Notes: generated from the sequence alone by a model not told the origin. Shown: positions 1 to 64,000, numbered from the stretch's first letter. The stretch: 64,000 nt of DNA from Candidatus Micrarchaeota archaeon (GCA_041305385.1 JBFYLO010000053.1:265-64264); one strand, 5' to 3'. Numbers and translations: made by a program.

Positions 1-164
1 AGGTTCGGCTCATATTCGCCGGCAATTACCGCAGCTGTCGCATGGGGAAGGTTCACGAGGCAAATTCCCTCCTTTACCCCGCTCTTCCCAACCGCTTCCC
101 CCACAAGCCCGGTTATGTCGACTATCCCCTGCTGGCTCGACGTTTTCACTGTGGCCGTGAACAT
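1..164 (-). CDS. YjbQ/UPF0047 family protein (secondary thiamine-phosphate synthase-like), truncated by the window edge
   Basis: Manual translation from ATG at 164 gives MFTATVKTSSQQGIVDITGLVGEAVGKSGVKEGICLVNLPHATAAVIAGEYEPN, matching the YjbQ pattern 'DIT..V...V..SG...G...V..PH.TA'. Not in the ORF track. Confidence 0.85.
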   Translation of the reverse strand, partial: MFTATVKTSSQQGIVDITGLVGEAVGKSGVKEGICLVNLPHATAAVIAGEYEPN

Positions 165-206
165 GAAATAGTAATGGAAGAAAAGTATTATAACTCATTT
201 AGCCGA

Positions 207-1664
207 CTAGCCCATTATCTGGTCCACAACGAATTCTGCGCTGAACGGGACCAGGTCTGAGTAACCCTGCCCGATTCCGAAGTAGAGGATTGGAACCCCG
301 GTTGCCTTTGCAAGCGAGAGCGCAGTCCCTCCCTTTGCATCGCAGTCGAGCTTGGTCAGAATCACCCCGTCGAGGCCGACTGCCTCGGAGAAGCTCTTCA
401 CCTGGTTCACGAGCGCATTCCCTGCGATGCTCTCCCCGATGAATATCTTCAGGTCTGGCTTTATCACCCGGTCCAGCTTCTTCATCTCATCAATCAGGTT
501 CCGGTTGGTCTCCTGCCTGCCTGCACTGTCTATCAGCACAACGTCGATGTTATGGGCCCGGGCGTAGTTCACAGCATCGAAGGCGACGGCAGTCGGGTCC
601 GCCCCGTATTCGTGCTTTATCACCCGAACCCCAAGCCTCTCCCCGTGCTTTTCCGCCTGCTCTATGGCAGCTGCCCTGAATGTATCGGAGGCGGAGAAGA
701 CCGAGGTGAACCCGGCTCCCTTCAGCATTGTTGAGAGCTTCGCCATGGTGGTGGTTTTTCCCGCCCCGTTGGGCCCGAGCAGCAGGATTTTCACAGGCTT
801 GGGCTTTTCCCTCACCGCCTCTAGCAGATTGACCCCCTGGATTGACAGCACTTCGAGGAGCGAGCCCCTGACCGCCGACTTAATCGACCCGTCCACCGAA
901 CCCTTGGGCACCCTCATCCCGACGAGCTTGGACCTGAGCTCCGAGGTTATGTGGTCCGCGACCTCGTAGGCGACATCGGATTCGAGAAGCGCCATGTTCA
1001 GGCCATCGAGCAGCTCCGAGACATCGCCCTCCTTTATCTCGACCTCGCTCGAAATGAAACTCCGTATCTTCGTCCCGAGGCTGAGCTTCACTTCCAGCTT
1101 TTTCTCCTCCTCCTGGGCACGGGGGACAAAGGCGGGAGCAGGAGGTTCGGGCTTCTTCCCTTCCGCTTTCGGAGCCCATCTTTCCTCCTCAACTCTCGGC
1201 TGAGGCTTTGGTTTTTCATTGTATTGGAATTTGCTAATTCCAATGCGGCCAAATTTCTGCGGAAATTTGTCCAATATCGGTTCCTTTTTCTCCTCGATTT
1301 TCAGCTCAGGCTTTTTCTCCTCTTTCGGCTTTTGAATTTCAATTTTCGGCTTCGGCTTTTCGAAAATCTCCGGCTTCGGCTCGATGCGAATTGGTTTTTG
1401 AGCGGGCTTCTGCTGCAGCTCAGGTTCTGGTTTGCGCTCAACTCTCCGGACTGGCTTTTGCTCGATTTTTTTGACTGGCTCAGGCTCAACGGATTTTTGA
1501 ACCGGCTCTTCCATTGGTTTTGGTTCTTCCTTGGCTGGTTCGGGTTCAATTTCCCTTTGCGGCTCCTGCTCAAGCTCGGGCCGTTTAGCTTCCCTGGGTT
1601 CTTCCTCCTTCTGGACAATGGACGAGATGAAAGAGCTAATCTTCTTCTTTAGAAGGCCGAACAT
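207..1664 (-). CDS. ftsY: Signal recognition particle receptor FtsY with a long E/P/K-rich N-terminal region
   Basis: SRP GTPase motifs GPNGAGKTTT, DTFRAAA, DSAGR, TKLD and GGTALS; position at the end of the conserved superoperon. Confidence 0.97.
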   Translation of the reverse strand: MFGLLKKKISSFISSIVQKEEEPREAKRPELEQEPQREIEPEPAKEEPKPMEEPVQKSVEPEPVKKIEQKPVRRVERKPEPELQQKPAQKPIRIEPKPEIFEKPKPKIEIQKPKEEKKPELKIEEKKEPILDKFPQKFGRIGISKFQYNEKPKPQPRVEEERWAPKAEGKKPEPPAPAFVPRAQEEEKKLEVKLSLGTKIRSFISSEVEIKEGDVSELLDGLNMALLESDVAYEVADHITSELRSKLVGMRVPKGSVDGSIKSAVRGSLLEVLSIQGVNLLEAVREKPKPVKILLLGPNGAGKTTTMAKLSTMLKGAGFTSVFSASDTFRAAAIEQAEKHGERLGVRVIKHEYGADPTAVAFDAVNYARAHNIDVVLIDSAGRQETNRNLIDEMKKLDRVIKPDLKIFIGESIAGNALVNQVKSFSEAVGLDGVILTKLDCDAKGGTALSLAKATGVPILYFGIGQGYSDLVPFSAEFVVDQIMG

Positions 1665-1688
1665 CAGAGACCAACCGGCCCTGCGGGC

Positions 1689-2117
1689 TCACTGCTTCCC
1701 GCCCTTCTTGTCTAGAAGCTGCTGTGCCTCATTATCCAGCTGGTCGAGCTTCTTGGATATCTCAAGGACGGCTTCCTGTATCCTATCCCTCGTTGCCTCA
1801 AGCCTCTTGAGCCTCTCTTCGAGAATCGAGATTGCCTCCTGCAGCGGCTTCTCAGCGATGACATCTGCGCCTATGTTGACCAGCACATTCTGCACGTCGG
1901 TGATTCTGGCGCTCACGTGGGCTCCTCCGCCGAGCGGGAGGAGGACGTTGTTATCCTTGGTCGTTTCAATGTTCCTCAGGGTGAGAAGAGCAGTCCCGAG
2001 TTCGTTAATCGTGAGCTGGATTGAGCCGAGCTGCTGCTGCATGAACTGGCCCTGCTGCTGATAGGCCTGGGCCTCATAAGCGATTCGTGTGAGATTTTCC
2101 TCCTTGTCCTGCGCCAT
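1689..2117 (-). CDS. pfdA: Prefoldin subunit alpha
   Basis: Coiled coil plus 'LLPLGGGAHV.A.I.D...VLVNIGADVIAEK'; start refined to ATG 2117; conserved synteny. Confidence 0.93.
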   Translation of the reverse strand: MAQDKEENLTRIAYEAQAYQQQGQFMQQQLGSIQLTINELGTALLTLRNIETTKDNNVLLPLGGGAHVSARITDVQNVLVNIGADVIAEKPLQEAISILEERLKRLEATRDRIQEAVLEISKKLDQLDNEAQQLLDKKGGKQ

Positions 2118-2133
2118 GGAACCAACCCCGCAC

Positions 2134-2310
2134 CTACTTGGCTTGCTCAACTTTAAGAACCTTGACCTTGCTCCTCTTAAGGCCATGCTTGCTCCCCAGC
2201 TCGGCGTACAGCCTCTCGACAGCAAGCTTCTCGCTCTCAGCCTCCAAAGTCTTCGCAAAAGACCTGGGCGAGGGCTTTATCTCCATGACTCCGCTTATGA
2301 CGTACTTCAT
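2134..2310 (-). CDS. rpl18a: 50S ribosomal protein L18Ae (LX/eL20)
   Basis: Manual translation (58 aa, below the ORF-track cutoff): MKYVISGVMEIKPSPRSFAKTLEAESEKLAVERLYAELGSKHGLKRSKVKVLKVEQAK. Contains the 'ERLY.ELGSKH..KR' motif and has the expected synteny. Confidence 0.92.
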   Translation of the reverse strand: MKYVISGVMEIKPSPRSFAKTLEAESEKLAVERLYAELGSKHGLKRSKVKVLKVEQAK

Positions 2311-2314
2311 GATA

Positions 2315-2635
2315 TCACCTTACCTTGGTTCCAGGGGGAACCTCCTTGTCTACAGTAAGAATCGAAACATCCGGGGAATCCGCGGCGAGCAGCATCCCCT
2401 TTGACTCGAGCCCCCTGATCATTTTCGGCTCGAGGTTCGCGAGCACCACAATCTTTTTCCCGGTTATCTGCTCCGGGCTGTACCAGGGCGCGAGCCCGGC
2501 GACCAGCTGCCTCTTCTCTGTTCCCATGTCCACGGTCAGCCTCAGGAGCTTGTTCGCCCCGGGCACGAGTTCGGCGGACTCCACGAGCCCGACCACAATC
2601 TCCAGTTTCGAGAATTCTTCGTAAGTTATCGCCAT
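2315..2635 (-). CDS. Stand-alone tRNA-binding OB-fold protein (Trbp111/CsaA/MetRS C-terminal-like)
   Basis: Motifs 'EF.KLEI.VG.V', 'KLL.L.VD.G.E.RQLVAGL' and 'LANLEP..IRG.ES.GMLLAA'. Confidence 0.92.
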   Translation of the reverse strand: MAITYEEFSKLEIVVGLVESAELVPGANKLLRLTVDMGTEKRQLVAGLAPWYSPEQITGKKIVVLANLEPKMIRGLESKGMLLAADSPDVSILTVDKEVPPGTKVR

Positions 2636-2644
2636 TTCATCACG

Positions 2645-3304
2645 TCACAAAAGCCCGAGCGCCTCTTCGGCGCGGTGCATCTCGAATCCGCCAGTGTCTT
2701 CGCCAACGAGGCAACCCTTGGAATTCGCGAGCATGCACATCCCTACGAAAGGGACCCCCATGTTAGCAGTCCCGATTCCCCCCTTCATCCCGAGCAGCTT
2801 CTCTAACTCGTAGAGCTCCCTCCCTGCGGAGTTATGGAGCAGGAATCCCCTGTTCGTGAGCACCGCGGCCGAGCCAACGGTCTTATACCCGGCTATCGCC
2901 CTCTGAATCACTTCAACTCCGAGGCAATCGGATATCAGCTTCACCGATTCGGCATCGAGGTCCGGGTTCGCGAGCGCAATCCTGTCATTGGTGGCTATGT
3001 TGTTCCCGATTGCGGTCAATCTCGAGTTGAGCGCGAGCGTGTTGAGCCCAGCTTCCTTCACCCTCCTTTGCTCCTCTTGGGAAACAAACTCAGGGAAAAC
3101 CGCGCCCTTGGAATTCGCGGCAACAAATATCCCGACAAGCTCGGAGTCGTTCACCGAGAGTTCGACTGCCTGCGCCTTGAGGAAGTTCTCGCAAGCGGCC
3201 TTGAGCTTCTCCTGGGGATTCCCAAGGAAAACAAGCTCCTCGGTCGCGCATCCGAAAGCCCCGAGGAAGGAGTTCCCGTAGTGCGCAGACTTGCCACAGT
3301 GCAT
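2645..3304 (-). CDS. eif6: Translation initiation factor 6 (aIF6)
   Basis: Pentein repeats 'IGNNIATND..AL.NPD', 'GSAAVLTN.G.LLH' and 'GTANMGVPFVG'; conserved synteny. Confidence 0.95.
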   Translation of the reverse strand: MHCGKSAHYGNSFLGAFGCATEELVFLGNPQEKLKAACENFLKAQAVELSVNDSELVGIFVAANSKGAVFPEFVSQEEQRRVKEAGLNTLALNSRLTAIGNNIATNDRIALANPDLDAESVKLISDCLGVEVIQRAIAGYKTVGSAAVLTNRGFLLHNSAGRELYELEKLLGMKGGIGTANMGVPFVGMCMLANSKGCLVGEDTGGFEMHRAEEALGLL

Positions 3305-3316
3305 TCAGAACCACTT

Positions 3317-3754
3317 CTATTTTTTCTTGGAGTCAGCAGGGGGCTTCCCGTTCTCCGGCTTCTTCTCAGCCTGGGGCTCCGATTCAGGGACTGCTTTTTC
3401 CACCTGTTTTTCTTCGGCTTTCTTCTCAGCAGGCTTTTTCTTCGCATCCCTCTTCTTGGCCTCCTTCTCAGCCCTTTTTGCCGCCTCCTCCTTCTCCCCA
3501 ACGAGCGTTACCTTCACTTTTCCTTCCTTGTCCCTGTTGGCGATTATCTTGAGCCTCCTGGGAGGCTTCTTTATCCCGGATTCCCAGACAGCGCTGTTGA
3601 CGACACCGCTCATGGAAACCGATTCGTCCCCGACTTTCATGTGGCGTGCGACGAAAGCGCGCAGAATCTTGACTGCAATCCTTGCCCTCTTCACGCGGGG
3701 CTTCGCATAGGCCTTTCCGAGCGGAATGGTGTAAATCCTCTCTAGTTCATCCAT
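3317..3754 (-). CDS. rpl31e: 50S ribosomal protein L31e with a K/E/A-rich C-terminal tail
   Basis: 'ERIYTIPL', 'RA.IAVK.LRAFVARHMK' and 'VWESGIKKPP'; start refined to ATG 3754. Confidence 0.95.
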   Translation of the reverse strand: MDELERIYTIPLGKAYAKPRVKRARIAVKILRAFVARHMKVGDESVSMSGVVNSAVWESGIKKPPRRLKIIANRDKEGKVKVTLVGEKEEAAKRAEKEAKKRDAKKKPAEKKAEEKQVEKAVPESEPQAEKKPENGKPPADSKKK

Positions 3755-3763
3755 GAAATTCAC

Positions 3764-3928
3764 CTACTTTATCTTTAGCTTGAGCTTCCTGCTCCTCCAG
3801 TTCCTTCGCCTCGGGTTCGAAGCGATTCTCCTGTTGGTTTTCGCAATCACGAACACCGGGAGCCTCCTGTTCTTCCTGGCCTCCTTCCCGAGGTGCCTTT
3901 TCTTTGCCTCTGATTTGGCTCTACTCAT
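3764..3928 (-). CDS. rpl39e: 50S ribosomal protein L39e
   Basis: Manual translation: MSRAKSEAKKRHLGKEARKNRRLPVFVIAKTNRRIASNPRRRNWRSRKLKLKIK. Below the ORF-track cutoff. Confidence 0.95.
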   Translation of the reverse strand: MSRAKSEAKKRHLGKEARKNRRLPVFVIAKTNRRIASNPRRRNWRSRKLKLKIK

Positions 3929-4250
3929 CATGACCACCCTTCTTCTTGAACGCTATCGTGGGTTCGTGCCTTGTCCCCGTAACCCTCTCGAGCAGCTTCT
4001 TGAACTGCTCATCCTGCACCTTTCCTTTCAGCTGGTTGCTCCTATAGAGCTGCGCAAGGAGCGCGACCACCTGCTGGTATAATTCCGGGCTCGAGAGCCT
4101 CACATTCATGGCGCGCTCATAAGCCTTATCATCAAGCACATGCTTTAGGACGGTCTTCATCTGCTCATCGAGCTGCTGGGCTTTCGCCATTTTCGCGTAT
4201 TGCTCCTGGAGTTTCCTTTCCCTCAGCTGAGCCAGTTCTTCCTCGTCCAC
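3921..4250 (-). CDS. PDCD5-like double-stranded DNA-binding protein
   Basis: 'DEEELAQLRERKLQE', 'LDDKAYERAMNVRL' and 'DEQFKKLL'; GTG start at 4250 after a GGTGAG SD; conserved synteny. Confidence 0.9.
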   Translation of the reverse strand: MDEEELAQLRERKLQEQYAKMAKAQQLDEQMKTVLKHVLDDKAYERAMNVRLSSPELYQQVVALLAQLYRSNQLKGKVQDEQFKKLLERVTGTRHEPTIAFKKKGGHDE

Positions 4251-4255
4251 TGCCC

Positions 4256-4669
4256 TCACCCTTTGGCTTCCTTTGCAGCAGAGTCCAAGAGGGCCCTTCC
4301 CTTCGGGGTTATCTCCCTTCCGTCTTTGCCCTTCTTCACGAATCCGGCCTTCTCGAGCTGCTGCAGAGCCTTCCTTATGGTCGAGCCGCCGGCATCGACG
4401 TGATGCTCCGGCCTCGAGCCCAGGTTCTTCCTGCCCCCGTAGTGGGTCCTGAACCTGTTGACTCCGCTTCCCCCGTGAACGTATATGTTCCTCAAGAGCG
4501 AGGCGCACCTCTTGTACCAGAAATCCTCATCGCTCGGGGCCCGCTCGACGTGGGGGCCTGTCTTCACGAAGGCCGTCCACTTGGGCGGGGCTATCTCCTG
4601 GACCTCCTTCAGCTTGGAGGAGGCCTTGCTCACAAGTGCTGCCGCGGAAACGTCATAGACTGTTACCAA
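4256..4669 (-). CDS. rps19e: 30S ribosomal protein S19e
   Basis: 'P.W..FVKTG', 'DFWYKR.ASLLR.IY' and 'GSTIRKALQQLE'; TTG start with a GAGGTGA SD. Confidence 0.97.
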   Translation of the reverse strand: MVTVYDVSAAALVSKASSKLKEVQEIAPPKWTAFVKTGPHVERAPSDEDFWYKRCASLLRNIYVHGGSGVNRFRTHYGGRKNLGSRPEHHVDAGGSTIRKALQQLEKAGFVKKGKDGREITPKGRALLDSAAKEAKG

Positions 4670-4677
4670 TAACTCAC

Positions 4678-4783
4678 CTCACATACCTTCGCCCGAAGCC
4701 TCCGCCGAAGGCGGAGGTAAAGGCAAATTCCTCATTCGTTGCACCGACCACAAGCCCTCAGCCTTTAGGCGAGGGTATGTGAC
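4678..4783 (-). mobile_element. Gene-less IS200/IS605-end-like mini-element (PATE/MITE-like)
   Basis: The minus strand begins GTCACATACCCTCGCCTAAAGGCTGAGGGCTTG, resembling IS200/IS605 end hairpins. The ends form a 14/15 inverted repeat (TCACATACCTTCGCC / GGCGAGGGTATGTGA). There is an internal perfect hairpin CCTCCGCC-GAA-GGCGGAGG. Confidence 0.55.
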
Positions 4784-4923
4784 CTCAAATTGAGCTTTTC
4801 TACGAGGTAAACTGTACGCGTAGAAGCATCAAAAGCGCATCTAGTTTAACCCATATCACTATTTTAAGCCTTTCTCCCCGAACCCAGGGAGTTGCCAACT
4901 ATAACAATCCCACAAAAAGCGGA

Positions 4924-4969
4924 CTCGCTCGGTCCGGGTCTGGCGTTTCGAGGCGTCTGGGCTCGCGAG
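4924..4969. repeat. Short GC-rich dispersed repeat, copy A (similar to 31037-31084)
   Basis: CTCGCTCGGTCCGGG...TTTCGA...GGG.CTCGCGAG aligns colinearly by eye with the 31037-31084 intergenic sequence. Confidence 0.35.
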
Positions 4970-5001
4970 GTACGAATCGAGTTGCATTATTTCCTGGGGC
5001 A

Positions 5002-5967
5002 CTATAAGTGCGGGAGAAGAAGGTACTTGTGTATCCTGTAAACTCTCAGGGCGGAATAGTCGCTTATTATGTCCGAGAACTCGTTCGTCAGTTCCATCAT
5101 GAGTTTTCGGTATTCCTCCGGGTCCTTCACTTCGATGTCGAGCTCGAGGTCCCAGGGGCCGAGAGTTTTAATCATGTAGACGATGTTCGGGTGGCGCCTG
5201 CAATACTCATGCAAGCTCTTTTCCCTCTTTTCGCTTAGATTGCTCAGGTAGAACAGCACTTTATGGTGGAACTGGCCGATTACATTGTGGTCCAGCATCA
5301 CAGTGTAACCCCTTATCACCCCGGTTCGCTCCATTTCGGCAATCCTCTTCCTCGCAGTTTCCGGGGATATGCCAACTCTTCTCGCAATGGTCGTTGTTTC
5401 GGTCCTTGAACTCTCGCACAGGATTCCGAGTATCCCCATATCTATGGCGTCAACCCTCCCCTTACCCATCCCGGCGTAGTAACTGACCTCCACCGGCTCC
5501 TTTTTTCCAGTAAGATATCCGCGAATCAGGTACTCCCCAACTAGGTTGACCGATATCGTTTTCTTGATTATCTGGTTCCAGTATTTCTTTGTGAAATCGG
5601 TCAAAACCCTGTTCAGCGTAAACAGGTCCTCAACGAGCATCGTGAATCCCAAGTCGAACTCGCCATCCGTGCTGACAACCCAATTAACATAGGGTGCGTT
5701 GATGAGGTAGTTGATGATTTCCTGCTTTCTCTTCTCGTTGGCGTTCCTCAGCTTTATGAGTATCTTGTAGTACGAGACCCCCAGCTTCGAGGAGTCGAGT
5801 ATCGTGAAGAACCGAAAGATGACCCCTTCCTTCACGAGCCGGTTCAGGCGGTATTTTGCGACCTCCTTGCTCATTCCGGCTCTCTTCGCGAGCGCCGTTA
5901 TCGGCCTCCTGGAGTTAATGTCCAGCTCGTGGAGCAGCGCCCTGTCTTTTGCGTCCAGTTTAAACAT
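5002..5967 (-). CDS. Tandem (double) Lrp/AsnC-family transcriptional regulator
   Basis: Two HTH plus RAM units: 'LDAKDRALL.EL..NSR..IT.LAK..G.S.E...YRL.RL...GVI' and 'IDM.IL..L....R......IA...G.SPET...RI..ME..GVI'. Confidence 0.93.
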   Translation of the reverse strand: MFKLDAKDRALLHELDINSRRPITALAKRAGMSKEVAKYRLNRLVKEGVIFRFFTILDSSKLGVSYYKILIKLRNANEKRKQEIINYLINAPYVNWVVSTDGEFDLGFTMLVEDLFTLNRVLTDFTKKYWNQIIKKTISVNLVGEYLIRGYLTGKKEPVEVSYYAGMGKGRVDAIDMGILGILCESSRTETTTIARRVGISPETARKRIAEMERTGVIRGYTVMLDHNVIGQFHHKVLFYLSNLSEKREKSLHEYCRRHPNIVYMIKTLGPWDLELDIEVKDPEEYRKLMMELTNEFSDIISDYSALRVYRIHKYLLLPHL

Positions 5968-5984
5968 AACTACTCAAACACATA

Positions 5985-6024
5985 AATTCTATTTAAATTT
6001 ATCGCTTTTAAGAAAATTTTTTCT
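5985..6024. promoter_or_regulatory. Divergent AT-rich promoter region with palindromes (candidate Lrp operators)
   Basis: ATAAATT-N7-AATTTAT and near-palindromic AGAAAATTTTTTCT (6011-6024) lie between the divergent genes. Confidence 0.4.
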
Positions 6025-6088
6025 AAGAATTTTTATATATAGTGAAAAACGCAATAATAACAAAAGACGAAGGAACGAGGTGACAGTC

Positions 6089-7675
6089 ATGAACTCCACT
6101 AAAACTTCAGCTTCCGATGAACTCGATTCCAAATGGCGTTCTACTGCCAGGACTTTATTCGGTGGGGAGATTGGCCCTCTTGAGGAGTACTCTAAATGGC
6201 TTTCCGATTCCAAGGGAGACAGGGTAATCCGAGACTCGAGCCTTTCGGGCCGCAAGGTTGTTTTTTCACTCCCCTATCACTCCGGCTCTTGCTGGATGGA
6301 CTTCGAAGAGGTCGATTTCTCAAAAAAATACGGGCCGCTCGATATTAACGATTTGAAGGACATCGAGTCCATAATCGAGGCACTCGGGGAGAGAATATGC
6401 TACACAGGCGGCATGGTCCTCGGACAATCAAAGTTCATCGAGAAAAGCGCAAACATAATCGACTCTTACTACGTTTTCGAGTCCGAGCGAATCGCCGGCT
6501 CAAAATATATCGGACATTGTACCATAGGGACCAACAGTGAAAGCGTCTTCGGCAGCAACTCTTTTGGCTCGGTGAATCATTCAATAAAAGTATTCGGCTT
6601 CTGGAACAGCACCCGTTGCTTCGAAACATCCAAAACCGACTTCTCCTCGGACTGCTATTACTCCCATGGCCTGTCGAAATCAGCCCATTGCATGTTCTGT
6701 TTCAATGTAAAGAACAAGCATTATGCCATAGGAAACCTGGAGCTATCTGCTGATAAGTACAATTCAATAAAAAACAGCTTGCTTGAGCAAATGAGGGAAA
6801 AACTAAACAAAGAAAAGTCTCTCCCCTCCCTGGTTTCCTTCTTTCTTTCGGAGAAGCCAGATTATTCCCTAATAAAAAAAGCGTTTAAACCCGAGAAAAA
6901 ACTAAATGCCGGAAAGGGCGGCATTGAAGAAAAATTCTCAAACACGGCGAAAGTGGTGCTCGGCCTCGCGCTCGAAAACATAAACGACTACGGCCCCTGG
7001 CTTTTGAGGCACGTGCCGCCTTCCAGAGGGGCGTTTTCCTGCGCAAGTTCACTCCCAGTTCTTCTGCCCGGTTATTCAAACTTCCAGTCATTCCCAAAAG
7101 ACAGGCTCTTGACCCTTCAAGAGGCAGAGGAGATAGGTCCCAAACTCTCGATAACCCTTGAAGATGCCGAATCAATCTCGTTTGACAGCGTCCCCAAGAT
7201 ACTGTCAAAAATCGCCTTTTTCTCCCCGGAGTGGTCCATCGGGAACGTCAGGGATAACTGCGAATCCCCGATTAACATAGATTCAACAGATTGCTACCGG
7301 AGCACATTGAACATAAGCTCAAAGCACTGCGCTTATAGCTATTACCCCAGGGATTCCGAATGCCTGTTCGGGGTTAATGAAACAAGAAGCTCACAGTTTT
7401 GCATAAATTGTTATGAATCCGCCAAGCTCATCCGTTGCTTCGAGATGGACAGCTGCAAGAGCTGCTCCGATTCGATGTTCTGCCATAATTGCGAGAATCT
7501 CCGGGATTGCATGTTCTGCTTCAACGTAAAGAATCTGCAGTATGCCGTCGGGAACGTTGAGCTTACGTTTGATGAATACAAGCAAATCAAGGAAGCCGTT
7601 CTTAAAAAAATAGCGAATGAACTTCAGGAAAAAAAGAGCATCGAACTTAGCATATTCAATCTTGGACAGAAATAA
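6089..7675 (+). CDS. Cys/Ser-rich repeat protein of the CPR/DPANN type with two homologous halves; function unknown
   Basis: ATG 6089 after a GAGGTGA SD. The duplicated module ends CMFCFNVKNKHYAIGNLEL and CMFCFNVKNLQYAVGNVEL; many S/C-x-x-C repeats. Confidence 0.85.
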   Translation: MNSTKTSASDELDSKWRSTARTLFGGEIGPLEEYSKWLSDSKGDRVIRDSSLSGRKVVFSLPYHSGSCWMDFEEVDFSKKYGPLDINDLKDIESIIEALGERICYTGGMVLGQSKFIEKSANIIDSYYVFESERIAGSKYIGHCTIGTNSESVFGSNSFGSVNHSIKVFGFWNSTRCFETSKTDFSSDCYYSHGLSKSAHCMFCFNVKNKHYAIGNLELSADKYNSIKNSLLEQMREKLNKEKSLPSLVSFFLSEKPDYSLIKKAFKPEKKLNAGKGGIEEKFSNTAKVVLGLALENINDYGPWLLRHVPPSRGAFSCASSLPVLLPGYSNFQSFPKDRLLTLQEAEEIGPKLSITLEDAESISFDSVPKILSKIAFFSPEWSIGNVRDNCESPINIDSTDCYRSTLNISSKHCAYSYYPRDSECLFGVNETRSSQFCINCYESAKLIRCFEMDSCKSCSDSMFCHNCENLRDCMFCFNVKNLQYAVGNVELTFDEYKQIKEAVLKKIANELQEKKSIELSIFNLGQK

Positions 7676-9655
7676 TCACTTTGGCGTCGCACCACTCGCT
7701 TCCTTTATTGCCCTCAAATCGCAGTCAACTTCTATCCTAATCATGGTTTCTATAAGCGAAGGCATATACCCCCACCTGAGCATATCCCCGTATTCGCGGA
7801 ATAGCTTCAGGCTTTCGTCAGCGCTGCTCTCGAGTCTGTTTCCCTGCTCGCAGCAAAACTCGATTATCCGCAGTGCTATATCCACACCAAAACGCCTCCT
7901 CGTTTTGCCGGGCCAATCCGAAACTGGATTGAGCCAGGCAGCAAATTTCATCAGTTGCGCTCGGTTTTCGGTTTTTTTCAAGTTTTCGAGTCCCTCCGAA
8001 AGACTCATATCCTGCGGGTAATATCTTTCAAGCGAAGCCAACACGAATAATGTGGTCGCAAGGGGGTCGTTCTCATCCTCCTTTGCGCCTCTTTTAATCC
8101 TCTTCATGTGCCCAGTCACTTCCGAAAGCCTTCGGATGTGCGCGGTAATCTCCTTCTGTGAAAACCCAAATGACAGGGATTCAATGCACGCATGGAAGAG
8201 TTTCCAGGAAATACGATTTATGCTCAAGGTCTCTTCTTGGGAAACCATATTCGGCGCTGCACTCGTGCAGCAGTCCGCAAACTCCTTTATCATTCTCTTA
8301 GTTTCTGGGTTTACCTTCAGCTCTCTCTCCCCTTCCTGCTCAAGGACCTTCCCGAGCACATCGAAAGAAAACCTTCCGTACACGGTGAGAATCGCATTCA
8401 TAACTCCGATGACCTCTTCGATTTCAGGTCTTGTGCTAATCGCTCTATCGGAAAGCTTCTCGTACTCCTCTAAAAGATGGCACCAGCTCTTGGCATCAAC
8501 AGCCAGACGATTCTCCGTCTCTCGAGGTTCCTTCCCCCCGGCTATGCTGTTAACATATATCTGCAGGAAATACACGTGCAATGCTTCCTTTCCCTCGGGC
8601 GTTAGGCTGTTCCTAGTTCGTCCAAATGTTTTGTCCACGTCCCGTACCAATTCATCGCAGAAATTCGTCATGCGGACTGCGAGCGCCAGCCCCGCTTCTC
8701 TTGCTCCAGGGTCCAAGTCTCCTATCAAAAGGTCTTCGGGCCTGAATTCCCTTGCGCTTTTGGCTTTCTTAAGTGCCTGCGGGTTACGTTCCATGAATAA
8801 GGGGAGATAGTTCATGGCATAAGTAAGCGGAGATTCGGTTTTCATCTCCCCCCTGTTCGAGAGCAGGTGAACCGCTTCGTGCCAGGGAGTGTATCTCTCT
8901 TCCCAGGCAGGTTTCTCATCGCATCTTGCGAGCAAAATCCTTTCGCCAAGCGCCATTCCCTTTATTTCAAATCCCTCGACCACGTTTGGAGCAATTTCCG
9001 TGAGATACATGACCGCGAGCGCCCTCCTTGCCAAAACTGCCGATGCCGTAGCCATATCGGAAACGTTCTCCCTCAGCTGCCGTTCCTCGCGCTCGGAATA
9101 AGTGCCGCCTTCCTTTGCTTTTTTCATTATTTTGTTTATCCTAATTTCGATGGCGTTAAGGGCGATTTTCTCAAGTTCCTCCAGCGGCTGGAAAACATCT
9201 TCCCGCGAGACCAGTTCTGTGGAATCAAGCAAATAGTCGCGCACTTTCTCCGCCCTTTGACTTTTGGCCCACGAGAGCCCATAAGGCTCCCACTCGACTG
9301 AGTTTTGAGTTACTATGTTCGCGAACAGCTCGTAGATGCCAGAAAGATTCTCCCGGCTTTTTCCCTCAATCGCTCCGTTTTCCCGTTTTTTCCCGTATTT
9401 TGTTTCAATCCTTTCGACCCACTTCGTTATCACTCGGTTGATTTTGATCAAATCCATCCCAGCGACCAATTCCCCGGTTATAATGAACCTGCTGAACTCC
9501 TCCTTGAACGTTGGTTTTTTTCCAAACTCCTCACCCTTTTCAAGTTGCGGAACCTTGCCTAGGACTATTCGCTGAATAAGACTTTCTGGGACCACAACTT
9601 TTCTCTGGCTAACTCTAGTCCTTTGAATATTCTTCGCCAAGGGGTCCTCTGCCAT
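7676..9655 (-). CDS. Large hypothetical protein with an HExxH motif
   Basis: 659-aa ORF with 'WHEAVHLL'; no family recognised. Confidence 0.7.
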   Translation of the reverse strand: MAEDPLAKNIQRTRVSQRKVVVPESLIQRIVLGKVPQLEKGEEFGKKPTFKEEFSRFIITGELVAGMDLIKINRVITKWVERIETKYGKKRENGAIEGKSRENLSGIYELFANIVTQNSVEWEPYGLSWAKSQRAEKVRDYLLDSTELVSREDVFQPLEELEKIALNAIEIRINKIMKKAKEGGTYSEREERQLRENVSDMATASAVLARRALAVMYLTEIAPNVVEGFEIKGMALGERILLARCDEKPAWEERYTPWHEAVHLLSNRGEMKTESPLTYAMNYLPLFMERNPQALKKAKSAREFRPEDLLIGDLDPGAREAGLALAVRMTNFCDELVRDVDKTFGRTRNSLTPEGKEALHVYFLQIYVNSIAGGKEPRETENRLAVDAKSWCHLLEEYEKLSDRAISTRPEIEEVIGVMNAILTVYGRFSFDVLGKVLEQEGERELKVNPETKRMIKEFADCCTSAAPNMVSQEETLSINRISWKLFHACIESLSFGFSQKEITAHIRRLSEVTGHMKRIKRGAKEDENDPLATTLFVLASLERYYPQDMSLSEGLENLKKTENRAQLMKFAAWLNPVSDWPGKTRRRFGVDIALRIIEFCCEQGNRLESSADESLKLFREYGDMLRWGYMPSLIETMIRIEVDCDLRAIKEASGATPK

Positions 9656-9683
9656 AAAGGCTATTATTGGGTTTTTAGGATTT

Positions 9684-10034
9684 TTAAGACTTCGTGTTTT
9701 GTGAAGTGCGGAGCTTGTACGAAATCCTCTTCACTTCCCCGCACTCGCACCTATACTCCATCACCTTATGCCTGGGAACAAGCCTGACTGAAACGTTATA
9801 ACCCGGAATCAGGGGCGAGTTGCACTTCTTGCAAAAGGAGACCTTGAGCCTCCGGGGCAGGCGAACCAGGTAGCGGGTCCCGATTTTCCTGGCAAGTCCG
9901 ATATACCTCATGGACCTTTCGGGATGGGTTTTGGCATTCTCATTCGCGAGCCTGAACAGTATGGAAATCCTCTCCCGGGCTATTCTCGTTAGAAAATCCG
10001 GCTTTCTCCTCCTGTCAGGTCTTCCCATGCTCAT
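9684..10034 (-). CDS. rnp4: Ribonuclease P protein component 4 (Rpp21)
   Basis: 'IARERI.ILF', 'RY..LA.KI..RY.VRLP', 'FCKKC..PL.PG' and 'CECG..KR' zinc ribbon. Confidence 0.95.
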   Translation of the reverse strand: MSMGRPDRRRKPDFLTRIARERISILFRLANENAKTHPERSMRYIGLARKIGTRYLVRLPRRLKVSFCKKCNSPLIPGYNVSVRLVPRHKVMEYRCECGEVKRISYKLRTSQNTKS

Positions 10035-10455
10035 CCTTCCTTATTATCGGCGCAAGCCAGATGTTCGCTTTCGCAACCCTGAACAGCGCAGGCGCGTTTC
10101 CCTTCTCGAACATCAGAATCTCGCACTCCCAATCCAGCGCCTCGGCAATTGCCTCAAAGTGTTTCCGGGAGTAGGTGTTTTTTCCATGAGTTACGGTTTC
10201 ATCTTTGAACTTCAGCTCGCTTTTCTTCACTTCCTTCATCTTCCAGACGTGGAAAAGAATCCTGTCCTTCGAGGTTATCCTTATCACTTCGTCCTCAGAA
10301 TAGTAAATTTTCCTGATTTTGTTGAGCCTGATTCTCTGCCCGAGCCTCGCCCCGATTCTCCGCCCCAGGTCTTCCAGGCAGAGCTTTTCCTCGAGGAGCT
10401 GCCTTTCCCTTTCCGGAGTCCTCCCGCCCCTGAAAATCAAGTCAAAGAGCCGCAT
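10015..10455 (-). CDS. Hypothetical protein
   Basis: 146-aa ORF overlapping the rnp4 start, in an operon-like arrangement. Confidence 0.65.
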   Translation of the reverse strand: MRLFDLIFRGGRTPERERQLLEEKLCLEDLGRRIGARLGQRIRLNKIRKIYYSEDEVIRITSKDRILFHVWKMKEVKKSELKFKDETVTHGKNTYSRKHFEAIAEALDWECEILMFEKGNAPALFRVAKANIWLAPIIRKDEHGKT

Positions 10456-10571
10456 TTTAGCACCAGGTAATATATATAGGCGGAAAAAATAAGAATTGAG
10501 GCGGTCTGGATAGGGAATTCAGGAAAGGATTCACTGCCGTCGAGTGGGGAGTAATCCTTAAGTAAAAAAGA

Positions 10572-10592
10572 TGGGCCCGGTCGGACTTCGAA
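10572..10592 (-). other. Isolated tRNA 3'-end fragment (att-like remnant)
   Basis: The minus strand reads TTCGAAGTCCGACCGGGCCCA then TCTTTTTT, i.e. T-loop, 3' T-stem, CGGGCCC acceptor and discriminator A. No 5' half is adjacent. Confidence 0.6.
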
Positions 10593-10598
10593 AAGTAT

Positions 10599-10644
10599 TC
10601 AGTGCCAATGAAAGCTTTTTTACCTTTTTGTTCATTGCCAATGA
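10599..10644. promoter_or_regulatory. Paired 13-bp palindromic operator-like sites upstream of the AAA ATPase gene
   Basis: TCAGTGCCAATGA (10599-10611) and perfect TCATTGCCAATGA (10632-10644) are 33 bp apart and lie just before TTTATATA. Confidence 0.55.
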
Positions 10645-10680
10645 TAAGATTTATATACTCCCTCGCATACTAACTAACTC

Positions 10681-11943
10681 ATGCTCTCCAGGGAACAACT
10701 GAAACTGATATTGAGCGAGCAACGGGCGGCGATTCTTAAGAGGGGCCCAGGGATAGAACGAGAAGCGCTTGGAACACTGGGGGAAAAGCTGAAACTGCCC
10801 CACGTGGTTGTCCTGAGCGGCCTGCGGAGAAGCGGTAAATCGACGCTCATGAGGCAGGCCATGTGCAGGTACTATTCCGACAGGGATTTCTATTACGTGA
10901 GCTTTGAAGACGAACGGCTCGTCGGTTTCGACGCTGCTCGGTTCAACGACATATACGAGGCGCTCGTTGAGCTTTTCGGGGAGCAAAAGACATTTTTCAT
11001 TGATGAGATACAAAACGTCGACAACTTCGAGACGTTCGTGAGGAGATTCTACGACGCTGGTTTCAAGTTCTTCATAAGCGGGTCAAATGCGAAATTGCTG
11101 AGCCGGGAATTGAGCACGAAGCTCACTGGAAGGCATGTTGACATAGTGGTGCGGCCATTCTCCTTTCAGGAATTTCTGTCCCTCAAGAATTTCCATTTTG
11201 AAAAAAAGATGCTTTACAAGACCGAAAGCAGGGTGGCGATAAAAAAACTGTTTGGCGAATATTTTGCAAAAGGCGGTATGCCGGAATACCTCATATACGG
11301 CGACCCTGAGCTGCTCACGAGGGTTTACAACGACGTTGTGGTAAAGGACATTGCCGTGAGGCACAAGGTCGAGAACTTGGCACAGCTGCGGGACTTCTAC
11401 AAGTATCTTGTGGCGAATTTCTCGAACAGATTCAGCTTCAATTCACTCAAGAAAATGTTACATTTCGGAAGCGTCAACACGATAAAGTCTTACGTCTCGT
11501 ATCTAGAGGAAACGTATTTCGTGAGAGTGATAAATAAATTCGACCACAGCCTGAAAAAGCAGCTTGTCAACGATAAGAAATTGTACGTGGTGGATAACTC
11601 ATTCGTGCCGTTGCTCTCCGCAAAAACAACGAAGGACAGTGGTCGTATGCTGGAAAACCTCGTTTTCAACAAACTTAGCGAGGACTATGACCTTTTTTAT
11701 TATGGCAACTCTAGGGAATGCGACTTCGTTCTCCTGAAAAACAACGCGCTTCAATTGGCAGTACAAGTCTGCTGGGAACTTACTGAAACGAACAGGGGGC
11801 GGGAGCTTGGCGGCCTTGCCGCGTGCATGGCTGAGCTTAAGCTGAAAGACGGGCTTCTGTTGACATACGACCAAGAAGAGGAACTCATTTTTGAGGGAAA
11901 AAAGATAAAAATAAAGCCCGTTTGGAAGTGGCTTTTCGAGTAG
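10681..11943 (+). CDS. AAA_14 family ATPase with C-terminal DUF4143 (PD-(D/E)xK-like) domain
   Basis: Walker A GLRRSGKST, Walker B 'FFIDEIQN', 'SGSNAKLL', 'GGMPE', 'KLYVVD', 'ENLVF' and 'ECDFV...QVC'. Confidence 0.93.
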   Translation: MLSREQLKLILSEQRAAILKRGPGIEREALGTLGEKLKLPHVVVLSGLRRSGKSTLMRQAMCRYYSDRDFYYVSFEDERLVGFDAARFNDIYEALVELFGEQKTFFIDEIQNVDNFETFVRRFYDAGFKFFISGSNAKLLSRELSTKLTGRHVDIVVRPFSFQEFLSLKNFHFEKKMLYKTESRVAIKKLFGEYFAKGGMPEYLIYGDPELLTRVYNDVVVKDIAVRHKVENLAQLRDFYKYLVANFSNRFSFNSLKKMLHFGSVNTIKSYVSYLEETYFVRVINKFDHSLKKQLVNDKKLYVVDNSFVPLLSAKTTKDSGRMLENLVFNKLSEDYDLFYYGNSRECDFVLLKNNALQLAVQVCWELTETNRGRELGGLAACMAELKLKDGLLLTYDQEEELIFEGKKIKIKPVWKWLFE

Positions 11944-11950
11944 AAAAAAG

Positions 11951-12184
11951 TGGGCCCGAGGAGATTTATTCCCGAACCCCATCAGTTTTTCTTTTGGGGT
12001 GTTGAGAGACCTTTTCTTTTTCTGAAGGAAAAGTTGTCAACAACTTTTCCTGTATTTGGGCGTCAGCCCAAATCTGAAAAGAAAAGGGATTTCATTGAAC
12101 TCCTGACCTACAGCTTGCCTAGATACGTTGTATTAGAACGCGTCGTATAAGACTGCCGCTCTAACCTAGCTGAGCTACGGGCCC
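11951..12184 (-). tRNA. tRNA-Ile(UAU) with a 37/38 intron (12116-12145, 30 nt) and a T-loop 59/60 intron (11965-12093, about 129 nt)
   Basis: Acceptor GGGCCCG/CGGGCCC+A; D arm; anticodon stem GCAGT/GCTGT with loop CU-UAU-A|A; BHB with central helix CUUA/UAGG; T stem AGGAG/CTCCT split by an insert. Confidence 0.88.
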
Positions 12185-12225
12185 ACCAAGATTAGTTGGG
12201 AAATCAAATATTAAAAATGAATCGC

Positions 12226-12603
12226 TCAGCTGCGGCCGGGTTTTCTACTCTCGAGGTAAGCCGGGTAGGAGTCCGCAGTGGCAATTGCGAGGCCGAATAT
12301 CGCTATGAGTGCATAGGTCATCTGGAACTCAACACCCGCGAGGACGAGGAACAGGAGCACAGGCAGTAATGCGAGCCAGCCGTATTCGAACATGTTTGAT
12401 TGGTAGCCCAAGGCCCAGCGTTTCAGCAGCAGAAACAGCGGATACACGAACAGGGCGAGGGCCCACGGGAGCATGAGCGACATGGAATAGACGGACTTGT
12501 CCAAAAACGGAGATATGAGGAGCGGGATAAACAGGATGAAGTAAGGAACCGCCCGGTATGGATGTGCGTTTTCCTCCTTTTTCAAGTAATCCCCGGTTAA
12601 CAT
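12226..12603 (-). CDS. Hypothetical membrane protein (about 4 TM segments)
   Basis: Several hydrophobic segments in a 125-aa ORF. Confidence 0.7.
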   Translation of the reverse strand: MLTGDYLKKEENAHPYRAVPYFILFIPLLISPFLDKSVYSMSLMLPWALALFVYPLFLLLKRWALGYQSNMFEYGWLALLPVLLFLVLAGVEFQMTYALIAIFGLAIATADSYPAYLESRKPGRS

Positions 12604-12624
12604 ACGAAGATATCTTTATTATTC

Positions 12625-13305
12625 TTAGGCTCGCGCGTTTTCTCTCTTTGCTATTGCTACAAGAAGGTCCAGAAGCTCGATTGTCTTTTCTGTGGTTATT
12701 TTGGGATAATCGAAACCGAATCTGCCCTTCGTGTTTATCCAGAGGTACAGTCTGGAGTTTTTAACCTCAATGAACGCAACAGGGTTCTCCGTGCGTTTTA
12801 ACACTGCAGTCACGTCGTTTCTCTTGCAGAATGATTTCGCCTCTTCAAGACTTTCACTCGCCAAAAAAAGATTTCCGATGTTCTTCCCAGGATGACCGAG
12901 AATTTGGAGTAAGGCGCCCGTGGAGTTCCGGAGATTGTCGCCAGAATCACTTAAGTGGCACTGCATCCAGAATGGAAAGTTAACAGCGAGCGAGATTCTG
13001 AAGCTGGCATATTTTACGCTCACCAATTGACCTGCCACACGAAAATCTTCGATAAGAACCGGGATTCCCTTGTATGTGGTTGAGAGACTTTCAACCGAAT
13101 CGCCGTTCAACACAAGCCTTAATGAAGCAGTTAATGCGTCAGTTTCCTCTCTCCTACCGCCGATGGTGGCTTGGAGTTTTTTGAAGACATTGCCGAAAGG
13201 TCTTTGGAAGTTTACGTAGATGGCAAAAGCTTTTAGGAGATAAATCACGAGTCCGATTAGCAAAAGACAGAGAAGAGCAGCGAGTAATTGCCCGAGAACA
13301 TCCAT
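12625..13305 (-). CDS. Hypothetical protein with an N-terminal membrane anchor
   Basis: 226-aa ORF with a hydrophobic N-terminus. Confidence 0.65.
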   Translation of the reverse strand: MDVLGQLLAALLCLLLIGLVIYLLKAFAIYVNFQRPFGNVFKKLQATIGGRREETDALTASLRLVLNGDSVESLSTTYKGIPVLIEDFRVAGQLVSVKYASFRISLAVNFPFWMQCHLSDSGDNLRNSTGALLQILGHPGKNIGNLFLASESLEEAKSFCKRNDVTAVLKRTENPVAFIEVKNSRLYLWINTKGRFGFDYPKITTEKTIELLDLLVAIAKRENARA

Positions 13306-13358
13306 GATTAATAGAGCACTCGATATCTTTATTATTCTTTCAACCCTTCTTTTACCTC

Positions 13359-14684
13359 ATGGACTTGGGAGCAGGCCTTCGAAAAGCTCTTGCGAAGATT
13401 ACCGGCGCAGCCCTAGTTGACGAGAAAGCAGTCAAGGAACTGGTGAAAGAGCTCCAGCGAGTCCTCATAGCCAACGATGTCGAGGTAAAGCTTGTTTTCG
13501 AGCTCTCGAAAAGAATCGAGAAGGAAGCGACTGACAGGAAGCAGATGAAGGGCCTCAACGTCAAGGAGCACGTGGTGAAAGTCGTCTATGACGAGCTGGT
13601 CGCATTAATGGGGGAGAAGCATTCCCCGAAAATCCAGAAGCAGAGAATCCTCCTCCTCGGGCTCTACGGCTCGGGAAAGACTACGACTGTCGGAAAGCTC
13701 GCCCACTTTTATAAGAAATCTGGCTTGAGCGTAGGTGTTGTCTGCTGCGATGTGGACAGGCCCGCAGCCTACGAGCAGCTGCAGCAGATTGCCGAGGGAG
13801 CGAAAGTCAATTTCTACGGGGAGAAGGGAGGCAAGGACGCGAGAAAGATTGCCGAGAGGGCCCTCAAGGAATCAAAGGAGGACGTGCTCATAGTCGACTC
13901 CGCAGGCAGGAACGCTTTCAGCGACGAATTGAAGGAGGAGCTCAAGGGCATTGACGGGGCCCTGAAGCCGGACGAGCGGTTCCTGGTTGTGAGCGCGGAC
14001 ATAGGGCAGGTGGCAGGAAGGCAGGCGAAGGAATTCAACTCAGCGGTCCCGGTAACGGGAGTGATAATAACAAAGATGGACGGGAGCGGAAAAGGCGGAG
14101 GGGCACTGAGCTCAGTCGGGGCCACTGGAGCGAAGGTCGCATTCATCGGAGTCGGGGAGAAAGTCGGCGACTTCGAGCCATTCGACGCGAAGAAATACGT
14201 CGGAAGGCTCCTGGGATTCCCTGATTTGGAAAGCCTAATTGAAAAGGTGAAAGAGGTAAGCGAGCAGGAGAATCTCAAGCCCGAGATGCTCGAGGAAAAG
14301 TTCACCATAAAGACATTCTACGAGCAGCTGAGGGCAGCCAAGAAGCTCGGCCCGCTCAAGAGCGTCTTTTCGATGCTCGGCATGGTCGACGTTCCAAAGG
14401 AGATGATGGAGCAGAGCGAGCAGAAGCTCAAGGCCTACGAGGTCATAATCGGCTCGATGACCAAGGCGGAGAGGGAGGATGCCGACCTGCTAAGGAAGAA
14501 CAAAAGCAGGATTGAGCGGATAGCGAAAGGCTCGGGCACCAGGCCCGAAGACGTCCGCGAACTCCTCACCCGCTTCGGGCAGATGGAGAAGATGCTCACC
14601 CAGTTCAAGCACAACCGGGGCTTCAGGAAAAAGATGGAGCATTTCATGAAGAAGGGCGGAGGGGCGAACCTTCCCCTAGGCTGA
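13359..14684 (+). CDS. srp54: Signal recognition particle 54 kDa protein
   Basis: 'GLYGSGKTTT', 'DVDRPAA.EQL', 'DSAGR', 'TKMDGSGKGGGALS' and a Met-rich M domain. Confidence 0.97.
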   Translation: MDLGAGLRKALAKITGAALVDEKAVKELVKELQRVLIANDVEVKLVFELSKRIEKEATDRKQMKGLNVKEHVVKVVYDELVALMGEKHSPKIQKQRILLLGLYGSGKTTTVGKLAHFYKKSGLSVGVVCCDVDRPAAYEQLQQIAEGAKVNFYGEKGGKDARKIAERALKESKEDVLIVDSAGRNAFSDELKEELKGIDGALKPDERFLVVSADIGQVAGRQAKEFNSAVPVTGVIITKMDGSGKGGGALSSVGATGAKVAFIGVGEKVGDFEPFDAKKYVGRLLGFPDLESLIEKVKEVSEQENLKPEMLEEKFTIKTFYEQLRAAKKLGPLKSVFSMLGMVDVPKEMMEQSEQKLKAYEVIIGSMTKAEREDADLLRKNKSRIERIAKGSGTRPEDVRELLTRFGQMEKMLTQFKHNRGFRKKMEHFMKKGGGANLPLG

Positions 14685-14686
14685 TT

Positions 14687-15823
14687 CTACCAATAGCCGC
14701 TGATGAACGAATGGTCTATCCCTATCACATCGAGCTCTGCGCACACTGCCGGGACCCCGAGGAGATTGGAGATGTTCGGCTTGGTCCTCCCGCCGTCTCC
14801 CGAGATGAACTCCTTCACATAAGTGCCCGAATCCGTATCGATGATTAGTTGGAAGGTATTCCCGCTAATCCTTTCGCAACTCCTTATTCTCACCGACCTA
14901 ATCCTCTCGAGGTCCGAGCGCCTGTGGAGAACCCTGTTCGGGGTCTGCTGCTTCAGCTCCATCCTCCTCGGGATTCTTGCGAGCATTTTTTCCGGGAACG
15001 GCTCGGCCGTCTGCACGAGAGCGCGATAGGATTTCCCGAGCCTCGCAACCTTGACGATTTCCACCATTCTCGGGGGAACGAATGAAAGCCGGGACAGTTC
15101 CACTTTGCCAGAAAGCTCTGAATTAATCGAATTCTCAAGAGGGCCCAGGTCCACGTCCCTCCTCATCGGCTCCTCCAGCTCGATGACAAACGGCCTCCCA
15201 TCCCCCAGCATCCTTGCGTCTATGTCCTCCCTGCCTGCCCCGTGGAATTTCGAGTTTCTCGCCTTGAAAGCCTTGAGCAGGGGCTTTGAGACGAGGTCCT
15301 CGACCGAGGAATACTTGAACAGCGTTCCCCCGCAGAGCTCGCACCCGTTCTTGCAGTCGCAGGGCCACTTCGTCTGGGAGAGGTCCCTTGAGAACTTCCT
15401 GTAATGCCCATAAAGAAAGAGGGGCGAGATGGACACCCCCGCTCTGTTCTCCTCGAAATCAAGAAGTATGTTTATATCAGGGGAATCGGGCGAGAACTCC
15501 TTCCCAAGCTCCTTCTTGAGTACGCTCGCAAGATCCGAGTTCAATTCCGTCTTCAGGGACAGCGCCCCCGAGACCCCGTTTCTGTCCCAGAGCGCCTCCT
15601 CCCCAAGCTCGAATTCCCTGGGAATTTTCGAAGAGACCGAGAAACTCGAGAACCCTATGCCCGAGCACTGGATTTTTGCGAGCTTAATGAGGGATTCTAT
15701 CCTTTCGAAAATTTTGTTGTGGCAGACCGAGCACTCGCCCCCCGAGGATTTCGTTTTGTTCCTCTCTGCGCACCGCCTGCACAGGCCTTTACTCGAATGA
15801 AATCGAGACTTCAACAGTGTCAC
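14687..15823 (-). CDS. pus10: tRNA pseudouridine 54/55 synthase Pus10
   Basis: N-terminal Cys cluster, 'G.YRKFSR.LSQT.W', 'FHGAGREDIDARMLG.GRPFV', 'QQTP.RVLHRR' and 'GTYVKEFISGD.GRT.P'. Confidence 0.95.
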   Translation of the reverse strand: MTLLKSRFHSSKGLCRRCAERNKTKSSGGECSVCHNKIFERIESLIKLAKIQCSGIGFSSFSVSSKIPREFELGEEALWDRNGVSGALSLKTELNSDLASVLKKELGKEFSPDSPDINILLDFEENRAGVSISPLFLYGHYRKFSRDLSQTKWPCDCKNGCELCGGTLFKYSSVEDLVSKPLLKAFKARNSKFHGAGREDIDARMLGDGRPFVIELEEPMRRDVDLGPLENSINSELSGKVELSRLSFVPPRMVEIVKVARLGKSYRALVQTAEPFPEKMLARIPRRMELKQQTPNRVLHRRSDLERIRSVRIRSCERISGNTFQLIIDTDSGTYVKEFISGDGGRTKPNISNLLGVPAVCAELDVIGIDHSFISGYW

Positions 15824-16451
15824 CGTCCTTCAGCCTTAGCGCCTTCCTTAGATTCACCCTGGAGATTACCTCGAGGACATCGAGCCCGTAGTGGGAGCGG
15901 GAGGGCAGAATCGTGAATCCCTTCAGCTTTTTGTTTATGACTGATGGGAAGCATTTTATCGCCCCGAGGAAGCGTCCCTGGTGCTGGAATCCCTCTATGA
16001 CAACTCCCCTGCGGTCTGCCAGGATCAGCTTCGCTTCCATGTCCTGAATCCTCAGGTTGAGGGTTCCGGGAAACGGCCTGATTCCGAGCTTGTCTTTGAA
16101 TTGCCTGTTGTATTCCGGGAGCGGGACGTAATACTTCCCCTCCTTCATCCCAGTAATCACAGTTCCCCTTACCTTCAGGCTCTTTCTCGACTCCAGGGCA
16201 GCCTCGAGGGTTTCGCAAAGCGCCCTGAGCTCTGCCAGTGATTTGCCCGTGAGCCTCAAACCATTGAGGTCCCGCTCGACAAACCCCTCCAGCTGGGCCC
16301 TGATGAGCCACCTTGAGGCAGTCTGCTGGGAGACTCCAAGAAGGGAAGCGAGCTCGCCCGTGGAGACCCGGACGTGCCTCTCATGGGCGCCAGCCTTAAG
16401 CAGAGAGAACAGCAGCGGATGGTTCATTCCCATATTTGGGTTATTACCCAC
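15789..16451 (-). CDS. ribK: HTH-fused CTP-dependent riboflavin kinase (RbkR type)
   Basis: N-terminal wHTH 'ELA..LG.SQQTASR' plus 'G.V.TG..EG.YY', 'PFPGTLN' and 'EVIS...LR..L.L.DGD.V'. Confidence 0.93.
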   Translation of the reverse strand: MGNNPNMGMNHPLLFSLLKAGAHERHVRVSTGELASLLGVSQQTASRWLIRAQLEGFVERDLNGLRLTGKSLAELRALCETLEAALESRKSLKVRGTVITGMKEGKYYVPLPEYNRQFKDKLGIRPFPGTLNLRIQDMEAKLILADRRGVVIEGFQHQGRFLGAIKCFPSVINKKLKGFTILPSRSHYGLDVLEVISRVNLRKALRLKDGDTVEVSISFE

Positions 16452-16532
16452 CTAAGCGATTTAAACCCTTTCGTAGGGAGTTTCTCCCCAGGAGAGATAG
16501 GTTTATGAGATTGGCCGCGCAAGAACAGTATC

Positions 16533-16593
16533 GCCTGTGACGATATGAACAACCGCTGAGCTATGCTTTGATGAGGCTGACAGAATCTGAGGC
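16533..16593 (+). ncRNA. Box C/D 2'-O-methylation guide sRNA
   Basis: C box GTGACGA (16537-16543), 12-nt guide, D' CTGA (16556-16559), C' TGATGA (16569-16574), 12-nt guide, D CTGA (16587-16590) and a GCC/GGC terminal stem; intergenic. Confidence 0.8.
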
Positions 16594-16601
16594 AATTATA
16601 A

Positions 16602-17312
16602 TTAACAGGTCGTTCGCAAGTTTTTCTTGTTTACATCGGCCGTCTGTCTACCCCGCCGTGTTAACAAGAATATTCTCCTTCCCTCGTTGAGCTCCTGGCC
16701 AGTTGGCCTGGCTTTCATGTCGTTCGAAGTTTTTATCCCACAATTAAAAGTCAACTCGGGGCCCTTTTTTAGCCTTCGGCTTTCTGGTCCGGACTTACTG
16801 GTCTTAGTGTCAGAACTATCAGGATGCTCAACTGAAGCAGGCATGTGGTCCCACGGGTTGTGTGATACGTCAATTGGGCCCGAAGCAGGTGAAAAAGTCT
16901 GCCTTCGCGCTTCTCCGTACTGGGGGCTAGAGGACCCTGGGACACCGTTCGATTTGCCGCCGAACGTGTTTTCGCCATCATTCTTGTGCACGACATCATA
17001 TCCTATCATGATTGCTTGCGTTGGGAATGATACCCCCACCCATAAGCCATCCCAAAAATTCTTTTGGTCCTCCTGCCCCCGTTCGGAATGTTTGGTCACC
17101 TCGTTATAAATCCCCGCAGGGATACCTATACAAATTGTCGAAACAAATGTCGTTAAGGCGTAGAGTGTTGCAGCCCCAGCCAAAACTGCAGCCAACATCT
17201 TCGTAGTCGGCATTAACATGTTTAAAAAAAGACCATAAAACTTGTTAAAAGTCCACTTTATTGCTCTAACAATGAAACCTGGTTTTTGATCTTCTGACAT
17301 GTCCCATATCAC
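16602..17312 (-). CDS. Hypothetical protein with an N-terminal hydrophobic segment and a low-complexity tail
   Basis: 236-aa ORF; no family recognised. Confidence 0.55.
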   Translation of the reverse strand: MIWDMSEDQKPGFIVRAIKWTFNKFYGLFLNMLMPTTKMLAAVLAGAATLYALTTFVSTICIGIPAGIYNEVTKHSERGQEDQKNFWDGLWVGVSFPTQAIMIGYDVVHKNDGENTFGGKSNGVPGSSSPQYGEARRQTFSPASGPIDVSHNPWDHMPASVEHPDSSDTKTSKSGPESRRLKKGPELTFNCGIKTSNDMKARPTGQELNEGRRIFLLTRRGRQTADVNKKNLRTTC

Positions 17313-17471
17313 CCTATCATTTTCTTTAGACTCTAATTTTATATCCTATGGCTCAATTAGCTCTAGCCTAACCACGCTAACCCCACCATACTTATGCCCT
17401 AACCCCTATAAAAAGGTTTCGCTTTTTGTGGAAGTCGAGTTAATATAAAGATTAAGTGACTAACTCCATTC

Positions 17472-17816
17472 ATGAAGCAGGTAATAGTCACGAGAAGCGA
17501 CCTTAAGCTGGGCAAGGGCAAGCTCGCAGCCCATGTGGCCCACGCCTCGCTCGAGGGTTACAAGAGGGCGAAGGAGAAGGACCCCGGTGCAGTGGAGGAG
17601 TGGGAGCGCGAGGGGCAGAGGAAGATAGTGGTCAAGGTGAACACCGAGAAGGAGATGCTCGAGCTTTTCGAGAGGGCGAAGAGAACGGTCCCATGTGCAT
17701 TGATTAGGGACGCCGGGCTTACGCAGATTGAGCCTGGAACGCTCACATGCATAGCAATCGGGCCTTGGAAGGATGAGGAAGTGGACAAGTTCACGAATGA
17801 GCTGAAGCTCCTATGA
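17472..17816 (+). CDS. pth2: Peptidyl-tRNA hydrolase Pth2
   Basis: 'KQVIV.R.DLKLGKGKLAAHVAHASL', 'GQRKIVVK' and 'DAG.TQIEPGT.T..AIGP'. Confidence 0.97.
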   Translation: MKQVIVTRSDLKLGKGKLAAHVAHASLEGYKRAKEKDPGAVEEWEREGQRKIVVKVNTEKEMLELFERAKRTVPCALIRDAGLTQIEPGTLTCIAIGPWKDEEVDKFTNELKLL

Positions 17817-17855
17817 GCCACATGAATATTTAAAATAACCTGCCAAATACCTTCG

Positions 17856-20450
17856 ATGGAAGCCCCAGAATTCTGGAAAAAGAGAATCGACGACCTTTAT
17901 TCCGAACTTTCGACATCCTCATTCGGCCTGAGCACGAAGGATGCGAAAGAGAGGCTCGCGAAGCAGGGGCGCAACGAGATTCCGGACAAGGACAAGAAGG
18001 AGTGGCTCGACATACTAATCTCCCAAATCAAGAGCCCTTTCCTCCTCATACTCATATTCGCCTCAATAGTTTCCGGCTACCTCGGCCTCTCCTCAATCAT
18101 GGCCGGGGGCCCATTGGAAGAGATATCGGATACGGCCATAATACTCCTGATTGTAGTCGCCAGCGTTGCTCTCGGCTTCTTCCAGGAATACAAGTCCGAG
18201 AAGGTTTTGACAGAGCTCAAGAAATATTTCACCTATCACGCAGTTGTCCTCAGGGACGGCGAGAAGGGGCAGGTGGACTCGAGGGAGCTGGTGCCCGGGG
18301 ACGTCGTTTTCGTGGGGCTCGGCGACATCGTTCCAGCTGACCTCCGGCTCATCGAGACGAGCGGGATTCTCGCGAACGAGTCTTTGCTGACCGGCGAATC
18401 GAGAGAAGTGAGAAAGGACGCGGACGCAAGCCCTGGCTCCGGGGCGAACCCCCAGGACATCGGCAACGGGCTCTTCATGGGCAGCACCGTGGTCGAGGGA
18501 TACGCGAAATGCCTGGTGATTGCGACAGGGCAGAACACTTTCTTCGGGAAAACTGCGAGCGTCTTCAGCTTGAAGGTCCCGGAGACAGACTTCCAGACAG
18601 GCATACGGAAGTTCGGGGACATGGTAATCCGCGTCATAGTGGTCATGACGCTATTGGTGTTCTTCTTCAACATACTGGGCGGGAGGAACTCGATTGCGGA
18701 CTCGGCGCTCTTCGCCCTCGCGCTTGCCGTCGGAGTTGCCCCCGAGGCCCTTCCCGCAGTCATAACCGTCACGCTCTCAACCGGGAGCATGCACCTTGCG
18801 AAGAAGAAGGTCATCACGAAGAAGCTCGCCGCCATAGAGGACCTCGGGAACATGGACGTCCTTTGCACGGACAAGACGGGCACACTGACCGAGGAAAGCC
18901 TTAGGATGGACAAATACGTGGACCTGGACAAGAGGGACAGCCACGACGTGTTCCAGTATGCTCTTCTCTGCAACTCCGCAGTCGGGACCGGCAACCACAT
19001 AAAGGGAAACGCAATCGATGTCGCCATAGCGAAAAGGGGGCATTCCCTCAAGACTGACCTCTCGCACTTCAAGAAAATCCAGGAGATACAGTTCGACTTC
19101 AACAGGCGCCGCATGAGCCAGGTCGTGCAGGAGGGCAGGAAGAGATATCTAGTTGTGAAGGGCGCCCCCGAGTCGGTAATTTCCATTTGCACAAAGGTGA
19201 GGACAAGCTCGAAGCTTTACAGCATTTCTGAAAAGGAGTCAGAGATCAAGGAGATGATTGCCTGCTACAACCGGGAAGGCCACAGCACCATTGCAATCGC
19301 CTACAAGGACATTGACAGCAAGGCCGCCTACTCCAAAGATGACGAGAAAGACATGGTTTTCATCGGCTTCGTGCTCTTCAGCAACCCCCCCAAGCCGACA
19401 GTCCGCATGACTCTCGAAAGGCTCAAGAAGCTGAACATACGGCTGAAGGTCCTCACCGGCGACGACCCGCTCGTGACAAAGAAATTGTGCTCGGAGGTCG
19501 GGTTCGAGCCGGCTGAAGGGAGAATCGTGCTTGGGAGCGAGCTGCGGGCCATGAATCCTGAGGAATTCTCGGAAGCAGCCCAAAAATTCGATGTCTTTGC
19601 GAGAGTGGCGCCGGACCAGAAGCTCGCAATTGTCGAGGCCCTCCGGGCGAAGGGGCATGTGGTGGGATTCATGGGCGACGGGATAAACGACGCGCCCGCC
19701 CTGAGGACCGCCGATGTCGGCATTTCCGTCAACACCGCAGCTGACGTCGCCAAGGGGGCTTCCCACATAATCCTTCTCAAGAAGAGCTTGGGGGTAGTCT
19801 GCGACGGAGTAGAAGAGGGCAGGAGGATTTTCGGCAACATAACGAAGTACATCCACATGGTGATAAGCGCGAACAACGGGAACATGGCGACCGTGGTCAT
19901 CTCGTCCATATTCCTTCCTTTCATTCCGATGCTCCCCACCCAGATTCTTCTCAACAACCTCGTAGCGGACCTGCCGATGCTCTCCATTGCCGGCGACAAC
20001 GTGGACAAGGAATACTCGGAAAGGCCGCGCAAGTGGAACATCGGTTTCATCGTCAAGTTCATGCTCTTCTTCGGGTTCATAAGCACTTTCTTCGACCTTC
20101 TCCTAATCGGCATAATGTATTTCGTGCTGCACAGCGGGGCGGGCGCTTTCAGGACGGCTTGGTTCGTGGAGTCGCTTCTCTCGGAGATAATGCTCATATT
20201 CTCGCTGAGGACAAGCCTGCCCTTCTTCAGGAGCATGCCTTCGCACCTGCTTGCGCTAAGCTCGGTTGCCGCGGGAATTATCGCCTTGGCGGTGGTTTAC
20301 GTAGGCCCAATTGCCAACCTCTTCCAGTTCGAGCCCCTGGGGACGGACCTCATCCTAACTATTGCAGGAATCCTCGTGCTCTACTTCATTGCAGCCGAAC
20401 TGGGGAAGGTAGTTTTCTACAAAAAGATAGCGACTGCAAAAGACGAGTGA
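17856..20450 (+). CDS. mgtA: P-type ATPase, Mg2+-transporting MgtA-like
   Basis: TGES, 'PEALP', DKTGT phosphorylation site, FDF.RRRMS, KGAPE, TGD and 'GDGINDAPAL'; 'TQIL.NN...D' in the membrane domain. Confidence 0.88.
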   Translation: MEAPEFWKKRIDDLYSELSTSSFGLSTKDAKERLAKQGRNEIPDKDKKEWLDILISQIKSPFLLILIFASIVSGYLGLSSIMAGGPLEEISDTAIILLIVVASVALGFFQEYKSEKVLTELKKYFTYHAVVLRDGEKGQVDSRELVPGDVVFVGLGDIVPADLRLIETSGILANESLLTGESREVRKDADASPGSGANPQDIGNGLFMGSTVVEGYAKCLVIATGQNTFFGKTASVFSLKVPETDFQTGIRKFGDMVIRVIVVMTLLVFFFNILGGRNSIADSALFALALAVGVAPEALPAVITVTLSTGSMHLAKKKVITKKLAAIEDLGNMDVLCTDKTGTLTEESLRMDKYVDLDKRDSHDVFQYALLCNSAVGTGNHIKGNAIDVAIAKRGHSLKTDLSHFKKIQEIQFDFNRRRMSQVVQEGRKRYLVVKGAPESVISICTKVRTSSKLYSISEKESEIKEMIACYNREGHSTIAIAYKDIDSKAAYSKDDEKDMVFIGFVLFSNPPKPTVRMTLERLKKLNIRLKVLTGDDPLVTKKLCSEVGFEPAEGRIVLGSELRAMNPEEFSEAAQKFDVFARVAPDQKLAIVEALRAKGHVVGFMGDGINDAPALRTADVGISVNTAADVAKGASHIILLKKSLGVVCDGVEEGRRIFGNITKYIHMVISANNGNMATVVISSIFLPFIPMLPTQILLNNLVADLPMLSIAGDNVDKEYSERPRKWNIGFIVKFMLFFGFISTFFDLLLIGIMYFVLHSGAGAFRTAWFVESLLSEIMLIFSLRTSLPFFRSMPSHLLALSSVAAGIIALAVVYVGPIANLFQFEPLGTDLILTIAGILVLYFIAAELGKVVFYKKIATAKDE

Positions 20451-20457
20451 AAAAGTG

Positions 20458-20702
20458 TGCCAAGGGCGGGATTTTCAAGAACCCCGAGTTTCGAAACTCG
20501 AGTCGTTTTTCTTCTGGGGCGCGCCCGTTTTTCTTTGGGACGCCACGAGACCTTTCTTTTTTAAAAAGAAAGGGATTGTGTTTGAACCCGCGACTTCCAG
20601 ATTACACCTGAATGGGTGATGTTAATCATCGCCTTTTGGCTCATCACTCAAAAAGCTAAGCTTATGAGTCTGGCACTCTAAACCAAGCTGAGTTACCTTG
20701 GC
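20458..20702 (-). tRNA. Elongator tRNA-Met(CAU) with a 37/38 intron (20603-20662, 60 nt) and a T-loop 59/60 intron (20472-20580, 109 nt)
   Basis: Acceptor GCCAAGG/CCTTGGC+A; anticodon stem CCAGA/TCTGG with CU-CAU-A; T-loop BHB with central helix UUCA/UGAA and bulges AAC/AAU. Confidence 0.92.
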
Positions 20703-20764
20703 ACGGGGTTATTTAGGGTCGAAAGGTTAAAAATAGTGTCCTTTGCTAATTCTAGTTGGGGGGA

Positions 20765-21469
20765 ATGGCTATGGAAGTTGAGAAAGTTTCTACTGGAATA
20801 GACGGTCTCGACGTCATGCTCAAGGGCGGTTTCGAGAAGAACAGCATAGTGCTCATCTCGGGAGACCCGGGTGCTGGAAAGACTACGTTCGGCCTGCAAT
20901 ACCTTTACCACGGGGCGACCAAGCACAAGCAGCCGGGCGTCCTCATCTCTTTCGAAGAGCCCATGGACATGATTTACAAGCATGCGGCCCAGTACGGATG
21001 GGACTTGAAGAAGCTCGAGCACGAAAAGAGCTTCAGGATTGTGGATGCGAGGAGCCTTAAGGCCGAGACCTTGTTCCACATCGATGTCGGGATGACGTTC
21101 GACACCATAAAGAGCATCGGCGCAAAAAGAGTCGTCATAGACTCGCTCACCGCCTATTCGCTCCTTTTCGAGAACGCCTACAAGCAGAGGATTGCGCTCA
21201 GGGAGCTCTTCGAATCCCTCAGAAAGCTCGGCTGCACCACCATCATGATTAATGAGTACAGCAAGCACTACAGCGCCCACCCGCTCATCGATTTCCTTGC
21301 TGATGAGCTGATTATGCTCTACAACCGCAGGATAAAGAACAACAGGGTAAGGGGCATCGAAGTCATAAAGGCGAGGGGCATAGACCACGTGGACAAGCCG
21401 GCCCCCATCATCTTCGGAAAGAACGGCGTGGAAGTATATCCAGAGAACCCGCTCTTTGACCAGTTCTAA
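20765..21469 (+). CDS. KaiC/RAD55-like (RecA superfamily) ATPase
   Basis: 'STGIDGLD.ML.GG', Walker A SGDPGAGKT, 'RVVIDSLT' and 'R...EVIKARG'. Confidence 0.92.
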   Translation: MAMEVEKVSTGIDGLDVMLKGGFEKNSIVLISGDPGAGKTTFGLQYLYHGATKHKQPGVLISFEEPMDMIYKHAAQYGWDLKKLEHEKSFRIVDARSLKAETLFHIDVGMTFDTIKSIGAKRVVIDSLTAYSLLFENAYKQRIALRELFESLRKLGCTTIMINEYSKHYSAHPLIDFLADELIMLYNRRIKNNRVRGIEVIKARGIDHVDKPAPIIFGKNGVEVYPENPLFDQF

Positions 21470-21481
21470 ACTGGTTTTCGC

Positions 21482-21727
21482 ATGAAACCAACAGACAAAT
21501 TTATAGCCGGAGCTGCAGGGCTCGTTATTTGCGTGGCAGTATTCTTTTTCGATGTGGCCACAGGTGGTTCGCCCGCAGGGTTTGCGATAGCACTCTGTTC
21601 TGCCATATTCTCCTTCGTCATGGGAATCCTGTTGTTTCTTGACAAACAGAAAAAAGGACTTGTTTTAAGCGCCATAAGCGGGGCAATCGCGATTTTTATG
21701 GTTTTACTTTTCTCGGGTATGGTATAA
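21482..21727 (+). CDS. Small membrane protein (about 3 TM segments)
   Basis: Strongly hydrophobic 81-aa ORF. Confidence 0.6.
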   Translation: MKPTDKFIAGAAGLVICVAVFFFDVATGGSPAGFAIALCSAIFSFVMGILLFLDKQKKGLVLSAISGAIAIFMVLLFSGMV

Positions 21728-21752
21728 TCGTTCGAGCTAAAAACAAGAAATA

Positions 21753-22000
21753 TCGAGTGGAGGGCCATAGCCTGCCTTTTGTTTTCAGCAGCATTCGACT
21801 AAGCGGCCCAAAGCCTTGCATCGCACATCCCGCTTCCGGGCGGGTCGTTTCACCTGCGCCTTCCCCGTCTCATTGCTTCATCCTCATCCGGGAAAGGGAG
21901 TTCGTTTCTGTTCCCGCCTCGGGCCTTAAACCCAAGGAAGCTTTCGCGATGGGCAGAGCTTCCTCCCGCTTTCACGGGTGACTGCCGGCCCCCCACTCGA
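21753..22000 (-). ncRNA. rnpB: RNase P RNA, compact form (about 248 nt)
   Basis: P1 helix TCGAGTGGGGGGCC/GGCCCTCCACTCGA; P4 strands GAGGAAGCTCTGCC and AACAAAAGGCAGGCTAT; conserved AACAGAAAC, TGCAAG and CCGCTTAGTCGAATGC; upstream TATA-like sequence. Confidence 0.92.
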
Positions 22001-22049
22001 AAGGATTGCTCAGCCTGGGTTTAAGAATTTATGGGGCGATTTATAACCG

Positions 22050-22370
22050 ATGAAAAAAGGGGCCCTTTTACTCCTGGCAATGCTTCTCGCCGGCTGCTCC
22101 GGAATCTGGCAGCCTGGGGCCGGGCATGGAGGGATAAACCTTAACGCGATTTGCGACAAGCCGTACCCCGGGGACCAGGAAGGAGGACGGGTGGTCGGGG
22201 TTTTCAAGTGCGAGGACTACTACCGGCTTGTGTTCGACTCCCCGGGCCATTTCGAATATTACATAACTGCGAAGGAGGAATTCGTGGCCTCTTGCCCAGC
22301 CAAGGAGAAGAACTCCGAATGCGAAAGCATGCTCAAGAGCTGTAAGTTCATCAACCTATGCAGGAGCTGA
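22050..22370 (+). CDS. Predicted lipoprotein, Cys-rich
   Basis: Signal peptide with lipobox LAGC and several paired Cys residues. Confidence 0.75.
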   Translation: MKKGALLLLAMLLAGCSGIWQPGAGHGGINLNAICDKPYPGDQEGGRVVGVFKCEDYYRLVFDSPGHFEYYITAKEEFVASCPAKEKNSECESMLKSCKFINLCRS

Positions 22371-22374
22371 TGCC

Positions 22375-22863
22375 ATGGACTCAGGGAATGCCCTCAGAAC
22401 AGTCGCCGAGCTGATGCTGCTCTCGGCGAAGACTGCCCCGAAAGCCCTCGGAAAAGACGCCCTCGTCGCGAAGATAGCGAGCGATAGCGAGAAGGAGCGG
22501 ATAGTCGTCGGGATGGAGAGCATAAAGAGGAAGAACTGGGACAGGGATGCCAAAACAGTGGAGAAAGCAGAACTGCTGGTCCTCATAGGGGTAAAACCTT
22601 CGGATGCTTCCGAGGCCCTCGAGGGAAGAATCGATGTTTCCGAAATCGAGCCGCAGCTCAAGGGGGAAGTCTGCCCCACTAGACTGATCGACCTTGGGAT
22701 TGCCGTTGGCTCTGCGGTGAAAACCGCCTCGCTCCACAACGTTGACAACCGGGTGATGTGGAGGGCAGGGGTCATCGCCGCATCGCTGGGAATTCTTCAG
22801 GGGGCGGTCGTTCTCGCGATTCCGCTCTCAGCTACTGAGAAATCGATATTCTTCGACAGGTGA
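22375..22863 (+). CDS. DUF2148-like (ferredoxin-domain-containing) protein
   Basis: 'A.LM..SAKTAPKA.G.D' and 'DLGIAVGSAVK.AS..NVDNRVM...G'. Confidence 0.82.
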   Translation: MDSGNALRTVAELMLLSAKTAPKALGKDALVAKIASDSEKERIVVGMESIKRKNWDRDAKTVEKAELLVLIGVKPSDASEALEGRIDVSEIEPQLKGEVCPTRLIDLGIAVGSAVKTASLHNVDNRVMWRAGVIAASLGILQGAVVLAIPLSATEKSIFFDR

Positions 22864-22867
22864 GGCA

Positions 22868-23641
22868 TTGGTTTTGAAAATCGGGTTAATCGGCTGCGGT
22901 GCAATCGGAGCAATAATCGGGATAGCGGTTAAAGGGGGGAAGGGCGGAGACGCTAAAATAGCCTCAGTCTTCGACCTGGACTCAGGCAAGGCAAGCGCCC
23001 TCTCCGGAAAAATCGGGGCGCCTGTTGCAAAGAACATTCAAGAGCTAACCCTAAAAAGCGACCTCGTGATTGAATGCGCTTCCCAGGCCGCGGTAAGGGA
23101 GCACGGCCCGAAAGTTGCGGGGAAAAAGGACCTGATGATTCTGAGCATAGGGGCGCTCCTGGACAGGAAACTGCTTGACGAGCTCCTCTCAAAAGCGAAA
23201 AAAGGAAAGAAGAGACTCTACGCCCCCTCCGGGGCGATTTGCGGGCTCGATGGGCTGAAAGGGGCGGGAGTTGGGAAAATCGATTCAGTCCAACTGACCA
23301 CCACCAAGCCGCCGAAAAGCCTTGGCCTCGAAATTTCCGAGAAAAAGGTCATTTTCTCAGGAACTCCGGAGGAAGCGGTCACGAAATTCCCGGCCAACAT
23401 AAATGTCGCCGCAGCCCTCAGGCTGACTGCAGGCAAGGTCCCTGTGAAAGTCGAAATCATCGCCGACCCAGAAGCAAAACTGAACAAGCACGAAATTCTC
23501 GTGAAGGGCGAGTTCGGCGAGCTTCTCACCAGGACCGAGAACCTCCCTTCGAAAGACAATCCCAAGACGAGCGCCCTCGCAGCCATGTCCGCAGTGGCAA
23601 CGATAAAGAGAATGACCGAGACTCTCGTGGTCGGGACCTGA
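22868..23641 (+). CDS. nadX: L-aspartate dehydrogenase
   Basis: 'IGCGAIG', 'VIECASQ.AV', 'S.GAL.D', 'PSGAI.GLD', 'FPANINVAAAL' and 'NPKTSALAA.S'. Confidence 0.95.
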   Translation: MVLKIGLIGCGAIGAIIGIAVKGGKGGDAKIASVFDLDSGKASALSGKIGAPVAKNIQELTLKSDLVIECASQAAVREHGPKVAGKKDLMILSIGALLDRKLLDELLSKAKKGKKRLYAPSGAICGLDGLKGAGVGKIDSVQLTTTKPPKSLGLEISEKKVIFSGTPEEAVTKFPANINVAAALRLTAGKVPVKVEIIADPEAKLNKHEILVKGEFGELLTRTENLPSKDNPKTSALAAMSAVATIKRMTETLVVGT

Positions 23642-23665
23642 AGTAATACTATAGAAAAAAAGACG

Positions 23666-23856
23666 TGGACCCGAGGGGAATTTCAAGTCCCAAACCGTTT
23701 TTCTTTTGGGACACGTCCATTTTTTCTTTGGACGCCACGAGACCTTTCTTTTTCTTAAAAAGAAAGGGATTGTGTTTTGAACCCCTGGCCTTCCGCATTT
23801 TGGAAACCTAAAAGTGTTTGCGCCAAGCGGACGCGCTACCGCTGCGCTACGGGCCC
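23666..23856 (-). tRNA. tRNA-Ala(GGC) with a 37/38 intron (23798-23820, 23 nt) and a T-loop 59/60 intron (23680-23775, 96 nt)
   Basis: Acceptor GGGCCCG/CGGGTCC+A with the G3:U70 Ala determinant; anticodon BHB with central helix UUGG/CCAA; T-loop BHB with central helix UUCA/UGAA. Confidence 0.93.
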
Positions 23857-23869
23857 ACGAGTTAATATT

Positions 23870-24097
23870 CTAGAAGCTGGGGGATATAAACACTACGTTG
23901 TCCCCGCGCACCAGCATGGTTCCTAGCTTCCTTTTGCTCTCGCCGTTCTCCAGCTGCTCGGCGTTCTCGAGCACAAGGTTCATGTGCACGTCGTAGGAAG
24001 CCATCTTGCCCCTAACCTCTACGCCGCCCTTCAGCCTTATCAGAACGCTGTTGTTCAGGGCGCCGTTCAATATGTCGAATGGTCTCTTCTCGCTCAT
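23870..24097 (-). CDS. Sm-like archaeal protein (LSm)
   Basis: 'RPFD.L', 'LKGG.EVRG....YD.HMNLVL' and '[12 protein letters not shown]'. Confidence 0.96.
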
Positions 24098-24248
24098 CTT
24101 TTCACCTCAAAAAACTAAAAGACGGCATTCCTTAGCCGGATAGAATTTATAAGGCTTTCGACGGGACTCCAGGGGAAGGGCAGTGCCATGCCCCCAAAAA
24201 TCCGGTTATTGCAAAAGTATTTAAATATTAACTTTTTATTAATAATCA

Positions 24249-24965
24249 ATGAAAATTACAACAAGCCTAAAAGGATACATTGACGAAGGAAAGCTCGTCG
24301 ACTTCGGGGTTCTGAATAGCCTGGGGCTCACCTCGGAGAATTCCCTTCGGGTGACCCTGGCGAGGCTTGTGAAAAAGGGAGAAATCTACAGCCCGCTGAA
24401 AGGGCTTTATGCATCCAAGGGGGCCGACCCGTTCTGGGCAGCCACGGCAATCTTCCCGGGGTACATCTCGCTCACTTCCGCGCTCTATCTCCGCCACCTC
24501 AGCGACGAATACCCGTTCACAATTTTCGTCGGCTCCGAGAAGAGAAAAAAACTGAAAATGGGAAACTGCGAGATTCATTATTTCGTGGCTAAAAGTTACG
24601 GGGGACTGGAACGTGGCCAATACCCGGTCGCTTCAGTTGAAAAGGCGATTTATGACTCCCTCTTGCATCCGGAACTGGTCGGCTACCCGAAAATCACAAA
24701 AGCCCTGCACTTCGCGCCGGTAACAGCAAGGAAATTCATCTCCCTGTGCAGGAATGAGCGAAATGCGTTCTTCCAGAGGCTCGGCTACCTTCTCTCAATC
24801 CTCCCGGGGCTGGACAAGGAAAAAGAGAATCTGTTGAAATACTGCAGAAAAAGAACGAAGGCGAACGTTTATCTGCAAGGGCGGAAAACCGGGAAATACG
24901 TCCCGGAGTGGAAAATAATCGACAATCTGGGAAAGGAGGTGCTCCTCTCATGGTGGGAACAATAG
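24249..24965 (+). CDS. Type IV toxin-antitoxin antitoxin, AbiEi-like
   Basis: N-terminal wHTH 'LARLVKKG.I....KGLY', 'GYISL.SAL', 'VAS.EKAIYD' and 'QRLGYLL'. Confidence 0.85.
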   Translation: MKITTSLKGYIDEGKLVDFGVLNSLGLTSENSLRVTLARLVKKGEIYSPLKGLYASKGADPFWAATAIFPGYISLTSALYLRHLSDEYPFTIFVGSEKRKKLKMGNCEIHYFVAKSYGGLERGQYPVASVEKAIYDSLLHPELVGYPKITKALHFAPVTARKFISLCRNERNAFFQRLGYLLSILPGLDKEKENLLKYCRKRTKANVYLQGRKTGKYVPEWKIIDNLGKEVLLSWWEQ

Positions 24966-25636
24966 CGTTTGGGGAAAACGACCTGAAAGCCTATGCGGCG
25001 AAGGCAGGCCTCGGGCTGCAATTCATAGTGAAAGAGGCCTTTCTTTTCGAACTGATGGAACTCCTAGGCGAGCACGAATTCGTTTTGAAAGGCGGGACTG
25101 CGATAAACAAGGGGTATCTGGAAGGCCATCAGAGATTCTCTGAGGACCTCGATTATGACACCGAACTTGGGAAGGAGGGCGTCAGAAAGGCCCTCGCAGG
25201 ACTCGGCTGGAAGATAGGAAAGGAATTTTTCACGAGAAATTCGCTCGGCTTCCTCTTCGAGTATAGCTTTGGCGGAGTGAAGGACGCTGTGAAAGCCGAG
25301 TTTTCTTTCGGGATAAACGGGGCCGCTGAAAGGAGAAAGGCGGTTTCGGATTTCCTTCCAGTTTCAAAAAGGGTCGAGATGTATGTTTTTCCGGAGCTCA
25401 ACCGCCAGAAGGAACTCGCCTTTGGGCAAAGGAAGGAGTGGAAGGACCTCTATGACCTTTATTGGATGCAGGAGCTTTACCCCAAGGAATTCAAAATACG
25501 GGGCAGGAAGGCGTTTCAGGAAGCAATCTCCTCAATGAGCATCCAAAAAACCGCGAATGCTTACATACCGCGGGCAAAGAGACTAAATTGGGAAGAAGTC
25601 AGGGAATACATGTCAAGCAAATGGCCGAACAAATAA
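24950..25636 (+). CDS. AbiEii-like nucleotidyltransferase toxin
   Basis: 'VLKGGTAINK.YL..HQRFSEDLDY' and 'KDLYDLY'; start refined to ATG 24950, overlapping the antitoxin. Confidence 0.9.
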   Translation: MVGTIAFGENDLKAYAAKAGLGLQFIVKEAFLFELMELLGEHEFVLKGGTAINKGYLEGHQRFSEDLDYDTELGKEGVRKALAGLGWKIGKEFFTRNSLGFLFEYSFGGVKDAVKAEFSFGINGAAERRKAVSDFLPVSKRVEMYVFPELNRQKELAFGQRKEWKDLYDLYWMQELYPKEFKIRGRKAFQEAISSMSIQKTANAYIPRAKRLNWEEVREYMSSKWPNK

Positions 25637-25712
25637 GACGCCCTTGAGAGAGGGCAGGCACCCGTCTTGAAGCCCCAAAATTTAATGCAGAATTGAGCAC
25701 ATTCATACTCAA

Positions 25713-26498
25713 CTAGAATCTGGGCCTGAACGCGCCCCTAGTTCTGGTGGTGAGGGTATCATCCTCGCTTCCAGTCAAAATTTTCCTGATTTTTGCCAGA
25801 GAAGCCCCGCTTAGACTGTTTCTAGCCTCATCGTCATAGTTGTCCTCTATCGCATGCATAATCTCGCCTTTATGCTCGCTCAGGCCGGATTCGGACAGAA
25901 ACTTTTCAACTTTTCCCGCGTCCATCTCAAGTCCGGTCAGGCTTACTATGTCGTGCACATCTTTCCACAGTTTGGAGCGGTAATATGTCGTGTCAATTCC
26001 CGTTCGGAGTTCGATGTTCCGCCCGAAAACCGCGCCCAACTTGTAAGCCATCAGTAGTTCTATGGTTGGTATGTACATTGTTGAATTCTCGATTTTGTGC
26101 TCGACGTTGTGCTTCATCGTCCAGCTCCATGGCAATCTTGCTTTCTTACCTTCAAAGATGATGGTTCGCTTTGAGGATACGGCGTCAATGAGTATGTCAA
26201 CTTTCTGTTTTCCAGTATCAACGACCTTCACGAATTCAGAATCAAAGCCAAAATGGCCCCTTCGCCTTTCTCCATATCCGTGGCTTGAAAAGTATGCAAA
26301 GAGAGTTTGGTCCATCGCTTTGCTTTCCATAAAAACAACGTCAATGTCTTTCGAACCCAACCCCCCAGTGTAACAGTAAACGGCCCAGCCGCCCACGATT
26401 ACTGGATGGTTGCCAACATGTTTGTTGTACCATCCGGCGAACTCCCCCAATTCCCTCAAGCTCAGGTCCGTTATCGAGTTGTCGTAAATCTCTTTCAT
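25713..26498 (-). CDS. Nucleotidyltransferase-fold protein (putative second type IV TA toxin)
   Basis: 'IVGGWAV..Y.....SKDIDVV', 'P..ELL.AYK' and 'KD.HDI.SL'. Confidence 0.78.
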   Translation of the reverse strand: MKEIYDNSITDLSLRELGEFAGWYNKHVGNHPVIVGGWAVYCYTGGLGSKDIDVVFMESKAMDQTLFAYFSSHGYGERRRGHFGFDSEFVKVVDTGKQKVDILIDAVSSKRTIIFEGKKARLPWSWTMKHNVEHKIENSTMYIPTIELLMAYKLGAVFGRNIELRTGIDTTYYRSKLWKDVHDIVSLTGLEMDAGKVEKFLSESGLSEHKGEIMHAIEDNYDDEARNSLSGASLAKIRKILTGSEDDTLTTRTRGAFRPRF

Positions 26499-27068
26499 TC
26501 AAGCCCACTCCTTTTTTATCAGCATTTCCGCGGCATAAGTCTTGTTGGCGCAGAAGAGGTCTATTATGGTTCTCGTCTTGCTCGTTATCAGCTGACCATT
26601 TTTTTTGATCTTGTCGTTTCCGTTCAAATCATCTTCATAAAGAACGACATGTGTAAAGCCTTTCGGTGCGTTTTTCAGTTCTTCGAGCAGTTTCTCATCT
26701 TTCGAGTAAACACAGATTGCCGGGTCTCGGTAATAGCTGTCGTAATGCGAAAGCGCGCTGGTCAAGCACAAGGTTCCGTTTCCCTTTATCATTGCGAGGA
26801 TATCCTCTGCTTTAAGGCTAACGTCGAAAGAGGCGTATGGCTTCATCGTCCTGTATAGCGGGAAGAGATTGAATATCGCTGCCGGCGTTATGAGTTCGTA
26901 ATTGCCCTGGCGCTTTGCCACGTACCCATGGGCCACGAGCCAGTTCACCACTTTATTGACCAGGCTAAACGTTACGTTCTCTTTCTTGCTTATCCCGTAT
27001 TGGGTGAACTTTTTCGCTTCCAGTATCGCCCGAACGATTTTGTAAGTCTCCCTGCTTGTTACTTTCAT
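26499..27068 (-). CDS. wHTH plus AbiEi-like domain protein (putative antitoxin/regulator)
   Basis: N-terminal HTH 'TQY.ISK...VTFSLVNKVVNWL...GYV', 'LT.ALS.Y' and 'T...RT.IDL'; directly upstream of the nucleotidyltransferase gene. Confidence 0.72.
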   Translation of the reverse strand: MKVTSRETYKIVRAILEAKKFTQYGISKKENVTFSLVNKVVNWLVAHGYVAKRQGNYELITPAAIFNLFPLYRTMKPYASFDVSLKAEDILAMIKGNGTLCLTSALSHYDSYYRDPAICVYSKDEKLLEELKNAPKGFTHVVLYEDDLNGNDKIKKNGQLITSKTRTIIDLFCANKTYAAEMLIKKEWA

Positions 27069-27070
27069 AT

Positions 27071-27090
27071 ATATCACTTTTTAGTGATAT
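27071..27090. promoter_or_regulatory. Inverted-repeat operator between the TATA box and the start of the HTH gene
   Basis: Perfect ATATCACT-TTTT-AGTGATAT; a TTTAAA element lies at 27111-27116. Confidence 0.6.
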
Positions 27091-27209
27091 TATCTATAAA
27101 TAGAGATATATTTAAACCCATGGTTTCTTTTTCCTGCCAGTAGGCCTCGGCTGCAATATAAAACGCCCCAGGGTTGCACGTTATGAAAGAGGTAACGCCC
27201 CAGGGAGAA

Positions 27210-27863
27210 CTAGCGCTTTTCTATCAAACCTGCGATTTCGTCAACATCGTCCGCGAAATGGATGAGATTGAGGTCCCTGATGTCATGAATGAAGAAGTCT
27301 TTTTTCAGAGGGTTTTTGCTAAGCCAGTCCAAGAGGCCATTCCAATATTTCTTGTTTACGCAGATAATGGGGACAGTGTCAACGATTCCCGTTTGCATGA
27401 GAACTGCAAATTCGAACAGCTCGTTCAGGGTTCCATACCCTCCCGGATAGAATATGAGCGCGTCGCTTTTTATCGACATCACAAACCTCCTGACAAAAAG
27501 AAAGTGGAATGAAAGCTCTTCCGTGAAAATGGGGTCCGTAACCCTCTCTCCCTTCAGCAGTTCGGCCCTCAGCCCGATTGAGGGCGCCCCCGCCTCGGTG
27601 GCCCCGGAATTTGCCGCATGCATTACTCCCGGCCCCCCGCCGCTGAGAATCGCATAGCCCCGTTTGCCGAGCTGGAAGGCCACATTCTTGCAATGCTCGT
27701 AATATGGGCTTTTCGCCGAGACCCGGTGAGAACCGAAAAAGGCAATTATCTTCTTGTCGTTTTTGTTAAGAAGAGCCAATCCATGGTTTATCTCATCGCG
27801 AACCTGGTTGACAGTCCATTCAGTGTTTTCGTAGTACTCCTTATTCTTGTGAAACTTATCCAT
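27210..27863 (-). CDS. LOG family (TIGR00730-like) nucleotide phosphoribohydrolase
   Basis: 'SGGGPG.M.AAN.GA', 'F.VRR' and PGGYGTLNELFE. Confidence 0.93.
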   Translation of the reverse strand: MDKFHKNKEYYENTEWTVNQVRDEINHGLALLNKNDKKIIAFFGSHRVSAKSPYYEHCKNVAFQLGKRGYAILSGGGPGVMHAANSGATEAGAPSIGLRAELLKGERVTDPIFTEELSFHFLFVRRFVMSIKSDALIFYPGGYGTLNELFEFAVLMQTGIVDTVPIICVNKKYWNGLLDWLSKNPLKKDFFIHDIRDLNLIHFADDVDEIAGLIEKR

Positions 27864-27878
27864 GCTCCCACACACGGT

Positions 27879-28334
27879 TTACCTTCTCTTCTCCACAATC
27901 ACGACATCGGCAGTATTCCTCAGCGCAGCAGAGAATCCCGGCTCAGCCCCGACGAGAACGGTCTCCTTCCCCAGCTCCTTCGCCTTTATTATCACGGGCC
28001 TGAAGTCGATGTCCCTGGTCATGAGCGCGATTATCTGAATCCTCGGGTTGAAGACCTGCTGCATGGCATCAACGGCCATGGTCACATCCACATCCCCAGT
28101 AGTAATGATGGGCTCGTACCCCTGGTTCGTGACAGCCTCAATCAGCTTGTCCGATGCATACTGGTCCAGGTAAACCCTGCAGACCTTTATGTTCCCGTAT
28201 TTCTCAATCTTCCTTTTAACTTCGGAAAGGTCGATATTGATGTCCTTCCTGATGACATTCGGGCCGTCCACGAAGAACGCGACGTTCCGTGCAGTCTTGG
28301 CTTTGAAAGCAGCCATAATCTCTTCTATGACCAT
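27879..28334 (-). CDS. NYN domain protein (TIGR00288-like)
   Basis: 'FVDGPN', 'DVDV.MAVDAM', 'TRDIDF.P' and 'SAAL...AD'. Confidence 0.92.
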   Translation of the reverse strand: MVIEEIMAAFKAKTARNVAFFVDGPNVIRKDINIDLSEVKRKIEKYGNIKVCRVYLDQYASDKLIEAVTNQGYEPIITTGDVDVTMAVDAMQQVFNPRIQIIALMTRDIDFRPVIIKAKELGKETVLVGAEPGFSAALRNTADVVIVEKRR

Positions 28335-29069
28335 TCAATCGACTCCGTAAAATTTCAATGCGTTTTCCGAGGTTCTCTTTACCACTTCTTCGAGCTCGAC
28401 TCCCTTCTCGCTAGCAATCATCTTCGCCGAGTCTAGCGCCGAAAGCGGGGTCTTTCCCAAATAGGGTGCATCGCTCTCCAGCAGTAAATAATCTAGCTCC
28501 AGGGCTTTAATTACCTTTCTCCTCTGCTTTGAGTTGCCCGGTGGAACAGTGGCCGAGTATCCGAGTTCCCCAGCCCTCTTCGCCTCTTCACCGTTCCCTG
28601 AGAAGCAGTGTAACAGGACTCTCCCGGAAAACTTTCTTTCCAAAACATCGAGAACCTCGCTCTCAGCATCCCGGGAATGTATCACCACGGGCAGGCCCAG
28701 CTCGTGTGCAAGCTCGAGCTGTCTCTCGAACCAGATTTTTTGGTTTCCCAGCTGTGCTTCAGTTTTCCCCCAGTGCTTGTCAAGGCCTATCTCACCCACG
28801 GCCGCGATTCCCTTCAGTTCCCTCAGCCAGCCGAGCCCGACCTCAGGTTTATCCATGGCTCTCTGGGGCGACTCCCCCGCCACGGCGTAGACAAAACCCG
28901 GATTGGCTTCGGCAATCCCAATACCAGAAATACTGCTTTCCTTGGAATAGCCGCAGGTGAACACCGCCCCAAGTTTTTCCCTGCAGGCCGACAGGCAGTT
29001 CTCGAGCCCGGGAATGTCGGTCAGGTGGCAATGGGAATCGACGGGGAGCAGGTTATTCCGTTCAAGCAT
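28335..29069 (-). CDS. tatD: TatD family hydrolase
   Basis: 'DSHCHL', 'GEIGLD', 'VIHSRDA', 'LHCFSG' and 'LESDAPY'; start refined to ATG 29069. Confidence 0.94.
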   Translation of the reverse strand: MLERNNLLPVDSHCHLTDIPGLENCLSACREKLGAVFTCGYSKESSISGIGIAEANPGFVYAVAGESPQRAMDKPEVGLGWLRELKGIAAVGEIGLDKHWGKTEAQLGNQKIWFERQLELAHELGLPVVIHSRDAESEVLDVLERKFSGRVLLHCFSGNGEEAKRAGELGYSATVPPGNSKQRRKVIKALELDYLLLESDAPYLGKTPLSALDSAKMIASEKGVELEEVVKRTSENALKFYGVD

Positions 29070-29152
29070 GAGTTTTGAGTATGACGAAGGGGTTAAAAAT
29101 CTTTTTCGGATAAACCTTTCGTCAATTTTCGTTAATTTTAAGGTGGTTTGCA

Positions 29153-29542
29153 ATGGAAAAGATGTTTGCGTCAGCCAAGGAGCTGAAAATCGGTAAATAC
29201 GTGCTGATAGACGACATCCCATGCAAGGTCGTTGGAATCGAGTCCTCTTCTCCGGGGAAGCACGGGGCAGCCAAGATGAGGGTCACTGCCATAGGCGTGT
29301 TCAGCGGGCACAAGAAGACGCTCCTGACCCCCTCCGATGGGGACATCGAGATACCGATAATCGAGAGAAAAGCTGGGCAGGTGATGTCCTTGAACGGCAA
29401 CATCGCGCAGCTCATGGATTCAGCGACCTATGAAATGTTCGAGCTCGAGGTTCCGCCGGAGCTTACCTCCGAAGTCCAGCCAGGGAAGGAAGTCGAGTAT
29501 ATGGAAGCGATGGGAAAGAAAATGATGATGAGGGTGAGGTAG
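29153..29542 (+). CDS. eif5a: Translation factor aIF5A
   Basis: Hypusine motif 'SSPGKHGAAK'. Confidence 0.97.
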   Translation: MEKMFASAKELKIGKYVLIDDIPCKVVGIESSSPGKHGAAKMRVTAIGVFSGHKKTLLTPSDGDIEIPIIERKAGQVMSLNGNIAQLMDSATYEMFELEVPPELTSEVQPGKEVEYMEAMGKKMMMRVR

Positions 29543-29547
29543 TTTTC

Positions 29548-29877
29548 ATGGAATTGAACATAGCGAAGAGAACCGAGAACAAGCTTTTGAACCGGACCGA
29601 GATAGAGTTCTCGGCAAGCTCCGAGGGCGCGACCCCGAGCAGAAAGGACGTCCGATCCGCAATTCAGGGCAGCCTTAAGGTCGATGAGGACCTGATAGTA
29701 ATCGACAGGATAGACAACCAGTACGGGACCACGAACGTCACCGGAAGGGCGCTCGTCTACAGCGACAAGGACAGCCTGAAGCTCGCCGCCCAATACAAGA
29801 TACGCAGGGACAAGGGCGAGAAAGGCAAGGCGAAAGAGGGCGGTGCGAAGAAAGAAGCGCCTGCCGAGAAGAAATAG
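29548..29877 (+). CDS. rps24e: 30S ribosomal protein S24e
   Basis: 'NKLLNR.EI.F', 'ATPSR' and 'G.A.VY'; conserved synteny. Confidence 0.95.
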
Positions 29878-29887
29878 AGGTGTGACG

Positions 29888-30043
29888 ATGGCTGACGAAA
29901 AGAAGGCTCCTGCGAAGAAAAAGAAAGTCATAAAGCCTTACCAGAAGAAGAGAGCATGCCCAAAGTGCGGGCCGGGCATCTCGCTTGCGGAGCACAAGGA
30001 CAGGCGCTCCTGCGGCAAATGCGGCTACTCAGAGAAGAAGTAG
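29888..30043 (+). CDS. rps27ae: 30S ribosomal protein S27ae
   Basis: '[21 protein letters not shown]'; start refined to ATG 29888. Confidence 0.96.
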
Positions 30044-30053
30044 GGCTGGGCAA

Positions 30054-31013
30054 ATGGCCTTTGTGAGCGATAATCCTGCGGCAAACCCGTTTGTTAAACG
30101 CAGGCCCTTTGATTTTTCCCCTTTTTTCGGCGCTCTTGCTCTGTCCTCATTCCTCATTTTTGCTTCGGGCATCCTCCTAAGATTCTCGAACATAGCCGTG
30201 CTCTCTTCAGTTGACTGGTCTTTCGCGTTCCTATCCCTTGCAGCAGGGGAGCTTTTTTTCAGGGGATGGCTTGCTAAAAAAACCGGGCTTCTCAAGTCCA
30301 TGCTCGCCTTTTTAGTCATTTTCTCCCTGCTTTACCTCCCGCTCCTATTCTCCAACCCAGTGGAGCTTTTAGTCTTCCTCCTCATCTACGGGGCCGGGAT
30401 GTCGGTCCTTAGGATGCGCGAGGACGAATGGACGTGCGCTTTCGCGGCAATCCTCTACTGCGCGTTAACAATGGCCTATTTCGAAGTGAGCTACGTCTCC
30501 TATGCATACATCCAGCTCTTCCTAATCTCCCTCCCGCTCTACCTGAGCCTAAGGTGGCGCGGCTTCCGGAGCGCCATGGCGCAGTTTGGGATAAGGAGAG
30601 AGGGGCTGTTCAGGAACATCGGAATCGGGGCAGCAGCCACCGTTCTCTTACTCATTGCGTTTGAAGGGCTCCTGCTCGTCTTTCAGGCGCTCGGCTTGAA
30701 CGACATGCAGAACATAACCCAGACCTCCGAGAGCTTCCCGCAATTCGTCGTGGTCATGTCCTTTACGCTCACCCCGGTTGCAGAGGAGCTGTTCTTCAGG
30801 GGCCTGCTCTTCCCCTTTGCAGGGGCTTTCCTTTCCAGCGCGGTATTTTCGATATCCCACTACCAGTATGGCTCAGTAGTAGAACTCGTGGTGGCATTCC
30901 TCATAGGCTACTCCTATTGCTGGCTCTACAAGAAGACCGGCTCGCTGATTCCAGCCATGGTTTCGCATGCTCTTTTCAACTTGCTGTTTTTCCTCTCAAC
31001 TGGAAGGTTGTAA
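30054..31013 (+). CDS. CPBP (CAAX/Abi) family intramembrane protease
   Basis: 'P.AEELFFRG', 'F...H' and 'HA..N'; multiple TM segments. Confidence 0.9.
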   Translation: MAFVSDNPAANPFVKRRPFDFSPFFGALALSSFLIFASGILLRFSNIAVLSSVDWSFAFLSLAAGELFFRGWLAKKTGLLKSMLAFLVIFSLLYLPLLFSNPVELLVFLLIYGAGMSVLRMREDEWTCAFAAILYCALTMAYFEVSYVSYAYIQLFLISLPLYLSLRWRGFRSAMAQFGIRREGLFRNIGIGAAATVLLLIAFEGLLLVFQALGLNDMQNITQTSESFPQFVVVMSFTLTPVAEELFFRGLLFPFAGAFLSSAVFSISHYQYGSVVELVVAFLIGYSYCWLYKKTGSLIPAMVSHALFNLLFFLSTGRL

Positions 31014-31036
31014 TCCGCAACAAAAGCAAAAGGCGG

Positions 31037-31084
31037 CTCGTTCGGCTCGGGGCGAGCATTTCGAAATGCCCGGGTTCTCGGGAG
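31037..31084. repeat. Short GC-rich dispersed repeat, copy B, with hairpin GCA-TTTCGAAA-TGC
   Basis: Colinear similarity to 4924-4969; intergenic. Confidence 0.35.
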
Positions 31085-31129
31085 TCCGGGAAGGTTATAA
31101 ATAATCCCAGCATAAAAAGAGCTGATTCC

Positions 31130-32095
31130 ATGATTGCCCTAGGCATTGAATCAACTGCCCACACCCTCGGGATTGGGATTTTCGATGGCGAGCGGATGCT
31201 CTCCAACGAGAAGAAGATGTACCTCCCGAAGTTCACGGGCATCCACCCGAGGAAAGCCGCCGAGCAGCACGCGAACGAATTCCAGGGGCTTCTTGCAGGT
31301 GCGATTGAGAAGGCAGAAATAAAGCCGGGCGACATCGACCTGGTCGGATTCGCCCAGGGCCCCGGGCTCGGGGCGTGCCTGAAAGTGGGGGTTGTGGGCG
31401 CGAAATCCCTCGCATCAATGCTCGACAGGCCGATTCTCGGGGTGAACCACTGCATCGCCCACATAGAGATTTCGAAATTATACACGGGAACCAGCGATCC
31501 TTTGGTCGTTTATGTGAGCGGGGGGAACACCCAGATTATCATCAAGGGAACTGACCGAAGATACCGCGTCCTCGGCGAAACCCTGGACATAGGGCTAGGG
31601 AACCTCATCGATGTCTTTGGGAGGGACATGGGGCTCGAGAGGGCCCATGGCGGAGTCATAGAAAAGATGGCTCTCGGCGGAAAATACATCGAGCTTCCCT
31701 ATGTGGTAAAAGGAATGGACCTCTCTTTCACAGGGCTGCAGACCGAGGCCCGAAAGAAGCTCAAGACCAACTCTCAGCAGGACATGTGCTACTCCCTGCA
31801 GGAAACCTCGTTCTCAATGCTGACAGAGGCAAGCGAGAGGGCCCTCGCGCTCACCAAGAAGAAGGAGCTTATCCTCTGCGGGGGAGTGGCCCAGAACAAG
31901 AGGCTGCAGGAGATGCTTGGGCTGATGGCGCAGGAGCACGGGGCCAGGTTCGGAGTCGCCCCAAACGAGTTCAACGCAGACAACGGGGCGATGATTGCCT
32001 ACACCGCCATTTATCTTTACGGGCTGGGCCACAGGATGAAGCTCTCCGAAGCCAGGGCAATACAGAAATTCAGGACAGACCAGGTAAAAATCTAG
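31130..32095 (+). CDS. kae1: tRNA N6-adenosine threonylcarbamoyltransferase Kae1/TsaD
   Basis: 'LGIESTAHT', 'GPGLG', 'VNHCIAHIE', 'VSGGNTQ', 'GETLDIG.GN' and 'DNGAMIA'; start refined to ATG 31130. Confidence 0.97.
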   Translation: MIALGIESTAHTLGIGIFDGERMLSNEKKMYLPKFTGIHPRKAAEQHANEFQGLLAGAIEKAEIKPGDIDLVGFAQGPGLGACLKVGVVGAKSLASMLDRPILGVNHCIAHIEISKLYTGTSDPLVVYVSGGNTQIIIKGTDRRYRVLGETLDIGLGNLIDVFGRDMGLERAHGGVIEKMALGGKYIELPYVVKGMDLSFTGLQTEARKKLKTNSQQDMCYSLQETSFSMLTEASERALALTKKKELILCGGVAQNKRLQEMLGLMAQEHGARFGVAPNEFNADNGAMIAYTAIYLYGLGHRMKLSEARAIQKFRTDQVKI

Positions 32096-34665
32096 TTCAG
32101 CTCGTATATTGCAATGGAAGGCGGGGTGCTCTCTGTCTGATTCAGCGGGTAAATCATCCGGAATCCACCCAGCTTCCCCAGGTTCCAACCGGAGTAGAAA
32201 ACCGAGTCATAAGGGCTTCCCACTTTCTCCACATCGTCCTCTTCATAAAGGAAGACATAGGCAGTGGTCAAGAACCCGCCCCTTACGGTGTTTATCACAA
32301 AAAAGCTTACATTCATCGGGTTTTTCATTTCCTTGTCAAAGACTTCCGCCTTTGCATAAATCTGGGTGGGTATGCAGTAGGTTTTACTCTTGCTCGTTAT
32401 GACCCTGGCGTGCGTGGGCTCGTCACCAGGGCAATAATCTGAGATTGAAATCCTCCCCGGGTCGGTAAACAGCTCAAACTCGAGCTCCCTTTCGCATTCA
32501 GACCTTTCCTCGGGCAAGGCCGAAAAATGCTCCTTGCTTTCTCCGACCTTAAGGCAGGATAGATAGCTGATTGCAGGCCATTTCGAGACCAACTCCTGGT
32601 CGAGAAGCAGGTATTCCGCCCTTCGCTTTCCCGCTTCCTCAAATCCTGCATACTGTTTCAGGGACTCGGTGTCATTCCCAGCCAAAAGATACGCGAAGTC
32701 CCTTATCATATCCTGTTGGGCAAGGTCATTTCTCAAAACCGCCTTTCGCTCTCCGATATAATTTATCCAGTGGCCGTAGTCCCACCAGGCGAGGAATGCC
32801 CCGTCCTTGTCCGTGTTCTCCCTCATCCACTTCAGGGTCTCCAGCCAGTTCCCGGGTATCTTGTTGCAGAATACTTTCTGCGAGATTATGCTGTCCGGGG
32901 AAAGGGCGCTGCATTTCTCCCCAAATTCATCCGGGGAGGCGAAGAGGAAGGGGGATAGGTCATAGGCGACTGAAACGGACTGGTAAAAGACCAATACACC
33001 AGCGAGAATAGCAATCACATAACCTGCAATGGAAAACATCCCAAGCGCATTCTTCTCCTTCTCGGTTTCCGTTTTCATCTCCCCGGCAAGCTTGTAGATG
33101 CTGCCCACGCAGAATGTAAGCGCTATGGCCGCCATCACCCCGAGGTAGGTTACGAACTTGAGGTCAGAAGAGAAGAGCAGGTAAAGGGGCAGGACCATTA
33201 TGGCGAGCAAAATCGCGCTCTCCGCGCCCCGGTAGGCAAAATCAAAAGCCACGAGCAGGAGAAAAATAACAATCACAAAGTCGATTATTTTAACATCAAA
33301 GATTCCCGCGCCAACGGGCCCGAGTGCAAGGACATACTCGCTCGGGCTTATGGCCTGCTGCTCGGCAATTGTTGAGAAGAGGCTCGTAGTGCCAAGGACG
33401 CTTTCCACATAGCCGGTTGCAATCGCGCCAAGGGGCGAAAGGAAAGCCACCACCAGCACTATGACCAGCCCCATGGCCGCAGTCAGGATGTTCTGCCTGC
33501 TGATGCTTGGGGCAAAACCCCTCAGCCCCAGAAGCACGCCCAAATAGGCAACGACTCCCCCGAGAATCACAACTGGAGTCAGCGCCCCTTCCCTGTACAT
33601 ATACTGGTTGTAAGCCAGCAGCGAAAGGATTCCGACCCCGGCAATCGCGCCGTTGTAAATGAAAAAATTCCTATCGAGCTTTTTCGTGAACAGCAGCACG
33701 GTCCCCTGGAAAGCTATGAATGCCCCGAGCACCCAATAAACGAAAATATCCGCCTTGGAGCCCAGTGCCACTCCCAGCATCAAAATTGCCGCAAGAGCAG
33801 CATACTCCCACCTGCCCTCCTTGTTCAAGAGCACATAGGACGTAAAGAACGAGAGCATGGCCAATATGGCCCAGGGGACCTGCTCAGGGCCCCAGGCAAC
33901 TGCCACGATGGTTATGGGCAGTAGCGTTCCCTGAAGGGCGCCGAATAAGCCGAACCAGTCCCCCACATACCTGGAGAGAAGGATGAAAAGCATGAGGCAC
34001 ACGATGGCGCCGAAGAGGGACGAGTAAATATTTGCAATGTTCAGGAGAAAGAGGTGGTCAAACTCCCCGGGCCCCCCGCTCAGCGCATACCAGCTCGCGA
34101 GCATATACTGCATGAGCGGCCTCTCCCTGTGGGAAGCAATTTTCGGGAACCAGGCGAGGTCGTCCGATATGGGGACCGAGCCATCGGTCAGTATGAACTT
34201 GGCGGTTACGAGATATGAATAAGGGTCAGGGCTGTGGAAATAGGGGTTCTCCACGAACCCGGTTATCCTAACCCAGTAAGCGAAGATAAAAATTACGAGC
34301 AGGGAGAGCATGACGAGGTTTTCCCTGTTCTTGAACAGGTCGATTTTCCCGGAAATCTCATCCAGGTCCAAGGAGAATGAAAATCCGCCTTTGGGAACCC
34401 CTTCCCTGAAGATGAGCGCCAGGCCGATGAGCGAAAGCACGGCGATGTTCGCGACCACGAGACCTGTTGAAAACCCGATTCCCACGAAGGACTCAAAGAA
34501 AAGCATGGCCGGGGGAACGAAGAAACCCACTACAAGCCCGAAAATCCCTATCTCGAAAAGCCTGAGCGAGGTTTTCCTGAGAAGCGGATAGGCTAAGAGA
34601 AATCCCGGAACAAAGGAGGAAAACAGTGCGACCAAAGTCGCCCAAAGGAAATTGAACTCAGCCAA
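32092..34665 (-). CDS. aglB: Oligosaccharyltransferase AglB (STT3 family) with an extra N-terminal membrane segment
   Basis: 'DPY' motif, many TM helices, 'TIAEQ' and WWDYG; probable TTG start at 34665. Confidence 0.88.
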   Translation of the reverse strand: MAEFNFLWATLVALFSSFVPGFLLAYPLLRKTSLRLFEIGIFGLVVGFFVPPAMLFFESFVGIGFSTGLVVANIAVLSLIGLALIFREGVPKGGFSFSLDLDEISGKIDLFKNRENLVMLSLLVIFIFAYWVRITGFVENPYFHSPDPYSYLVTAKFILTDGSVPISDDLAWFPKIASHRERPLMQYMLASWYALSGGPGEFDHLFLLNIANIYSSLFGAIVCLMLFILLSRYVGDWFGLFGALQGTLLPITIVAVAWGPEQVPWAILAMLSFFTSYVLLNKEGRWEYAALAAILMLGVALGSKADIFVYWVLGAFIAFQGTVLLFTKKLDRNFFIYNGAIAGVGILSLLAYNQYMYREGALTPVVILGGVVAYLGVLLGLRGFAPSISRQNILTAAMGLVIVLVVAFLSPLGAIATGYVESVLGTTSLFSTIAEQQAISPSEYVLALGPVGAGIFDVKIIDFVIVIFLLLVAFDFAYRGAESAILLAIMVLPLYLLFSSDLKFVTYLGVMAAIALTFCVGSIYKLAGEMKTETEKEKNALGMFSIAGYVIAILAGVLVFYQSVSVAYDLSPFLFASPDEFGEKCSALSPDSIISQKVFCNKIPGNWLETLKWMRENTDKDGAFLAWWDYGHWINYIGERKAVLRNDLAQQDMIRDFAYLLAGNDTESLKQYAGFEEAGKRRAEYLLLDQELVSKWPAISYLSCLKVGESKEHFSALPEERSECERELEFELFTDPGRISISDYCPGDEPTHARVITSKSKTYCIPTQIYAKAEVFDKEMKNPMNVSFFVINTVRGGFLTTAYVFLYEEDDVEKVGSPYDSVFYSGWNLGKLGGFRMIYPLNQTESTPPSIAIYELN

Positions 34666-34734
34666 GCTCCCACCAGAAGATGCTAGTGTCTGGAGATAAA
34701 AGATTTTTAATCCCTTTCTTTCGATACTACTCTT

Positions 34735-35502
34735 ATGCTCTTTGATACCTACTGGAGCCATCGGGAGCTCATCTGGAGCCTGGTAAAGACCAACCTGAAA
34801 CTCCGCTACCGGAATTCAGCCCTCGGCTTCCTCTGGTCACTGCTGAACCCGCTGGCAATGTCCCTCGTCCTAATCTTCGTCTTCATCCATGTTTTCAAGT
34901 TCCAGATAGCCAACTACCCTGCTTACCTTCTCACCGGGGTAATAACCTGGCGCTTCTTTGCTTCAACCAACTATTCGCTCCAATCGATTCGCATGTACGC
35001 CCACGTCATAAAGAAAATCTACATCCCGCGGGAGATACTAGTTTTCAGCTGCTGCGTTTTCTCATTAATAGTCTCGCTCCTCGAGTTCGCAGTTCTTTTG
35101 GTCCTCCTCCTGTTCCTGGGCACGAACTTCAGCCCTTACATACTCCTGCTCCCGGTCCTCCTCTTGGTTCTTTTCCTCATGGTCTACGGAGTCTCCCTTG
35201 CCCTTTCCGCCCTTTCAGTCTATTACCGCGACATCGAGCACATCTGGGAGATTCTGCTCCAGGTGGGCTTCTACTCCGCCCCCATAATCTACCCAGGCCA
35301 AATCCTCCCCCCGCAATACTACAACATACTCCTCATCAACCCCATGAGCCATTTCGTCATCCCGATTCGGGAGGTTCTCATCTACTCTGAGCTCCCAAGA
35401 CTGGGTTCAATCATCGGGATGCTCGGGTTTACCTTAGTTGCCTTGGTTGCCGGGTACTTCATATTCAAGAAATACGAGCCAGGTTTCGGTGAAGAGCTAT
35501 GA
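34735..35502 (+). CDS. wzm: Polysaccharide ABC transporter permease (Wzm)
   Basis: 'LKLRYR.S.LG.LWSLLNPL', 'YYRD..H', 'PIIYP' and 'INPM'. Confidence 0.94.
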   Translation: MLFDTYWSHRELIWSLVKTNLKLRYRNSALGFLWSLLNPLAMSLVLIFVFIHVFKFQIANYPAYLLTGVITWRFFASTNYSLQSIRMYAHVIKKIYIPREILVFSCCVFSLIVSLLEFAVLLVLLLFLGTNFSPYILLLPVLLLVLFLMVYGVSLALSALSVYYRDIEHIWEILLQVGFYSAPIIYPGQILPPQYYNILLINPMSHFVIPIREVLIYSELPRLGSIIGMLGFTLVALVAGYFIFKKYEPGFGEEL

Positions 35503-36779
35503 GCGACATCGCAATTGAAGTGAAAAACCTCACAAAAGAGTTCAAGATTCCCCACAAAAAAGTGGACACGGTTTTCGAGAGGCTGGCCTCCTCCCTGTCA
35601 GGCAACCGCCATTCCTACGAGCGCTTCCTCGCTTTGGACAACGTGAGCTTCGTAGTCAGGAGGGGCGAATCACTCGGGGTAATCGGGAGGAACGGCTCCG
35701 GGAAGAGCACCCTGCTCAAGCTGATAGCTCGCATCATAAACCCGACGAGCGGAACTGTCACCACAAACGGCTCCGTCATGCCTTTCATAGAGCTTGGAGT
35801 GGGGTTCCAGTACGACATCACGGCGCGCGAGAACGTCTTCCTCTACGGGGCAATTATGGGCCTCAAGCAGAAGGAAATTGAGGAGCGCTACAAGGAGCTG
35901 GTGGAATTCTCAGAGCTTGAGAACTTCATGGACATGAAGCTGAAGGATTTCTCCTCGGGAATGGTGGCAAGGCTCGCTTTTTCAACAGCGATAATGGCCG
36001 ACCCGGACATACTCCTGATAGACGAGGTCCTCGCAGTTGGAGACATAGACTTCAGGAAGAAATGTTTCGAGAAGATGAACGAGTACAAGCGGAAGGGGAA
36101 GACCATCGTGCTGGTTTCCCATGACCTGAACATGATTGAGGAAATCTGTTCTTCATCAATTTTCCTAGAAAACGGAAGGATGCTCGACATCGGCAAGACC
36201 GAAAAGGTCGTGAACTCATACGTCGAGAAACTCGCAGATAAGAAGGAGAAAGAGCTCTTGAAGGAGAACACGCAGCAAGCACAAGAAGCAATCAAAACTG
36301 ACTCGACTCCCACCAGATGGGGGACAGGAGAGATTGCGGTGTCTAGTGCGAAGCTTTTTGATGACAAAGGAAACGAAAGATACCTCTTCACCAAAGGCGA
36401 ACCAGCCTTTGTCGTAATAGAATACAACTCATCGATAAAGGATGATAAGGCTTTTGCCTGGATTCAAATACGCAGGTTGAAGGACGATATCCTCGTTTAC
36501 GGATGCAACACTCACGCATGTAACGTCCCGGGCCAGGGCATCAACATAAATGTTACGGCAGGTGAGAACGGCAGGGTCAAGCTCGAACTCAAGGCCATGG
36601 ATTTAGCGGAAGGAGAATACTACCTGGGCGCGGGATTCGCGCAGCAGAACAAAATCGAGGCGAACACGAAGGTTTATGACTTCATAAGCAAAGCATTCAC
36701 ATTCGGAATAAAAAAGAGCACGAACCAGATGCCCGACGTAGGCGTTGTTCATCTTAAGTTTTCCTGGACTAAGCTTTGA
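35499..36779 (+). CDS. wzt: Polysaccharide ABC transporter ATPase (Wzt) with a C-terminal Wzt_C domain
   Basis: GRNGSGKST, 'FSSGM.ARLAF', 'LIDEVLAVGD..F' and C-terminal 'RWGTGE' carbohydrate-binding domain. Confidence 0.95.
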   Translation: MSDIAIEVKNLTKEFKIPHKKVDTVFERLASSLSGNRHSYERFLALDNVSFVVRRGESLGVIGRNGSGKSTLLKLIARIINPTSGTVTTNGSVMPFIELGVGFQYDITARENVFLYGAIMGLKQKEIEERYKELVEFSELENFMDMKLKDFSSGMVARLAFSTAIMADPDILLIDEVLAVGDIDFRKKCFEKMNEYKRKGKTIVLVSHDLNMIEEICSSSIFLENGRMLDIGKTEKVVNSYVEKLADKKEKELLKENTQQAQEAIKTDSTPTRWGTGEIAVSSAKLFDDKGNERYLFTKGEPAFVVIEYNSSIKDDKAFAWIQIRRLKDDILVYGCNTHACNVPGQGININVTAGENGRVKLELKAMDLAEGEYYLGAGFAQQNKIEANTKVYDFISKAFTFGIKKSTNQMPDVGVVHLKFSWTKL

Positions 36780-37576
36780 GCAGTTTCAAAGAACGTTCTG
36801 GTGAGTCATTGGACACTAAGGAGTTTTATGACGAATTAATATATGGGGAAGAAGCCCCGACAGTAGAACTAGGTACCAGAATGATTAATTATTTGGGGAT
36901 AGACGAAAAAGAACTGAAAGAAAAAAAAGTCCTGGAAATCGGCGTGGGGAGAGGCAACTGGTCCCTTGCCTTGGATAAATTTTCAGGAGAATACTTCGGC
37001 CTGGATTTATCCACCAAGACTATCGAAAATCTCAAAAATAAAGTTAATGGCACCCTGTTAGTTGGAGATATCACTAACCTGCCTTTCGATTCTGAGTCGT
37101 TTGATTATGTTTTTTGCATAGGTGTTCTCCCGGTTGTGAAAGACCAAGAAAAAGCATTCAATGAAATAACACGCGTAACTAAAAAAGACGGAATGATATG
37201 TTTATTTCTATACGGAAGAGTTCATCCGCGTAATTTATTCCGGTGGATAGTTTTTCAGCTTTTTAAAAACAAAGAATGGAAAGAAAAGCTAAAAATATGC
37301 CGAATCATAAAACGAACAGAGCGTTTTAAGATTCCTGGTTTTATATCTTTTCACGGATACACCGAGAACATGCTCATGGACTGGTATTTTGCCCCGGTTC
37401 AGCGCAAGCATACGTTTCCCGAGATTAAATCTTGGTGCGACAAGGCCGGAACAAAAAAACCGAAATTCATCGCCAATCCAATGGGCCCCGGCACGGATGT
37501 TTATAAAAAACTTGGTGAATTGCCGCTATTGGGGCATTTTCTTTCTCCAGATTTCTATGTCCTGATTCGAAAGTAA
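36776..37576 (+). CDS. Class I SAM-dependent methyltransferase
   Basis: 'VLEIGVGRG', 'LPF.SESFD.V' and 'GVL'. Confidence 0.9.
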   Translation: MSSFKERSGESLDTKEFYDELIYGEEAPTVELGTRMINYLGIDEKELKEKKVLEIGVGRGNWSLALDKFSGEYFGLDLSTKTIENLKNKVNGTLLVGDITNLPFDSESFDYVFCIGVLPVVKDQEKAFNEITRVTKKDGMICLFLYGRVHPRNLFRWIVFQLFKNKEWKEKLKICRIIKRTERFKIPGFISFHGYTENMLMDWYFAPVQRKHTFPEIKSWCDKAGTKKPKFIANPMGPGTDVYKKLGELPLLGHFLSPDFYVLIRK

Positions 37577-37607
37577 GTTTAAAAGTATTATCAGAGTTCT
37601 GTATTGC

Positions 37608-39266
37608 ATGCGAATAATCGGGCTCACTCACCTAGAACCATTTACTGGCTTTGCCCATGACGCCAGCGTTTCGCTCCTTTCCGACAAGTCCGTGGAGGCT
37701 GCCGTAGCCGAAGAGCGATTCACCAAAGTTAAGCACTATGCCGGCTATCCTGCTTGTAGTTTGAATTATCTATCAAAGGAATTCGAGGCCACTCTAGACA
37801 ATTGTGACGGGGTCGCTCTGCCCTGGCCCCCTCATCCAACCTACAAATACATGCTTACCAACAGCCTGAACCCGACAATCTCCCTGCAAAAGCTTTCAAA
37901 ATGCGGCCACGTCCCTAAAAACATTTATCAAGTCGACCACCACACTGCCCATGCAGCCACGGCTTTCAGATGTTCAGGTTGGAAAGACGCGGCTGTAGTG
38001 TCGATCGACGGAGGGGGGCTTGACTCGGGCATTCTCTCTTCCGGAGCCATATTCACCGCAAGAAACCATAAACTCGAGCGCATCGCCCTTTTTGAGTCAG
38101 AAAAAGCGAATCTCGGGATATTCTACGGCGCAGTCACCGAATCCCTTGGGTGGAAATATGCTGACGGAGAAGGAAAGACGATGGGCCTTGCTTGTTTTGG
38201 GGATCCAAAACCAGCTTACGAGCACATAAAGTCAATTGCACCGTATGCTGAGGGCACGGAGTTGAAGTCTAACGTTGAACCCCCTGCCTGCTACGTGAAC
38301 ATAGTGAACGGTCGTTTCTGCGTGGAATTCTTCAACGAGACTTACAAAAAAATAGAAATGGCAGTTGGTAAGCACGGGAAGGAAAACGTGGCTGCAGCGA
38401 CTCAGAGAGTTTTTGAGGAAGTCATTACAGAGCTGGTCACGAATGCAGTCGATGCGACCGGCCAAAAAAACGTCTGCCTTTCCGGCGGGGTGTTCCTGAA
38501 CATAAAGGTCAACATGAGGCTCAGGGAGGCGCTTCCGGAATGCCGCTTCTACATACCCCCGAATCCAGGGGATGGGGGATCAGCAGTCGGCTCTGCGCTT
38601 GAAGTTCTTTTCAATGAAGGCCGTCATACTGGCAAAAAACTTGAACACCCGTACTTGGGTCCCGAGTACTCAAACGAAGAAATCGAGGCGCTGCTTAAAA
38701 AAACAAAGAAAATCAAGTACAAAAAATCTTCGGATATAGCTGAAGATGTGGCTAAGTTAATAGAAAAGAAGAAGGTAGTCGGCTGGTTTCAGGGCAGGGC
38801 CGAGTGGGGCCCTAGAGCATTGGGGAACAGAAGTGTCCTCTCCCACCCTGGGGACGTTAAGCTCAAGGATAAAATCAACCTACATCTCAAGAGAAGAGAA
38901 TGGTTCATGCCGTTTGCCCCGAGCATAAAACTTGAGGCGATAGACGAATACTTCGTAAATCCGTGCGAATCGCCATTCATGATTATGGGCTTTCAGGTCA
39001 GGGAGGAGAGGAGAAAGGAAATAGCGGCCGTAGTTCATGTTGACGACACCGTTCGTCCCCACACGGTCAAGAAAGGCATCAATCCGAAATACTACTCTTT
39101 GTTATCCGAATTCGAGAAGCTCTCTGGGGTCCCGGCGGTCCTTAACACGAGCTTCAACAGGCATGGCCTTCCCCTCATAAATTCTCCGGATGACGCAATA
39201 CAACACCTTCTCTGGGGCTGCGTAGAAGTCCTTTCAGTTGGGGACTTCATAGTCACGAAGGCCTGA
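37608..39266 (+). CDS. Carbamoyltransferase (NodU/CmcH/TobZ family)
   Basis: 'HDAS', 'EERF', 'HH.AHAA', 'DGGG', 'EGKTMGLA.FG', 'GR.EWGPRALG.RS', 'RE.F.PFAP', 'VH.D.T.R' and 'NTSFN'. Confidence 0.96.
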   Translation: MRIIGLTHLEPFTGFAHDASVSLLSDKSVEAAVAEERFTKVKHYAGYPACSLNYLSKEFEATLDNCDGVALPWPPHPTYKYMLTNSLNPTISLQKLSKCGHVPKNIYQVDHHTAHAATAFRCSGWKDAAVVSIDGGGLDSGILSSGAIFTARNHKLERIALFESEKANLGIFYGAVTESLGWKYADGEGKTMGLACFGDPKPAYEHIKSIAPYAEGTELKSNVEPPACYVNIVNGRFCVEFFNETYKKIEMAVGKHGKENVAAATQRVFEEVITELVTNAVDATGQKNVCLSGGVFLNIKVNMRLREALPECRFYIPPNPGDGGSAVGSALEVLFNEGRHTGKKLEHPYLGPEYSNEEIEALLKKTKKIKYKKSSDIAEDVAKLIEKKKVVGWFQGRAEWGPRALGNRSVLSHPGDVKLKDKINLHLKRREWFMPFAPSIKLEAIDEYFVNPCESPFMIMGFQVREERRKEIAAVVHVDDTVRPHTVKKGINPKYYSLLSEFEKLSGVPAVLNTSFNRHGLPLINSPDDAIQHLLWGCVEVLSVGDFIVTKA

Positions 39267-39269
39267 CCA

Positions 39270-40289
39270 TTACCTAAGTAGAGACAATCGTCTTTTCGCT
39301 TCCTTTTCGACTTCTTCCTTAACCGGAAAGTGCACCGGTACCCTGCCGTTCATCATGCAGCCATCGCATACTCCGCCAGTGCTCCTTTTCGTTCTTATGT
39401 ACTTTCGGGCTTTCCTGTATTCCTCCGAATTCCAAATCCGCCAAAAAGAACTCTCCTTCAGGTCCCCAATCGGCTTTTCGTAAAGAAAACAACACGTAGT
39501 TGCCTTTCCCTCTGAATCAACGGTGGCTGCAACCCAGGGCCAGTCGCAATATTCCTCTGCCCGTGTCTTCTCGAACCTCACGTGTTTATCCGACTTTGGG
39601 GCCCACTTCTCGTAGTCCTCGGTCGGTATATATGCAGAATAGCCTGGAACGAAAATGTCAACCCCGAGTTCTCTCGCCATCTTTTCGGCCTTCTCTACCT
39701 CGTGCTCATTGTGCCGGAAAACCAAGAATTGCCATAATACTTTCGGATTATCCCTGTTCATTTCCTTTTTCTTGGCAATAAGAATCTTCAAATTATTCAA
39801 GACTTTATCAAAATCGCCGCCAATCCTGTATTTCCTGTAAGTGCGACTGGTCGTTCCATCGATTGACACAACCAGGAGATCCAAGCCAGAATCGATAATC
39901 CGCTCCGCCAGTCTCTCGTCAAGGAGATTAAGGTTTGAGCTCATCCTAGTGAAAATGCCCTTGTCACTAACGTGTTTGATTATTTCGAATATCTTCGGGT
40001 TTAAGAGCGGTTCCCCCCAGTTGTAGAAGTCCACGCAAAAAAGATAATTCTCGAGCTGGGAAAATATCTTCTTGAAGTTCTCAACACCCATTACTTTTGG
40101 CTTAATGGTATTCTTTTTCATCCCCTGTCCCGTTGGGCAGAACGGGCATCTTAAGTTGCAGAAGTTGGTAGTGTCGACCATAATCACATACGGGTAGCCC
40201 AAAACCATGCTCCTCCGCAATCTCTTCTGTCTACTTACTAGAAGATAATTGAGATAAGCCTTGGTCGGCCTCTTTTTTGGGTCGAACAT
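39270..40289 (-). CDS. Radical SAM protein with SPASM domain
   Basis: CNLRCPFC triad, 'YNWGEPLLNP' and C-terminal 'C.WPW....V..G....CC' and 'C.GC'. Confidence 0.93.
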   Translation of the reverse strand: MFDPKKRPTKAYLNYLLVSRQKRLRRSMVLGYPYVIMVDTTNFCNLRCPFCPTGQGMKKNTIKPKVMGVENFKKIFSQLENYLFCVDFYNWGEPLLNPKIFEIIKHVSDKGIFTRMSSNLNLLDERLAERIIDSGLDLLVVSIDGTTSRTYRKYRIGGDFDKVLNNLKILIAKKKEMNRDNPKVLWQFLVFRHNEHEVEKAEKMARELGVDIFVPGYSAYIPTEDYEKWAPKSDKHVRFEKTRAEEYCDWPWVAATVDSEGKATTCCFLYEKPIGDLKESSFWRIWNSEEYRKARKYIRTKRSTGGVCDGCMMNGRVPVHFPVKEEVEKEAKRRLSLLR

Positions 40290-40398
40290 AAAGACCGTTA
40301 TCCCTTATTTATTTATAACCATTAATGCTATGGGGTTTCGGGTCCGATGATCCAACAGTGGGAATGTTTTTTTAATACATGCCCCATATTCTTCTGAT

Positions 40399-41364
40399 TT
40401 GATGAAGAAAATTCTAAACGTCGGTTGTGGTCAGGGTGCCAAAACCAAGGAACTTAGCCAGCGCGGGGAAGTAACCGGCATAGACATTTCTGAAAAAGCC
40501 CTCCGCGACGCAAGAAAAGCATTTCCCAACTCTAAATTTCTGAATATGAATGCTGAAAGAATGTCTTTCCCTAGGAACTATTTTGACGAAGTCCACTGCT
40601 ACGACGTTCTTGAGCATGTAGATAACTTCGACAAAGTCATGTCTGAGCTTTCCCGGGTCATAAAGAGAACCGGGTGCCTGGTAGCAGAGTTTCCATATGC
40701 ACCTTCTGAGAAGCTTCTTTCAGCAGTAAACCCCGGTTACCCGCGACAGGCCCACCACAAACGGGTTTTCCATCTTGATTCAACAGTCAATGTTCTCAAC
40801 AGTTCTGGTTTCAAAATAAAAAAAATCGAACATAAGAAGTTTTTTGAAAATCTATATCTCACGTACTATTTTCTTTTTGGTTCTACAATCCAGAATCAGC
40901 AAGGAGCTCTCAGTACGCCAAAAACTGGCGAGGAGAACGGAGAGGCAATAAGATGCCTTCTTCTCCTAACAGACCATTCTCCCGCAGTAGTTAAGCAGTT
41001 GATGGGCCCGAAGTTGCTGAAGTTTACTGAAGCAAAAACAGGTGTCTCACTTGAAAATGCCGAGATACTGGCAAAACTGTTTGACGGTTTGGGTTCCACC
41101 CTCTTTCCAAAAACCATTCGTTTAGAGTGCACTTACACCGGCAAAAAGGAAAGCCAAAATTTGAAAAAAATTCCCGTGAAAAAAATACGTGTGTTGAATA
41201 TCTTGGACGATGTCTTAGAAAAAGAAAAAGCCATACTGTTTGAATCGTTGAAGGACAAACAAAAACGAATTGATGATCTCGAATCCGAACTAATTCGCAT
41301 AAGGAGCTCTAGGGAATACCGGCTCCTCATGAAGATGAATAAGCTGAATAAACTATTCGACTGA
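40399..41364 (+). CDS. Class I SAM methyltransferase with a C-terminal coiled coil
   Basis: 'ILNVGCGQG', 'DVLEHV' and C-terminal heptads ending IRSSREYRLL. Confidence 0.88.
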   Translation: MMKKILNVGCGQGAKTKELSQRGEVTGIDISEKALRDARKAFPNSKFLNMNAERMSFPRNYFDEVHCYDVLEHVDNFDKVMSELSRVIKRTGCLVAEFPYAPSEKLLSAVNPGYPRQAHHKRVFHLDSTVNVLNSSGFKIKKIEHKKFFENLYLTYYFLFGSTIQNQQGALSTPKTGEENGEAIRCLLLLTDHSPAVVKQLMGPKLLKFTEAKTGVSLENAEILAKLFDGLGSTLFPKTIRLECTYTGKKESQNLKKIPVKKIRVLNILDDVLEKEKAILFESLKDKQKRIDDLESELIRIRSSREYRLLMKMNKLNKLFD

Positions 41365-41368
41365 GTGG

Positions 41369-42433
41369 ATGGATGTGAAACCAGAACTTGTTCCCCGAGT
41401 TTCAATAATCATCGTCAACTGGAACGGTCTTCGCCACCTCAAACCACTTTTCGACTCAATAAAAAAGCTAGATTTTGACAAAAAAAAGCTCGAAGTCCTG
41501 ATGGTTGACAACGCCTCAACTGATGAGTCGGTCTCCTTTACCAAAAAAAACTACTCCTCAATCCGGATTCTTCGGCTCGACCAGAATTACGGTTTCTGCG
41601 GGGGCAACAACAGAGGCATTGCCGAGGCTAAGGGAGATTACATTTTGCTCCTGAACAACGACGTCGTAGTTGACAAGAACCTCCTGAATGCCTTGCTCGC
41701 GGGTTTCTCCTCCCCAGAAGTCGGAGCAGTTGGGGGAAAAGTCTACGAATGGAACGAAAAGAACCCTGCCTTCAGCACCAAGAACAGGATTTCCAGCTCT
41801 TGGCCGAAAATTTCGCCATGGAGGTGCATCCCTTTCAGTTTTACCGACGAGCGCCCAGCAGGCTCGGTCGATTACCTGCCCGGCTGCATGCTGATGGTCA
41901 GAAAAAAACTCATAGAAGAAATAGGTTCGATTGATGAAGATTACCAAGCCTATTTCGAGGAGACGGATTGGTGCGCAAGGATGATTAGGGCAGGGCATAA
42001 ACCTTTTTACACTCCCGATGCAATGATTTGGCACCGCTTTCTCGCAACCGCAAATGCGATTTCCCCAGATTTCAACCACCGGATGATGACAAGAAACAGA
42101 ATTCGTTTTGTTCTCAAAAACTTCGACTTCCTCCGCTTGTTCTTCTTTCTGCTCTACTATCCTTTCGAGGTTATCTGGAAATTCCTCCGTCTCAACTTCA
42201 TAATACTGCGTTCGGTTATCTCAACTCCTGTGCAAAGAGCCCACGACATACTGGTTATTTCCTATTACTCCAGAGACCTGAAATTCGTTTTCCAATCCAT
42301 CCTGTGGAACCTAACCAACCTCCCAAGGACCCTCCAAGCTAGAAGCATAGATCTGGGCAGGCTCAAGAATCGTCAGAGTTATAACCTTAATCTTCCCCTT
42401 AGGAATGTTGCCCCAAACAGGAGAGACCTATGA
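41369..42433 (+). CDS. GT2 family glycosyltransferase
   Basis: 'SIIIVNWNG', 'VDNASTD', 'N.GFCGGNN', 'LLNND' and 'FEETDWC.R'. Confidence 0.95.
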   Translation: MDVKPELVPRVSIIIVNWNGLRHLKPLFDSIKKLDFDKKKLEVLMVDNASTDESVSFTKKNYSSIRILRLDQNYGFCGGNNRGIAEAKGDYILLLNNDVVVDKNLLNALLAGFSSPEVGAVGGKVYEWNEKNPAFSTKNRISSSWPKISPWRCIPFSFTDERPAGSVDYLPGCMLMVRKKLIEEIGSIDEDYQAYFEETDWCARMIRAGHKPFYTPDAMIWHRFLATANAISPDFNHRMMTRNRIRFVLKNFDFLRLFFFLLYYPFEVIWKFLRLNFIILRSVISTPVQRAHDILVISYYSRDLKFVFQSILWNLTNLPRTLQARSIDLGRLKNRQSYNLNLPLRNVAPNRRDL

Positions 42434-44481
42434 AAATCCTAAACCTTGACAATTTTCTGGAAAAGCTTCGCACTTCTGCAGTGGTTCTGGACTTAGGTTG
42501 CGGGGAGGGTAGCTTCGACTATTACAAGTATCGCTTCAAGGTAAAGGCTTTGGATTCCTCCAAACCAGTGAAGAAACTCCCGAAAAACACAGAATTCATC
42601 AGCACTGAGTTCACAAGCCTCCCTTTCAAGGACAAAACTTTTGATGCGATAGTCGCCAACTGGACGCTCCAGCGGATAAAAAACGTCGATTCCATGCTCT
42701 CCGAGATAGGCCGAGTTCTGAAGGACGATGGCTTCTTCTTCTGTTCAATCCCAGACGGCCTCAGTTTTGACGAAGCATTCTACAAATTCCTCTACCGCAC
42801 TCGCAAGCACGTCAACTCCTTCGGATTTAAACCATTCCAAAAACTAGTTCTTGAAAAAGCCAATCTGAATTTAGACTCCTATTGCGAGTGGCATACTGGC
42901 TTTACTTACATGGTCGTCCCAAAGGGGAAGCACGTTGGCCTGAGCCCCCTAAAGCTCATAACTCTCCTCCCAGACCCCCTGACCCACGGGCTGCAAAGGG
43001 TCCTAGTCCGAGGAACGCGTTTCTCGGACAGCAAGTTCAACACAAAATTGGGCGTTTGCGGCTGGCTCATGGTCTTTAAGAGGGGCGCACGCAAGCAAAC
43101 GGCCTTTCCATCCACCCGCAACATATGCACCAAATGCGGGGTGAGCTACTGGGGCAACCACCAGTCAGGTCCCCTCGGCCTGGTCGGGCTGAAAACCTAC
43201 AGATGCTCGTCCTGTGGCCGAACCAACGACCACTTCCACGTTTCAATGCCAGAAGACCCGAAACCAGCCCCAAAAAAAATAAAAATAGGCGACAAAAGCG
43301 TCGTGATAATTGCGTCCATCCCCTATACCTTTCCGCTCTACCAGAGAATCCATCATTTCACAAGTTTCTTCTTGAAAGACAATTGGAGCGTCCTTTTCAT
43401 AGAACCCACGCCGTTCACTAAGAACGAGAGACCCAAGAAGAACCTCGAAGTCTGGTACCCCCAGGTTGAGGGGGCAAATGCCTTCTACTGGCTTCGCGAC
43501 AAGAAATACTACTGGGAGAGGACCTATAGGGGCATGTACAGGTTCTTCCAGCTAGTAAGGCTTTTGGGAGGCTTCAAGCTCTATCGGTTCCTCAGGAACA
43601 AATACGAACGAAAAATCCACACAATCACTCAACAGCAGGCATTCGATACAAAAATAAGTGAAAAGCTTGCAGAATACGCCCAAGCCAAGGAGAAAATAGC
43701 CTTTTTCCAGTTCCCGCACCACGTTGAGCAGATTCCCCACTTGAAGGAACTCGGCTACAAAATTGTTTACGACATGGTGGACGACATTGCCGAATTCGAG
43801 GAAGTCCCAAAGGAGATACGCAACAGGGAAATTCATTTGATCGAGAATTCCGACTTGGTGATAGCCACTTCAAAACCCCTTTTCGATATGGCCAAGAGGT
43901 ACAATCGAAACGTTAAGCTTATACCAAACGGAGTCGAGTATTCACATTTCGTAAAAGCTAGGAAACATCTCCCCAGGCCTTTAGACATGCCTAAAGGAAA
44001 GCCGATAATCGGCTACTACGGGGCTATATGGACATGGTTTGACGAGGAACTTCTTCTTTATCTGGCAAGGGAGAGGCCGCAATACGATTTCGTCCTTATC
44101 GGCACAATTCTTCAAACGCTTAAGCAGCGCTTCAGCGAGCAGCCCAACGTCCACTATCTTGGGGAGAAGAAATACTCGGTTCTCCCAAACTACCTAAGTC
44201 ATTTTGACCTGGCAATCGTGCCTTTCAAGGAGAACAACCTCACCAAGGCCGTCAATCCGGTGAAAGTCTACGAATACCTGGCAGGCGGGAAGCAAGTCGT
44301 TTACAAAGGCCTTCAAAATATGGGGTCCTTCCCCTGCTGTTATTCTACCGAAAGCAAGGAAGAATTCCTCAAGCAGGTCGACCTTTCCCTGAAAAGAAAG
44401 TGCAGCCTGAAACAGGCCGATTCCTTCCTTAAGGACGATGATTGGGAGCACAAGTATGCGAAAATGAAAAGACAACTGTGA
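42430..44481 (+). CDS. Fusion of a SAM methyltransferase, a Zn-ribbon and a GT4-like glycosyltransferase
   Basis: 'DLGCGEG'; CTKCG...CSSCG; 'YD.VDD..EF', 'IPNGV', 'GYYG' and 'NP.K.YEYLA.GK'. Confidence 0.88.
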   Translation: MKILNLDNFLEKLRTSAVVLDLGCGEGSFDYYKYRFKVKALDSSKPVKKLPKNTEFISTEFTSLPFKDKTFDAIVANWTLQRIKNVDSMLSEIGRVLKDDGFFFCSIPDGLSFDEAFYKFLYRTRKHVNSFGFKPFQKLVLEKANLNLDSYCEWHTGFTYMVVPKGKHVGLSPLKLITLLPDPLTHGLQRVLVRGTRFSDSKFNTKLGVCGWLMVFKRGARKQTAFPSTRNICTKCGVSYWGNHQSGPLGLVGLKTYRCSSCGRTNDHFHVSMPEDPKPAPKKIKIGDKSVVIIASIPYTFPLYQRIHHFTSFFLKDNWSVLFIEPTPFTKNERPKKNLEVWYPQVEGANAFYWLRDKKYYWERTYRGMYRFFQLVRLLGGFKLYRFLRNKYERKIHTITQQQAFDTKISEKLAEYAQAKEKIAFFQFPHHVEQIPHLKELGYKIVYDMVDDIAEFEEVPKEIRNREIHLIENSDLVIATSKPLFDMAKRYNRNVKLIPNGVEYSHFVKARKHLPRPLDMPKGKPIIGYYGAIWTWFDEELLLYLARERPQYDFVLIGTILQTLKQRFSEQPNVHYLGEKKYSVLPNYLSHFDLAIVPFKENNLTKAVNPVKVYEYLAGGKQVVYKGLQNMGSFPCCYSTESKEEFLKQVDLSLKRKCSLKQADSFLKDDDWEHKYAKMKRQL

Positions 44482-44485
44482 TCAA

Positions 44486-45523
44486 TTGGAGCAAAGTGAC
44501 TATAATCGAATGATGGATGGCGAAATCCGCCATTACAACGATCTCTACAAGTCTGAAGAGAACAAGGAAAAGCTGTTGTACGACACTCCGAAGATTTGGA
44601 ATGAAGTTGAGGTATTCGTTTCAAAAAAAATACGCGAAACCACCGGCCATTTGGGATTCATAGAGTACTGCGTAGATTTCTCCAACCAAAGACGGAGGCC
44701 ACCCAAAATCCTATCTCTTGGAGCAGGTCCTTGTCCAATGGAATTAAACAACATCCTCCCAAAGATTAGCAAGGAATCCGAGCTCGTGGCTTTGGATATA
44801 AACGAGGAAACGTTGAAAATGGCGGAAAAAAGGGCCAAGAAGGACAAGATACCATTTGAATATATGGTTCAAGACGTAAACAAGCTTTCTCTTCAGGAGA
44901 ATGAATTCGACTTAATAATCTGTTACGCGTCCCTCCACCATTTCTTGGAACTCGACCACATAACCTGGGAGATAAACAAAGCGCTCAAAAAAGACGGCGA
45001 ATTCGTTACCGTCGACATATGTAGCAGAAACGGCTATCTGCTCTGGGAAGACAACAAGGAGGTAATAAATAAGATTTTTTCACTGCTCCCAGAGCGATAC
45101 AGGTACAATTACTACGAAAAGCGCGTTGACAGCGTTTTTCCAGACAAGGATTACTCGATAAACAGCTTTGAATGCGTCAACAGCGAGGCAATAATCCCGG
45201 CGTTGGATTCAAACCTAGAAAGAAAACACTTCATCCCAATGACCTGTATCTCCCGCAGGTTCTTCGATCACATGTACGGGTTTAACTTTGACATGGAGCG
45301 TGCGTTTGACAAAAGTTTTGTCGAATTCATCTTGAATCTCGATGATGAGTGCATACGGACTGGCAGATTGAAGCCAGAGACATTTTTTGGCGCCTACACA
45401 AAAAAGATTTTGACCGGAGAGACCGCACAGCCCGCGGCTTCAAGCACAGTTCCTGAGCCTAAAAAGAACGCAGGCGGTTTCTTCAACCGGGCTTATCGCA
45501 AAATCAAATCCCTGTATTTTTGA
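44486..45523 (+). CDS. Class I SAM-dependent methyltransferase
   Basis: 'ILSLGAGP', 'DINE' and 'ASLHHF'. Confidence 0.88.
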   Translation: MEQSDYNRMMDGEIRHYNDLYKSEENKEKLLYDTPKIWNEVEVFVSKKIRETTGHLGFIEYCVDFSNQRRRPPKILSLGAGPCPMELNNILPKISKESELVALDINEETLKMAEKRAKKDKIPFEYMVQDVNKLSLQENEFDLIICYASLHHFLELDHITWEINKALKKDGEFVTVDICSRNGYLLWEDNKEVINKIFSLLPERYRYNYYEKRVDSVFPDKDYSINSFECVNSEAIIPALDSNLERKHFIPMTCISRRFFDHMYGFNFDMERAFDKSFVEFILNLDDECIRTGRLKPETFFGAYTKKILTGETAQPAASSTVPEPKKNAGGFFNRAYRKIKSLYF

Positions 45524-45629
45524 GCCGTGTGTTAGGGAACGATTTACAATAACCCCGGAAGTCCGATGTGTTTATATGGCTTTTTCCACATTGATTCTTA
45601 CAACTCCGTGAATCTTAACTTTAAAGGAA

Positions 45630-46334
45630 GTGTTTGAAATGGCGGAATTTTTCCTTACCAAACTCTTTGAAATAGGGAGTCCGACAGACGTCTTCACCAT
45701 ATGGGACGTCTTTGCCGCGCTTTCCCTCAGCTTCATACTCAGCCTCATAATTGCGAAGACTTATCAAAATACCCACAGGGGCGTTTCTTATTCCCAATCC
45801 TTTGTTCATACTCTCGTTATAGTTGGCGTCGTGGTTTCCGGAATCATGCTCATTGTCGGGAGCAATATAGCCAGGGCATTTACGCTCCTTGGAGCCCTGT
45901 CGATTGTCCGGTTCAGGAATGCAATCAAGGACACCCGTGATGTGGGGTTCATCTTTTTCGTGATGGCGGTCGGGATGGCCTGCGGCACGAAGTTCTACCT
46001 CATGGCAATCATAATGGCCCTGTCGATTTCCGTCATGGTAATCCTGATGACTCGCTACAACTTCGGCTCCAAGAAAGTTTCCGAGGATCTGCTCAAGATT
46101 CATCTTCCCTCCGAAGCTGAGTACGAAAGCGTCCTGAAGCCAGTCTTTGATAAATACTTAGACTCCTATTCCCTGGTTAGTATAGATGGGATAGACGGGA
46201 AAACAAGCGAGCTCTCTTTCGTGGTCGCTTTCAAAAGTAAGGGACAAGTGAACGCATTCATAGAAGCCTTGAAGAAGATTAATTCGAACAAGAAGGTCCA
46301 AGTCATCCACGGGGAACACACGATAGACGTGTGA
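45630..46334 (+). CDS. DUF4956 family membrane protein (usually VTC-associated)
   Basis: 'SYSQSF..TL', 'SNIARAF.L.GALSIVRFR.A.KD.RD..FIF..M..G.ACG'. Confidence 0.93.
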   Translation: MFEMAEFFLTKLFEIGSPTDVFTIWDVFAALSLSFILSLIIAKTYQNTHRGVSYSQSFVHTLVIVGVVVSGIMLIVGSNIARAFTLLGALSIVRFRNAIKDTRDVGFIFFVMAVGMACGTKFYLMAIIMALSISVMVILMTRYNFGSKKVSEDLLKIHLPSEAEYESVLKPVFDKYLDSYSLVSIDGIDGKTSELSFVVAFKSKGQVNAFIEALKKINSNKKVQVIHGEHTIDV

Positions 46335-46403
46335 GGCTCGTTTCATCCTCGTGCATCAGGTGGTCTTAGCCCAATTTCGCAGGTGCTGCAGGGTGGATAA
46401 TTT

Positions 46404-47099
46404 ATGCGTAAAATAGACGAAACCCTCGGCAGGCAATTCTTCTTCCTGCTCTTTTTATTCCTTGCCACCGTATCGCTTGCCCTGGTTGTCTTACTGGTTT
46501 TCTCAAATCCTATTGATATGTGGAACTACTGGACCCACCAGAGCGCCTCGCTGGACTACTACGAATACGGAGACTTCAATAACGCCTTTAAGTATGCGCT
46601 CCTAGCTAAGGAATTCAAACCGAGCGACAAGTTCATGGACGAGGTTCTCCTATTCTCGCACTACAAGAACACGTCACTAAAGCTGCCGCAGGATGTCCTG
46701 CCGCAAGAAAAAGACATAATTTACGGGCAGGGCTGGTCTTGGTCCAAGGGGGATTCAGTAGTTGGCAAGAGCTTCTACTGGACCGACCCCTATTCCATGC
46801 TCCTGGTGAAGGACCTCTCACCATGCCAGGAAATAAAGATTCAATTCCAAAACCCCCTCCCGAACCAGAAGCTTACAGTGATTCTCTTGAATGAAACTTA
46901 CGTCTATTACTACCCAGACAAGGGCTTCTTCGACCTTACCTTGATCAAGAACTCCCCTAGCAAAGAAGACTTCTTCCTGGTCGAGCTCTCAACAGGGAAA
47001 TACCGCACATGCTCCGAGGACCCGGATTCCGAATGCTTAACCCGCGGAATAAGAGTGATTAGCGTAGGCACGCGCGCCTGCAAGGGTGCAAACAAATGA
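46404..47099 (+). CDS. Membrane-anchored hypothetical protein with a possible beta-sandwich extracellular domain
   Basis: N-terminal TM helix; aromatic-rich C-terminal region ('GQGWS', 'FYWT'). Confidence 0.7.
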   Translation: MRKIDETLGRQFFFLLFLFLATVSLALVVLLVFSNPIDMWNYWTHQSASLDYYEYGDFNNAFKYALLAKEFKPSDKFMDEVLLFSHYKNTSLKLPQDVLPQEKDIIYGQGWSWSKGDSVVGKSFYWTDPYSMLLVKDLSPCQEIKIQFQNPLPNQKLTVILLNETYVYYYPDKGFFDLTLIKNSPSKEDFFLVELSTGKYRTCSEDPDSECLTRGIRVISVGTRACKGANK

Positions 47100-49699
47100 T
47101 AAAAAACAGAAAAAATACTTGGCTCCTTGCATTCCTGGCAGCAGTGCTCCTGGCGTTGTTCCTCTTTAATTTTATTGATTACAACTTCTCAAAGATTTAT
47201 CCGAACATACAAGCCCTCAGGCAGTACGAATCCGGCAAGATTGGTTTTACAGATTTTCTGGGCAAAGTGAACATGCCCGTTAGGGAGTTCCCCGATTACT
47301 TCATCTCAATCTACAACTCCCTGACAGCCTCGAACGAGTTTGCGAGGACCAATCTCCCAATCTACCAAGTCTACACCAAAGGCGAAAACCTGGATGAGCT
47401 GAACTCCAACTTGCCCTGGTCAGGGGAGGACACCAAAAAAGCCACAATTGTTCTTCCTGACGGCACTGTCTGCGATGCTAAACTACGCTATCGCGGCGAG
47501 CTCTTCTGGCACTGGTGGTATCCCCAAAAGTCTCTTAGGATAAAGTTTGAAAAAGGCGCTTGCGACAACAACATGTCAAGCACAGTCAACCTGCTCAATC
47601 CCAAAACAATGATAACCATAGACCAGGCCCTTTCAGCCTATATCGGAAGGGAGATGGGCCTGCTCTCCCCCGAGGATTACTTCGTCGACGTATACATAAA
47701 CGGAGATTACATGGGCGCCTATGAGTTCCTCTCCCAGACCAACGAGCAGTTCCTGAGGAAAAGCGGCCGCCTTCCAGGGAATTACTACGACGGAGAGAAC
47801 TACTCCCAGCCCCACAGGATATTCCAGAAGCCTGACAGCTGGACCAAAGCAGCTACGAATAACCAATTTCCAGAGAACGACACGCGCGACATCAGGCACC
47901 TCTTATCTCTCGTTAACAGCAATTATTCAAATGAACTGGTCGATTTCATAGACTTGGATAAATTCCTCAAATACTACTCCCACAGCCAGATTTTCGGGTA
48001 TTTCCACGCAGGTGGCTACCACAACCACAAGTTCTATTTCGACCCCTCCAGCGGGAAGTTCGAGCCAACGGTTTGGGACACAACAAGCAACAGTATGTTC
48101 ACTTTCAAGCTCGGCGTCGATTTTATCCCGAACCACTTCTATTACACACTCTTTACCAACCCGAAAATAGTTTCAAAGAAGAACGAATATCTCTACAGTT
48201 ACGTCACCAATGACACTTTCTTTGGGCTTTTTGAGGATTATTTTGAGGAGCAATATGGAAGTCTCTATCCATCGCTTCTCAAGGACAAGCTGAAGGACTA
48301 CAACACCCTCACTGGCAACCGACCATACTCAATGAGCTTCTTTGACGAGCAGTACACGGTGATGCTCGACTACTACCGGATAAGGCAGGACTTCATAAAA
48401 CACAGGCTTTCAGAGGACAGTGACATTTATGTTTTCAGGGACCAGAAAGACCTCAAAATCATAGTCTTTGGCGAGACTACAGTTGACGCAAACTGCACTG
48501 CCCCGTTCGTGCCAGTTCTCGATTCCGAGAACATCACCATCTCCCCCTCCACTTACTTCGAACTTTTCCCAGGGAGGAAAAACAAGCCAAATGAATTTGG
48601 CAATAGCTACGATGACTATGACATGGCCGTAAGCGGCCTGGAGTATACATTTAACGCACCTGGAGAGGCTTCCTGCCGATTCTACAACGCCCTCACAGGG
48701 AACGAAATAGAACCCTCTTTTGTGGAGACTTCTGCCATATGGGAGAAGCTCTCGAAAAAACTTACAGGTGAAACGGTCTCCATTCACCCCTGGCGCCTAC
48801 CGCAGGATCCGCCCCCAAGGCACCTGGTCTTCGGGCCCGAAGAGTACGAGATAAACGAGACAATCTTCTTAACGGAGTGCGATACCATACTCATAGAACC
48901 CGGGGCGAAGTTACTTTTCCATGAGAATGCATCGATAATAACCTACGGCAACATAACTGCAAGCGGGACGAGCGAGAGCCCCATAATATTTACCGCAAAG
49001 AACAAGGAAAAACCCTGGGGAGTAATAGCGCTGCAGGGTCAAAAAGCCTACGGAGTTTTCAAGCACTGCATTTTTGAATTCGGAAGCCAGACCTACTTCA
49101 AGTGGGTCTGGTACACCGGCTCGCTCTCCGTCTACAACTCTCATGCCAAGGTTTCCTATTCGATTTTTAGGGACAACCGAATCTCGGACGACATGCTTAA
49201 CGCCAAACGGGCGGATTTCTCCATAGACAACTCGCTCTTCAACAATTCTTTCGGAGATGCAATTGACTTCGACTTTATTGACGGCTTGGTTGAAGACAAC
49301 ACCTTCCTGTTCTCAGGCAACGATGCCGTTGACCTGATGGGCTCAAGGGCGATAATCCGGAACAACTACATGTATGGCTCTGGAGACAAGGGAATTTCAG
49401 TTGGCGAGCAGAGCTCTCCGTACATCTATAAGAACAGGATGGAGAACTGCTCCATAGGAATCGAGATAAAGGACGCGTCCGACCCAGTCATAAACGCGAC
49501 TACGATAACAAAAAACGGAATCGGGATAAATGCTTACCATAAGACAATGTATTACGATTACGGCGGAAGGGGTCTTCTCGTGGATTCAATAGTCTGCGAC
49601 AATGGGGTAAATCTAAAGATGGACGACAAATCTTTCCTCAAAATCTATCCAGATTTAATATGTGATTCCAAAAACTGCATTGAGGGGCTTTGCAAATGA
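47096..49699 (+). CDS. Exported CotH-family kinase fused to a right-handed beta-helix domain
   Basis: N-terminal TM helix; 'LRYRG', 'K.SLRIK', 'V.ING.Y.G.Y...Q', 'FY..P....FEP..WD'; C-terminal 'DAIDFD', 'GDKGIS.GE.S' and 'IGIEIKD.S' repeats. Confidence 0.87.
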   Translation: MIKNRKNTWLLAFLAAVLLALFLFNFIDYNFSKIYPNIQALRQYESGKIGFTDFLGKVNMPVREFPDYFISIYNSLTASNEFARTNLPIYQVYTKGENLDELNSNLPWSGEDTKKATIVLPDGTVCDAKLRYRGELFWHWWYPQKSLRIKFEKGACDNNMSSTVNLLNPKTMITIDQALSAYIGREMGLLSPEDYFVDVYINGDYMGAYEFLSQTNEQFLRKSGRLPGNYYDGENYSQPHRIFQKPDSWTKAATNNQFPENDTRDIRHLLSLVNSNYSNELVDFIDLDKFLKYYSHSQIFGYFHAGGYHNHKFYFDPSSGKFEPTVWDTTSNSMFTFKLGVDFIPNHFYYTLFTNPKIVSKKNEYLYSYVTNDTFFGLFEDYFEEQYGSLYPSLLKDKLKDYNTLTGNRPYSMSFFDEQYTVMLDYYRIRQDFIKHRLSEDSDIYVFRDQKDLKIIVFGETTVDANCTAPFVPVLDSENITISPSTYFELFPGRKNKPNEFGNSYDDYDMAVSGLEYTFNAPGEASCRFYNALTGNEIEPSFVETSAIWEKLSKKLTGETVSIHPWRLPQDPPPRHLVFGPEEYEINETIFLTECDTILIEPGAKLLFHENASIITYGNITASGTSESPIIFTAKNKEKPWGVIALQGQKAYGVFKHCIFEFGSQTYFKWVWYTGSLSVYNSHAKVSYSIFRDNRISDDMLNAKRADFSIDNSLFNNSFGDAIDFDFIDGLVEDNTFLFSGNDAVDLMGSRAIIRNNYMYGSGDKGISVGEQSSPYIYKNRMENCSIGIEIKDASDPVINATTITKNGIGINAYHKTMYYDYGGRGLLVDSIVCDNGVNLKMDDKSFLKIYPDLICDSKNCIEGLCK

Positions 49700-50424
49700 T
49701 TAGGCAATACTTCAATCGTTATGAATTCAAGTACATAATCGATGTAGCTACTAGGGACAAGATAATCGCCGAGATTTCGCCGTTCTGCAAGTTCGACGAT
49801 TATGCGCTGAAGAACAGGGGCTACAGAGTTTCCAGCCTCTATTTCGACTCAGACAACCTCCACAGCTATTTCGAAAAGATTGATGGGGAGCGTTTGAGGC
49901 GCAAGCTCAGGATTCGCGCCTATCCTGGTTCCGGGAGCGAAAACTGTTTCATAGAGATAAAGCAGAAGAACGTTAACAACGTGGTAAAAAGGAGGCTTGG
50001 CCTTCCCATAGCCCAGGCTTATTCCGCCCTGGCCAACCCAGACACGGAGTCTGACTTTTTCCAGGGACTGAAGGAATACGACAGGCAGGTCCTTTCCGAA
50101 GTCTGGTATATGGCTGAACTCTATGGACTAAAGCCCAAGATAGTGGTCAGCTACATGCGAATGCCTTTCGAGGGAGCTTTTGAACGCCGCTTCAGGCTGA
50201 CCTTCGACTCTAATCTTCAATGCAGGAAAACGAACCTCCGCGCAGAGGAAAAAGGGTTAAACAAGAACATCCTGAACCCGAGGCTGGTCGTCATGGAAGT
50301 CAAGTTCAACAGCTTTGTCCCGTTCTGGATGGTGAACATCCTCAACAAATACAACTGCTCTTTGAATAAACTATCGAAATATTGCAGCGGCGTTGATAGG
50401 TTAGGTATAATCGGGTCTTTATGA
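49690..50424 (+). CDS. VTC (polyphosphate polymerase) domain protein
   Basis: 'RYEFKY', 'Y.V.SLYFD', 'R.KLRIR.Y', 'EIKQK', 'Y.R..F', 'RLTFD', 'VMEVKF' and 'SKYC'. Confidence 0.93.
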   Translation: MQMIRQYFNRYEFKYIIDVATRDKIIAEISPFCKFDDYALKNRGYRVSSLYFDSDNLHSYFEKIDGERLRRKLRIRAYPGSGSENCFIEIKQKNVNNVVKRRLGLPIAQAYSALANPDTESDFFQGLKEYDRQVLSEVWYMAELYGLKPKIVVSYMRMPFEGAFERRFRLTFDSNLQCRKTNLRAEEKGLNKNILNPRLVVMEVKFNSFVPFWMVNILNKYNCSLNKLSKYCSGVDRLGIIGSL

Positions 50425-51327
50425 AGGCTCGATGGCGATTGTCTCCACCTTTAGCGCGTCCTCACCTACGGAAACGACTATGTAATCGATTTCGTTGGCT
50501 CCTCTTTTAGTGCTGTTCTCAATCGGAAGCCCACTTGCATAATATGCCACGCCCCCGTACTCAAAATAGTCGTGAGATATCTCAGGCACTTGGTCCCCCG
50601 CAAAAACAAGGGTTTTGTTTTTCACGAAGAGCGGATGCATGTTCTGAAACCAGTAATTGCTCTTATTCTGGTCTATGAACTTGAAATGTCCCAGTGCAAC
50701 GAAATAGTAATCAAAATTATCTCCCTGCAAACTCCTTTTCAAAAATTCCATCTGTTCCCCGCTTATGTCCCCGCCTGCCCAGCAATCCTTAAAGGCATCC
50801 CTCTCGGAAGCGCCAACAGTATCCAGCACAATAAATCTAATTTTTTTGTTTACAGTGTTCACATCGTAAGTCCGATAAGCCTGTCCTGCAGAGCCCCAAT
50901 GCTCGATGAAGCTCTCCCTTTGCACATCAGAACAATAGTCATGGTTGCCTGGGGCAATAAGAATGGGGATGCCCCCGACATAACTTCTGACCTTTTGTTC
51001 AAAGAAGTTCCATTCGTTATCCTGAAGTTCCCTCTTCGTTCTCATCCCCAATATGGTATCCCCCGCCAAAAGAAGAAGTGAGACATTTTTTTCCTTAAGG
51101 TTTCTCAGAATGGTCTCAAATCCCGGGTGCAAGCGCCCAATCTCGTTTGGCCTGGTATGGCCAACGAAAGCAAATGTGAACTCTTTGGCGTTAGTGGTCG
51201 ACTTATTTGGTTCGGGTCCAGTTTGAAAAATGAAATACAAACCTATCAGAAATAAAGCCAAAACTGGCAGGCCCCACTTCTTTACTAAATCCACGACTTC
51301 CATACGCTCAATATCTGGCCACCCCAT
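50419..51327 (-). CDS. Membrane-anchored calcineurin-like metallophosphoesterase
   Basis: N-terminal TM helix, 'AGDT', 'PGNHD' and 'GH'. Confidence 0.85.
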   Translation of the reverse strand: MGWPDIERMEVVDLVKKWGLPVLALFLIGLYFIFQTGPEPNKSTTNAKEFTFAFVGHTRPNEIGRLHPGFETILRNLKEKNVSLLLLAGDTILGMRTKRELQDNEWNFFEQKVRSYVGGIPILIAPGNHDYCSDVQRESFIEHWGSAGQAYRTYDVNTVNKKIRFIVLDTVGASERDAFKDCWAGGDISGEQMEFLKRSLQGDNFDYYFVALGHFKFIDQNKSNYWFQNMHPLFVKNKTLVFAGDQVPEISHDYFEYGGVAYYASGLPIENSTKRGANEIDYIVVSVGEDALKVETIAIEPS

Positions 51328-51464
51328 ATCATAAATTTATCGTTCTTAATCCATCAGGTCGAAATAGCTAAATGATCACTTTAAGTTGAAAGGCAAAGGT
51401 GTCGATACGGCGGGAGCATTGTACAAATACGTATTAATAAATCCCCCATGTTTTAATTGATAGC

Positions 51465-53249
51465 ATGCTATTCGCAACCATCGGTCTCTTGGTTTTTTGT
51501 CTATCCCCAGGCGCGTTTCTTTCTGCAAAGCTCCTCCCAGAAAAAAAGTCCCTTTCGGAATACCTGGCGCTTTCAATACTGATTTCAGCTTCATTCAATT
51601 ATTCGATCATGTTCGGTCTCGGTCTTTTCAAAGCGATTGGCCTTTTTTCAGTTCTCACAATCGAACTCCTCTCCCTCTTAGCATTGCTTTTTCTTCGCAA
51701 AATAAGCATTCCAAGCTTTGGCTCTGCCCCGTTTATCCCGAAAATTTCGAAAGCAGAAGCAGTCATCTGTTCCCTCATTGCAGTCATACTTGCATTTCAA
51801 TTCATAAATATGGCCTTCTTTCCATTCTTCGCATATGACTCCGTGAGAAGCTACAACGAGTGGGCAAAAGAAATTTACCGTAATGGCGCCATACCTGTCG
51901 GCTATCCGCCTTTCACCCAGACCACATATGCGTTTATCTACCTGTTTGATTCCCCAGCTTCTGAAAATTTCGCCCACCTACTCTCTTTCCCGTTTTTGCT
52001 CATGTCACTCTTCTATCTGTACCTACTTGGGAGAAAATCCGGCGGGATAGGCATCATTCCAGTAGCTCTTTTGATAATGACTCCCTGGTTCCTGCCTGTC
52101 TCCAACTCCGGCTACTCAGATATCTTCTCGCTTGCCTTCGTTCTCTCTTCATGCTACTATCTCCTAAAATCATCTTCAGATAGGACGCTTTCATCTGCAT
52201 TCCTCTCAGGACTTTTCGGAGGAATGGCAGCCAGCACCAAGCTCTATTCACCATATCTCATTCTCATGCTTCCTGCTTCCTTCTTTATCTTCTCAGTACT
52301 CAGAAATCCTTCGAGAGAGAGATTGATGCAACTTTTAGTCTTGGGGATAACGGTTTTTCTGATTGGCTCCCACTGGGAGATTAGAAACATTGCCTTAGGT
52401 AGCACCTACGTGCAGAAAACTTTTTTCAGCCACAGTATTGACCCTGCAGACACTGTCCTTCTTTGGGGTCCAGAAAGGGCCACCGATTATCTGGCCCGGC
52501 CTGGTTGGGCTCTGAACTCTTTTCTAGAAAGCACTCCCCCGCAGATTTCAATCCCGGTAATTCTAGGAGTGGCATTTGCCTTTTACTTGGTTCTCGTGAA
52601 AAGAGGCCCCGTGGCAGCACCACTTCTCTTAGGCCTAGGTTTCCTCCCCATTTGGTTCTTCTTTCTCTCATTCGATATAAGGCACCTACTCATAGTTTAT
52701 CCGCTTTTCCTAGTGGCATCATCAATACTTCTGAAAGAGGCATGGGACAAGATACGCAGACCAGTTCTCATTCTCGTATTGGTCTCTCTTCTCCTACTCC
52801 CGCCGTTTTTTGATGCATTGGGCTCTTCCGCGATAGGCAGTACTAGAAGTTCGCTCCAATTTCCCTCCCACTCCTATTCAATAAACCACCTCTTCGATTC
52901 CGATGAAGGGAAACGTGCGGCAGTTTTCGGAGATTTTTATAACATCGTCATTTTCATCAAATCCAACGAAGAGATACGGGGCGCCACACTGCATACTATT
53001 GACTCGAGAATCAAGAGCTATCTTGAGGGCGTGAAATTCGACAAGGAAGATGCTGACTATCTAGTCTTCTCCAAAGACTTGGCATTTAAGAAGTGGGATA
53101 AGCCTTCCTGGATCGGTACGGACGTCGAAGATGATCTTAGGGGAAACAGGAGCCGGTTCTTTTCGACAGTTTACTCGAGTGGCACATACCGTCTTTTAAA
53201 AATAGATAAAGAAGCAGTTGAAACCTATATGCGTGATCGGAATGCGTAA
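51465..53249 (+). CDS. GT-C type (PMT/ArnT-like) membrane glycosyltransferase
   Basis: Many TM helices; 'YDS...Y', 'YPP', 'G.SD', 'A..TK' and 'R.L...P'. Confidence 0.75.
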   Translation: MLFATIGLLVFCLSPGAFLSAKLLPEKKSLSEYLALSILISASFNYSIMFGLGLFKAIGLFSVLTIELLSLLALLFLRKISIPSFGSAPFIPKISKAEAVICSLIAVILAFQFINMAFFPFFAYDSVRSYNEWAKEIYRNGAIPVGYPPFTQTTYAFIYLFDSPASENFAHLLSFPFLLMSLFYLYLLGRKSGGIGIIPVALLIMTPWFLPVSNSGYSDIFSLAFVLSSCYYLLKSSSDRTLSSAFLSGLFGGMAASTKLYSPYLILMLPASFFIFSVLRNPSRERLMQLLVLGITVFLIGSHWEIRNIALGSTYVQKTFFSHSIDPADTVLLWGPERATDYLARPGWALNSFLESTPPQISIPVILGVAFAFYLVLVKRGPVAAPLLLGLGFLPIWFFFLSFDIRHLLIVYPLFLVASSILLKEAWDKIRRPVLILVLVSLLLLPPFFDALGSSAIGSTRSSLQFPSHSYSINHLFDSDEGKRAAVFGDFYNIVIFIKSNEEIRGATLHTIDSRIKSYLEGVKFDKEDADYLVFSKDLAFKKWDKPSWIGTDVEDDLRGNRSRFFSTVYSSGTYRLLKIDKEAVETYMRDRNA

Positions 53250-54636
53250 GAAGATATTGCTCCTAAACCCCCCGGGCGACAAGCTCTACCTTAGGGATAC
53301 CTACTGCAGCGCCGCCTCCAAAGCCAATTACTTCTGGGGCCCAGTAGACCTCATTGTCCAGAGCGGTATTCTTTCGCAGGAGCACGAAGTCCAGGTGCTC
53401 GATGCAAACGTTCTCCAGCTCAGCTTCGAGGAAGCCCACAAACGGGTGCTTGAGGCAAAGCCCGACGCAATAATCTTTCTCATTTCAACACAGTCCAAAA
53501 AAAATGATCTCGCATTTCTGGAAAAAATAAAAGAAGAGATGAAAAACGTAGTTCTCATAGGCTCTGGCAACTTCCTCTATTTTGAAACAAGGAAAAGCCT
53601 GGAAAACTACTCATTCATAGATGCAGTAATCATTGACTTTACTTATAACGATATACTAAAATACCTAAATGGGGACCTCGCTCACGTTGACCATATGGGA
53701 TTCAGGGAAGGAAAACAGATAATCATAAGAAACAGCCTCGGACCCCAGATTTTCGAAATTCCTGTTCCGAGGCACGAGCTCTTCCCTCTGAAATCCTATC
53801 GTCTCCCGCACACCAAGCACAGTTATTTTGCGACGGTTATGGCAAGCCAAGGATGTCCCTTCAAGTGCACATACTGCTATGTCGGCAATATACCCTACCG
53901 GAGGAGGACAGTTGAGAACGTGATGGTTGAACTGCGCCACATTCGTTCCCTTGGCATACGAGAGGTATTCTTCAAGGATTTCGAGTTCCCAGTGTCAAAG
54001 GAGTTCGTGAAAGGTCTCTGCGAGGCGTTGGTTAAAGAGGAGCTTGGGTTCTCTTGGATTTGCCTGGCCCGTGCAACTGATCTGAGCGAAGACGTTGTCG
54101 TTCTAATGAAACGGGCCGGTTGCCACACTATACAGCTTGGTGTCGAAAGCGGCGATGACGAGCTTCTGAAGCGCTATAAAAAAGGCGTTACAACTAGCCA
54201 GATACGAACGGCAGTTGCAATCTGTAAGAAGCACAAAATAAGGCTCCTGACGCACTATATAATCGGGCTCCCGGGGGAAACCGAGAATTCAGCGCTCAAG
54301 ACAATCGCACTGGCAAAGGAGCTTGATACCGATTATGCGTCATTCAACATAGCCATTCCCATAATGGGTTCGAACTTGAGAAAAGAGGCATTGGAAAGGG
54401 GCGTGGTGACGGAGGAGCAGATTGAGGAGATGGATAGCTCTCTTGCGTATCCCGTTATGGAGACTAGCGAACTACCAAAGGAGAAAATATGGGCTCTGCG
54501 CAACAAGGCTATCCAGGAATTTTATCTGCGGCCAAAGTTCATACTGAAAAATCTTTTGGAAATCCGTTCTCCGAAGCAGGCGATAAACCTTTTCCAGGAT
54601 GGATTCAGACTGCTCAAGAGTACCTTCAAAACTTAA
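53242..54636 (+). CDS. B12-binding domain radical SAM protein
   Basis: N-terminal cobalamin-binding-like region; 'SQGCPFKCTYC', 'G.ESG' and 'IIGLPGET'. Confidence 0.92.
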   Translation: MRKKILLLNPPGDKLYLRDTYCSAASKANYFWGPVDLIVQSGILSQEHEVQVLDANVLQLSFEEAHKRVLEAKPDAIIFLISTQSKKNDLAFLEKIKEEMKNVVLIGSGNFLYFETRKSLENYSFIDAVIIDFTYNDILKYLNGDLAHVDHMGFREGKQIIIRNSLGPQIFEIPVPRHELFPLKSYRLPHTKHSYFATVMASQGCPFKCTYCYVGNIPYRRRTVENVMVELRHIRSLGIREVFFKDFEFPVSKEFVKGLCEALVKEELGFSWICLARATDLSEDVVVLMKRAGCHTIQLGVESGDDELLKRYKKGVTTSQIRTAVAICKKHKIRLLTHYIIGLPGETENSALKTIALAKELDTDYASFNIAIPIMGSNLRKEALERGVVTEEQIEEMDSSLAYPVMETSELPKEKIWALRNKAIQEFYLRPKFILKNLLEIRSPKQAINLFQDGFRLLKSTFKT

Positions 54637-54637
54637 C

Positions 54638-55297
54638 CTACTCCCTAAGCTTCTTAAGAACGAAAAGCTCGTTAAGATAAACAAGAGGAAACCTAGGTAT
54701 TTTTTCGTAGTAAACTATCTTGAGTCCCAATTCCTTCGCGAAACCCTCGACATCCTTCCTACCAAGAGAGGTCTTGTGTGCCGTCATGTCCTCTATCCTC
54801 TTGGCTTTTCCCAAAAAGAAAATTTTTCTCCCAAGACGTAGGACGTCCTCGTTTGGATACGTGATGATAAGCTGTCCACTCTGATTCACCATTGCGGCAA
54901 GAATCTCCAAAAGTTCTTTTGGATTTTCCACGTGTTCTATGACTTCTGAGCATACTACGGTATCAAAATTTTCACTTATCGCCTTCCTAACTTGAAACAG
55001 ATCAGAGCAAACGAATTTCGTCTTGTCTAAAACTCCGTTCGACTTAGCGATTTGCCCGGCTTTCTTCGTCCTAGCCGGCACAATGTCAACGCCCACTATC
55101 CTCTTACACTTTTTTGCGAAAGCACTGGTCGTGTATCCCTCCCCGCATCCAGCATCAAGAACAAAATCTTCTGGTCGTATCTTATCCAGTATTCTGTCGA
55201 TTCTCAGTTTTGCCACGTAGCTGATTATGGGATTTCCGCTTTCATAAAGATGGCTTTGGTAATCACCGTGTTCAATCTTTTTTCCGCACAATTTCAT
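54638..55297 (-). CDS. Class I SAM-dependent methyltransferase
   Basis: 'VLDAGCGEG' and 'CSEVIEHV'. Confidence 0.9.
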   Translation of the reverse strand: MKLCGKKIEHGDYQSHLYESGNPIISYVAKLRIDRILDKIRPEDFVLDAGCGEGYTTSAFAKKCKRIVGVDIVPARTKKAGQIAKSNGVLDKTKFVCSDLFQVRKAISENFDTVVCSEVIEHVENPKELLEILAAMVNQSGQLIITYPNEDVLRLGRKIFFLGKAKRIEDMTAHKTSLGRKDVEGFAKELGLKIVYYEKIPRFPLVYLNELFVLKKLRE

Positions 55298-55627
55298 CTA
55301 CTCCTCGAAAGCAATTTTCTTTATGATTTTCTTCATTTTCTGCTCTTGCACCTTGGCTTTTTTGTAGAGATAAAAGGAGACGGCTGCCAACACCGTTATC
55401 GACATTATAGTTAGAGTGTCGAGAAGGTTATACGAAAGGATTATCGTAGTAGTAAGAGGGAAAAAGAATGCGGACGCAAACGAGACGGCTATGAGGCCCC
55501 CCCATATCACGAACCAGACTGCAAATTCGCTTCTTTCAAAAACCTTTTTTCTATATTGGATGTAAGAGTTATAACAGAAAAACGCCCCAAAGACCACTCC
55601 GAAAAGCTGGAGAGCAGAAAGGTTCAT
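55298..55627 (-). CDS. DUF2304-like membrane protein
   Basis: Three TM segments and a C-terminal charged helix; follows a DPM-like GT2 gene, as is typical; start refined to ATG 55627. Confidence 0.8.
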   Translation of the reverse strand: MNLSALQLFGVVFGAFFCYNSYIQYRKKVFERSEFAVWFVIWGGLIAVSFASAFFFPLTTTIILSYNLLDTLTIMSITVLAAVSFYLYKKAKVQEQKMKKIIKKIAFEE

Positions 55628-56304
55628 CAAAACAGCCCCCTTTTCAACATTGCCATAGATATCCGGATTCCAGAAGTTATGTCTGTCCCCTTTACCTCTG
55701 TCCATTCATCATAGACGGCTTTTATCTTAACTTCGCAGTATTTAATATGTTTCCTGCCGACCTCAAGGACGAACTCGGAGCAGACATCATAGCCATCGCT
55801 GCGCATATCGAGTTTCCCATAAGCCTTTGACTCAAAAGCTCTGAACCCCGACTGGCTGTCGGTTATATTGACCCCAGAGAGAAAATTCGCGGCATGGGTG
55901 AGCACAGAATTTCCAACTTGTTTAATCCAAGGCATCTGCCTCGAATCTCCAAACCTGTTTGTGAACACGAACTCATAGCCCTCTTCCAGCTTCGCAAGCA
56001 GCTTCGGTATCTCCTCAGGGGGGTGCTGCCCATCAGCATCAATCAAAACTATTGAATCTGCTCCCATTTTCTCAATCGCATACTCGCAGCCGAGCCTGGT
56101 TGCATGCCCGACCCCCATGTTCACGGGCGAGGAGAGCACTTTCGCGCCCGCCTTCCTCGCAATTTCTGCAGTTCCGTCCACACTCCCGTCGTCGCTCACA
56201 AGAACCTCGTCAACATATCTCCCAAGCTCCTTCAGCACCGAGCCTATCCTCTTCTCCTCATTGAAGGCGGGAATGACTGCAACGACTTTCTTGCCAGGTT
56301 TCAT
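55627..56304 (-). CDS. GT2 family, dolichol-phosphate glycosyltransferase-like
   Basis: 'PAFNEE', 'DDGS.DGT', 'DADGQH' and 'DSQSGFRA'. Confidence 0.94.
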   Translation of the reverse strand: MKPGKKVVAVIPAFNEEKRIGSVLKELGRYVDEVLVSDDGSVDGTAEIARKAGAKVLSSPVNMGVGHATRLGCEYAIEKMGADSIVLIDADGQHPPEEIPKLLAKLEEGYEFVFTNRFGDSRQMPWIKQVGNSVLTHAANFLSGVNITDSQSGFRAFESKAYGKLDMRSDGYDVCSEFVLEVGRKHIKYCEVKIKAVYDEWTEVKGTDITSGIRISMAMLKRGLF

Positions 56305-57197
56305 CTACTCATCGCTCCCTTGTCGCAATAAATCTCTTTTCGCTTCTTGAAAATCTCCCAGAGTCTATTAAAGTTGTATCCATACGCCTTAAGAAAGGGA
56401 GACGTCCTCCCTTTGAAAACCGATTTCACAAGCCTGAAAACCTCTGCAGGGAAAGCAAGAACAAGCCAGAGGGGCGAGTAGTTCTTTAGCATGAACCTTA
56501 CCCTGCTCCTCTCCCGATAGTAAAAAACCCGTCCCATGCCAGTGACTGTCGCTCCCTCCTTGTGAATAAGCACGCTTTTTGGAGTATAAACCACTCTGAA
56601 ACCGGCCTTCTTTGCCCTCATGCAGTAATCGGTTTCCTCGTAGTAGAGCGGCGAATAACCTTCATCCAAGTAACCAATTTTTTCAATCACCGCCCTCTTT
56701 ATGAAGAAAGCTGCGCCAGTGACATAATCATATTCCCGGACTTTGTCATACTGCCCTTTGTCCGCATCGCCCCGTCCGTGGAACACGATTTTCCATGGAG
56801 TGAGGCTGCAGCCGGCATGCTGTATTCGTCCATTCGGATAAAGGAGCTTGCAGCCGACAATTCCCGTCTCATCGTCCTTTGCAGCGTCAAGAAAGCCCCA
56901 TTCCCAGTTCTTTCCAACCTCTATGTCGTTGTTCAGGAGAATTACAAACTCCCCCTTTGAGGCGGAAATCCCCAGGTTGTTTGACTTGGCGAAGCCGAGG
57001 TTTTCCTTGTTGGCAATCAGCTTCGCCTTGGGAAATTTCTTTCGCACCATTTCCGCGCTCCCATCCGAGCTTGCATCGTCAACCACAATCAGTTCATGCT
57101 TCACTTTCGTGTTCTCCTCGAGCAGCGAGATGCATCTCCCAAGCATGTCCTTGCGGTTGTAGTTCGTGATGACAATTGAGATTATGATTTCGCTCAT
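56301..57197 (-). CDS. GT2 family glycosyltransferase
   Basis: Start at ATG 57197 (MSEIIISIVITNYN); 'DDASSDG', 'N.GFA..NN', 'LLNND' and 'YEETDYC.R'. Confidence 0.94.
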   Translation of the reverse strand: MSEIIISIVITNYNRKDMLGRCISLLEENTKVKHELIVVDDASSDGSAEMVRKKFPKAKLIANKENLGFAKSNNLGISASKGEFVILLNNDIEVGKNWEWGFLDAAKDDETGIVGCKLLYPNGRIQHAGCSLTPWKIVFHGRGDADKGQYDKVREYDYVTGAAFFIKRAVIEKIGYLDEGYSPLYYEETDYCMRAKKAGFRVVYTPKSVLIHKEGATVTGMGRVFYYRERSRVRFMLKNYSPLWLVLAFPAEVFRLVKSVFKGRTSPFLKAYGYNFNRLWEIFKKRKEIYCDKGAMSR

Positions 57198-58444
57198 CTT
57201 ATCACAGGCCCATATCTCATCGAATAATACACGGTCGCTCCCCCCACGGCAAGTAAGAACAGGGTGCAGGATATTAACGTTGCGGTCGCCGCCCCAGCCA
57301 GGCCACCGGAAGGAATGAATGAGTAAAGCAGGAGCAGATTGACAGGGATTATCAAGGCGGAAAGTGCAAGAGGCACATCCTCCTTGCGCTGTGACCAGAG
57401 TATGTTCACCAGGAAATTCGCCCCTCCAAAGACCACCATGGCCAGAGCGAGTATCGAGAACGCCCCGGCCCCCATCTGGCCATAGAGTGGACCGTAGAGG
57501 AGCGAGAGGATGGGGATCCCAAAAAGCACGAAAATAGGCGCAATCGGCACAATGAAGAGGAGCGATATGAGGAACCGTCTGAGAAGCTCCCAGCGATTTC
57601 CGAATGTCAGCTTCGCAGCCTGGGGGAGCAATACGAACACAATGGAGTTGCTCAAATAGAACGGTATTCTTGCAGTTATCCCGGCAGTGTTGTAGAATGC
57701 CGCTGACTCGGGGCCCATCAGGAGCCTTATAATCAGAAGGTCCGAGTGGATGAAGACGATCATGAGGATGTTCGTGGCCAGCACTCTTGCAAAAGAGCTG
57801 TCGAAATTCATGCCGTCCTTTCCGTTTTCCCTTGAAAACCAGCCCATGAACATCGCAATCGGGAAAACCACAAGCACAAAACTGAGAGGGAATGAGATTG
57901 CAGCGCCCACAAGCTCGAAGCCGGCCAACACCATGCCCACTGCCAAAATGACCCTCAGGAGCATCGGCACGTTGTAAAGCACGTTGAGTTCGATTATTTT
58001 CTCTTTTCCCTGGAAATAGCCGTTTATCACAGCAGAGGCATATCCGAAAGGAATAGACAAGCTCACGAGAATGATCCCGATGAGCAGCGGCGATATCGAA
58101 CCAAACAGCATGACTGCGATAAGCGAGAGCACAATTGCAGTCGCAGTGCCCCAAATCAATGCTTTCTTAAGATAGCTTTTCACTAGGCTCTCAGGCTTCC
58201 TCTTCTCCCCGCTCTTTTCGAATTTTGCTATCTCCCTGGAAATCAGTCCCTGGACGCTGTTAATTGGCATCGTTGCTATGACCATGAGCGCATTGAGGAT
58301 GGATAAGTCCCCATAGGAAGCAGGACTCAGCATCCGGACCATGAGTATGTGGAAAACATAAGCTAGGGCCATCGAGAACCCCATTCCTCCGGTTGCAATG
58401 ATGGATTTGCCGAAATAGCTGCTGAAAAATTTCCCCGTGTTCAT
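57194..58444 (-). CDS. Oligosaccharide flippase (Wzx/MOP family)
   Basis: About 12 TM segments; 'R.L....YG', 'G.Y.....' and 'G..GAA.AT'. Confidence 0.9.
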   Translation of the reverse strand: MNTGKFFSSYFGKSIIATGGMGFSMALAYVFHILMVRMLSPASYGDLSILNALMVIATMPINSVQGLISREIAKFEKSGEKRKPESLVKSYLKKALIWGTATAIVLSLIAVMLFGSISPLLIGIILVSLSIPFGYASAVINGYFQGKEKIIELNVLYNVPMLLRVILAVGMVLAGFELVGAAISFPLSFVLVVFPIAMFMGWFSRENGKDGMNFDSSFARVLATNILMIVFIHSDLLIIRLLMGPESAAFYNTAGITARIPFYLSNSIVFVLLPQAAKLTFGNRWELLRRFLISLLFIVPIAPIFVLFGIPILSLLYGPLYGQMGAGAFSILALAMVVFGGANFLVNILWSQRKEDVPLALSALIIPVNLLLLYSFIPSGGLAGAATATLISCTLFLLAVGGATVYYSMRYGPVIR

Positions 58445-59580
58445 CGGTTTCCCCCTATTTTCCTGCAGACTTCCCCGAATCTCCCGAGGAACCTGTCCCA
58501 GGAGAAGTGCTTCTCAACATGCGCCCTTCCCAGCTTGCCCATCCTTTCGACTTCTTCAGGCCTCCCAGCCAGATACTCCATCTTCTCAGTCATCTCCATG
58601 ATTGAATCAACGAGGAAGCCCGTCTTCCCGTTCTCAATTACTTCCCTCGGCCCTCCCTCATTCACTGCAATGCAGGGCTTTCTCGAAGCCATTGCCTCAA
58701 GAGGGACAATCCCGAAATCCTCATTCACAGGGGAATAGAGAACTGAGTAAGCATTCGAGTAAAGATTCTTCAATTCCGAAAAGGGAAGGTCCAGCCTGAT
58801 TTCCCCGTCATTTCCCATGTAATTCCTCAGCCACTCGTAATACTGGAGATGCTCTGGCCTGTCGCGCATGAGCGCACCGGCAATGACGAGCTTCCACTCG
58901 TCCCTTCCGCTGTTTTTCTTGAACTGCCTGAATGCCTCCACAACATACTCAAAGCGCTTCTCAGGGGTTATTCTCGACGGGTAAAAGAAGTATTTCTCAT
59001 AGCTCCCGCATTCGAAGTCCTTGTAATCAACTCCAGGGTGGAGGATTTCAGACTTCAGGTTCAGGTAGTTGAGGAGCCTGTCCTGGGTGTTCTTGCTGTT
59101 GGCGAACACATACTCAAGCTTCGGGACAGTCTTGAACTCGAAATATTTGAATGCCTGGATGCAGGCCCAGTAAACGGCTTTCCCGTGAGGCCTCCTCTTG
59201 CTCATCCTGAAATTGTAAAGGTCAAACGCTTCGCGGTTCGGAGTGTGCGAATACCAAACAACACGCTCATTCTTGCTCCTTATCCACTCGGAGGGGGTTC
59301 CCTGTGCATTAATCACGTCGTAGTCCGAAAGCTTTCGGTAATAGAACGCCTCCCCGGCAGCAACTGCGTGCCTTATCCTTATGGGCAGGAATGAGGGCAT
59401 GAGTCCGAACAGCTTGGAGGGGATTACCTCGACATCCAGGTCCTTGAACTCGGGGAAAGTCTTCTCCCTCTCATACAGGACGCAATAAATCTTGGCGTCG
59501 AATTTCTGCGCTATCTTAAGCACGACCTTCTCCGCTCCTCCGCGGACATACAAGAAAGGATGCGCAATCGCGAGCTTCAT
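58441..59580 (-). CDS. GT4 family glycosyltransferase
   Basis: Start at ATG 59580; 'GGAEKV', 'ANS..T', 'SRI.PEKR' and 'EDFGIVPLEAMA'. Confidence 0.95.
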   Translation of the reverse strand: MKLAIAHPFLYVRGGAEKVVLKIAQKFDAKIYCVLYEREKTFPEFKDLDVEVIPSKLFGLMPSFLPIRIRHAVAAGEAFYYRKLSDYDVINAQGTPSEWIRSKNERVVWYSHTPNREAFDLYNFRMSKRRPHGKAVYWACIQAFKYFEFKTVPKLEYVFANSKNTQDRLLNYLNLKSEILHPGVDYKDFECGSYEKYFFYPSRITPEKRFEYVVEAFRQFKKNSGRDEWKLVIAGALMRDRPEHLQYYEWLRNYMGNDGEIRLDLPFSELKNLYSNAYSVLYSPVNEDFGIVPLEAMASRKPCIAVNEGGPREVIENGKTGFLVDSIMEMTEKMEYLAGRPEEVERMGKLGRAHVEKHFSWDRFLGRFGEVCRKIGGNR

Positions 59581-59653
59581 CGTTAACCCCCAAAAGATAA
59601 CACCCCTATTCGCACTGTAAAGTATTAAAAAGTGAGCGATTGCAAATTGTCTT

Positions 59654-60187
59654 ATGGACTCCAAGCTGAGTCGCGACGTGTTTGTCCCGCTAGTTTTTGC
59701 AGGTTCCCTTGCAGGCGCCGCTCTCAAGCTGTTTGTTCCAATCCCGAACATCGAGCTTCTGCTTCCGTTTGTAATGACTGCAGGAATGCTCGCAGGTCCT
59801 GGCAGGGGCTTTGCTGCGGGCTTCTCGATACGGATGATTTATGACTTCTATCTCGGGATTCCTGGCCCATGGACAGTTTACACCGCAATCACCTACGGAA
59901 TTGTTGGATTGCTCGCAAGTTTCATTCCGCTAACTGAGAGTAGGAGAAAGCTCGTCTTCTGGGCAGCGGGCCTCACGATAGTTTATGACATACTCTCAAT
60001 GGCGGGATTTGGCCTCTCATTCGGGCTCCCGCTCCTTTCCCTCATCGGACCCCAGGTTCCCTTCACTGCGCTTCATCTAGCAGGGAACTGTGTGTTTGTT
60101 TTCGCGATTCTTCCAGGAACCTTGGTGGCAACAAAAAAAGTTGCAAGCGGCGAGTTGCTTCCGGTTCTTGCAGGTGTTTGGACATGA
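59654..60187 (+). CDS. Membrane protein resembling an ECF transporter S-component
   Basis: About 5-6 TM segments; 'IPNIE', 'G...GP..G' and 'GPWT'. Confidence 0.7.
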   Translation: MDSKLSRDVFVPLVFAGSLAGAALKLFVPIPNIELLLPFVMTAGMLAGPGRGFAAGFSIRMIYDFYLGIPGPWTVYTAITYGIVGLLASFIPLTESRRKLVFWAAGLTIVYDILSMAGFGLSFGLPLLSLIGPQVPFTALHLAGNCVFVFAILPGTLVATKKVASGELLPVLAGVWT

Positions 60188-60909
60188 AAGGGGTTATTCT
60201 CGCAGGAGGGATGGGCACGAGGCTCCTCCCCCTCACAAAAGTCACGAACAAGCACCTTCTGCCAGTCTACAACAAGCCCATGATTTATTTCCCGCTTGAG
60301 GTTCTCCTGGGGGCGGGAATAAAGGAAATACTGATAGTAACAGGCCCTGAGAATGCCGGGGACTTCATGAAGCTTCTTGGAAGCGGGAAGGAGTTCGGGG
60401 CAGAATTCTCCTACAGGGTCCAAGATGAAGCAGGGGGGATAGCCCAGGCGCTCTCACTGGCCAGGGGATTCGTGGGAAAGGACGGCAAATTTGCGGTCAT
60501 CCTCGGGGACAATATTTTCGGCAACCATGTCTCCAAGAGCATAGCGAAATTCGAGAATGAGACGTTCAAGGCGAAGGTTTTCCTCAAAGAGACCGGGCAA
60601 CCGGAGAGGTTCGGGGTCGCGGAGCTGAAGGGGGGCAAGGTTGTGGGGATTGAGGAGAAACCCAAGAAGCCAAAGAGCAGCTATGCAGTCACAGGCCTCT
60701 ACCTCTACGACAGCTCTGTTTTCGAAATCATAAGGAAGCTCAAGCCCTCTGCCCGCGGGGAGCTTGAAATAACGGAGGTAAACAACGAATACATCAGGCG
60801 CGGGGAGATGGGCTACGAAATTCTCAAAGGCGGATGGAGCGATGCCGGAACAATAGAGTCCCTCTATAAGGCCGCAACGCTCGCAAAAGAAGAGTCTCAG
60901 CGTCTCTGA
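60184..60909 (+). CDS. rmlA: Glucose-1-phosphate thymidylyltransferase (short form)
   Basis: 'LAGG.GTRL.P.T...NKHLLPVY.KPMI', 'EEKP..PKS', 'RGELEIT' and 'W.DAGT'. Confidence 0.92.
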   Translation: MKGVILAGGMGTRLLPLTKVTNKHLLPVYNKPMIYFPLEVLLGAGIKEILIVTGPENAGDFMKLLGSGKEFGAEFSYRVQDEAGGIAQALSLARGFVGKDGKFAVILGDNIFGNHVSKSIAKFENETFKAKVFLKETGQPERFGVAELKGGKVVGIEEKPKKPKSSYAVTGLYLYDSSVFEIIRKLKPSARGELEITEVNNEYIRRGEMGYEILKGGWSDAGTIESLYKAATLAKEESQRL

Positions 60910-61772
60910 GCCCTCATCTTCTCCAAACCTTCTTTAGCCCCGAGCATCTTCACTCCGAGCTCTTTTTCTGTTTTCTCGACACTCAGGGGTGCATAGAGCG
61001 GCCTCCTGGCCCTCTGCTTCAGCTCGGCAGTCTTCACTGGCTTAACCAGGGCTTTGTCGAGGCCGAAAACCTCTGCCAAAATGAGCGTGAAATTGTACCG
61101 GTCAATTGCCTCCCCTCCAGCCATGTGGTAAACGCCGGTCTTCCTGTTCTCCACTGCCTTCAGCACAGCTTCAGCAAGGTTATCTGCGAGAGTTGGGCTC
61201 CCCACCTGGTCGTCCACGATTTTCACTTCCTTCTTGTTCTCAAGCTCCCCCAGGGCCCAGGTCGCGAAGTTCAGCTTGCTGTCGTTCCATCCGTAGATGA
61301 CGCTGGTCCTGGCAACCAGGCTGTCTCCCTTAACCCCGAGAACAGCCTCCTCGCCCATCCTCTTCGTTTGGCCGTAGTAACTCAGTGGGTTAGGTTTGTC
61401 GTCCTCTTTGTAAAGCCCTCCCTTTGCCCCGTCAAACACATATTCAGTTGAAAAATAAACGCAATGGGCGCCAACGGATGCGCAAACTTCCGCGATGTTC
61501 CTGGCGGCATCCACATTCACTGATTTCGCGAGCTCGGTGTCGGCCTCGCACTTGTCCACCTGGTGGAAGGCTGAAGTGTTTATCACGGCGCCAGGCGAGA
61601 GTTCCTCAATGAGCTTACTCACTGCCCTGTGGTCAGTCACCTCGAGCTTGTGGAACTTCGACTTCTTCACCAGCTGCCCGTGGTAGGTTGCATGGACATC
61701 AAATTTTCCTCTCGCCTGCTCGACAATTTTGTTTCCCACGAGCCCGGTTCCGCCAATGACAAGGATTTTCAT
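60897..61772 (-). CDS. rmlD: dTDP-4-dehydrorhamnose reductase
   Basis: 'GGTGLVG', 'VD.CE', 'STEYVFDG', 'YG.TK', 'DQ.GSPT' and 'A.RP'. Confidence 0.94.
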   Translation of the reverse strand: MKILVIGGTGLVGNKIVEQARGKFDVHATYHGQLVKKSKFHKLEVTDHRAVSKLIEELSPGAVINTSAFHQVDKCEADTELAKSVNVDAARNIAEVCASVGAHCVYFSTEYVFDGAKGGLYKEDDKPNPLSYYGQTKRMGEEAVLGVKGDSLVARTSVIYGWNDSKLNFATWALGELENKKEVKIVDDQVGSPTLADNLAEAVLKAVENRKTGVYHMAGGEAIDRYNFTLILAEVFGLDKALVKPVKTAELKQRARRPLYAPLSVEKTEKELGVKMLGAKEGLEKMRAQRR

Positions 61773-61851
61773 GGTCCGCCTCCGATTTACCTATTTTCAA
61801 CAACAGAATCAATTAAAAACCTTTTGCAGGAAACCCTTATGGGGTGAATCG

Positions 61852-62322
61852 ATGATAGATGGCGTTGAAATCAAGGAGCTCAGAGTCTTCAAGGACAAGC
61901 GCGGCTTCCTGTTCGAGATTCTCAGGGGAAGCGACAAGATAAAGTCGGACGGTCCCAAAGCATTCGGCCAGTTCTACATAAGCACCTGCTACCCTGCAGT
62001 CATAAAGGGCAAGCACCTGCACAAGAAGCAGACGGACCACCTCACAGTCATAAAAGGCAAGGGCGTCATTCACATAGAAGACGGGCGCGAGGGCAGCAAG
62101 ACCAAGGGACAGAAAATGGCCGTCGAAGTCGGGGATGACAATTACAAGTTAGTGAAGATACCCCCCGGCCTGTGGCACTCAACCGAGAATGTAGGAACCG
62201 AAACAGTCTACTTTATCAACTACGTCACCCACGAATACAACCCGAAGGAGCCAGACGAGTACAGGGCGGAATTCGACCTCAAGGACAAGAAGATGCCGAC
62301 AGAGCCAAGCGCAATCGGATAG
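61852..62322 (+). CDS. rmlC: dTDP-4-dehydrorhamnose 3,5-epimerase family cupin
   Basis: 'D.RG.L.E', 'KG.HLH..Q.D' and 'IPPG.WH'; start refined to ATG 61852. Confidence 0.88.
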   Translation: MIDGVEIKELRVFKDKRGFLFEILRGSDKIKSDGPKAFGQFYISTCYPAVIKGKHLHKKQTDHLTVIKGKGVIHIEDGREGSKTKGQKMAVEVGDDNYKLVKIPPGLWHSTENVGTETVYFINYVTHEYNPKEPDEYRAEFDLKDKKMPTEPSAIG

Positions 62323-62329
62323 TGAGCCA

Positions 62330-63283
62330 ATGACCATCCTAATCACCGGAGGGACGGGGTATCTTGGCTCGCTGCTCATTGAGGAGCTCGCAAAATCCAA
62401 GAAATACCGCTCCGAGAAAATCCGCATTCTGGACAACATGTTCCGCGAGAGGTATGTTACCCTCTGGAACCTCCAGAAGGGAACTCAGTATGAGCTAATC
62501 GAGGGAGACATAAAGAAAAAGGAGGATGTCGAGCGGGCCTTCGAAGGAGTTGACTTGGTGTTCGACCTAGCGGGCATAACGAACGCCCCATTTTCCTTCG
62601 AGCGAAAGGAGCTGACGATGGAGGTAAATGTCGGCGGGGCGAAAAACGTAATCGAGGCCGCAATAAAGCGCAATGCAAAGCTCATCTACTCCTCGAGTGC
62701 AAGCGTCTACGGTCCGACGAAAGGCATCGTTGACGAGAACTACGAGTGCAAGCCCGTTTCTCCCTACGGGGTTTCGAAGCTGGAAGCCGAGGGCGAAATC
62801 AACAAGGCATCCAAGCGGGGCCTCAAGGCAGTGATTCTCCGGTTGGGAACAGTCTACGGCTGGTCAGTCGGAATGCGCTTTGACACAGTTGTCGACAGGT
62901 TCTGCTTCCTCGCGGCAATCGGCTCGCCGCTCGGCGTCTACGACAGCGCCTTGAACGAGAAGCGTCCATACCTCCATGTGAAGGATTCTGCAAGAGCCTT
63001 CCTTTTCGCAGCTGAGAATTTCGAAAAGCTGAAGGGCGGTACATACAATGTAGTCGGGGATAACGACTCCATCGACCTCGTGGTTAAAAGCATAAAGAAA
63101 TTCATTCCGGGCGTGGAAGTCAAGATAACTTCGACCCCCTCACTGAATCAGCTTTCATATGTCACCGACGACTCCAAGATAAGAAAGCTCGGGTTTAAAA
63201 CCAAGTACACGATGGAAGATGGCGTCGGAGAGCTTATCAAGAAATTTTCTGTGTTGATGGGTCAAAGACTGACTGGCGAATAG
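62330..63283 (+). CDS. NAD-dependent epimerase/dehydratase (extended SDR)
   Basis: 'TGGTGYLGS', 'SSSASVYG', YGVSK and 'RP.LHV.D'. Confidence 0.93.
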   Translation: MTILITGGTGYLGSLLIEELAKSKKYRSEKIRILDNMFRERYVTLWNLQKGTQYELIEGDIKKKEDVERAFEGVDLVFDLAGITNAPFSFERKELTMEVNVGGAKNVIEAAIKRNAKLIYSSSASVYGPTKGIVDENYECKPVSPYGVSKLEAEGEINKASKRGLKAVILRLGTVYGWSVGMRFDTVVDRFCFLAAIGSPLGVYDSALNEKRPYLHVKDSARAFLFAAENFEKLKGGTYNVVGDNDSIDLVVKSIKKFIPGVEVKITSTPSLNQLSYVTDDSKIRKLGFKTKYTMEDGVGELIKKFSVLMGQRLTGE

Positions 63284-63312
63284 TTTTTATTACCTCCCTC
63301 CAAAATCAACTC

Positions 63313-63567
63313 ATGTTCGAGGACCTGAGGAAAAAGTTCAAGCAGATAGCCTCCATAGACCCCCCCTACGACATCATAAAGGGCCCAAAGGAGATAATGG
63401 AGCTCGCCAAGTACATCGGTTCTTCCGACCTCAGCGATGACGAAAAGGAACTGTTTTTCAACACCCTCAAGGACGAGTGCCTCTCGGAATACGGCCACGT
63501 GAGCGAAGAGAAGTTCAACGAAATCCTGGACAAGATAGAAAAGAAGAGGAAGGGAATTTCCGATTAG
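63313..63567 (+). CDS. Small helical hypothetical protein
   Basis: 84-aa ORF filling the gap between neighbouring genes. Confidence 0.6.
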   Translation: MFEDLRKKFKQIASIDPPYDIIKGPKEIMELAKYIGSSDLSDDEKELFFNTLKDECLSEYGHVSEEKFNEILDKIEKKRKGISD

Positions 63568-64000
63568 GCCGGCGTTGCCTCCTCCACCTTCTTCACTACA
63601 TCATCGACATTCGCCTTCTCGCTGTTTGCCAAATCCGAGTAGAGTGCATTAATCCTGTCCACAGCTTCTTTCGCAATCTCGTATTTGGCCATGTCCACTG
63701 TTCCCGCCTGCTTATACGCCGCGAACATCATCTCAAGGGCTTTCGAGAGTTTTGAGATGTTCAGGAAGCTCATCGCAGCGCTCATCGACTTCAGGCCGTG
63801 GGCAGAGCTGTGAATCTCGGCTATCAAGTCACCGTTCTGCGGGTTGTCCTTGAGCTGGGGCAATTTCTTCAGCGCTTCGACATAAGCGGCAGCCTCCTCC
63901 TTGTAGGCATCCATGAACTCAGCCATGTCCGTCGAGTCCCCTCCCTCCGTCCCTGCACTTGGGGCTGGCGCTGGCTGGGGCGCTGCCTCCTGGGCTGGAG
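63564..64000 (-). CDS. Protein with a C-terminal Hpt (histidine phosphotransfer, CheA P1-like) domain; 5' part outside the window
   Basis: 'F.D.Y.EEA', 'AHGLKSMSA.M.F..I..L...LE'. The reading frame stays open upstream of ATG 63926 to the window edge through a P/A-rich linker (PAQEAAPQPAPAPSAG). Confidence 0.85.
   Translation of the reverse strand, partial: PAQEAAPQPAPAPSAGTEGGDSTDMAEFMDAYKEEAAAYVEALKKLPQLKDNPQNGDLIAEIHSSAHGLKSMSAAMSFLNISKLSKALEMMFAAYKQAGTVDMAKYEIAKEAVDRINALYSDLANSEKANVDDVVKKVEEATPA

Follow-up and report, generated by a model that had tools for sequence, protein, structure and literature searches.

The window analysed here is a 64-kb stretch of Micrarchaeota DNA, in which a structural scan found exactly three tRNA genes, for isoleucine, methionine and alanine, all on the minus strand (Table 1). 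Each gene is interrupted by one 37/38 intron and one long insert in the T-loop, and when the proposed introns are removed ARAGORN recovers a canonical cloverleaf from all three spliced sequences. In the unspliced window sequence neither ARAGORN nor Rfam detects any of the three genes, which are overlooked because of their double introns. The coordinates that an earlier note on this DNA had given for the T-loop inserts were reproduced exactly, and its statement that each tRNA has a 37/38 intron as well (30, 60 and 23 nt in Ile, Met and Ala) was also confirmed. The 37/38 intron of tRNA-Met contains a K-turn-like GUGAUGA/GAUGA motif, and our own motif finder found no strict BHB in it.

Table 1. 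Features of the three tRNA genes in the 64-kb window, with positions counted from its first nucleotide.
Feature	Position	Strand	Evidence or remark
tRNA-Ile(UAU) gene, two introns	11951-12184	-	structural scan; spliced form is ARAGORN tRNA-Ile(tat)
Ile T-loop intron, 129 nt, A4-type module	11965-12093	-	fold z = -5.5; covariance model 34.9 bits
Ile third element R2 (AAAAGAAAAA), mirror of R1	11986-11995	-
Ile hairpin 1 purine arm R1 (AAAAAGAAAAGG)	12010-12021	-
Two nested hairpins within the Ile hairpin 1 loop	12027-12073 (12054-12073 and 12027-12050)	-	also in tRNA-Ala of locus L003
Ile hairpin 1 pyrimidine arm Y (CCCUUUUCUUUU)	12077-12088	-
Ile 37/38 intron, 30 nt, canonical hBHBh' motif	12116-12145	-	BHB finder
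tRNA-Met(CAU) gene, two introns	20458-20702	-	structural scan; spliced form is ARAGORN tRNA-Met(CAT)
Met T-loop 59/60 intron, 109 nt, A3-type module	20472-20580	-	covariance model 60.4 bits
Second A-rich run in the Met T-loop intron	20505-20515	-
Met R2 (AAAGAAAAAC), mirror of R1	20527-20536	-
Met hairpin 1	20551-20574 (Y 20563-20574, R1 20551-20562)	-
Met 37/38 intron, 60 nt, unrelated to the core module	20603-20662	-	58/60 identical in locus L003
tRNA-Ala(GGC) gene, two introns, G3:U70	23666-23856	-	structural scan; spliced form is ARAGORN Ala(ggc)
Ala T-loop 59/60 intron, 96 nt	23680-23775	-	covariance model 60.3 bits; fold z = -4.9
A4-type relic run in the Ala T-loop intron	23697-23707	-
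Ala R2 (AAAGAAAAAA), mirror of R1	23720-23729	-
Ala hairpin 1	23743-23768 (Y 23757-23768, R1 23743-23753)	-
Ala 37/38 intron, 23 nt, strict hBHBh' motif	23798-23820	-	BHB finder

The three T-loop inserts have hairpin 1, a following TCTC and then an A-rich run in common. The Met and Ala inserts, described before as nearly identical over their first ~50 nt, differ there in the alignment by a 1-nt loop indel and nothing else. A covariance model of the core matches only the three T-loop introns in the window, with the next hit at E>0.06. Misassembly can be excluded as the source of the identity, since many independent assemblies show this same architecture. The earlier view of the inserts as homologous, modular introns at 59/60 is supported, although the Ile junction can be written equally well as 58/59 or 59/60. 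What needs revision is the limits of the family, which also occurs outside the T-loop and outside introns.

We found that the BHB motifs at the T-loop junctions range from nearly strict to non-canonical. In Met, GGG-TTCA-AAC faces TGAA-AAT-CCC with 3/3 pairs in h1, 4/4 in H and 2/3 in h2, and the Ala motif is relaxed (hBH), with H 4/4 and the adjacent h2 0/3 paired; both combine UUCA/UGAA pairing with 3-nt bulges. A BHB formed in this way had been suggested before, and for Met and Ala the suggestion is borne out and strengthened by covariation across the family, in which TTCA occurs with TGAA or TGGG and TTCG always with CGAA. Among the 18 T-loop introns that bear the module, the central helix is fully paired (4/4) in 13 and 3/4 paired in 3. 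The Ile insert has no canonical BHB, with 1/4 central pairs in the strict register, and at best forms a relaxed motif whose bulges measure 2 and 6 nt.

Broad-range splicing endonucleases are known from Micrarchaeota and other DPANN (PMC3239211, PMC5829648), and the epsilon2 endonuclease of ARMAN-2, a member of the Micrarchaeota, cuts a relaxed 59/60 intron in vitro (PMC3239211). Each T-loop intron begins with a short 5' spacer, continues with the conserved core module and in some cases extra hairpins, and ends in a 3' tail that is complementary to nucleotides 54-57 of the T-loop. Judging from the motifs, the tail would lengthen the T-stem into a helix-bulge-helix(-bulge-helix) motif, placing the 59|60 bonds within 3-nt bulges open to the splicing endonuclease, after which the exons would be rejoined by RtcB-type ligation and the intron probably circularised. 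The Ile, Met and Ala inserts fit such protein-spliced BHB introns, their splicing being predicted from these motifs. A scan of 50 ORFs in the window found no splicing endonuclease, RtcB, reverse transcriptase, transposase or integrase.

The missing canonical BHB in the Ile T-loop intron would also suit three decaying pseudo-tRNAs, disrupted by insertions and left unspliced. We consider this very improbable, since removal of the introns leaves perfect cloverleaves that keep identity elements such as G3:U70, the T-loop and the BHB helices show covariation, and the same design is found in dozens of tRNA genes. Comparison with a syntenic relative (locus L003) also speaks against decay: the tRNA exons are invariant between the two, those of Met being identical, while the flanking genes have diverged to only 73-81% identity.

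The core module that defines the family consists of an 11-12 bp polypyrimidine/polypurine hairpin (Y-loop-R1), a linker of 9-17 nt and a purine run, R2. Hairpin 1 is 99% paired family-wide, with compensatory changes at two columns. The TCTC that follows hairpin 1, noticed earlier as a shared sequence, is indeed present in all three inserts; it forms one strand of a 2x2 internal loop of pyrimidines, which is conserved and lies above an extension helix (P0) that co-varies. This helix is 73% paired in one register as compared to 31-47% in the others and shows several pair types per column; it is short, and its pairing is not significant in single sequences tested individually.

Similarly, the A-rich run is common to all three inserts, as had been claimed, and is more accurately seen as the purine strand of the hairpin copied in mirror image. 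In all informative copies R2 is R1 read in reverse, and Y, R1 and R2 change together. Register-based tests of mirror versus direct repeats gave counts of 11/0/0/30 (Fisher p=3e-10), and of 8/0/0/24 (p=1e-7) in the subset with R2 outside the query, p-values that overstate independence because the sequences are related by phylogeny. With an 8-nt probe, 33 copies were mirror-only versus 3 direct-only, and the viral control loci gave 0/13. There are at least six rare asymmetric variants, at least seven variants when the common A3 type is included, and all of them follow the mirror rule; examples of the rare ones are A3GAGA4/A4GAGA3, A3GAGA3G/GA3GAGA3, A3GA2GA3G/GA3GA2GA3, A3GA4G/GA4GA3 and A4GA6G/A6GA4.

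Two other accounts of the A-rich run were rejected. A switch, in which the U-rich arm pairs by Watson-Crick rules with either A-run, was discarded because the A3 type and every asymmetric variant carry mirror rather than direct repeats. The GC stem that had been described as closing the A-rich run into a conserved loop is real in the window copies of Met and Ala and is not significant family-wide; it was not counted in the core because, of 51 copies tested, no more than about 10% scored better than their shuffled controls.

The mirror relation of R1 and R2 is the register expected of a fold-back triplex with the third strand antiparallel to R1, in A.A-U and G.G-C triples. The core would then fold alone into a compact three-stranded rod, which would stop the A/U-rich insert from disturbing pre-tRNA folding and would mark the family. 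In some copies a tight stem encloses R2, and this would hinder a full-length triplex there. Natural major-groove RNA triplexes (MALAT1/PAN ENE, telomerase RNA and SAM-II) resemble the core in joining a Y/R duplex to a third strand in fixed register, but their known runs are pyrimidine-motif and parallel, whereas the sequence of the dominant sense core would call for 9-11 antiparallel layers of the purine motif (PMC7583470). Among natural RNAs no such run is known, and the purine motif is regarded as weak for RNA (PMC7583470). Antisense copies of the core, on the other hand, would have exactly the U.A-U / C+.G-C topology of natural RNA triplexes.

We offer only tentatively, as a possibility that we would not call probable, that the core is a natural 9-11-layer antiparallel purine-motif RNA triple helix (A.A-U / G.G-C) defining a mobile BHB-intron and repeat family at tRNA, SRP RNA and intergenic sites in several DPANN lineages. 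Such a triplex core could serve intron mobility, the nuclease resistance of a circular RNA, or the insulation of pre-tRNA folding. The covariation of the three strands is unusually clean. Should they form a physical triplex in RNA, this would be the first purine-motif run known from nature; should they form one in DNA, triplex-forming repeats would be tied to intron spread.

The family extends well beyond the window. A pattern scan and a covariance model yielded about 60 good copies of the core, with up to 5 copies per contig, in Micrarchaeota, Iainarchaeota, Aenigmatarchaeota and other DPANN contigs. A genome scan returned 22 matches, about 13 of which are true module copies, all in archaeal MAGs labelled DPANN or unclassified archaeon, the remainder being chance matches mostly in bacterial coding sequence; a metagenome scan with a hairpin-only pattern recovered many copies within tRNA genes. 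The core of about 45 nt is conserved across phyla and is carried by introns of 57-179 nt. It is confined neither to the T-loop nor to introns: further copies lie in introns of the D-loop and of the 37/38 site, in the 3' trailers of tRNA genes, around an SRP RNA gene and in intergenic DNA. For the insertion in SRP RNA at one locus (L016), the BHB was not pinned down, the finder being noisy in A/T-rich sequence.

As the earlier note had supposed, the family lies outside Rfam: the introns had no match in Rfam 15 at the gathering score or at E<=5, and the module had none in 12 related loci. Literature searches found no description of the intron family either. Carriage of the family by viruses was rejected: scans of IMG/VR viral contigs found no complete module (L026 is of a mismatched type), and the 84 matches to a looser pattern there were all due to chance. 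These results indicate that the T-loop introns belong to a repeat family present in several DPANN lineages and apparently undescribed.

The closest known introns are the non-canonical BHB introns of ARMAN-2, from the same phylum and at the same 59/60 site of the T-loop, where strict and relaxed BHB motifs, several introns per gene and a 37/38 intron in tRNA-Ile(UAU) also occur (Fujishima et al. 2011, PMC3239211). The ARMAN-2 59/60 intron, however, is 13 nt long, with no internal conserved module reported (PMC3239211), as compared to the introns with a cross-phylum core described here, and our genome scan found no core match in ARMAN-2.

On balance, we think it fairly probable that the inserts in the window are genuine BHB introns in functional Micrarchaeota tRNA genes and belong to a DPANN repeat family with a three-strand core. 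The structure of the genes and their BHB motifs, the membership and distribution of the family, and the covariation of two and of three strands are direct observations; from them we infer that the introns are spliced, that a physical triplex forms, what the core does and how the family spreads.

Spread or gene conversion, which had been proposed from the likeness of the Met and Ala inserts, gains support from further cases. Two different tRNAs from a single MAG (L004 and L010) carry 75-nt introns that are nearly identical, and tRNA-Ala of L003 carries the Ile-type intron of the window, with 87% identity over 167 nt. The orthologous tRNA-Ala site thus holds different intron subtypes in the window and in L003, which is turnover between relatives, and the window Ala T-loop intron is itself a chimera, its 5' module being of Met type and its 3' part aligning with the Ile-type intron in tRNA-Ala of L003. 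In some tRNAs the module is found at multiple positions. The near-identical introns in different tRNAs of one genome and the subtype swap at the Ala site support spread, and the family would both spread and homogenise among tRNA genes and sites, with conversion, recombination and reinsertion, the last as either RNA or DNA, as possible routes. Junctions inspected by eye showed no terminal inverted repeats or target-site duplications.

A 2010 study of Thermoproteales by Fujishima and colleagues reportedly found highly similar introns in different tRNA genes and positions, and read them as intron transposition or gain. Those introns are like the window family in recurring across the genes and positions of one genome, but they are short and belong to a different lineage (TACK), and we know of no cross-phylum structured core, three-strand covariation, antisense copies or non-intron copies described for them.

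Within tRNA genes the core occurs in sense orientation in 25 and antisense in 5 of the 30 host-assigned copies (binomial p about 3e-4), and the introns of L045, L048, L078 and L037 mix sense and antisense copies of different subtypes. Because of the antisense copies and those outside introns, a DNA-level element fits at least as well as an RNA-level one. The core could then be mainly a mobile or recombinogenic DNA repeat, MITE/REP-like and inserted in either orientation, that is kept in stable-RNA genes only where the flanks permit removal by the endonuclease; the covariation would reflect not an RNA fold but a triplex of the single-stranded-DNA or H-DNA type, which either serves a recombinase or favours recombination. 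Several copies on single contigs and the copies in trailers, around an SRP RNA gene and between protein genes would agree with this, as would the fact that purine-motif triplexes are well established in DNA and not in RNA. MITEs, REP and IS200/IS605-derived palindromic elements are likewise short, hairpin-centred, multicopy and without an ORF, and occur in both orientations and between genes.

The core differs from these elements, however, in its strong bias to stable-RNA genes and to the sense orientation, in showing no terminal repeats or target duplications at the junctions inspected by eye, and in having no transposase, reverse transcriptase or integrase among the ORFs scanned in the window. 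In addition, H-DNA requires the R1/R2 mirror repeat alone and so leaves the retention of the Y arm on the same strand unexplained. We regard this reading as somewhat unlikely.

Returning to the BHB introns as we favour them, their strong folds (z down to -5.5) and the conservation of the core across phyla would also be consistent with excised, probably circular introns acting as functional stable RNAs, much as the earlier note proposed, with the core as a platform for protein binding or regulation. Release as circles is known for archaeal BHB introns. Archaeal tRNA-Trp introns offer a parallel, since they are long and carry an intron-encoded box C/D sRNA, and the T-loop introns resemble them as long archaeal tRNA introns with a conserved RNA module. 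Unlike the tRNA-Trp introns, the T-loop introns have no C/D boxes, no K-turn and no Rfam C/D match. A stable-RNA role is in our view unlikely: the stems needed to close the A-rich run into a loop lack conservation, copies in antisense or outside introns would give a different RNA, and a protein site does not predict mirror-image covariation.

The family provides a concrete, sequence-defined system for an old question, the gain and movement of archaeal tRNA introns. The tRNA sets of DPANN genomes are not fully predictable (PMC5829648), and a model of the T-loop intron family would directly improve tRNA annotation in these lineages, because ARAGORN and Rfam overlook every tRNA gene of the window. 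At other loci, ARAGORN took hairpin 1 for the anticodon arm.

A structural scan of the window, which required an acceptor stem, U8/A14, a D-stem and a T-stem followed by TTCRA and allowed arbitrary inserts, found exactly three tRNA genes, while ARAGORN reported no tRNA in the unspliced 64 kb. The T-loop inserts lie exactly where the earlier note had placed them, and the 37/38 introns measure 30, 60, and 23 nt in tRNA-Ile, tRNA-Met, and tRNA-Ala, respectively; the G3:U70 identity pair is present in tRNA-Ala. Pfam matches of archaeal type (SRP54, FtsY-like, Pus10, and Kae1) and an RNase P RNA accompany these genes, and L003, a recovered contig labelled Candidatus Micrarchaeota, is syntenic with the window at 73–81% nucleotide identity; the window thus derives from a Micrarchaeota genome. 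The RNase P RNA sits between the Met and Ala tRNA genes, an order kept in L003.

Features of the window and their coordinates
Feature	Position	Strand	Remark
tRNA-Ile gene	11951-12184	minus	structural scan; spliced form tRNA-Ile(TAT) by ARAGORN
Ile T-loop insert	11965-12093	minus	129 nt
Nested hairpin, Ile insert	12027-12050	minus	perfect; in loop of hairpin 1
Nested hairpin, Ile insert	12054-12073	minus	perfect; in loop of hairpin 1
Candidate archaeal box C/D sRNA	16533-16592	plus	GTGACGA ... CTGA ... TGATGAG ... CTGA
tRNA-Met gene	20458-20702	minus	structural scan; spliced form tRNA-Met(CAT) by ARAGORN
Met T-loop insert	20472-20580	minus	109 nt
Extra A-rich run, Met	20505-20515	minus	downstream of matched R2
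Met 37/38 intron	20603-20662	minus	
Archaeal RNase P RNA	21755-21998	minus	101 bits; sole Rfam match in window at gathering score
tRNA-Ala gene	23666-23856	minus	structural scan; spliced form tRNA-Ala(GGC) by ARAGORN
Ala T-loop insert	23680-23775	minus	96 nt
Extra A-rich run, Ala	23697-23707	minus	downstream of matched R2
ORF upstream of AbiEii-type gene	24249-24965		no Pfam match
AbiEii-type nucleotidyltransferase toxin domain gene	24908-25636	plus	~1 kb from tRNA-Ala
Long gene cluster	35499-62322		glycosyltransferase, SAM-methyltransferase, radical-SAM, carbamoyltransferase, ABC (Wzt-like) transporter

The inserts share a module of hairpin 1, a linker of 9–17 nt that usually ends in CCC(C), and a purine run, R2. 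In hairpin 1, a pyrimidine arm, CC(C)-U3-4-C-U4-5, pairs with a purine arm (R1), A4-5-G-A3-4-GG, and across 48 copies it is 99% paired. Its C-G pair can occupy one of two neighbouring positions, and the change is compensated across the two strands, a signal (29 cells) reached in 0 of 500 shuffles. The TCTC noticed earlier after hairpin 1 forms one strand of a 2x2 pyrimidine internal loop that is conserved beneath the hairpin. Under this loop, the 5' spacer forms a short helix with the linker, 73% paired in one register versus 31–47% in others, with 4–5 pair types per column.

The purine strands are related by a mirror rule. In R1, 3 or 4 A residues separate the internal G from the basal GG (hence A3-type, as in the window Met, and A4-type, as in Ile), and this number always equals that of the A residues preceding the G of R2; cross-tabulated, the copies give 11/0/0/30 (Fisher p=3e-10), or 8/0/0/24 (p=1e-7) where the scan left R2 unconstrained, and as the sequences are related neither p is an independent-sample probability. 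Nearly the same linker can accompany either type (L079 versus L041; L095 versus L144), therefore the type switch happened repeatedly. Rare variants follow the rule over their full length (R1/R2: AAAGAGAAAA/AAAAGAGAAA in L078, AAAGAGAAAG/GAAAGAGAAA in L037, AAAGAAGAAAG/GAAAGAAGAAA in L114, AAAGAAAAG/GAAAAGAAA in L002, AAAAGAAAAAAG/AAAAAAGAAAA in L075, and AAAGAAAGAAAG/AAAGAAAGAAA in L045, the last being palindromic but for the terminal G, so that it fits the rule and cannot separate mirror from direct repeats). With the 8 nt adjoining the stem base as a probe, 33 copies had a mirror-only match downstream versus 3 with a direct-only match, and viral control loci gave 0/13. We rejected a model in which the U-rich arm switches to R2 for Watson-Crick pairing, because this would give direct repeats and mirror repeats were observed.

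An antiparallel purine-motif triplex (A.A-U, G.G-C) is encoded by a mirror repeat of the purine strand. The core in sense orientation carries this code, unlike known natural RNA triplex runs, which are pyrimidine-motif, A.A-U and G.G-C being known as isolated triples only (PMC7583470). Antisense copies, read as reverse complements, would have the classical U.A-U/C+.G-C topology. Either RNA or the non-template DNA strand may form the three-strand structure. The GC stem said in the earlier note to be capped by an A-rich run does enclose R2 tightly in some copies, including the window Met and Ala, which would hinder a full-length triplex there, but it is not conserved family-wide.

The modules form a family that extends well beyond this locus, into several DPANN lineages. 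Scanning one genome per GTDB species with AAAARRAAAGGTCTC-N6-20-AAAGAAAAA gave 22 matches, of which ~13 are true copies, all in archaeal MAGs (labelled Micrarchaeota, Iainarchaeum, Aenigmatarchaeota, 'Nanobdellati', and unclassified archaeon); the others matched by chance, for the most part within coding sequence of bacteria, although two archaeal contigs, one labelled Woesearchaeota, are also among them. A metagenome scan by the hairpin pattern alone returned many further copies among the matches listed, and these carry the same downstream elements although the query lacked them. A covariance model built from 48 copies detected in the window the three introns alone (60.4, 60.3, and 34.9 bits), its other significant matches being the same hairpins on the opposite strand; the first 100 loci gave ~60 good matches, up to five per contig. 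No Rfam family matches, even at E<=5. A search in viruses had also been proposed, and scans of IMG/VR viral contigs returned no complete module copy. In L001 (2589-2684, minus strand), ARAGORN's 'tRNA-Lys(ctt)' uses hairpin 1 as its anticodon arm and is an annotation artefact of a kind the module can cause.

The family reaches beyond the T-loop introns described earlier. Among the matches listed, the host tRNA was identified for 30 copies: 14 lie in the T-loop at 59/60, 11 at other positions (the D-loop and 37/38 among them) in the sense direction, and 5 are antisense, four of which share an intron with a sense copy. Single tRNAs hold two to four copies (L002, L045, L048, L068, and L075), and modules also occur directly 3' of the tRNA end (L051 and L074) and between protein genes (L007 3944-3994; L021 92-214). 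In L016 (Aenigmatarchaeota; region 4629-5140), three copies accompany the SRP RNA gene, ~50 nt upstream, interrupting its 5' part and just past its 3' end; the Rfam SRP match spans only 4924-5021. Its members are therefore not restricted to the T-loop, nor are they restricted to introns. The antisense and non-intron copies would suit the main rival reading, a DNA-level repeat that is simply tolerated at sites allowing its splicing, whereas the 25:5 sense bias, the retained pyrimidine arm and the lack of visible transposon hallmarks speak against it. The T-runs of the copies in L051, L074, L007, and L021 could serve as archaeal terminators; in L021 the antisense reading stops directly before an ATG.

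The archaeal splicing endonuclease cuts after nucleotide 2 of two 3-nt bulges flanking a 4-bp helix. The T arm shares the geometry of the anticodon arm (5-bp stem, 7-nt loop), so position 59/60 is the exact counterpart of 37/38. The proposed bulge-helix-bulge (BHB) pairing of T-loop UUCA with intron UGAA stands for Met (GGG-TTCA-AAC-ACA ... TCT-TGAA-AAT-CCC; flanking helices h1 3/3 and h2 2/3, central helix H 4/4) and for Ala, where H is 4/4 and the 3-nt bulges are correct but the adjacent inner helix is absent. This relaxed hBH form is the motif type cleaved in vitro at 59/60 by the ARMAN-2 endonuclease (PMC3239211). Ile is the exception, with 1/4 central pairs in strict register; its best reading is TTCA/GGGA (3/4) with 2-nt and 6-nt bulges, and its junction can be written as 58/59 or 59/60. 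Of 18 T-loop introns that bear the module, drawn from different assemblies, 13 have H paired 4/4 and 3 have it paired 3/4; TTCG loops (3/3) face CGAA and TTCA faces TGAA or TGGG, thus the intron tail co-varies with the exon. Between the window and L003 there is no difference in the Met and Ala exons, despite neighbouring genes only 73–81% identical, which argues against their being pseudogenes. The Met 37/38 intron is 58/60 identical between the two contigs, versus 73–81% for flanking genes. It carries GUGAUGA ... GCC-AAAA-GGC-GAUGA, a sequence resembling an L7Ae-type K-turn or half of a box C/D unit, and our custom BHB finder found no strict BHB for it.

Transfer or gene conversion, suggested earlier from the near-identity of the Met and Ala inserts, is supported at several loci. 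Those inserts are identical over ~50 nt; L004 and L010, two contigs of one MAG, have 75-nt T-loop introns in different tRNAs that differ by a single loop base; and in L015 a core 94% identical to that of the window Met type sits in a further tRNA, judged by eye to be tRNA-Arg(CCG). The tRNA-Ala of L003 holds the window's Ile-type intron with both nested hairpins; over 167 nt the two introns are 87% identical, more than the flanking genes are. The window Ala intron is a chimera whose 5' half is Met-type and whose 3' half aligns with the L003 Ala intron, apparently through intron replacement or partial conversion at the orthologous site. Its extra A-rich run, A4-type against an A3-type hairpin, aligns with R2 of the L003 Ala intron and would fit a relic of the replaced module. 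The nested hairpins resemble secondary insertions within the module.

On the reading with most support, these BHB introns and related repeats form one family organised around a putatively autonomous three-strand core; the introns would be removed by the host endonuclease, and the family would turn over among tRNA genes. The core may insulate folding, serve as a mobility element, or provide a scaffold for a stable RNA. Intron 'transposition' is reportedly known in Thermoproteales. Micrarchaeota are also known to have introns at 59/60 and endonucleases of broad specificity (PMC3239211), and in DPANN tRNA genes are known to be heavily disrupted (PMC5829648). We found no description of this intron/module family in the literature, and what is apparently new is a structured core common to several DPANN lineages, its presence in many kinds of site and both orientations, and its three-strand covariation. 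There is a substantial chance that the core is a more novel structural element.

Elsewhere in the window, the candidate sRNA has a sub-threshold Rfam match to sR14 (24.5 bits, E=0.004), the ORF upstream of the AbiEii-type gene may encode its antitoxin, and the content of the long gene cluster suggests a cell-surface glycan locus.
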